Source: Macrostomum lignano (Eukaryota). Taken from it: a stretch of DNA of 64,000 bases. Below are positions 1 through 64,000 of the stretch, one piece after another. The stretch is from NCBI GenBank assembly GCA_002269645.1, contig NIVC01000085.1, forward strand, positions 868,001-932,000. The letters are read 5' to 3'. The notes under the pieces were generated by a model. The model had not been told where the DNA came from and ran no database searches. It was given only the letters and a program-made list of their open reading frames with translations. Positions within the stretch are counted from its first letter, which is position 1; the number at the start of each line of letters is the position of its first letter. Made by a program: the position numbers and the translations under genes.

Positions 1-577
1 TCTTGTGAAATTTACGGCTTATGAAATTTACGGCTTATGAAATTTAGGGCTTGTGAAATTTAGGTCCTGTGAAATTTAGGTCTTGTGAAATTTAGGTCTT
101 GTGAAATTTAGGTCCTGTGAAATTTAGGGCTTGTGAAATTTAGGTCCTGTGAAATTTAGGGCTTATGAAATTTACGGCTTATGACATTTACGGCTTATGA
201 AATTTAGGGTTTGTGAAATTTAGGTCTTGTGAAATTTAGGTCTTGTGAAATTTAGGGCTTGTGAAATTTAGATCTTGTGAAATTTACGGCTTATGAAATT
301 TACGGCTTATGAAATTTAGGGCTTGTGAAATTTAGGTCCTGTGAAATTTAGGTCTTGTGAAATTTAGGTCTTGTGAAATTTAGGTCCTGTGAAATTTAGG
401 TCTTGTGAAATTTAGGTCTTGTAAAATTTAGATCTTATGAAATTTACGGCTTATGAAATTTAGGGCTTGTGAAATTTAGGTCTTGTGAAATTCAGGTCTT
501 GTGAAATTTAGGTCTTGTGAAATCTGCTGCATTGCTTATTTTTGACGTTGTGAAAATTAGGGTTTACGAAACGACCC
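1..577. repeat. 16-bp tandem array (TCTTGTGAAATTTAGG) ending in a MITE-like terminus
   Basis: Array is visible at 1-520. It is followed by TTGTGAAAATTAGGGTTTACGAAACGACCC (about 548-577), which resembles the right TIR of the element at 40648-40943. Confidence 0.85.
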
Positions 578-1736
578 TGCCAGAGGACAGGCGAGAAGGG
601 ACAGACAACTGCCCAGCGGCAGACAGAAGCCTGGGGCGAGGGCGAAGGGAACAGCTGACTAGTGCGGCGCCTAACTAAAAAAACTATCGACTCACAACAC
701 AACTCTGATCATAAATTTTTCTGATAGATCGAGTGGCCATGCAGACTTGGTAGACCGTTCAATAATTATCGATTCAGTTTTGCTCAGCTCAGTTGCGCTC
801 TGTTTTCTTTCTCTAACAGAATTTTTTTCTTCTCAAATACAACACCAGTAACTTTGGGAATTGGAATTGTCTAGGCCCCCTACGGGTGCTCATAATAGCC
901 TGCAAATGGTCTGCAAAAAAATATTGTACATGTATACGAGCGTAGCTATACTTATATGCTTTACTTCTTTGCAGTTGCGCTTCTGCTAAACGTTTCTATA
1001 CGAGTATAGCCACTGCCTTTACCCGATCAGGTTCATAAAAGTATACTCAATATTGCAGGGGGCAAGTGTTGTATTGTCACAAAGGGCATTACCCACAGAA
1101 TTTCTTAATAGAAAGAGAAGGCGCAACATTCAGAAGGAGGAGGACGCACTACTTCAAATATATCAGCCATGCCTTCAGACCTCGAGTCCCCAGCGGTGCC
1201 AGCAGCCGACGATGTCAGCGAGCAGCTCAGCAGCAGCCCGACAGTCACCTGCAGCCCCATCGTTGCGGCCTGGGACGCAGAGCCCATGCCAGTCTCGGGC
1301 AGATTGGCAGGTGGGGTCGTGAGCTTCTGCGATTGCTTAAGCATTACCGTAGTCTGAGACCTTTCCGACAGGCCCTGTCTGCATGCTGAAATTCTTTCTC
1401 CGGCTTTTCAGAGTCACTTTCGCAACATGATGGCGGCTGATCAGGGATTGCATCTGCATCACAATGTGTAAATTGATGTAGCTCGTATTGTAACTATAAG
1501 ACTCAATTGTTTGTACAGAAGAGATAGCATAAACTATTGGCTTTTCATTGCACACCCATCACCTAGATTCATTTATTAAATGTTAATAGTTAATGCATTC
1601 ACATGTAAACGTCAAAATTCATGTACATGCTCATATTGGTGATCAACAAAAAGTGACTAAAATACTGTTAGAGAACGATAAAGATGTGATTCACTGTGAT
1701 TCCATAAAATTACATGAAACTGCTCAATGTTAAATG

Positions 1737-2290
1737 AGGCGCAAAAATGAGTGCCTGCCTGCGGCGCCAAAATGAATGCCTGTGGCGCTAAAATGAGTGC
1801 CTGCCTGCGGCGCCAAAATGAATGCCTGTGGCGCTAAAATGAGTGCCTGCCTGCGGCGCCAAAATGAATGCTTGTGGCGCTAAAATGAGTGCCTGCCTGC
1901 GGCGCCAAAATGAGTGCCTGCCTGCGGCGCCAAAATGAGTGCCTGCCTGCGGCGCCAAAATGAGTTCCTGCCTGCGGCGCCAAAATGAGTGCCCTGCGGC
2001 GCCAAAATGAGTTCCTGCCTGCGGCGCCAAAATGAGTGCCTGCCTGCGGCGCCAAAATGAGTGCCCTGCGGCGCCAAAATGAGTTCCTGCCTGCGGCGCC
2101 AAAATGAGTGCCTGCCTGCGGCGCCAAAATGAGTTCCTGCCTGCGGCGCCAAAATGAGTGCCTGCCTGCGGCGCCAAAAAGAGTGCCTGCCTGCGGCGCC
2201 AAATGCCCTGCGGCGCCAAAAAAGTGCCTGCGGCGTCAAAATGAGTGCCCTGCGGCCCAAAAATGAGTTCCTACCCCGCAAAAATGAGTA
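1737..2290. repeat. 21-25-bp minisatellite (GCGGCGCCAAAATGAGTGCCTGCCT)
   Basis: Direct tandem units; reverse complement of the array at 23697-24340. Confidence 0.9.
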
Positions 2291-2802
2291 CTTTATAAAT
2301 TTAAGTCCATCATGTTTCATTTTAGTGTTTTGCTTTGTCCCCACCACAAAATCCATGGCGACGACAGCCTTGACAATATGGGCTCATTTTATCGCCGAAT
2401 TACTATATTTTGGCGTCGCAGGAGTGCAGGTTTCAGAATTTTTCAATCAATATTTATGCAGCTGTTGTTTTGTCAACAAAACTACAAAATCGACTAGCTT
2501 CTCGCTTTTTGTATCTAACTCTAATATAAATTATACTTTGGCTTTTCTCATGCCCCTACTAACAGTAGGCTAAATAGAACGAGTTTTGTCTTTTTAAACG
2601 GCGGTTTCCTATTGGTTGAGAGAGGGAATCCCTTGAGGTTGAATAGAAAGCTGAGGTCATGAATATATATATGCCTCGATTTCCTTAAGCGAAAGACCAA
2701 GACAAGAGAGAAAAGATAGAGAAGAACTTTCTGATTGTGAGCTCTAGTAGATTGATTAACTCTTGAGTCATTCGTTCATTCAGCAAAACAATTTTAAAAA
2801 TA

Positions 2803-5761
2803 ATGTCGGTGAAATTTATCATCCGAGTCTGCCTGCTGTTCCTGCTGGGCGTCGGCGTCAGCCTGCTGATTAACGTGATCCAGGCTCAGCGGAGTCACAC
2901 TTTGATCACCTCGGAGTGGCTCGGCCTCATCAAGTCAGGCATGTGGGTGCCGCCCGTATGCGGCATCTCTTCTGGTGAGTTTCTAGTTTAACTGCGCTAT
3001 TAGCAAACTCAGGAAGGGATTTCTAAGAAATTTCTGACTTTTTCTTTCTCGACTTGACGACTAAACAAGCCAAGAAATGTCATTTTCAAATTTGTTATGT
3101 CAATTTCGAATTTTGTAACTCGTGAGTCGTGACTCATTAGGCCACTAAGACAAAAACTCTGGACTTAAAGCTACTACTGACCCAAACTGAAAGGTTTGCT
3201 GACCTAATTACAATTCGTTACGATTAGGTGTATTGATTGACGATTCTTTTTTTGATGTTTGATACTCGATTTTTATGCCAAAATCATATCCAAGGATTAA
3301 AGAAAGCGAGTCATCCAAAGCGATTACAGGAGAAAGGAGTTATTAAAACGAAACATTAGAAAACATTAGAGAACGATATATTTTTTTAGTTCAGACATTC
3401 AGACACAAAACGAGCGATCGCAGAGAATGAATACTTTGAGGTCCCCTGTCCTTTCTTGTGTCTCACCATCTCCATTTGGCTTACAGTTTGTAGTGCCATC
3501 ATTGTACGGGCTAAATTTAGAATATGGGGTGGGGCTGGTGGGGTGAGCGCGCTGGGGATTCCCCTTAGGTCCCACTCTGACCTTGGTTTACTCTGACCTA
3601 TTCTTCTAAATGGTCGACTAAGCGTTGGATTTCCTGGCCAACCAAGTTCGCCCGTCCTCCCCCCCTCTCCCTCCCCCGACGGGTGGGGTGAAATGAAACG
3701 CGACACGCGACAGGACGCGCACAGCCACGTATTGATGGCGTGATGCGACGCGAAAGAGGAGGGGAGGGAGGGGGGTTCCCTCAGCTGTGGCGTGTTTGGC
3801 CCCCAAAGTACGCATTGAGGCGATTTGCGCCGCGCCCACCCTAAGAACCAGGGAGTTCTAGAAAAGTCAATCTACAGTAGTAATAGGGCTGTTTGCTTTA
3901 GATTGGAAGACTTAACAGAAAAAACAGGTAGCCAAAATAGATTAGCAGCTTTGAAAACTTCTCTGTGAATTTGATTCTAATTTGTAAACGTTTGGACTCG
4001 TTTTAAGGCTAAATAAATTTCCTATCTCCACAAACACGGCGGTACAAAATAAATATCAAATGAACTTTGCAAAAAGATTTGAAGTTGTTTAAGGTCAAAT
4101 GCAGAATAAAAAGTTTTTATGCATTCAATTAGTAAAGTTAGTTTTATTATAGAACTATTATGCTTTAATTATGCAATAATTGATTGGTTCAGCTTTGCCT
4201 TTAAATTTAAAGAGCTCTTGCTTTTGCTGCTGTAGTGAGTGATCCTGAGGTTTCAGGTTTGGTCATACATGTATGTACCGTACGGCGTACATAACTGTCA
4301 TTATTGATTATTTTGTGAAAAATATACGAATAAAAAATGCGTTCACTCTAATAGTCTAATGTCCCTCTCTTCTCAGCTCATGTCATCAAAAGTATCATTT
4401 CTACTTGCTTGGCTAATGGCTTGCAGAGTTGCAGAAAAAAGTAATGCTCTGTCGTCTGTACCCAGACCAGATTTCTAGTTTGAGCTGCCCATATGCACTC
4501 CATGCCCTCTTTGGGAGTATCATAAGAATGACACGCCACTCTACACTCAACTTAAATTTGTGGTGCTCACCTGGGGGGCGCCTGGCCATTTTCTCAGTTC
4601 GCCCGCACTCTACATTCAGTCTGGGGGTGGTGGGTGTTTGTCCAATGTACATTGTACCCTGTGCAAAGCGCGCAGCTGAACTTGGGCGGCGGGGTTGACA
4701 AAATAGCCTGACTTTTAAAGGAACGGGTAAAGTCGTTTGCGTTACAGTCTGGAGTTTTTTTAAATCGCGTGACACGAACGGTTTGAACTGGGTGGGCTGA
4801 AAAACAAACAGTTAAATGAGTTTCTCCACTTCAATCTTATTTAAAGTAATTAAAGACAGTGGCGCTGCATCAGCACAGGCTGAACAGTCCGTTACGGACC
4901 TACAGAAAAGTCCTACAGGCTTTTGCAGTTCGCATGAATTGACTTGCTGATATTTACAAGTTTGCCCTTTAATACTTGAAAATTGTCACGTGTTACAAGC
5001 TGTAATATTTCTGATTTCTAATTAAACACGGTCTTATCACAAGCAGATAACGTGGGTGGGCGGCAGTCGGGGCGCTTCGCTTTAAAAAATGGTGCTATTT
5101 TTATTCTTTATACACAAACGCATAAACTTTGGGCTTGGCATATCACGGGTCCAAGTCTGAAAGCAATTTAAAAAGCAATATAAATCACATGTCACGCGTC
5201 AAGTACAAAGTACAATGATCTGCCTGAAAGTGTAGCAATTATTAACGGAAATTTAAGAAAGTTTTTTATCGTTCAATCGTGTTTTTCATTTTATTTCATC
5301 ATTCAGTGCTCATCGGACTGCTCTATCCAACTCTGGACCATCAGCTTGGCAACCCAGTCACTGATCAGCACAACGATTGGACCTCGGTGATTCGATGCGT
5401 AGCCCTGTTCGTGGGCCTGAACCACGCCACAGCCAAGATTGACTTCATGTCGCACGAGCAGCTCAGCCTGTGCCTGGCCACCATGAGCCTGGGCCTTTGG
5501 TTCTACTTCGATGGCTCCCGGCCCGGCCTGGGACTCAGCCTGGTCATCGCCCTGCTGGCCAGCGCCGTGAACCAGCTCATGATCTGTCTTGACGCCTATC
5601 GCCCGTCCGTGGACTTTCTTCACGTCCGCGCCTGGCTGCCCTGCATCTTTTTCAGCGGCTCAGTCACGGTGGGCCTCATCGGCCGGCAGCTGGCTAAGAG
5701 CGAGTACCTCGGCTCGGTTAGCGACTCGTTTCGAGCTGGACTCAAAGCGCATCAGGAATGA
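2803..5761 (+). CDS. INSIG: Insulin-induced gene protein (INSIG), 2 coding exons 2803-2974 and 5307-5761, 208 aa
   Basis: Exon 1 reads MSVKFIIRVCLLFLLGVGVSLLINVIQAQR...WVPPVCG and ends in a phase-1 GTGAGT donor. Exon 2 follows a TTCAG acceptor, is phase compatible, and reads LIGLLYPTLDHQLG..WTSVIRCVALFVGLNHATAKIDF..WLPCIFFSGSVTVGLIGRQLA..KAHQE. These match vertebrate INSIG1/2 motifs. Confidence 0.95.
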
Positions 5762-7749
5762 TTTGATTTGAACTGGACTCAGCCATTCGTTTACTCTGCG
5801 TTTGAGTTTGTTATTTTTCCCAAAGCCGATATGTATCGAAAAGACGCATTATTTGTCATTTTCCGTAAGCCGATATGTATCGAAAAGAACTTTTATTCAA
5901 TTGTCATTTCTCCTGAGTCGTTTTAAAGCAAATTTGAACCATTTTATTCGTTGTTTAAATTTCTGTTGTCTACCCCGAAACAATTTTTTGTTTCTGCATT
6001 TCCTTTGCCTGTCTCCAGATCTGAATGCCCTTCATGAGTTACTGTCAGTAGTGCCTGCATTGTCTGATGCAATTCGGTTTTGCTAAGAATTAAGCAACTA
6101 ATATTTCTCTGTGTACATTTTTTTCATCAGATATTATAGATCATATCCGCCTTAATTGTCTCCTGTCCGTCATGTCATTAAGCTTTGAGGAAAAAATGTA
6201 AGGTTTCATCATTATACCAAAATGTTAGTTAATTATATTTCGCAATGCACTGTATAGTTTTCAATTCATATCGCAATGCTCATTCGTATTAATTAAAGAT
6301 CAGACAGACATTTTCGGCATTATTGTCACAATCCCGGTTAACTGGTACAATAATTGTTTGTCATTTGCAGTTCATTTATTCTCTAAAAAATAAGAAATAG
6401 TTGAAGTAATATATTACTTCACAGGTTTGCGATGTGTAAAAAGTTGAAGTGTAATACACTGTCTGTATTTTGGTTGCGGCTATTTATTTGCATAAATATA
6501 AAAGCTTCAAACTCAATCAGTATAGATATTTAATTTGGTGTGATTAAATTACAATTACTGATGCTGTTTCTGTAGAGTGTAAATGTGCATGAAATAATTA
6601 ATGCAAAGTATAATACGCCAGTGTACATACTTTAGGCCATTAGGGTACTTTATACATGTATTAACATCATTTCTGCAACCATCATGGTGTATTTGCTACT
6701 GAGAGTCTCAACGAGACACGGATCTTCTTAAAAATCAAAAGGGTGCGAGCGACAGCTTTGGGGCTTCGTGTTGGAATGCCTAAATAATTGATTGGATTTC
6801 CATGTACATCATATTTTAAATTCAAGTTAAAGTTGACAACTTATTCATTCGGTTAGTGAAGACTTCAATTGCATGCAGTGTCATTTTTATTTAGGATTTA
6901 ACAGATTTCTACAGTCGTGTGAGATTTTTGCGAAGACAAAAATACAAGCATGCATAATTTGTATGCAAACATACATGTACATGTATGCAAAATATGCAAA
7001 ACTCGTCTTTTGAAAATTATATGCAAAGATGAAATTTCTAAAGCTGGATTATTACGATGTGAGTCGATTTATACGTATACGTAAAATATTAAAAGGAAAG
7101 GAAAAGGTTAAAAAGAAATAAAAAAGCATAATCTACAACAAGCTGCAATGTGTCTCACATAATATGTACATGAAGCTCGTACAGTGCATGTAGTCACAGT
7201 CTCTATGCGCATGGTGTCGTTCAATATGTTACTGTCTGTTGAAGTCTCATTATGTCCGATTATCGTAGTTTTGTGTGGGTTTTTTTTTTAAAAAAGACAC
7301 TATAATTTATTGTTTTCTATTCGTGTAGCAATTTGGTGAAGCTAGGGCTAGATTTTGTAGAATTGTCCGGATTTAATACTTATCAGTCACGAGAGGTAGA
7401 TAAAACAAATACGAATATTATTAATAGGCATTAAACTCTGTCACAAAATGCTGATTTCAAAGTAAAAAATAACATTTTAAAGTTAAAAATTGATAGTTTT
7501 ATAATTCAACTTTTTAAGACCTAACTTTAAACGTTGCTACTCGCTTAGTTGAGCGATAATTCGAATTACTGAATATTGAAAGCATTTTTATGCGTGGGCC
7601 CCATTGTGCGCTTCGTAGCCTTTCTTTCAGGACTCGGATAAATATTTACCAATTTGACTTTTCAACCATCTGAGTAAAGAGAAAATAGACATAAATAATC
7701 CAGTTGCAATAGCGAAGTACAAACTTTGCATTGCGTCCGCTTTTAGAAT

Positions 7750-39456
<31,707 letters not shown>

Positions 39457-39648
39457 CCTTCCGAGGAGCGGAGCTGGGGCGTATTTGTATGATAAATCCG
39501 TTTACAGAAGCCCATTTGAATTCGATGATTTGCGACAGAGGCCAATGCTAGCTGTGGAAGATGCACAATAACTGCAGTCAGAATATTTGTGTTTGTAGGC
39601 CAACTTGCTTCCTTCCTGTGATATCGAAGCTTACTACCCTGTTTTTTA

Positions 39649-39654
39649 AATAAA
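39649..39654 (+). terminator. Candidate polyadenylation signal of CFAP46
   Basis: AATAAA about 190 nt after the stop codon. Confidence 0.4.
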
Positions 39655-40360
39655 CCGTCCGATTTTATAATTAAGATTGAATTCTCACAAGCCGGCTCAG
39701 TTGGCAATAAGGATTCCGATGTCAAACATAAAAAAGGCTTTTTGGACCTTGCAGAATATTCTACAATGGGACAGCTGGCAAATGGAAATGAAATGTGTCT
39801 TGCAAAAACCAACCTCTGCAATTCATTAGAGGCAAAGCTGACAGGGGCCCCTAGAAGGGTTGTTGGAATACTGATCCATTGAATACTCAGTTCGTGATTC
39901 ACTTTCAATTAACGCAACGATGCGTTCTAGGGAGAGATTACTTATGTGGTGCATTGTGAGCTCACCACTTTATGGCAACATGAAAGGCTCGCATTTGAGC
40001 AATACTTTTGAGCGGATTATTTTTTGAGCGGAAAAGGTGATGCTCTGATGCAGACAAAATCATTTAAATGCTTGGTTTTTTGTTTTATTTGAGACCCAAC
40101 CATGGAGGAAAGAATAGATATTGAAGATCTTGATTCTATTGTTTCCTTCATGGACCCAACTGACTAAAATTAAGGCTGAGGATCTTAGTGACAACCCAAG
40201 CTGTGCTTTTCTCGCTGTTGACAGGTACCCTATTTGGGGTATCAAGCCTCTGAGTAGTACCCCTTTTTGGAGGAGTAATATCCTATGGAATTCCTAATAC
40301 CTGAATTCTTAAAAAAATGTGATTCTAGCCTTAAAATCAATCAATATTAATCAGTGCTTG

Positions 40361-40520
40361 GGGGCGCTTCATCAGACCTAAATTTCACAACGCCTTTAAA
40401 GCAATGACTTTACATCACCTAAATTTCACAACGCCTAAAATCTCTGCACACTCCTCCCCATTCCGTTTTAGGTGTTGAGAAATTTAGGCGATATGAAATT
40501 TAGGTCTAATGAAAAGCGTC
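40361..40520. mobile_element. MITE-like element (shorter copy)
   Basis: Starts GGGGCGCTTCATCAGACCTAAATTTCACAA and ends ATGAAATTTAGGTCTAATGAAAAGCGTC, forming an imperfect TIR pair. Confidence 0.6.
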
Positions 40521-40647
40521 TCCAAAGTTTATATTCAGCTGCTAATGTTTGATTGCATGGCTTATTGGGTCATTAACAATGGCCCTGGGGGCTGTGGGCC
40601 CACTCTGAGGACTGAGTATTAGCTTCACAATTCCAACTCTCTCTGGT

Positions 40648-40943
40648 GGGGCTTCATAAGACCAAAATTTCACAATGCCAAAACATCATATTTCACAAGG
40701 CCAAAAAACATGACATCGAAATTTCACATGGCCTAAAATCGCCACTTCACATCGCCTAAATTTCATATCGCCTAAATTTCACAACACCTAAAACTGAATG
40801 TGAAGAAGCGTGTAGAGATTCAGGCGTTGTGAAATTTAGGCATTGTGAAGGAGGCTGCATTTTTGATTTTAGGCAATTTGAAATTTAGGCGTTGTGAAGT
40901 CATGTGCTTTAGACGTTGTGAAATTTAGGTCTCATGAAGCCCC
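40648..40943. mobile_element. MITE-like element with about 28-bp TIRs
   Basis: GGGGCTTCATAAGACCAAAATTTCACAA ... TTGTGAAATTTAGGTCTCATGAAGCCCC, with subterminal GTGAAATTTAGG repeats. Confidence 0.75.
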
Positions 40944-41639
40944 CCCCCATAAAATTCCAGTCTTGAAGCAACCCTTCCCTCACTCTTAGTATGGCTCACC
41001 CCACGAGCAGATGTACAAAGACCCATACCCAGCCTCGGCAGAATCCCGATTCCCTTCCCTCCCGGCAAGTTTGCTCGGCCAGTCTGGCTTCAATATGCGC
41101 CCCCTCCCACATCCACACCAACTCTTTCCACTGACTTACTTCAAGTTAGTGCACTTGCTGCTTTTGGTATGCATTTTTACTCACAAAACAGTGCATATTC
41201 TGATGTAAATAGCATTTAATTAAATGCGAATTTCCGATACGAAAGACTCGAAAAAGAAATACCCAATTCTGGGGTATCAATGGGAAAAATAGTAGCCAAA
41301 TCAGTTGACTAATACCCCATGGAGTACTAATTGGGGTAACAAAAACATGCTTCTTTGCCTTAGCGATCGCGGCTCTCAAGTTCACCTGAGACCTGAGAGA
41401 CTGAATGCAATAGAGAGATTCAATGTTGTTGGTTCAGTCAGGATTCTGTTGCAAAAGGGGTCAGAAAAAATTTTAACCTCATAATCCGGATAAAGACTCT
41501 AGATAATTGCTGCAGGCCAGGTGAGAGAGAAAAGGAGAAGGGATAGAGGAGAGAAGAAGAAGGATATGAGAGATGCGATGAGAGAAAGGATAGAGAAGAG
41601 AGGAGTGAAGAGATCAGACGAGAGAGGAGACGAGAGAGT

Positions 41640-42142
41640 CATCAGCACTCAGCTCAGCAGCAATCAGAGCCAGCATCAGCACTCGGCTCAGCAGCAATCA
41701 GAGCCAGCATCAGCACTCGGCTCAGCAGCAATCAGAGCCAGCATCAGCACTCAGCTCAGCAGCAATCAGAGCCAGCATCAGCACTCGGCTCAGCAGCAAT
41801 CAGAGCCAGCATCAGCACTCAGCTCAGCAGCAATCAGAGCCAGCATCAGCACTCGGCTCAGCAGCAATCAGAGCCAGCATCAGCACTCAGCTCAGCAGCA
41901 ATCAGAGCCAGCATCAGCACTCAGCTCAGCAGCAATCAGAGCCAGCATCAGCACTCGGCTCAGCAGCAATCAGAGCCAGCATCAGCACTCGGCTCAGCAG
42001 CAATCAGAGCCAGCATCAGCACTCAGCTCAGCAGCAATCAGAGCCAGCATCAGCACTCGGCTCAGCAGCAATCAGAGCCAGCATCAGCACTCAGCTCAGC
42101 AGCAATCAGAGCCAGCATCAGCACTCAGCTCAGCAGCAATCA
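41640..42142. repeat. 34-bp minisatellite (TCAGCACTCAGCTCAGCAGCAATCAGAGCCAGCA)
   Basis: Direct tandem units. Confidence 0.92.
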
Positions 42143-42696
42143 ATGCAGCCAGAAGCTCGTGGCTCTTCTGCTCGCAATTCCGTCCTACCAGCCTCCAAAT
42201 GATGGAGAGGATTTGTGACGAAGTCGGATGGGGCAAAAGGAAGGGAGAGGGGGAAGGGGCTTTGTGTCCCGCTCCCGTGGTGGCCCTTGGCTAATGATCG
42301 GCTCCAGCTTATCAGTGCGCGGCATCTCTGCTGCCTGAGGGGAGTCGAGAAAGGAAAATTGCAATAACTTGGGGGATCTGCAGCAGCCTCCTGGCATCCC
42401 GGATGGCCGGCTGAAGTTCGCACTGGATGTTCATTCAGAAACTGCATGCCGGATGAGACATGCATTTAATTCAGGCTGCAAATTTCTTTGACCCTACTGA
42501 CAGTAGCATACTGCGGAAACAGTTTTTTATCCATGTTTTATTGTTTGTGCTCAGTACGATATTTGTAGGCAAAACTACCAAAAGTATCAAGCTGAAGTTT
42601 AATATTTGTATACATAAGATACATGAGCTGGGATATGACAAGTGCATTTCTAAGCAATTGGATTTGAATGGGAATGGGGAATTTTAGGGAAAACTG

Positions 42697-43668
42697 CGGA
42701 GGAGAGGGAGACACCGGAGGAGGAGAGGGAGACACTGGGGGAGGAGAGGGAGACACCGGAGGAGGAGAGGGAGACACCGGAGGAGGAGAGGGAGACACCG
42801 GAGGAGGAGAGGGAGACACTGGGGGAGGAGAGGGAGACACCGGAGGAGGAGAGGGAGACACTGGGGGAGGAGAGGGAGACACTGGGGGAGGAGAGGGAGA
42901 CACTGGGGGAGGAGAGAGAGACACCGGAGGAGGAGAGGGAGACACCGGGGGAGGAGGAGGGAGACACCGGGGGAGGAGAGGGAGACACCGGGGGAGGAGG
43001 AGGGAGACACCGGGGGAGGAGAGGGAGACACCGGGGGAGGAGGAGGGAGACACCGGGGGAGGAGAGGGAGACACCGGGGGAGGAGAGGGAGACACTGGGG
43101 GAGGAGAGGGAGACACTTGGGGAGGAGAGGGAGACACTGGGGGAGGAGAGGGAGACACCGGGGAAGGAGAGGGAGACACTGGGGGAGGAGGGAGACACTG
43201 GGGGAGGAGAGGGAGACACTGAGGGAGGGTAGGGAGACACCGGGGGAGGAGAGGGAGACACCGGGGGAGGAGAGGGAGACACTGGGGGAGGAGAGGGAGA
43301 CACTGAGGGAGGATAGGGAGACACTGGGGGAGGAGGAGGGAGACACCGGGGGAGGAGAGGGAGACACTGGGGGAGGAGAGGGAGACACTGGGGGAGGAGG
43401 GAGACACTGGGGAGGAGAGGGAGACACTGGGGAGGAGAGAGGGAGACACTGGGGGAGGAGGGAGACACTGGGGGAGGAGAGGGAGACACTGGGGTAGGAG
43501 AGGGAGACACTGGGGGAGGAGAGGGAGACACTGGGGGAGGAGAGGGAGACACTGGGGTAGGAGAGGGAGACACTGGGGGAGGAGAGGGAGACACTGGGGG
43601 AGGAGAGGGAGACACTGGGGGAGGAGAGGGAGACACCTTGGGAGGAGAGGGAGACACCGGGGGAGGAA
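42697..43668. repeat. 21-bp purine/G-rich minisatellite (GGGGGAGGAGAGGGAGACACT)
   Basis: About 1 kb tandem array. Confidence 0.94.
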
Positions 43669-44439
43669 GCAAGAAGGGAGCTCTCAGGCTGGCAGTCACT
43701 TTAAGGGTACATGATTTAAATATGTTGGAAGTGTTATGACTGAGGCTTTCGGAGGCTGAGGCTGAGGTTGTCGGATTTGCAGCTCGCAGCTGCTTAATTA
43801 CATATATTTCCGCTCAGTTCTGAGCCAAGATTTTCTAGCTCTCTTTTTTATACCAAATTTAACTTTTTACGCATGCGCATAGTAGTAAATTGATATCTAT
43901 GTCCAAGCCATAGCAGGAAGTACATGATGAAATCAATTTTCAGACTGATTATACTGATTCTTTGAGCAGGTGCTTGAATAATACAGAAGCATCTGCACAC
44001 GACATGTTGAATAAAAGTACAATAAAAGTAAAGGAACTACCTTTAAAATATTTATCAGAAGCATTCACAGCACAATTTTTCAAACAGCCAGAGAAGCTTA
44101 AAAAATTCCGAGTTCAACTCAAGCTGCTGCATCAAGTCTCTCCAGCCTCTCCCTGACCCAGCCGACCATTGAATTTTCCAGGTTCATGCAGATAACTGCT
44201 ACCTGTGCATTTCGCTTGAATATTTCATAAAAAAGCATTGGCAATTGAGTACTGATGTTCGCAGAACAAAATCGCAGAGAAAAACCCGCTTCAAGGAGAC
44301 ATGCAGTTTTAACAGAAACTTTGGTATTAATACCTTTTTGCAGATATTTACATAAAACCAATTAAAGTACATTACCTGTTTCTTCTGAAGCAGTTCAGCG
44401 AAGGGCAAAAATATGGTCTTTCAGTTGTTTGTGTGTGTT

Positions 44440-45929
44440 CTAACTCACAAACGTATGGAACTGCACTCCGAGGTGCTGCCTCAAGTAGCGGTTCCTGACT
44501 CGAACCCACCTCCGGGTCGGCTTCCTCAGTCTCTCCAGCTTCTGTCTGACCCAGCCGATCTTCTCCTCGTCCTGCGTCTCCATGGCGACGCGTCTCTCTT
44601 TCTCGATCATCTCCATCTGCTGCAGGCTGAGCTTCACGTGCTCGCGGCAGTCGCTGTAGTGAGCCAGAGTGAGCAGCTCCTCCAAGTCCAGGTCTCCAAG
44701 CAGCTCTCGCTTCCAATCCTTTAGTTTAATTGCAGGTGCGCGATTGCGGAGCAGCTCAGCTTGGAGACTCCAGCTCAGGCAGCGGAAGTTCACGTACAGG
44801 TGGGAGGAGAGAGGCTGCGACAGTCTGGCTGTGAACAGAGTCTGCGTGAACTCGGGAAGGAATGGGAAGTGAGGCGGAGAGTCGCAGGGGAGGCAGAACC
44901 TCCACGCCCAGTCTGAGTCTTCCGGTGGATTTGTAATGTAGATCTCTTTTTGAATATCCTGTGGCTTCAACCCTGACTCAACCTGATGTCTCTGCAGCTC
45001 CATCGCGAGTCTCTCAGCCTCTTCAGATTCTCCGAACTTTAAATGCGCCATGGCGTTCATACACAGGACGGCGCACTTGCACCACTGCAGCTCATGCAGG
45101 AGACTGAGCTGGCTCATCAGGGTTTTTCTGTCGCTCGATTCCGACTGCAGCTCGCTCATACACTGATGCACCACACTGTACACGTCTGCGAATATATTGT
45201 AAAAATCCAACCACCTAGTTCCTTCCCTGATCTCCGTGAAAGCGGGCGACGCTGTCAGAGGCAGCAGAGTGAACAGATGAAAGTAGAACTTCTCTGACTG
45301 CAGAGGTCTCACGAGTCTCCTCAGCTGCTCGACCACTCCGCCGATGTCACTTCTCAGCTCACGAAGTCGGTCTCGAACCTTGTCCTTCGTTTTATCGAAG
45401 TCGCCGCCGATTCCAGCGTTCTTGAAGTAGAGCGGAGCGTCGGACATGAAGAAGTGCGGCATGCACTCATCGGGCGAGCTGCTTGAGTCGATGAAGCTCA
45501 GCATCATGTCGAGAGACTCCTTGAGCAGAGCGATCAGATTGTGGGGCTGCCAAGCGTCAATTTGAGGATCTGTGCCATGCTTCTCCAGCATGAAGAAGAG
45601 CAGAGTCTTTGCATGGTAGGTCTTGAGTCCAGGTGTGTCCAGAGTGAGCGGCAAGTGTCTCTTGAAGATGAACTTGATGAGTGTGAACAGCTGTCCCTGT
45701 ACTGTGCTCAGCTGTCTCATGATGTGTTTCTCATTGAAGCTGAAGCTCACTCTGAGCTCGTTGGTCTCACTCGGTCTGGTCGCCCGAACGAGGTGAACAT
45801 TATCATTACTAGATGGAGTCAGTTTCTCAATTTTGTACTCACAGAAACTGCTGCAGCACTCGATCGCATGGCACGTGTCCTGTGCAGGCCGAACACCGCA
45901 CGGCGTAGCGGTCACTGCAGGTTGGCTGC
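44440..45929 (-). CDS. Mab-21/cGAS-like nucleotidyltransferase, C-terminal exon
   Basis: Open 496 codons after a CTCTGCAG acceptor (phase 1). Contains Mab-21 motifs QDTCHAIEC, LRVSFSFNEKHIM, LKTYHAKTLLFFMLEK, W-x-PHNL and CMPHFF, then a helical extension of about 300 aa. Confidence 0.85.
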
Positions 45930-46519
45930 CTGCAGAGTGCAGTGAGAGGAAAGACGCGTTGTAGCGAGTGATAAAGATGTGTTGGTTTGAAACTGCAGAT
46001 TTTCTCTTGGCTCGTTAGGAATTTCGAGTGTTTGACTGTCTACTTAAACTACATGTGAGAGCTATCCTTTAACAGTAGGAAGACCACGCTATTTTTCCCC
46101 ATGGGGTAAAGACCACGGGGTGTACTCCTATTACAAATACACACTACCCATTTCACGATATCTCGCAAACCGAATTACCGATTTTCGTAAAAGTCCACCA
46201 TATGGATAAAAATTTTCCGCCCTTTCCGACCAACTAACTTTAAAAGTCATCCGACTTCAGTATCGTCAAGATATTCAACTATTATTGTCGAAAACGCTGG
46301 TGGCAAGGACAACCACCACTATACACGTTATAAACTTTTATGGTGAATCCATATTGACTCAATAATTTGGGTCCATCTGTCATAGAGGCCTTTGTTCTCA
46401 GCATCCAAGGAACCAGGTTCCCCTTCATCACCATCTGGAGCATCGTCGGTGACCGTCGGGACTTTCAATAAAAGCACCCGATCGGCATCTCAGAGACGGC
46501 TGCGTTCCCAAAACTGAAA

Positions 46520-46735
46520 TGGAAGAATCCTCTTCTGCAAGCAGCATTCAGTCAGCAGACATAATCGGTGAATGAAATGGACGGTGGCGACTCACTAGAG
46601 TGACCTGTAGACATACAGGCGACCTTTGGACCTTCAACGAAGTGCCACCACGCGGCCCTGACGAGCTGACACCGCCAACATCGTGCTTTTTCTATCAAGG
46701 CACCAAACCAGGCATGTCTGCATATTATAAAATGG
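46520..46735 (+). mobile_element. Possible N-terminal remnant of the piggyBac transposase
   Basis: Acidic stretch followed by LWTFNEVPP..PPTSCFFYQGTKPGM, resembling the W...P..F.G.PG N-terminal pattern of PGBD4-like transposases. Confidence 0.35.
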
Positions 46736-46819
46736 TCCTGCACCGTCTTCAGCATGGTGGCGGTGCAAGCTCGTCAGGGCCCAATGGTGGCACTCCATTG
46801 AAGGTCCTGAAGGTCGTCC

Positions 46820-48486
46820 AGACAGAGCTGAATGCTGAACATGAACAGGCTGGGACCAAAACTGTCGCGATCATGTTCACCAGCAGGGTAAACTGGCATA
46901 TTCGCCCACTAAAGCTTTACGGGGTGGAAATCCCATCCCAGCAAACAAAGTGTCTTGGCGTTACGCTGGACCACCGGCTGAGCTGGTCCACCCACGTCCA
47001 GGCCAAAACCAAAAAAGCTGTCGCGATTCTTGCGCAGCTGCTCAGAGATGTTGGCACCACCTGGGGCCTCACCCCGAAACGGCTCTGGTGGATCTATACC
47101 GCTATGGTCCGACCGGCCGTTACTTACGCCGGCCTTGTCTGGACAAGCGCCTTGCAGATTAAAACCTGCCACGATGCCCTTAAAAAGGTGCAGGGACGCG
47201 CGTGCCGCATGATCCTGAATGCCCCGCTCTCTTCTCCCTTTGCTCCCCTCAACGCCTTTCTTTGTCTTCCGCCTCTGGACATCTTTGTCCGTCGCGAGGC
47301 TGCTACCCGCCGGCTCATCGAGGCGATGGCGAAGCGCAAGATATTGCCGCACTCTGACCTATGTCTTAAAGTTCTGGAGGAGAGCAGGAGCGCGTCTGTC
47401 CTTTCGAACGCTGAGCCGCGCTCCCTCAATCTCTACCAACACTTCAAGGTCAATATACCCTCCAGGGAGAATTCCAACGACAGCTGGGCCCCTCAGGAGG
47501 TTCACTGCTTCACTGACGGATCCTCCAAAGACGATTTATCCGGCTTTGGAGTCTGCATCCTTATCAACGGCCGCGTGATCGCTACTCACGCCCAACACAC
47601 TGGCAGACTCTCCAGCGTCTTCCATAACGAAGTCCTTGCCATCAGCTCCTGTGCAGCTGTGCTCCACTGCAGGGACTTCAAGGACATAAGAATCTTCTTC
47701 CACTCTGACAGCCAGGCCGCTTTGCAAGCCCTGTGTCACACCACTACGAACTCCCGAACAGTCCGCGACTGTATCGGGCAGCTCAACAAGCTGGCTCGGA
47801 GGAACACCGTCCGGCTCACGAGGATCCCAGGACACGCTGGGTTCAAAGGTAACGAGCTCGCCGACTCCCTCGCCAAGGCAGGTAGTTCTGGCTCGCTCCT
47901 TGGCCCCGTGCCCCTGGCCCCTATCCCCGCCACAGTCATTAATCGTAATCGTCCTGCATTTACGCAGATGGGATGGCATTTCCAACTGCCGCCGGTCCCG
48001 TGCGGCTGTGCCCAATCCGTCCCTCAAGCTGCGGAGAATCCTTTTGAACCAAAATCAAAAAGATATCCGCGCTCTCACTATGACCTTCACAGGTCACGGT
48101 TGCTTTGCCAGGCACTGCTTCCTCCGAAGTGTTCGCCGGAGTGAACTCTGCCCCTTCTGCAACCTCGAGAACGAAGATGCCAAACACTTCGTCTGCTATT
48201 GCCCGGCGTTCAACCGAGACCGGCTCAACCACCTCGGGCCCAACCCGTCCCTGGACGACGTTTGCCGGCCCGAGAACATCCCACGGCTCATCCGGTTCCT
48301 CCGGGCCACCAAACGAGCCTCCGTCTTCCCCACCGAAGACAACGCTGCAGACAGGACCGGCAGACCTCCCTGACCGGCCCCGCGCCTTAGCCTATGCGGG
48401 TCTTTCAGGGATTAGCGGAATGGGCGACGCTCGCCTCCCCGCTGCGTCTTCGGACCGCCCTGCAGCTAGGTCAAGTAAGTCAAGTC
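46820..48486 (+). mobile_element. 5'-truncated non-LTR retrotransposon with RNase H (R1/LOA-like), frameshifted
   Basis: RT C-terminus KCLGVTLDHRLSW..WGLTPKRLWWIYTAMVRPAVTYA; RNase H FTDGS..EVLAI..SDSQAAL..IPGHAG..GNELAD; C-terminal TGHG..CPFC..HFVCYCP zinc knuckle; short AAGTC-type tail at 48471-48486. Confidence 0.88.
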
Positions 48487-49572
48487 ATCCGCAATGCCCT
48501 CTGGAGAGATAGGTTCAAGCGGCTGCTTTCCTGCCTTCGGTTCTCTACGACTGCACGGATGTCCAGAAAGGGCACTTGGCCAAAATCCAGCCATTTCTAC
48601 ACCAGCTGCAGCAGGTGTGCAGCAGCAATTACATGCCGCGTCAGCACATTTCCGTGGACGAAACGCTCGTCTTGTACAAAGGGTGTCTGCTGTTCAAGCA
48701 ATACATCCTGACTAAGAGGAGCAGGTACGGTGTCAAGCTGTACTGCCTGTGCCAGTCGGAGACCGGCTACTTGTGGAATTTCGCAGTCCACTCCACGGAG
48801 CACGCGAATGCACAGTTTGGACTGGGACTCGAGTTCGGCGGCCTCTCTATTAGTGAGCGAATTGTGGCCGAGCTGTTTCGTGAACTCCTTCACATGAATT
48901 ATAACGTGTTCACGGACAGCTGGTTCACGTCGCATCGGCTGGCCGTTTGGCTGCTGGCGAAGGGAACTCGGCTCACCGGCACTGTGTAAGTTCGTGGACA
49001 GGAAGAGCAGCGGAACAAAGACCGTGTATCTCCTGGGCACTGCTGAGTCCGTCGGGGAGGCGAGCAGCAGGTGATCGCAAAGCCAGTGACAGTGGTCACC
49101 TACTCGAAGAGTATGGGCGGCGTGGACCGTATGGATTCGGCAGCGAACCCCTATTTGGCCAGCCGGAAAACGCTGCGCTGGTTTCAAAAACTTGCGTTTT
49201 ACTTGCTGCTGCTTCTAGTTCGGAACTCGTGGATCGTCCAACCGCCAGCACGGAGGCACGAAGACTTTCGTGGCATTTCTGTGCAAAGCGGTCAGCATCT
49301 TGGTGGAGGAGACTGGCAGAGGCAGGCGCCATTTCGCTGTCAGGGCAGGCCGTCCTGCAGCAGTCGGACCGGCAGGTGACGGCCCTGCAGTACAGCATTT
49401 GCCGACCAAAGCTCAATTGAACGCTGCCCATGTTCGGCCGCGCAATCGATGCCGCGTTTGCAGCGAGAACCGAATATCCAAGAAGACAGTGTACATATGC
49501 CCTGATTGTCCGGGAATGCCAGCACTTTGCATAGGCCAGTGCTTCAGAAACTGGCACAGCCAACCGCACTGA
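48487..49572 (+). mobile_element. Decayed piggyBac (PGBD4-like) transposase
   Basis: RDRFKRLLSCLRF, ISVDETLVLYKG..FKQY..YGVKLYCLC..TGY, VFTDSWFTS, MGGVDRMD (DDD triad) and a C-terminal Cys-rich RCRVC..CPDC..LC..CFRNWH. Spread over four frames with stops. Confidence 0.92.
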
Positions 49573-49794
49573 CTTTTACAGACCTCGTCTTCATTTTTTT
49601 TTCTTCCACACCCCCGGTTGACTTTGCTCTCTCCTTTCCTAACCCGCTCCCCTTTTTGTCCCCACCCCTTGAATAAAATTTAAGCAAGTATTTATGGAGT
49701 ACCCTAACAAGGCGGTTCCCGTTGCTATGGTATCTATCCAAAATTATCAGTTCTAATCCTGGTTCTGTTCTGTTGGTACTTTCACTTATCTTCT

Positions 49795-50160
49795 CTCTAA
49801 CTATAAAAATCAAAGCTCTGTGTGTCTGTATGTCTGTGTGTGTGGCGGTTCGGGATCGCTATGGACTCCCAAACCGCCTAACCAAATGACACTAAATTTT
49901 ACCTCCACCCTAAACTCACTACGGAGAATGTCTTAGGCTATCTTTAAATTTCCTAAATTTTAGTCTTCCTACCTAAAAGTGCAAAGAACTGCTCAAAATG
50001 CGCGATTTTTTCACTAAATGCTCCATAGCGCTGCTCCACTTCTACCAATCGTCTTCAGTTTAACACAATTAATCTTTAACTATTTTGACACAATCGTGTA
50101 AAATTTCGAGTCTCAAAGTTAATCCTGAACAGCGCTGAGCACTTTTAAATTTAGGCTGTT
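49795..50160 (+). mobile_element. Possible non-autonomous Helitron-like 5' end
   Basis: TCTAACTATAAAAATCAAAGCTCTGTGTGTCTGTATGTCTGTGTGTGT resembles the TC + TATAAA + (GTCT) microsatellite starts of DINE/Helitron-type elements. No 3' CTAG end was identified. Confidence 0.3.
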
Positions 50161-51044
50161 TTCTTCAGCGAGACAGCCACCCCAACCTCCGCCTGCCTGC
50201 CTCTCTTTCCTGATCTGGGCAAAAGGTGTAAATGGGATTTAAAATGACTAACTTTCGGCTGCCATAAATTTGCTTCACGTGAAGCGATTAACTTCAAATT
50301 TGACACAATTTTTCAGTGACTCATTCTCTGTCTAAATTTAAAGTTTTAACTCCGTGTCTCAATCAGGACGGAAACTGTAAGCATGTGAAGTTTGTCTGCT
50401 TTTTCTGTTGTTTGTTCCGCTCACCACTCATTCCCATTCCCCGAGCCCAGACGAAGGATCAGGCGATAGGGCTCAATGTACATAGCGAATCTACAGTGTT
50501 TTGGAATAACTTTTTAATAGCCCTCTCAGTACCCCCGCGAGTGGAGAGGCGTGGAGAGGAGAGACAGTTTAGCGAGAGATTCAAACCACAGATACTATAA
50601 AGTTTATAGTATCTGTGATTCAAACCACTGTCCTCTGTATAGACAAGTCTGCAGCAGTTTAAAGGTGGATGGCAAATCAAGGCGATGTGGGATCTGGGAT
50701 AACTGATTACAAAGCAATCCTACTAAATTAGTTACACTTACACCATGAAAATTTTAACATTAAGATTCGCATAAGGTACTTTATAATTTAAATGGCTCCT
50801 AAGAAATGCGTATTTCCTTGGTTGTTAGACTGCTGCAGACTGCGGTGGTGGAGCTGGAGATACACAAATTCCTCTCAGTCTCAGGGCTGCTAATTGGCAA
50901 GAGAAATGACATGATTAGAGCATGAGAAATGATAACAAAGCAACCATGATAGTACTACGTCCCATAAACTGGCTTTCGAAGCAGGGATCGGCAGATTTTT
51001 ATCTCAAAGGCCAGATAAAGAATCAAGCTCATGGCTGCGGGCCA

Positions 51045-51386
51045 TACGAGAGTGAAAAGGAAAAGGAATAGACTATTAGAAAGAGAGAAGAGGGATAAGA
51101 GAAAAGATAGAAGATAACAGGAGAGACGAGGGGATGAGGAGAGAGCAGAGAATATGGAACGAAGAAGCGAGAGGAGGGGAGAGAGAAGGGAGAGGAAAGA
51201 GTAGAAGTGAGAAGAGGGGAGAGACGAGACAGAGGATCGATGAAAGAGGGGAATAGGGAAGAGTGAGAAGAGATGAGAGATGAGAGAACAGAGAGGCAGA
51301 TGAGAGAGGATCGAGAGGAGAGATTAGAAAGGATAGATAAGAGGGGAGAGGGGGAGAGAGAGGAGTGAGAAGAGAGGATAAGAGAT

Positions 51387-51449
<63 letters not shown>

Positions 51450-52595
51450 GAGAAAGAAGAGAGGGGAAAAGAAGGATGATAGAGTAAAGGGAAGAGGAGA
51501 AAGGAAAGAGATGAGATTGTAGAGATGAGAGAGTAGAGATGGGCGATAAAGGAAAGAGAGAGAGCAGAGTGCAGAGAGACGAGAGAAGAGAATAGAGGGG
51601 ACAAGAGGGAAGAGAAGAGAGGAGTAGAAAAGAGTAGAGTCAGAAGAGGGAAAAAGAACAGTACAAGGAGACAAAAGAGGAGAGAAGGGGCGTAGACATG
51701 ACAAATGAGAGAGCAAAGACGGGAGTAAACGGACGATATATGAGAGGAGAGGAGAGTGGAGAGAGGACAGAGAAGACAAGAGAGGGAGAGAGTATAGAAG
51801 ATGGAAGAGAAGAGAAGAGAAGAGAAGATGGAAGAGAAGAGAAGAGAAGAGAAGAAAGAAGAAAGGAAAGAGAGTCCTGAGTCAAAAAAGGGAAAAGAGA
51901 AGAGTACAAAAGGAGAGAGGTGAGAGAACATATGAGAGTAAAGATGACAGATGAGAGAAGGGAGATCAGAGAGCAGAAACGAGAGTGAACAGATCAGACA
52001 GACGAGAGATGGGAGAGTAGAGAGAAATGAGGAGAGATAAGAAATAAGAGATGAGAGGCGGAGATAAGGGAGAGAAGAGAAGTGAGTGAGGAGAGAGGAG
52101 GGGAGGGGAGAGAATCGAGAGGACAGGGGAAATTGGTGAAAAGGAGGGAGGAGAGGAAAAAGGGGAGAGATTATAGAGAAGAGAGATGGGACAGGAGAGA
52201 GCAGAGAAATGAGAGGAAAGAGAGCAGAGAGAAATGAGAAAAGATAAGATACAGAAGAGAAAAGAAGAGAAAGGAGAGATAAGAGAGCAAAGACGAGAGA
52301 GAAGAAATGAGAGGGAAGAGACAATATAAGAGATGAGAGGAGAGAGTGGACAGAGGAGAGGAGAGAGTTGAGAGAATAGAGGAAAAAGGAGAGAGGAGAG
52401 ATGAGGGAAGTGTTGAGAGAGGGTAGAGTAAGAAGTGAGAAAAGGGGAGAGGGAAGAGAGAGTAGAGAGCAGAGAGAAATGAGAAGAGATAAAAGAGGAG
52501 AAATGAGATATGAGAGACAAGAAACGAGAGAGAAGAGGGGAAACAAAAGAGAAGATAGAAGTTTCAAAGGATCCAAGGGACATAGGGAGAGACAG
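51045..52595. repeat. Polypurine (AG-rich) low-complexity tract, about 1.55 kb
   Basis: Plus strand is almost entirely A/G and includes a (GA)n run. Confidence 0.93.
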
Positions 52596-52822
52596 AGGTA
52601 GAGGTCAGAGTTTGCCTGACATTCTGCGCAGCACCTCAGCCAACAATATCAGTGCTTGCTTCAAATCTTAATTTTAAGCGAATGTATACTCTATTTTATG
52701 TTTATTCTATCCTAACTATTAACAAGTTTTGTTTGAGTTCGACCTCAGATTTTAGAATAGATGCAAAAATAATTCCAGGGATTGGAATTCCCCGGGTTCA
52801 AAATCCGCGGGTTTCAACAGCT

Positions 52823-55285
52823 TGTATTATTCATAAATGATGCTAACACAAACAATGCTCAATATATAATTATTAACGCACTGGGGCGCACGGGACACGA
52901 AATCGGGGTGGGGGTACTCTGGATGTACAGTCAATATTTCAATAGTCAATCAGCTAGTCACTTAGTCATAAGTACAGCGGTAGAATCCAGCGCTGCCTCA
53001 TCTCCCCCCTTCGAGACGGATAGGGGGCATGCCTCGAGTTGGCCGAGCTGGGTAGCGACGTACTGCTGTTTGATTTGGGCCTTGTTCAGATTCGGTGGGC
53101 GGGTCCTGACCGAGTTCGCCAGGCCGGTCCTGACCGAGTTCGCCAGGCCGGTCCTGACCGAGTTCGCCAGGCCGGTCCTGGCCGAGTTCACCAGGCGGGT
53201 CCTGACCGAGTTCGCCAGGCGGGTCCTGACCGAGTTCGCCATGCCGGTCCTGACCGAGTTCGCCAGGCGGGTCCTGACCGAGTTCGCCAGGCGGGTCCTG
53301 ACCGAGTTCGCCATGCCGGTCCTGACCGAGTTCGCCAGGCGGGTCCTGACCGAGTTCGCCAGGCCGGTCCTGACCGAGTTCGCCAGGCCGGTCCTGACCG
53401 AGTTCGCCAGGCCGGTCCTGACCGAGTTCACCAGGCGGGTCCTGACCGAGTTCGCCAGGCGGGTCCTGACCGAGTTCGCCATGCCGGTCCTGACCGAGTT
53501 CGCCAGGCGGGTCCTGACCGAGTTCGCCAGGCGGGTCCTGACCGAGTTCGCCAGGCCGGTCCTGACCGAGTTCGCCAGGCCGGTCCTGACCGAGTTCACC
53601 AGGCGGGTCCTGACCGAGTTCGCCAGGCCGGTCCTGACCAAGTTCGCCAGGCGGGTCCTGACCGAGTTCGCCAGGCCGGTCCTGATCGAGTTCGCCAGGC
53701 GGGTCCTGACCGAGTTCACCAGGCGGGTCCTGACCGAGTTCGCCAGGCCGGTCCTGACCAAGTTCGCCAGGCCGGTCCTGACCGAGTTCGCCAGGCCGGT
53801 CCTGACCGAGTTCGCCAGGCCGGTCCTGATCGAGTTCGCCAGGCGGGTCCTGACCGAGTTCGCCAGGCGGGTCCTGACCCAGTTCGATAGGTAGGCTTTG
53901 GCCGAATCGGTTTGGCTGGACCTGGTCTTCTACAACGCGGCTCAGCTGATCCGCATGCGCCAGGCGATGCGACCGCCTTGACGAGCGATTAGGGCGGTGT
54001 TGGTTCCCTTCTGCACGACGAACTCAGCTCGCTCCTGACGCTGCTGATCACCAGGCGTGTACGACAGGCTCGCTCCGATGGTGTGCGCATGGTTATCGGG
54101 TTGCGTAGTTGTCGACCCATGAGCTGCCACGGGCTCTGCTGGCGCCCAGCATGCGGCACACACCTGTGGTTTAGGAGTACCCTGGACAGGAACGACTCGT
54201 AGCTTTCGGAATGGTCCCACGCCGCAGCTGCTCTCTTGATAGACTGGACCATCCGCTCGGCCAAGCCGTTAGACTGAGGGTGTCGCGGGGAGGTCTTGAT
54301 GGCGCGGCAGCCGATTCTTTCCAGCCAGGCGATCAGATTGGCGTCGTGGAACTCGGCGGCGTTGTCGCTGACCAGCACATGAGGCACGCCGTTTCTAGCA
54401 AAGACTGCCTGCAACACCGGCTTGACTGTCGCCGCGTCCCTGTTTTGCACTCGTACAGCCTCGGGCCAGCCGGACATAGCGTCAACTAGAATGAGCAGGA
54501 GTCCGACCCTCGGCACGTACGCATGATCCATGTGGACTCTGTGCCACGGCTTTTCCTCGTCAGGCCACCTGTGGACACTCTCCAGAACACTCGGGGGCAG
54601 TCTTGAGCAGGTCGGGCAACCTCGCACGTAGGCCTCGACGTCGTTGCAATAGCCAGGCCACCAGGCTGAGTTCTGTAGGCGAGCGCGCGTTGAGCCAGAT
54701 CCATGATGCGTGTCGTGCACAATTCCAAGAATGCTTTGTCGGAGGACAGCCAGGATGACTGGGCGATTACCGTAGCAGAGAACTACCTCGTCGGTCGTGA
54801 GGGCGTGTCGGATGGCCTTGAAAGGTCGTTCGGCCGGCGAGCAGTTTGACCATCTGTTGATTGCAACGCGTTTCATGACATCAAGCAGCAGTCGGTCCCT
54901 TTGGGTCTCTGATTTCAGCTCCTGCCACGGGATCACAGCCTCGCCAGTCCAGTGAATGATGCTTTCCGGCCGCTCTGTCGGCTCGTTGCTGCTTTCACCT
55001 TCGAAATCCAGCCGTGAAAGTGCGTCTACTTGCGGAATCGATTCGCCTTTAGTGGAGATGATGTCATAGTCAAAAGCCATCAGTTTGAGTGCCAATAGGA
55101 GAAGTACGAGCTATCGCATTGACAACCTTCGGCAGCTGGAGCCTCGACCCGAAGATGAATTCAAACGGGCGATGATCCGTTCTGAGAGTGAAGCGCGACC
55201 CTAATAAGAACTGTTTCGCACGCTCCATAGCCCAGACGATCGCCAGTGCCTCTCTCTCGATGTTTGAATACCGTGCTTCTGCACT
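52823..55285 (-). mobile_element. 5'-truncated Ty3/Gypsy LTR retrotransposon (RNase H end, integrase, PPT, 3' LTR)
   Basis: RYSNIEREALAIVWA..TDHRP; integrase HHCC (HDTHH..WWPG..CPTC) and DDE (HMDHA, SDNAAEF, NGLAERMVQ); PPT AAGGGGGGAGA directly followed by TG at 53000; candidate LTR 53000-52823 ending ..AATACA. Confidence 0.92.
53097..53885. repeat. 24-bp minisatellite (GTCCTGACCGAGTTCGCCAGGCGG) inside the Gypsy integrase tail
   Basis: About 33 units; the minus frame reads PGELGQD(P/R) in register with pol. Confidence 0.93.
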
Positions 55286-55913
55286 GCATCAATACACATG
55301 CTCGCTAATGTCATGCTTGTTTATTCACCCTTAAAATTTTATTCAGCACATTTCAGCACCCCGCGAAAGCTGCTTAATGAGACGCCACAGAAGTTCGACG
55401 CTCTCTGAACAGCCAAATTAATGCACCTGTAAGGCATGAGCCCCTGCGCACACTGAGTTCGTCCAGCTTCAGCTTCAGCTGGTCTGGCTTCATAACGTTG
55501 CAGCTGAGCACAGCTGCTCAAACATCATCAGGACTCAGTGCCCCGCAGCAAGGCACCAGTCAGGCAGTCAGGGCGGCTTCAGTTTATTTTGTTTGAATTT
55601 TCCAACTGAGAGCAGCAGCACCTCAGCAGAGCCATGCCGCCTACCGTAGGTCACCCAATCACCGCTGCACCCACTCTGCTGCAATCAAAGCAGTGAATTC
55701 AAAACCCAATGGCCCGCCTCAGCCAGTCGGCATCAGAGTTTTCTTTTCAATTTCGCCTGCCGCTTGTTTCAGCACCCAAGCCGACATTCGCAGTCACAGA
55801 AGCTGCTGGAGGCTGGGCGTCACTCGGTTGCGAATTTAAAATTGAGCAAAGTTAATGGGCTTCCAGTTGCATGCGGATCTCAGCATTGTGATGATGAATC
55901 CAGCCTCACTCAC

Positions 55914-56284
55914 CTGCTCCCGTTGCCACCTGTGCGTGGCCCTCCGTGACCTGCAGCCGAGTGGCGGCTCTGCATGAGTCTTTCTTTCTTTTGCAGCCAC
56001 TTTTCAGATGGAACTCTTGTCCAGAAACCAGCACAGTCCAGTCAATGTCCGAGTCTGCAGCTGTCCTGCCGTTCACTTGCACCAGACTGTTGGCCCAGCC
56101 CTCTGCGTAGCTGCCCGTCATCTGCCGGCGATAGCCATCCTGTGTGAGGACTCGAGCGACTCCTTCCAGCCAGTCAGCCAGTCTCTGCTGACACTCTGCT
56201 CTCTGCTCGGTGAATCCCGCATCGCTAAGCAATCGATGCAGCTTCTCACTCAGACGCCTGTCTTGCTGGGAGTCGTCTGAGAGC
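55914..56284 (-). CDS. Mab-21/cGAS-like nucleotidyltransferase, catalytic exon
   Basis: SEKLHRLLSDAGF..TGSYAEGW..AADSDIDWTVLV gives the GS motif plus DxD of pol-beta-type NTases. Ends GCA G|GTGAGT (phase 1), matching the acceptor at 45930. The start-codon exon was not identified. Confidence 0.82.
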
Positions 56285-56649
56285 CTGGAATGATGCGAGA
56301 TGCGTGTGGGTGATCTGAGTTGGATGGACAGAACAAGCAGGAGAGCTGAGAGTGCAGCTGCTGCTGCTCTCAGACTGGCATCTCAAGCAGGAGATCCCAA
56401 AGACCAGTCCAAAACACATTTCAACCCTGCTGAGTTTTGCAGCAACTTCTGCCCCAAGCTGCCAGCCTGTTGAAAGACGCAATGCGGCAGAGTAGTAGGC
56501 ATGAGGGAAGTTCTGGCACAAAATTGTCAAAATCCCCCTTAGATCAACATCTACTAAGATCTATTCATACATAATGCGCTTACATTTAAATTCAACTATC
56601 ACAATGCAATACCTACACCTCTTTATTTAAATGGGAAAACTAGTCGATT

Positions 56650-56771
56650 CCATAATCGATTCTAGCTAGCATGACTAAGCATTTTTTAGCCTGAACTGAA
56701 CTGCGCATAACCATAATCGATTCAAGCTAGCATGATTAAGCATTTTTTAGACTGAACTGAACTGCACATAA
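56650..56771. repeat. 61-bp direct duplication
   Basis: CCATAATCGATTC(T/A)AGCTAGCATGA(C/T)TAAGCATTTTTTAG(C/A)CTGAACTGAACTGC(G/A)CATAA occurs twice in tandem. Confidence 0.9.
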
Positions 56772-57128
56772 CAAAGGCTCTACAAGGCTCTCGGCTCTAG
56801 TTTCTGACCTCAAGTAAGAGAAAAAGAGAGCTGAATGCACATAAGCAAATGCTGTCTGTGAACTGGGGCAGAGCTCACACCAGTTAATTGCACACCGGAA
56901 ATTGCACACCAGTTAATTGAAATACAAGGTCTGCCTGACACAAATGCAGGAGAAACTGTCTATCCAGCATACGTTCAAGCAACGTATTAGAAACGCCACC
57001 CCTTGCGAGCCGCATTTAAAGCAGACTTCACGTCCACACCTCTCGATATTAAAATGGCCGACGCCACCATGGAAGCCTACGATAAAGAACTGCAGAAGTT
57101 TTTCAAGGATATCATTGAATCTGGCGAT

Positions 57129-57344
57129 TTAGCCAACAGTCAGGGTTACATTGGGAACATTCGACCAACCTGTAAAATCATTCAGATAAACATGATAATT
57201 TGCTTCAGCATCCAATCGAATAGGCTGCTCCAGTTTTTCTATAAACACTCCATTCGATTCAGTAATCCTTCCAGTAACGGTAATCGGAATGCTTTTCTTT
57301 GAGTGTGAAACAACATTGTTCAATCTTTCGACGATGGCTTCCAT
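57129..57344 (-). pseudogene. Minor capsid (penton-like) protein, 3'-truncated
   Basis: IPITVTG..FIEKLEQPIRLD..NYHVYLNDFTGWSNVPNV fits the N-terminal F-x-x-PI-x-L...W-x-x-PN(I/V) pattern of Polinton minor capsid proteins. Only 71 codons remain. Confidence 0.6.
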
Positions 57345-57378
57345 TTTTCTAACCTACTTTTTACTTTATTTTTTAAAC

Positions 57379-58668
57379 CTAAACTTTACTGGACGAATTA
57401 TTGATCAGGTTTACCTTCATTTTCCTCTACAACGCATAGATAATAAACAGATCAACAGCAGTCACAGCACCTTGTTGTTTCCTCTCAATATTTGTAACAA
57501 TATTAACAGGTCTATTGTCTGCAGGCATTTGTCTAGCTGACACGTCAACTCCGAAGATTGGGTACAACTCTTTATACTGTAGTGATGTCATGGCGATCCC
57601 ATTATTCTCTTTTACAGCCAGGTGTGCCAGTTCATTGTAAACTTTACTAATCTTGTTCTCTGAGAAATCTCCATTCTGTGGCAATGCGGGGTACAAATTG
57701 TCACTGATCTCATGTTGAACTGATCGAACGTTTCCATGTAAGTATCTACCTACACTAGTAGTACTCCTCATAGTGACAACAATGTACCTTGGATTGCTAC
57801 AGGAGCCTTCTTTAATGCAAATATTGTGTCTAGTGTCATTGCGCTCATCTCTACACATATAAGCTGTATAGGCAACATCAATATCCTTCTCAATAGCCTT
57901 CAAGTATTCTGCTTTTAGTGCAGTCTTTAGCTCAATGGTTTCAAGATACAACTCCACACCAGCTAATTTTACCTCCATCATCGTGTGGTTAGCTCCAGTC
58001 CAAATTCCTCGATCCCGATCATCTCTAGTCAACCTAAATGTGTAGCTAAAGTTGCTTGTCAACCGATTGAAACTATTACAGAAACCACTCATAAACCTCA
58101 AAGGTACAAAAATATCTACAGACCTGGATTCTTGGCCGCATCATCTGCCCCTGCAAGAGCATAGTTGTATCTCTCCTTTCTCTTTTTATAACCGGGATCA
58201 TTCACATCCCCTTTGTGCTCATTGGGAATAAAGCCAGCTCCACTCCCCAACTGGATGAAATCCGGGTTCTCAATCAAACACTGAGTGTCATAGACAATGC
58301 CAAAAATTGGCTATTCTCTCCAACTCTGTGCTTCCATTCGACACGCTAAACTCTTTGAACATGTACGCCCAAAAGTTACTAATCAATGTCACATTTGCAT
58401 TGTGTAGATCATCATTAGCATGAGCAGCGTCTGCGCCACCTTTTGTCTTGAATTGGAAAGTCATGTAGAATTCACTTCTTAGACTGTGAACACTGACCAA
58501 TGACGAGCAACCATTGTATGTAAAAGTCAACGTTTGACCTGGACCTAAATTAGTTTCATTCTGGTTCTCATGACTAGGAACTCTAACTTGTGACGCTTTG
58601 ATGGTGCTGTCATCACTCAAAATTGGTTTGTTAATATTGTAGAAAACTGGTGTCAGAGGATCGTTCAT
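57379..58668 (-). pseudogene. Major capsid protein (double jelly-roll, Polinton/adintovirus type), disrupted
   Basis: Reconstructed length about 430 codons: MNDPLTP..PILSDDST..TLISNFWAYMF..ELERIANFGI..AGF..VDIFVPLRFMSGF..NPRYIVV..LYP..PIFGVDVS..LFIIY. Two compensating 1-nt frameshifts (about 58305 and 58135) and a premature TAG at 57427-57429. Confidence 0.72.
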
Positions 58669-58711
58669 TTTTTTAGCAAATATTTTAGATGAAAATAAAA
58701 ATATATAAAAA

Positions 58712-60042
58712 ATGAAACAAAAACTCTTCAATCGTATCACTGAACTGGATAAGCTAGCACAAGCGGAGAAACGAGTCACTAACTTAATCAACAAAGAGCA
58801 ACAGTCATACAATGAGTTCATTCAAGCGGCCACCGAGTTTCACAAACCTTGTTACACAGAAGCGAAGAAAACCATTGACACAGTAAAGTAGGTGATATTC
58901 AAGAAAGTCAGCTGCAAAATGTTTTGTCTAACATTCCAACTGTCACAACCCCTCAGCAACCTCAACCATCCCAGCAACCTCAGCAACCTCAGCAACCTCA
59001 GCAACCTCACCAACCTCAGCAACCTCAGCAACCTCAACCATCTCAGCAACCTCAACAACCTCAACAACCTCAACCATCCCAGCAACCTCAGCAACCTCAA
59101 CAACCTCAACCATCTCAGCAACCTCAGCAACCTCAACAACCTCAGCAACCTCAACAACTAAAAGTAAATGATAACTTTTTTGGTCCAGTAGGGGAGCAAG
59201 CAGCCAGTGGGTTTAAATATGTCTTTGGAATTAGCAAATGGCGAGAGCAAATTACTAATCAACCAGCGGACTATCACCTAGAAGTCACAACACAAAGCAT
59301 ATCTGTCATCAAAGATCAAAATTCTAAACGAATCCCCTTTACTCAAAGTTTACTAGACTACATGACTAAAAATCAGGAAAAAATATCGGAGAAGCAGTTA
59401 AAGAATTATAGAGATCTAGTTACCTTCGCTTTAGAGAGGGATATAGACATTCTCAAGACCCCGGAAATTTTACTATTTTTACATAAAAACGGAGTATTCT
59501 TGAACACTTTTAGAAAATATAAACACTTTAAAAAATGGTTTAATTTACCGGATCAAGAAGAGGTCATACAGAGGGCTCTTCAAACCCAATCCCAAGCGGC
59601 TACATCTCAAACCCGATCTCAAGGGGCTACACCTCAAACTCAAACTCAAACTCAAAAGCAACCTACAACTGAAGAAGTACTAGAAGCACTCGAGAAAGTA
59701 GAACCAAATAAGATTGCCCAGTACAGAAACCAGCACCCAGATGAATGGCAGCGTTTGCAGCAAATCTATCCAGAACGAATGAAGCGAATCAGTGATAGAG
59801 TATTTACACCCCGACAACCGTCTCCAGGGACTTCATCTTCCGATCTGTCTTTTGAATCACCAACAGGTGATGGCTTGCCAGATGCTTACAAGCGGTTAGC
59901 TGTTCTCCTTGGCGCAGCAAAGACCGGAATGAAGGATGAGAATAGAAAAGAGTTTGTTCACATCTTAGACAAAATGTTAGAGAAGAAGTATATCGATAAA
60001 AGAGCAAGAGAACTTTTGCTTTCACGGTTTAACAAAAAATAA
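58712..60042 (+). pseudogene. Viral ORF of unknown function with a PQQ repeat (one frameshift near 58870)
   Basis: MKQKLFNRITELDKL.. (frame of 58712) shifts into the open frame 58879-60042. C-terminus TGDGL..YKRLAVLLGAAKTG..EFVHILDKML..YI resembles a C-terminal motif recalled from Polinton-like element proteins. Confidence 0.55.
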
Positions 60043-60058
60043 ATTTCTATTTAAAAAG

Positions 60059-63000
60059 ATGCCAATCATTTTCGAAAAAGACATACAACAACAACAACAA
60101 CAACAAGGTACTGCTCCCGCCGGCCACGAACAGTAGCCAGAAAGGGGGGAGCAGTCAGAAAGCGCATCTCTGGGCCATTGCCCTCAGGAAGTCGCATCCC
60201 CCTGCTTGGTCCGGGGCGCCAGCGTCACTCAGAAGTCGGTCAGGGTATCGCACCGTTCGCCCTTGGCCTCGCCTCCGCGGTCCCTGCAGCTTGAGCAGCA
60301 GCACGTCGTGTAGCGGCTCAGGACAGCGGGCCTCCGACCGGATGACGTGGCCAGCCAGTCGAAGTCGCCGCCCGCGCAGCAGGTCAGAAGGCCGCGTCAG
60401 GCGCGCCCTCGTGTAGAGCGCGGCATTGGTCTCGCTGCCTGGGCCGCTGCGCACTCCGAAAGCCGCACGCAGCATTGCCGCATGCGCAGCGTCCAGCTGC
60501 CTCTCCAAGGCGTCCGTCAGGGTCCAAGTCTCGGCGTTGTACAACAGGACAGTCTCGACAACTGCCTGAAACAGCCGAGCCTTGAGCCCGTCGTCCAGGG
60601 CCTCAGATTGGAGCACGGAGCGCACAGATTGAAATGCGGCCCAGGCCAGTCCTCGTCGTCTCTTCAGGTCGTCGGCAACGTCCGGCACGGAGCCGCCGAG
60701 GTACACAAAGCGCTCGCAGCGGGTAAGCATAAATGCATTCCCGGCAGCGTCTCGGTAATTGATCTCGGCCGGCAAGTCGGAGGGCACCGTGAACACTACC
60801 GTCTTCCGCGCGTTCAGCTTAAGGCCGACCCGCGCCGCTGCCGCCGTCAGGCCATCAAGCAGCCGCTGGGCACCTTCAGCCGTCGATGAAAGTAGCGCGA
60901 GGTCGTCCGCATAGCCGAGAACGGAGAGCCGCTTCTCCGGGTGCCGCCGACTCGTGCGTCTTCTCAAAAGGAAGCAGTCATCCAGGTTGGGCAGGCCGGT
61001 TCTCAGCACCCAGTCCAGTGCCAGCACAAACAGAAAAGGCGCCAAAGTGTCACCCTGCAGCACGCCTGGCGACGTGCTGAATTGGTCTGACAGTCCATCT
61101 GGCGTCATCACCGAAGCGGTCGTGTCCTGGTACATCGCCATGATGGCGGAAATCAGTTGCTCCGGTACATTGTACGCACGAAGCACGAGAGGCAGCGCGC
61201 CGCGAGCCAGCGAGTCGAAGGCCTTGAGGAAATCAATGAAGATCACCACGAGACTTGACTGATGGATGCGCGCCTCCTCGATGATGCGGCGGAGGGCTAG
61301 GATCTGCGTCACTGTGCCGCGATGTGGGCGGAACCCGTTCTGCTCAGTTCGCAGGAACTGGTCCAGCACAGGCTGTAACCGAGCCAGCAGCACCCGGTTG
61401 AACAGCTTCGCGGCGCAGGACATAAGCGAGATCCCTCTGTGCTCCTCCTTTCGTGTCGTGCCTGGCTTCTTCGGGATCGCGACGATGTGCTCGGTTGTCC
61501 ACTCGCGGGGCGCGGCATCTCCAGAGAGGACACCGTTCATCACACGAGCCACCTCAATGGCGACCCTTGTGACTCGCAGCACCTCGATAGGCACCTCGTC
61601 CGGTCCCGGGGCGCGACCTCCCGGCGCCTGGCGAGCGAACTGCACAATGTCGTTGCTGGTCACTGGCTGGGTGTTGAAATCTTCCTGCGACGGCAGCGCC
61701 GTCTCGAGCGGCAGTGGCATCACTTCTGGCAGAGGCGGTGGCGGCGCGTTGACGATATCGGCGAAGAAGTCGCGTAGCTCATTTCTGCGCGCTTCTGGCG
61801 TGTCGCCGGTCAAGTTTAGCACCGTTTTCTTCTTGCGACCAGTCAAGGCGTTGATTGTCGGCCATACGAGCCGATTCCGTTGGTCGAACCCTGCGGAGGT
61901 GACGCTTCGGATGGCATCGTCAACAGCGGCTTGCTGCCGCCTGACATAAACGTCTGACAGGGCTTTCTCGGCCTCTGCCGTCGGTCTCCTGGACCGTCGC
62001 AGCCTCTCGACTGTCCGCCTCGCCTCTTGAACCTCCTTGTCATCCGCCCAGACAGGGAGACTACGGGCTGCAGATTTCATCAGTGGCAGAGTTTTGCTCG
62101 CTGCCGTCGCTACTGCCGCGCTAATTTCAGAGTAGTTACCGGTGCTCGCAGACTCTCCCAGTGCGGTGGCAAACGCGTACGCGAACCTGCCGCGGGTGCT
62201 AGAATCTCGCAGAGCCCGGAAGTAGCGGCGTGGGGGTCGCTTGGGCGGCCTGTACAGCGGATCCCGGATGCGAAGGTTGCAGAAAAGCAGGCGGTGGTCG
62301 GATCGGATGGACAGCGGGGCCATCGTGTCGCAGTCTGTCACCCGACTGCGCTCGCGGTTACGAACAAGAATGTGGTCGAGCTGGGCCCGGCGCGTCGTGG
62401 CGTTTCGGCGCGCGTTCCGCTTTCTTCGCTTACAACCAGCAAAAGTCGCCAAACGAAAAGCAGGCTTGCGGAAGCGCGTGTTCGCCGACACCAGATCTTG
62501 CCGCGACATAAGGTCCGCAAGCGCACTAGAGTTGCCATTCTGGCGCGGGGACACGAACGGGGAGCGCTGGGACCTCTCCGCGACAGCGTTGAGATCGCCA
62601 AGCACCACCAGAGTGTCACGCATTGCGACCGACTCGAGCTGCTCCGACAGGAAATCAAAGAACTCCTGCGCCTCATGCTGATGGGCAGCTGTCGGTGCAT
62701 ACGCGCAGAACAGCCGGGCGTTACGGCCTCGCAGTCTCACATCCACACGCAGAAGCCGAGGTGACACAGGGACACAGCAGACACTCTGCTGCAGCCGCGG
62801 TCCGACTAGAGCGCCGACTCCTCCACGTCCTCGACTGTCCGCTGAGGTGAAAAACAGGGTCCAGCCGGCACCGAGATCCTCACGTTGGAGGCCGTCCTGC
62901 GTCACAATTGAAACTTCCTGCAGCATCACAATGTCCAGCTGCAGATCGGATGCCAGCTGCGCCAGCATTCCCCTCCTCCAAGCAGGTTTGAGAGTGCGAC

Positions 63001-63784
63001 AGTTGAAGGTGGCAATTCTAAACGCGCTTCCTGGTACAGCTGGGGCCCGGACTTGTTGGGCCTCACGGTCTCCTGCGCTACCAGGCAGAACCGATTGGAT
63101 AGGGGCCGGGTCAAGCAAACTTGCAGACTTGCGAAAACGACCTTTCAGCCGTCCTCGCCTGTTGCGCTCACGCCGCCGCTGGATGCGCCGGTGGAGACTT
63201 CGTTTGCCTCGCCGGTTGCCCTTCCTGCCGCTGTTAGCAGCCGCAGCGTCCGTGTTAGCAGAGCGCGGCTCACCGCTCTCACCTGGGCAAGCGCCAGCCA
63301 GATGGCAAGCGTCACCCGGAGGTCGCAGCATATTTGCACCGAAGTGCAAATTTAATAGAACATACAAAAATACTACGATGAAGAGGAACTCAATCTTATG
63401 AAACGTGGATCTGGTCTATTTCCTGCAGGCCACTATCCAAGAAAAGAACGCTCTGGAAATGGCCTCGCAGATCTGATCGCACAAGGGGCCCGGATCTTTA
63501 AGGTTGTTGGTGAGAATAAGGAAAATATAAAGAATATTGCTGAAGCAGCCAGTAGTGTAGCTACAGCGGCTAAAAAGATTAAGGATACAGTCAATGAAAG
63601 CAAACAAAACACAGTTGTTCAACCGCTTGCTCCGCTTGCTCCAACTGCTGACAGCATTGATCCATCTATCTACGCTTCAAATTTGACTAGGGTGCAAGAC
63701 CTGTTGAAAAAAGACACACAGCTGACAGAAAAAGAGACAAATCCCAACACAAAAGACACACAGGTGACAGAAATAGATAAATGA
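60059..63784 (+). pseudogene. Small viral ORF (148 aa when reconstructed), split by the RTE insertion
   Basis: 60059-60088 (MPIIFEKDIQ) joins in frame to 63368-63784 (KYYDEEELNLMKRGSGLF..RSGNGLADL..) once the LINE and one TSD copy are removed. Confidence 0.75.
60089..63359 (-). mobile_element. Full-length RTE-clade LINE, intact APE+RT ORF (ATG 63331 to stop 60155, 1058 aa)
   Basis: APE motifs IATFNCRTL, LQEV, LGDLNA, LDHILV, SDHRLL; RT motifs QNGFRPHRGT, FIDFLKAFDS, GVLQGDTLAPFLF, YADDL, YLGG; 3' (TTG)n tail; TSD ACATACAA at 60081-60088 and 63360-63367. Confidence 0.96.
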
Positions 63785-64000
63785 CCAACAAAAATACACA
63801 CAAAAAAACTAAAAATGAAATAAAAATGGACTTTTCAAACGACTTCTATCCCCATTGGACACGCAATCAGATACAATTTTCTCGCAACAATATTATTCCT
63901 GGGTACTTCCGATGCATTGTTGTCGGTTCATCTGGTTCAGGGAAATCCTTCAGAGTTTTTAACATGCTGCTCAGACCTGGATTCCTCGATTATGACACAC
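63781..64000 (+). CDS. A32/FtsK-like DNA packaging ATPase, 5' part (likely start ATG 63826)
   Basis: Open to the window end: FRCIVVGSSGSGKSFRVFNMLLRPGFLDYD, with Walker A GSSGSGKS at 63925-63948, in a capsid-gene context. Confidence 0.82.
   Translation, partial: MTNKNTHKKTKNEIKMDFSNDFYPHWTRNQIQFSRNNIIPGYFRCIVVGSSGSGKSFRVFNMLLRPGFLDYDT

What the first reader, a model, noticed from the sequence alone, without database searches (positions are those of the whole stretch)
44440..56284. cGAS-like receptor gene reassembled across a 9,984-bp transposon-filled intron
Two ORFs 10 kb apart join exactly: GCA G|GTGAGT (55914) to CTCTGCAG|GC AGC (45929), giving ..HAQVATGA-G-SQPAVTATPCG.. and about 620 aa. 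The GS motif and DID lie in one exon and the third acidic residue (QDTCHAI) in the other, so the NTase triad appears complete. Mab-21-fold cGLRs are established nucleic-acid sensors that make cyclic dinucleotides; activity of this divergent member is inference.
Basis: partly seen in the sequence, partly recalled or inferred. Interest (0 to 1): 0.75.

Follow-up and report, generated by a model that had tools for sequence, protein, structure and literature searches.

The report
Flatworm cGAS-like gene, transposon-swollen intron

Summary
On the minus strand, exon A (56284..55914) and exon B (45929..44440) join in frame across a 9,984-bp GT-AG intron. The product is 619 codons with no stop. All 41 related proteins, all named ones from Macrostomum lignano, run straight through the junction. 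Two paralogue loci have an intron at the same codon, 562 and 491 bp long, with near-identical splice sites. In the window about 9.5 kb of decayed transposon pieces and satellites (46030..55523) replace about 79 bp of that intron.

The protein has a Mab-21/cGAS fold by Pfam, profile comparison and structure search. It carries the motif T-G57-S58 ... D79-I-D81 ... D141.

The family is not new. Li et al. 2023 (PMC9980059) list M. lignano ankyrin-fused cGLRs and cloned five of them. One, PAA68676.1, is 84% identical to this protein. None was among their 15 active enzymes.

The gene is incomplete in the window. There is no start codon and no ankyrin exons, and paralogue homology stops at 56490, where more mobile DNA begins. 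The copy looks as constrained as its annotated paralogues.

Verdict: an unannotated member of a known family, with unproven activity and low interest.

The parts
56285..56490 (-). 3' remnant of the upstream intron. It is homologous to the intron that precedes the equivalent exon in paralogue L001. Homology to the paralogue ends at 56490.
   Evidence: blastn aligns L001 12361-13322 with window 56490-55524 at 92% identity. The acceptor CATCATTCCAG|G is identical to L001.
55914..56284 (-). Exon A, 371 nt, entered in phase 1. It encodes residues 1-123 plus the first base of G124: the N-terminal spine helix, T-G57-S58 (56115..56110) and D79-I-D81 (56049..56041).
   Evidence: tblastn hits from nearly all 41 homologues. 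Equivalent to L001 exon 12564-12932.
45930..55913 (-). Spliceosomal intron of 9,984 bp, GTGAGT...TGCAG, at the same codon as the 562-bp (L001) and 491-bp (L002) introns of two paralogues.
55524..55913 (-). Ancestral 5' part of the intron, conserved with the paralogue intron.
   Evidence: blastn, 92% identity to L001 12933-13322.
46030..55523 (.). Inserted block of about 9.5 kb of decayed mobile elements and satellites. It takes the place of about 79 bp (L001 13323-13401) of the paralogue intron.
   Evidence: Gap between the two blastn segments; flank sequences. No LTRs or TIRs were recovered.
53989..55095 (-). LTR-retrotransposon integrase fragment (Integrase_H2C2 + rve).
   Evidence: Pfam E-values 4e-12 and 7e-10.
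53098..53886 (.). 24-bp minisatellite, about 33 copies.
   Evidence: TRF score 1375; repeat family D1.
51029..52583 (.). Purine-rich (AG) low-complexity tract.
48576..49572 (+). Frameshifted piggyBac-type transposase remnant (DDE_Tnp_1_7 + zf-Tnp_2).
   Evidence: Pfam E-values 6e-25, 7e-5 and 2e-9 on three ORF pieces.
46600..48144 (+). Non-LTR retrotransposon 3' fragment (RNase H).
   Evidence: Pfam RNase_H E-value 1.8e-10.
45930..46029 (-). Ancestral 3' part of the intron, with the polypyrimidine tract and acceptor.
   Evidence: blastn aligns L001 13402-14925 with window 46029-44519 at 89% identity. The acceptor CTCACTGC[A/G]CTCTGCAG|GCAGCCAA is conserved.
44440..45929 (-). Exon B, 1,490 nt including stop TAG 44442..44440. 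It encodes residues 124-619: D141 (45879..45877), the RVSFSFNEK strand, the Mab-21_C helical lobe (residues 219-288, 45645..45436) and a family-specific C-terminal helical domain of about 285 aa.

Best explanation
The window holds the last two coding exons of an unannotated paralogue, or a copy from another assembly, of the Macrostomum lignano ankyrin-repeat cGAS-like receptor (ANK-cGLR) family. SHOWN: exon A and exon B are spliced in frame across an intron whose position and splice signals are shared with paralogues. In this copy, nested insertions of an LTR-element piece, a piggyBac remnant, a non-LTR piece and satellites expanded an intron of about 0.5 kb to 9,984 bp. The coding sequence is as well preserved as in annotated paralogues. 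The product has a Mab-21/cGAS-type two-lobed nucleotidyltransferase fold, the motif T-G57-S58 / D79-I-D81 / D141, and a C-terminal helical domain of about 285 aa with no known fold. INFERRED, by analogy with characterised cGLRs (Li et al. 2023; cGAS): the three acidic residues hold two Mg2+ ions and the GS loop holds the donor NTP triphosphate. An activating ligand is sensed by the Mab-21 surface and/or the ankyrin or C-terminal modules and orders the active site. The enzyme then makes a cyclic or linear oligonucleotide second messenger for a downstream receptor. The ligand, the product, the receptor, and transcription of this particular copy are all unknown. My probabilities: about 0.97 that the exon join is the real gene structure, about 0.65 that this copy is expressed as a complete mRNA, and about 0.35 that the family makes nucleotide messengers.
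For: Join and frame. Continuity of homologues across the junction. Same intron position with 562- and 491-bp introns and conserved splice sites in L001 and L002. Intron flanks 89-92% identical to the paralogue intron, with a 9.5-kb insert between them. TE content. Preservation: no stop in 619 codons; dN/dS of 0.57 and 0.51 against P0001 and P0006, compared with 0.53 between those two annotated genes; only one substitution unique to the window (N303K) at positions invariant in the ten closest paralogues, the same as or fewer than annotated members. Fold and family: Pfam Mab-21_C at 25.3 bits against a cutoff of 24.1; PDB profile hits to the cGAS helical lobe at E=8e-4; hhalign 97.9% and E=4e-13 to bivalve cGLRs over residues 166-315; AF2 pLDDT 75 and pTM 0.78; Foldseek top 47 hits all MAB21L1, cGAS or MiD51, best E=2e-5, TM up to 0.54. 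Motif: the GS and D141 columns align with those of canonical cGLRs. Literature: PAA68676.1 (= P0002, 84% identical) and four other M. lignano proteins are in the curated cGLR screen set and are listed as ANK fusions (PMC9980059).
Against: The window has no start codon and no ankyrin exons. Paralogue homology ends at 56490, and upstream lie a DJR-like ORF and a LINE, so the copy may be 5'-truncated. No identical protein is in the databases, and no transcript data were available. The N-lobe has no significant sequence match to Pfam Mab-21 (PF03281) or to PDB NTases. The GS-to-DxD spacing of 20 is at the upper limit of the published motif, and the third Asp is flanked by Q and T rather than hydrophobic residues. 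The loop across the junction (residues 119-140) is modelled with pLDDT below 50. The 15 active enzymes of Li et al. came from insects, anemones, molluscs, hydras and corals; none of the five M. lignano proteins they cloned is reported as active.
Confidence: 0.85

Rival explanations
1. The copy is a 5'-truncated or silenced relic, a young pseudogene. Mobile-element insertions upstream of 56490 and in the intron have cut the two exons off from their promoter and ankyrin exons, and the open frame survives only because the damage is recent.
For: No ATG before M55 and no ankyrin or 54-nt exon anywhere in the window. Homology to the paralogue breaks 205 bp upstream of exon A. The upstream 7.5 kb is mobile or virus-like sequence. 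The product is absent from the protein databases. A dN/dS near 0.5 is only moderate constraint.
Against: 619 codons are open at dS of about 0.16 from the nearest paralogue. All three splice signals are intact. Only one private change falls at family-invariant positions, no more than in annotated genes. The dN/dS equals that between two annotated paralogues. Long TE-laden introns are compatible with expression, and the missing exons may simply lie beyond position 64000.
Confidence: 0.25
2. The gene structure is as described, but the protein, like the rest of this family, is a non-catalytic Mab-21-fold scaffold or nucleotide-binding adaptor, as MAB21L1 and MiD51 are. It would work through its ankyrin and C-terminal protein-interaction modules rather than by making a second messenger.
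For: The best structural match is MAB21L1, and MiD51 also matches. The N-lobe is very divergent in sequence. There is an unusual insertion of about 8 residues between GS and DxD. No flatworm enzyme was reported active in the published screen. Most flatworms have no cGLR other than Mab21-like proteins.
Against: G57, S58 and D81 are invariant and D79 nearly so across 14 paralogues down to 30% identity. D141 is kept, or replaced by E, in all but one degenerate member. That pattern is expected if catalysis or metal binding is under selection. Li et al. curated these proteins as having complete active sites.
Confidence: 0.3
3. The two ORFs are unrelated or transposon-derived reading frames, and the in-frame GT-AG join is a coincidence.
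For: The ORFs sit in a region dense with mobile elements.
Against: Dozens of homologous proteins cover both ORFs end to end with adjoining coordinates. Paralogue loci show the same two exons 0.5 kb apart. The intron flanks are conserved.
Confidence: 0.01

Closest known systems
Macrostomum lignano ANK-fused cGLRs catalogued by Li et al. 2023 (for example PAA68676.1 / BOX15_Mlig016402g1 and PAA93208.1; screen entries 89-93)
   Same: 83-86% protein identity to the closest members over about 95% of the query. Same exon/intron layout in the two loci examined, same GS/DxD/D motif, same Mab-21_C lobe and same C-terminal domain with the DWAWRFC..FPFLPEF motif.
   Different: This copy is not in the protein databases. 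Its homologous intron is 9,984 bp instead of about 0.5 kb. Its ankyrin-encoding 5' exons are not within the window. Its last 30 or so residues differ from most paralogues.
Bivalve and cnidarian cGLRs (for example Mizuhopecten and Crassostrea entries 81-83 and 98, Stylophora entry 84 of Li et al. 2023)
   Same: Profile-profile homology of 97.9% over the 'hVHhV ... WRhSFS.AE' strands and the Mab-21_C helical lobe. The TGS..EG[FW] loop is shared and the third Asp falls in a shared column.
   Different: Only about 20% identity. The Macrostomum proteins have about 8 extra residues between GS and DxD, a shorter DxD-to-Asp spacer (57 against about 85 residues), no detectable PF03281 match, and added ankyrin and C-terminal modules.
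Vertebrate cGAS and human MAB21L1 (PDB 4k9b, 5eom and others)
   Same: Predicted two-lobed Mab-21 fold: Foldseek probability 1.0, E=2e-5, and up to about 400 aligned columns against cGAS. The sequence matches the cGAS helical lobe.
   Different: 12-20% identity and TM only 0.4-0.54. No zinc-thumb or DNA-binding-surface features could be assessed. Activity and ligand are unknown.

Membership tests
cGAS-like receptors (criteria of Li et al. 2023, PMC9980059) | Active-site motif h[QT]GS-X8-20-[DE]h[DE]h-X50-90-h[DE]h | tested here: met
   M55-T56-G57-S58; 20 residues; D79-I80-D81-W82; 57 residues; Q140-D141-T142. Two caveats: the first spacer is at the upper limit, and the third Asp is flanked by Q and T rather than clearly hydrophobic residues. 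The D141 column aligns with the D of 'VDLVPAL' and 'IDIAFSF' in coral and bivalve cGLRs.
cGAS-like receptors | Sequence homology across the C-terminal helix bundle (Mab-21_C) | tested here: met
   Pfam PF20266 at 25.3 bits against a cutoff of 24.1; PDB profile hits to cGAS at E=8e-4; hhalign 97.9% and E=4e-13 to bivalve cGLRs.
cGAS-like receptors | Sequence homology across the N-terminal NTase core | tested here: inconclusive
   No PF03281 hit for the window protein or for three other M. lignano members, whereas a bivalve cGLR hits it at E=3e-9. No PDB NTase hit for residues 29-198. Only motif-level similarity was found.
cGAS-like receptors | Predicted structural homology to cGLR / CD-NTase enzymes | tested here: met
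   AF2 pLDDT 75 and pTM 0.78. Foldseek PDB top hits are MAB21L1, cGAS, MiD51 and a CD-NTase, at E=2e-5 to 3e-2, probability 0.99-1.0, TMt 0.38-0.54. Residue-level superposition of the triad could not be checked.
cGAS-like receptors | Ligand-dependent synthesis of a nucleotide second messenger | not testable with these tools
   This needs biochemistry. In the published screen, five M. lignano paralogues were cloned and none is among the 15 active enzymes described.
M. lignano ANK-cGLR subfamily | N-terminal ankyrin repeats encoded by upstream exons | tested here: inconclusive
   No ankyrin-coding sequence anywhere in the window at tblastn E<=1e-3 or at relaxed settings. The gene runs off recognisable homology at 56490, and only 7.5 kb of upstream sequence is available.
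M. lignano ANK-cGLR subfamily | Family-specific C-terminal domain (DWAWRFC..FPFLPEF..YVNF) | tested here: met
   Present and conserved at residues 335-619. AF2 pLDDT 78. No significant PDB fold match, best E=0.42.
Spliceosomal intron at a conserved position | GT-AG boundaries, same phase and position as in paralogues | tested here: met

The most novel reading that the evidence does not exclude
The ANK-cGLR expansion in Macrostomum has at least about 90 clusters at 50% identity, and every named member is from M. lignano. It could be a working, lineage-specific array of innate immune sensors in a phylum that has otherwise largely lost cGLR signalling. Under this reading the ankyrin repeats and the fold-orphan C-terminal domain recognise ligands other than dsDNA or dsRNA, which would explain the negative published screen, and the window copy is an expressed member despite its 10-kb intron.
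Probability: 0.2. Interest if true: 0.55.

Novelty: new member of a known kind. Interest (0 to 1): 0.18.

Why it matters
For annotation, the result shows that an ab initio or ORF-based pass would split this gene in two or miss it, and that paralogue-guided splicing recovers it. Biologically it adds one more copy to a large flatworm-specific expansion of ankyrin-fused cGAS-like proteins. That family's existence is published but its function is not. The family would matter if shown to be active, because M. lignano is a tractable laboratory flatworm (transgenesis and RNAi are available, from my own knowledge) in a phylum otherwise thought to lack cGLR immunity. A transposon-expanded intron is commonplace in itself.

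Tried and rejected
1. I looked for the missing 5' exons with tblastn, using 41 paralogues at E<=1e-3 and N-terminal pieces at E<=50 with word size 2. Only noise came back.

2. I looked for LTRs, TIRs or target-site duplications that would delimit the inserted elements. Only satellites and two short hairpins were found, so the insert is described as decayed fragments.

3. I tried for a sequence-level match of the N-lobe to Pfam Mab-21 (PF03281) or to PDB NTases and found none. The only 'hits' for residues 88-149 were to a viral envelope glycoprotein at E=0.04-0.5. I take these as chance matches of a Cys/Gly/Pro-rich loop and did not pursue them.

4. Extending hhalign into the N-lobe anchored the GS loop but misplaced DxD because of the insertion. 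I did not use it as evidence for DxD.

5. I searched for the fold of the C-terminal domain and found no significant PDB match. The vague TPR-like hits at E>=0.4 are rejected.

6. For STING in Macrostomum, the literature search and the supplement of Li et al. gave no data, and supplement 4 turned out to hold bacterial CD-NTases. I ran no further search on it without a reliable query.

7. I looked for an identical annotated product and found none, so the source assembly and species of the window cannot be stated beyond Macrostomum.
Full report
OBSERVATION. On the minus strand, an ORF segment ends at ..GCA G|GTGAGT, with its last exon base at 55914. A second segment starts after CTCTGCAG| at 45929. 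Joining them gives ..HAQVATGA-G-SQPAVTATPCG.., with glycine 124 split between the exons. The frame stays open for 619 codons and ends at TAG 44442..44440. The intron runs 45930..55913, which is 9,984 bp. Every number in the finding is correct.

IS THE JOIN REAL? A protein search returned 41 homologues, and all named ones are from the flatworm Macrostomum lignano. The best is 86% identical and none is identical. In tblastn against the window, nearly every homologue hits both exons with adjoining query coordinates. The proteins themselves read straight through the junction, for example P0001 ..GHAQVTAGAGSQPAVTATACGVRPAQDTCHAI...

I fetched two paralogue loci. In L001 the gene for P0001 has exons at 10001-10450 (ankyrin repeats), 12283-12336, 12564-12932 (equivalent to exon A) and 13495-14946 (equivalent to exon B). 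In L002 the equivalent exons are 33409-33744 and 34236-35831. The intron therefore sits at the same codon in both paralogues, where it is 562 and 491 bp long. Donor and acceptor sequences are almost identical across the three loci.

At the DNA level, window 56490..55524 aligns with L001 12361-13322 at 92% identity. Window 46029..44519 aligns with L001 13402-14925 at 89% identity. The first 390 bp and the last 100 bp of the window intron are therefore the ancestral intron. The 9.5 kb between them (46030..55523) replaces about 79 bp of the paralogue intron.

WHAT FILLS THE INTRON. Five features account for most of the block:
- An LTR-element integrase piece at 53989-55095 on the minus strand.
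- A 24-bp minisatellite at 53098-53886.
- An AG-rich tract at about 51.0-52.6 kb.
- A frameshifted piggyBac transposase remnant at 48576-49572 on the plus strand.
- A non-LTR RNase H piece at 46600-48144 on the plus strand.
I found no LTRs, TIRs or target-site duplications, so these are decayed, probably nested fragments.

THE GENE IS INCOMPLETE IN THE WINDOW. Exon A begins at an acceptor (ttccag|G, 56285) in phase 1, and its first in-frame Met is M55, immediately before the GS loop. Paralogues have one or more ankyrin-repeat exons and a 54-nt exon upstream. Nothing like them is in the window, and homology to the paralogue's upstream intron stops at 56490. Beyond that point lie a 61-bp tandem repeat, an ORF with a double-jelly-roll-like domain (57427-58101, minus strand) and an intact-looking LINE ORF2 (60155-63367, minus strand; endonuclease plus RT). 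Either a second large insertion has pushed the 5' exons past position 64000, or the copy is truncated.

IS THE COPY DECAYING? There is no stop in 619 codons. dN/dS is 0.57 against P0001 and 0.51 against P0006, while those two annotated genes give 0.53 against each other. At positions invariant in the ten closest paralogues, the window protein has a single private change (N303K). Close annotated members have 1-6 such changes. All three splice signals are intact. I therefore see no sign of relaxed constraint, although a very recent inactivation cannot be excluded.

WHAT THE PROTEIN IS. Pfam finds only Mab-21_C (residues 219-288), at 25.3 bits against a cutoff of 24.1. A profile of 14 family members (A1) hits the cGAS helical lobe in the PDB at E=8e-4, and a 'cGAS-like receptor 1' chain at E=0.025. 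Profile-profile comparison with five bivalve cGLRs taken from the supplement of Li et al. gives 97.9% probability and E=4e-13 over residues 166-315. That stretch includes the VHLV and RVSFSF.EK strands typical of Mab-21 proteins.

An AlphaFold model has pLDDT 75 and pTM 0.78, with low confidence at residues 119-140, the loop across the junction. Its best PDB matches are MAB21L1, many cGAS structures, MiD51 and a bacterial CD-NTase, with E from 2e-5, probability 1.0 and TM up to 0.54. The N-lobe alone has no significant sequence match to Pfam PF03281 or to any PDB chain.

The catalytic motif published for cGLRs is h[QT]GS-X8-20-[DE]h[DE]h-X50-90-h[DE]h. The window protein satisfies it as M-T-G57-S58, then 20 residues, D79-I-D81-W, then 57 residues, Q-D141-T. 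G57, S58 and D81 are invariant and D79 nearly so in the family alignment. In a MAFFT alignment with three other M. lignano cGLRs, two scallop cGLRs and a coral cGLR, the GS column and the D141 column coincide with those of the canonical enzymes. D141 lines up with the D of TDLIPAF, IDIAFSF and VDLVPAL. The DxD of the Macrostomum proteins lies about 8 residues further from GS than in the others. I could not check the 3-D superposition because model coordinates are not exposed.

The C-terminal 285 residues form a conserved, mostly helical domain (pLDDT 78) with no significant PDB match, best E=0.42.

WHAT IS ALREADY KNOWN. Li et al. [quoted passage not shown] They state that nematodes and most platyhelminths have none apart from Mab21-like proteins, and that some cGLRs are fused to ankyrin or TPR repeats. 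Their table of 140 proteins cloned for the biochemical screen contains five M. lignano proteins, entries 89-93. Entry 93, PAA68676.1 / BOX15_Mlig016402g1, is my hit P0002, which is 84% identical to the window protein. Entry 92 is a near relative of P0012. Their domain table lists these accessions with Ank_2 domains. The 15 active enzymes they describe come from insects, anemones, molluscs, hydras and corals, so no activity is reported for the flatworm proteins.

An exhaustive profile search found 91 clusters at 50% identity with E<1e-30. Every named one I looked up is M. lignano. The first named outsider, from the annelid Lamellibrachia, matches only the Mab-21_C part. The family is thus a large, lineage-specific expansion that is already catalogued.

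MECHANISM. The following are shown: the exon structure, the origin of the long intron, family membership at the level of fold, motif and C-lobe homology, and preservation of the coding sequence. The rest is inferred by analogy with cGAS and the characterised cGLRs. D79, D81 and D141 would bind two Mg2+ ions and the GS loop would bind the donor NTP. Ligand binding would activate synthesis of a nucleotide second messenger that is read by a downstream receptor. The ligand, product and receptor are unknown, and I found no data on STING in Macrostomum.

There are three rival readings. The copy may be a 5'-truncated relic (about 0.25). The family may be non-catalytic, like MAB21L1 or MiD51 (about 0.3; this is compatible with the gene structure). 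The join may be a chance fit, which is refuted.

VERDICT. Interest is low. It would rise only if the Macrostomum ANK-cGLRs were shown to be active sensors.

Noticed in passing
window 57427-58821 (- strand), with 58924-60042 (+ strand): An ORF of 224 aa matches Pfam DJR-like_dom (double jelly roll-like, E=2e-7). Next to it are a 177-aa ORF on the same strand and a Q/P-rich 372-aa ORF on the other strand. This could be a fragment of a virus-like or Polinton-like element sitting just upstream of the cGLR exons.
   Followed up: partly
window 60155-63367 (- strand): An uninterrupted 1,070-aa non-LTR retrotransposon ORF2 with an Exo_endo_phos endonuclease (E=9e-11) and an RVT_1 reverse transcriptase (E=2e-29). 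It may be a young or active LINE.
   Followed up: partly
window 42698-43667: A 21-bp minisatellite (46 copies, 92% matches) about 0.8 kb downstream of the gene's stop codon. It yields long proline/serine-rich ORFs in several frames on both strands, which are artefacts of the repeat.
   Followed up: no
window 44440-45440 (residues ~335-619 of the joined protein): The family-specific C-terminal domain, with motifs DWAWRFCLPCDSPP.FPFLPEFTQ and HLYVNFRCLSWSL, is confidently modelled (pLDDT 78) but has no significant match in the PDB (best E=0.42). It is a fold orphan attached to a cGLR core.
   Followed up: yes
L002 36278-37783: Directly downstream of the P0006 gene, the paralogue locus carries a second, partial copy of the last exon, 83-85% identical at the protein level. 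This is a tandem partial duplication within the family.
   Followed up: no
P0005 residues 829-1036: One M. lignano family member carries a second, divergent cGLR-like N-lobe after the first module (36% identity to window residues 5-201). This is the tandem-cGLR architecture mentioned by Li et al.
   Followed up: no
window 44372-44716 (- strand, alternative frame): The C-terminal tail of paralogue P0004 (..AAQSAVPYVCELGDSQ..) corresponds to a different reading frame of the window's last 100 nt (..AAPRSAVPYVCELEHTQ..). Family members therefore differ by a frameshift or indel near the 3' end, and the last 30 or so residues are not conserved.
   Followed up: partly

Follow-up and report, generated by a model that had tools for sequence, protein, structure and literature searches.

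A decayed Polinton in Macrostomum lignano and the large, young family to which it belongs

The element and its genes

The window analysed here is a stretch of 64,000 nucleotides from Macrostomum lignano (contig NIVC01000085.1, positions 868,001 to 932,000), and its right-hand part holds the left end of a Polinton/Maverick of 34,676 bp (Table 1). The first-pass annotation, made from the letters alone, had proposed an endogenous Polinton/adintovirus-like virus with a capsid and packaging module at 57054..64000. The ends, target duplication, gene set and folds described below agree with that identification, but the bounds need correction: the left edge of the element is at 56491, its right end lies about 27 kb past the window, and 57054, taken as the boundary of the module, is where a distinct plus-strand remnant of 30 codons has its ATG. 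The scan it recommended for polymerase, integrase, protease and inverted repeats recovered all of them, plus the target duplication.

Terminal inverted repeats of Polintons/Mavericks start with AG, and their target-site duplications are 6 bp long. Here the inverted repeats are approximately 290-370 bp long with AGTAGT ends, at 56491 and at C85:959166 (left versus right 90-92% identical, in three aligned pieces), and a perfect 6-bp CGGCAG flanks both sides of the element. An empty site with a single CGGCAG is present in five of five host paralogues. The Polinton is predicted to sit within an intron of an animal gene, whose exon at 55909..56318 has a motif that we take to be nucleotidyltransferase-like; a Pfam search of this exon gave nothing at the cut-off. 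Two retroelements are nested in the Polinton copy, a LINE in the window and an LTR retrotransposon in the part beyond it.

Table 1. Features of the element and its surroundings.
Feature	Position	Strand	Remarks
Predicted host exon	55909..56318	-	downstream of insertion; GSYAEG...SDID motif; belongs to large paralogue family
Left target-site duplication	56485..56490	+	CGGCAG (6 bp); right copy after element end, G000:C85:959166
Polinton portion in window	56491..64000	.	continues 27 kb beyond window end, G000:C85 932001-959166
Left terminal inverted repeat	56491..56780	+	begins AGTAGT; internal 61-bp tandem duplication
Accessory ORF start	57054..57143	+	30 codons; cut by same deletion that took most of penton gene
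Penton (minor capsid) gene	57144..57344	-	first 67 of 285 codons remain; 87% to sister copy
Double jelly-roll major capsid gene	57379..58668	-	two frame breaks and late in-frame stop
ORF X, conserved in family	58712..60042	+	9-nt (PQQ) repeat tract; broken near 58890
ORF Y, small conserved protein	60059..63784	+	split by LINE
Nested LINE retrotransposon	60089..63359	-	1086-aa open frame, AP endonuclease and reverse transcriptase
A32/FtsK-type packaging ATPase	63826..64000	+	first 58 codons including Walker A; continues L031:44-667 with frame offset
Two conserved ORFs	L031:698-1993		after rest of ATPase
PLA2 remnant, rve integrase, pX-like gene	L031:1999-3706
Satellites and LTR retrotransposon (~21 kb)	between pX-like gene and PolB C-part		replace polymerase's first ~770 codons
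PolB C-part and protease	L033:4986-6769
Right inverted repeat	L033:6799-7166		element end at C85:959166

The layout of the module is as first annotated: penton and capsid genes on the minus strand diverge from plus-strand genes ending in a Walker-A ATPase, gene starts are A-rich, and spacing is tight (34 bp from the capsid end at 57379 to the penton start at 57344, with the divergent starts, 58668 and 58712, separated by 43 bp). The AT-rich composition is borne out in part, with a GC content of 39.5-41% over 57001-60000, but 60089-63359 is the GC-rich LINE. Likewise, the identities given to the capsid-type genes stand, but their decay had been missed, including the penton gene reduced to 67 of 285 codons, the broken capsid gene, the gene split by the LINE and the loss of the polymerase N-terminus.

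The window's own capsid fragment scores 39.6 bits against the Pfam domain DJR-like_dom (PF21738, cut-off 27), which, judged on sequence, is far beyond chance. The suggested Foldseek comparison used natural proteins of sister copies, which model, with low to moderate confidence (mean pLDDT 56 and 63; TM 0.3-0.46), as a double jelly-roll capsid (best E 8e-12) and a penton. Iridovirus, Sputnik, EhV and PBCV-1 capsids are the best PDB matches of the capsid model (E 8e-12 to 8e-11), and of its 191 matches at E<=0.001 all those listed are double jelly-roll capsids. The sister penton, with no match in a Pfam search, is structurally closest to the mavirus penton (4e-6), and also matches adenovirus penton bases and Sputnik. 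The closest relatives of the capsid protein share 40-76% identity with it, 11 of 14 matches being nameless proteins on short contigs, and distant matches are at 20-26%. In JGI metagenomes the capsid search gave 186 relatives (the 80 listed of these are at 20-26% identity), while viral contigs gave 83 pattern matches and zero relatives. A profile search of 50% clusters gave 2,480 matches, all without names, and these were left out of placement. The 57054..57143 remnant matched itself only in a search for homologues.

ORF X matches no Pfam family and gave no usable hit in the Atlas, and the sister copy of ORF Y has a weak match to a colicin pore domain (E 0.013, below cut-off). The LINE that interrupts this second plus-strand gene is 3.3 kb long with a GC content of 61%, a CAA tail and the 8-bp duplication ACATACAA. 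The ATPase frame from 63826 has the Walker A sequence GSSGSGKS. Cut by the window end, it scores 19.1 bits against Pox_A32 (E 0.00098), under the cut-off of 22.8, but the sister-copy ATPase, 81-86% identical to it, passes the same cut-off (PF04665, 29.3 bits); a PDB sequence search with the ATPase gave no informative match. The first-pass annotation was to be abandoned if the capsid protein lacked jelly-roll similarity and the ATPase was of cellular type; what was found is jelly-roll models and a Pox_A32 ATPase.

Beyond the window, the integrase matches rve (PF00665) at 39.2 bits (cut-off 32.6) and the PLA2 matches Phospholip_A2_4 at 51 bits (cut-off 23.9), with an Adeno_PX match above its cut-off on an ORF separate from PLA2. 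The putative protease falls slightly under the Peptidase_C5 cut-off (E 0.00038, 20.6 versus 21.3 bits); His, Asp and Cys motifs are visible in its sister sequence, presumably in their protease-motif roles. At E<=1e-30 a search with the C-terminal part of PolB finds 4,299 relatives; the 120 of them that were listed share 41-47% identity with it, many carry the PF03175 annotation, and those with names are from animals. Polymerase motifs are visible in PolB, and PF03175 itself does not match the polymerase pieces from the element. A search at E<=1 found no polymerase N-terminus in the window's element, a PDB sequence search with PolB gave no informative match, and the Pfam search for an OTU domain (921 aa) returned solely Endonuclease_7, below cut-off.

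The features by which Polintons/Mavericks are recognised are found here: inverted repeats starting with AG, the 6-bp target duplication, the rve integrase, the double jelly-roll major capsid (by PF21738 and Foldseek), a single jelly-roll penton adjoining the capsid gene (by Foldseek), the A32/FtsK packaging ATPase (by the sister-copy Pfam score), a probable adenovirus-like cysteine protease and the PolB polymerase, of which this copy keeps only the C-terminal part. The element is a Polinton/Maverick, a well-known kind.

The window's copy is a dead, decayed relic. Most of its penton gene is gone, as are the polymerase N-terminus and the start of PLA2, and it has gained retroelements; it is unable to carry out a viral cycle alone. 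On its own it is a case of ordinary decay, and its sole interest is that it marks a divergent sublineage.

Sister copies in the genome

The family is large and young. There are 485 exact matches to the element's end in the genome (control 0) and 546 capsid candidates, of which 150 were scored, all at 79-100%; allelic duplicates, such as C276 and C1652, which are one insertion, inflate these numbers. Perfect 6-bp duplications, all different, flank 14 of 20 sampled elements, with five of six letters retained in two more, and 18 of the 20 keep one gene order, with the standard assembly and replication blocks. The capsid gene is open in 11 of the 20 and the integrase gene in seven, partly reflecting sampled stretches that cut genes. 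Rfam searches for group I introns gave no matches at 10 loci of the family. None of the runs holding the sequence is listed as RNA; run X11, which is RNA by guess only, gave a few contigs, and these differ from the window's copy.

Among 30 distinct open capsid genes pN/pS is 0.09-0.20, pairs with a pS below 0.02 included, and is still approximately 0.2 in the closest pairs; the set comprises open genes only and its pairs are non-independent. These ratios show purifying selection on the family's capsid genes. Between three sublineages the capsid gene differs by 0.7-1.6 synonymous substitutions per site, with the protein kept. The window's copy belongs to a divergent sublineage in which the PLA2-to-protease (replication) block is inverted. 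Its dN/dS against a sister copy is 0.03-0.20 where dS is computable, which records the history of the lineage before decay.

Three palindromic derivatives carry target duplications, with the capsid arm at both ends in C633 and C1652/C276, and the replication arm at both ends in C975. The data do not support a mobile sub-family of palindromes: all three junctions are single in the genome at up to one mismatch, and just one of the 20 sampled elements is palindromic. Differences between arms concentrate in the outer repeat, consistent with fold-back repair via the inverted repeats, possibly after insertion. That the family is a living endogenous virus whose palindromes are copy-back genomes from free replication, integrated by a helper, is a speculative and rather doubtful idea; if true, they would preserve defective-interfering Polintons as a fossil record and offer a direct way of asking whether animal Polintons form virions.

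Relation to known viruses and alternative readings

Alpha adintoviruses of animals (Starrett et al. 2021, PMC8502044) share with this element the integrase, adenain, FtsK-type ATPase, hexon, penton and PLA2, the last termed characteristic of Alpha adintovirus virion modules. The Corynactis coral adintovirus, with a PolB 41% identical to the C-terminal part of the element's, precedes the Beta-panel entries in the supplement text and so apparently belongs to panel A; the element's polymerase looks Alpha-adintovirus-like. The Alpha adintoviruses of that study have a PLA2 with a C-terminal pX-like domain (PLA2X) and a PolB with an N-terminal OTU domain, whereas in this element the Pfam pX match is on its own ORF and OTU is undetected by Pfam. 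Flatworm terms are absent from the text of that study and from the part of one supplement that was searched, and no paper about Polintons of this host group emerged from a literature search that did not extend to Repbase or to one survey's tables. The sampled sister elements, mostly 14.7-16.7 kb, resemble Polintons/Mavericks generally (Krupovic et al. 2014, PMC4028283; Jeong et al., 10.1101/2023.08.22.554363). Unlike in the nematode elements, no fusogen was seen in this family, which also differs from Polintons in general in its copy number, in the hundreds, and in the reversed block of the window's sublineage.

We read the element in the window, with a probability of about 0.88, as a decayed Polinton, present here by its left end and lying in a predicted host intron; its family is large and young and likely switches between integration and virus-like particle spread. 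By analogy with the established biology of Polintons and adenoviruses, linear DNA would be inserted by the rve integrase, leaving the 6-bp duplication, and protein-primed PolB would copy an excised element, starting from the inverted ends. An icosahedral shell would be built of capsid trimers and penton vertices, filled by the A32 ATPase and matured by the adenain-like protease, and PLA2 and the pX-like protein may help in entry and DNA condensation.

Hundreds of young sister copies with conserved capsid genes suggest that the family spreads as virus particles, and we consider particle formation reasonably probable. The opposing view, that these are self-synthesising transposons confined to the cell, whose capsid module has an intracellular role or is left over from a viral ancestor, seems unlikely to us. 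The family is known here from assembled contigs alone, many sister copies are broken, and short derivatives without replication genes also bear target duplications, all of which would suit such a transposon; less easily accommodated are the low capsid pN/pS even in the closest pairs, the standard block order in nearly all sampled elements and the capsid protein kept across the three sublineages.

An origin outside the animal is far less credible still. The closest capsid relatives, mostly nameless and on short contigs, would suit a virus from a symbiont or from food, such as a virophage or Polinton-like virus of protists, mis-joined into the assembly. The target duplication with its empty site largely refutes this, and the nested host retroelements, the hundreds of copies on large contigs, the one organism label common to all 20 runs holding the sequence and the animal origin of the named polymerase relatives also oppose it. 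Mavirus and Sputnik virophages are among the best structural matches of the penton and capsid models; the family differs from them in sequence (identity approximately 10%), in its animal polymerase relatives and in showing no trace of a helper giant virus. Domestication, with the capsid genes serving a host function at the insertion locus, is equally improbable. The element does lie inside a predicted host gene and has low dN/dS to sister copies, but that ratio predates the decay, the penton deletion junction is bridged by a contig of run X4 with zero differences, and contigs of runs X2 and X4 cover, again with zero differences, the capsid stop some 15 codons ahead of the gene end.

Particle formation by animal Polintons is still mostly a matter of inference. 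With its hundreds of young copies and conserved capsid module, the family is a natural system in which particles, free DNA and silencing can be sought with no manipulation, and it adds a capsid lineage with few close database relatives.

Gene content and identity of the element

Searches with natural sister-copy proteins as queries, stretch by stretch, gave the gene content of the window copy. The order is a repeat, penton and capsid genes (both minus), ORFs X and Y, the ATPase and two conserved ORFs, followed by PLA2 (minus), integrase, a pX-like gene, a 21-kb gap, the C-part of PolB, the protease and the second repeat. All the genes, strands and tight spacings (34 bp and 43 bp) claimed in the first-pass annotation are borne out. 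Pfam DJR-like_dom exceeds its cut-off on the capsid fragment of the window itself, and the ATPase, cut by the window end, has a weak Pox_A32 match; across sister and window element proteins, Pox_A32, rve, Phospholip_A2_4 and Adeno_PX are found above cut-off. The jelly-roll folds anticipated for both capsid genes are seen in models of sister-copy proteins: the capsid (natural protein, pLDDT 56) resembles those of iridovirus, Sputnik, EhV, PBCV-1 and mavirus (best E 8e-12), and the penton (pLDDT 63) resembles the mavirus penton (E 4e-6) and also adenovirus penton bases. Adjacent sequence likewise holds the expected PolB (C-part), rve integrase and inverted repeats, as well as a protease that matches Peptidase_C5 slightly below the Pfam cut-off. 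The window element is a real, canonical Polinton, apparently of the Alpha-adintovirus type.

At E<=1e-30 the PolB C-part finds 4,299 relatives; the best 120 share 41–47% identity with it and include named sequences from soft coral, stony coral, sponge, mussel, dragonfly and the Corynactis coral adintovirus. PF02945 is annotated on many PolB relatives among the matches listed, and an Endonuclease VII-like zinc-finger segment lies within the polymerase, below the Pfam cut-off. For almost every gene of the element the start codon sits in an A-rich context ending (A)AAAATG, within short AT-rich spacers (57344, 58668, 58712, 63826 and sister copies).

Planarian Polintons are present in Repbase. We found no dedicated paper on Polintons or Mavericks in Macrostomum or Platyhelminthes, one paper mentioning Macrostomum and Polinton once each. 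In the parts available, PMC8502044 defines the Alpha and Beta adintovirus classes and reports adintoviruses from every eumetazoan phylum; the searched parts of its text and supplement contain no flatworm terms. Integrase-linked pPolB1 is reported from 17 of 23 invertebrate phyla in the available part of 10.1101/2023.08.22.554363, whose figure and extended tables may include the host.

Insertion site

The Polinton begins with AGTAGT, its inverted repeats are 90–92% alike, and the target duplication CGGCAG flanks it on both sides. The DNA on either side comes from a host family with many paralogues (112 candidates, of which 40 were scored), and in all five paralogues fetched left and right flanks are continuous with a one-hexamer overlap, i.e. 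an empty site. The module genes of the interval first proposed (57054..64000) stand, while the true start lies further left and a LINE nested in the second plus-strand gene had been overlooked. A splice-donor-like GTGAGT some 30 bp from the right end, together with an acceptor-like site near 56318, places the insertion in a predicted intron.

Upstream, the same strand carries an ORF with ankyrin repeats, and the predicted host gene appears to combine ankyrin repeats with an exon carrying GSYAEG...SDID, which we take to be a Mab-21/cGAS-like nucleotidyltransferase motif. Close paralogues of the gene number at least 40, and the exon gave no match in a Pfam search; the gene could belong to an expanded immune-receptor family.

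Coordinates of the Polinton, neighbouring features and related copies (plain positions, window, which is C85:868001-932000; C, contigs of the same assembly; L, stretches taken from them)
Feature	Location	Strand	Description
Window Polinton	56491 to C85 position 959166		34,676 bp
Nested LINE	60089-63359		1086-aa endonuclease and reverse-transcriptase frame; 8-bp duplication
Host exon	55909-56318	minus	GSYAEG...SDID
Gypsy-type fragment	53989-55290	minus	integrase domains; left of host exon
Ankyrin-repeat ORF	L033:7926-9185	minus	
Zinc-finger segment	L036:1664-3841	minus	Endonuclease VII-like
Zinc-finger segment	L062:324-3086		Endonuclease VII-like
Accessory ORF	L036:6493-7317	minus	274 aa; also C957, C110, C298, C87
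Palindrome	C633:134497-147606 (L046/L047)		4.85-kb arms, 99.3% alike; capsid module
Palindrome	C1652:28604-39932 (L049/L067), = C276		similar to C633
Palindrome	C975:122373-133902 (L061/L062)		replication module on both arms
Short derivative	C124:22982-23697		0.6–0.9 kb; no gene matches
Short derivative	C289:58541-59180		0.6–0.9 kb; no gene matches
Short derivative	C32:1150965-1151833		0.6–0.9 kb; no gene matches
Short derivative	C544:473028-476600		3.6 kb; penton and capsid genes only
Abutting or nested pieces	C1098:29002-48027 (L068/L069)		two same-sense ends

Family structure, selection and palindromic derivatives

A capsid search of the genome returned 546 candidates, and all 150 scored are 79–100% identical (best non-self 89%); allelic duplicates push the copy counts up (arms and flanks are common to C276 and C1652, likewise to C124 and C289). 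The end motif seen most often is matched exactly at 485 sites (control, 0). From the first 100 of these listed we drew 20 paired elements of 8.7–24 kb, leaving out C48 (a 32-kb pair) and C27 (half fetched) and treating five shorter pairs separately. Their 6-bp duplications are perfect and all different in 14, agree at five of six letters in two and mismatch in four. One gene order is found in 18, including one that lost its capsid gene by deletion and one with extra end genes; the others are internally deleted (one) and palindromic (one). A single ORF spans 90% or more of the penton gene in 16 elements, capsid in 11, ATPase in 10 and integrase in 7, counts depressed by stretch borders. Capsid pairwise pN/pS is 0.09–0.20 in every divergence bin for 30 distinct genes, picked for open frames and compared in non-independent pairs.

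Perfect target duplications surround the short derivatives C124/C289 and C544. Some copies carry beside an end, in varying position, an accessory ORF with no family in Pfam, and an Rfam search over 10 loci of the family gave no match.

Three derivatives of 11–13 kb have one arm duplicated onto both ends, all with perfect 6-bp duplications; no title on palindromic Polintons appeared among the top 20 of 151 literature matches. Such palindromes might be copy-back genomes of a defective virus, which predicts identical ends, but each junction occurs once in the genome and arm differences are concentrated in the outer repeat. Both observations count against that reading; fold-back repair through the inverted repeats is the more likely origin.

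Insertion with target duplication, the gene complement, the folds as modelled, the expansion and the selection are all shown for the family. By analogy with Polinton and adenovirus biology, the integrase would insert the DNA, the element would be copied from its ends by protein priming, the ATPase would package DNA into a jelly-roll shell and the protease would mature it; that the family forms particles is probable (roughly two chances in three).

Decay and divergence of the window copy

The penton retains 67 of 285 codons, the junction being bridged without differences by a contig of sequencing run X4, and the late in-frame stop of the capsid is covered without differences by contigs of runs X2 and X4. 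Of the two capsid frame breaks, one may be an assembly error, since there the X4 and X11 contigs carry an indel relative to the assembly. About 770 N-terminal codons of the polymerase are gone, replaced by satellites and an LTR retrotransposon, and a further deletion removed the PLA2 and integrase starts. The fully open frame of the nested LINE suggests a young, active family.

Against one sister copy, dS is 0.3–1.7 (two comparisons saturated) and dN/dS 0.03–0.20, so the window sublineage had diverged, still functional, long before decay set in at this insertion. The PLA2-integrase-pX-PolB-protease block is in opposite orientation to that of the main family. C462 and C1424 hold, beside another flank, a repeated fragment in which a protease adjoins a repeat about 90% like that of the window copy; this right-end fragment (repeat, protease, part of PolB) lies in a host segment present in at least five copies (L124, L128, L130, L131, L133). 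Since the same end is found under a different flank, the inverted order is probably a trait of the sublineage. The window copy is a decayed member, of a divergent sublineage, of a large young Polinton family, and adds to a known kind of element.
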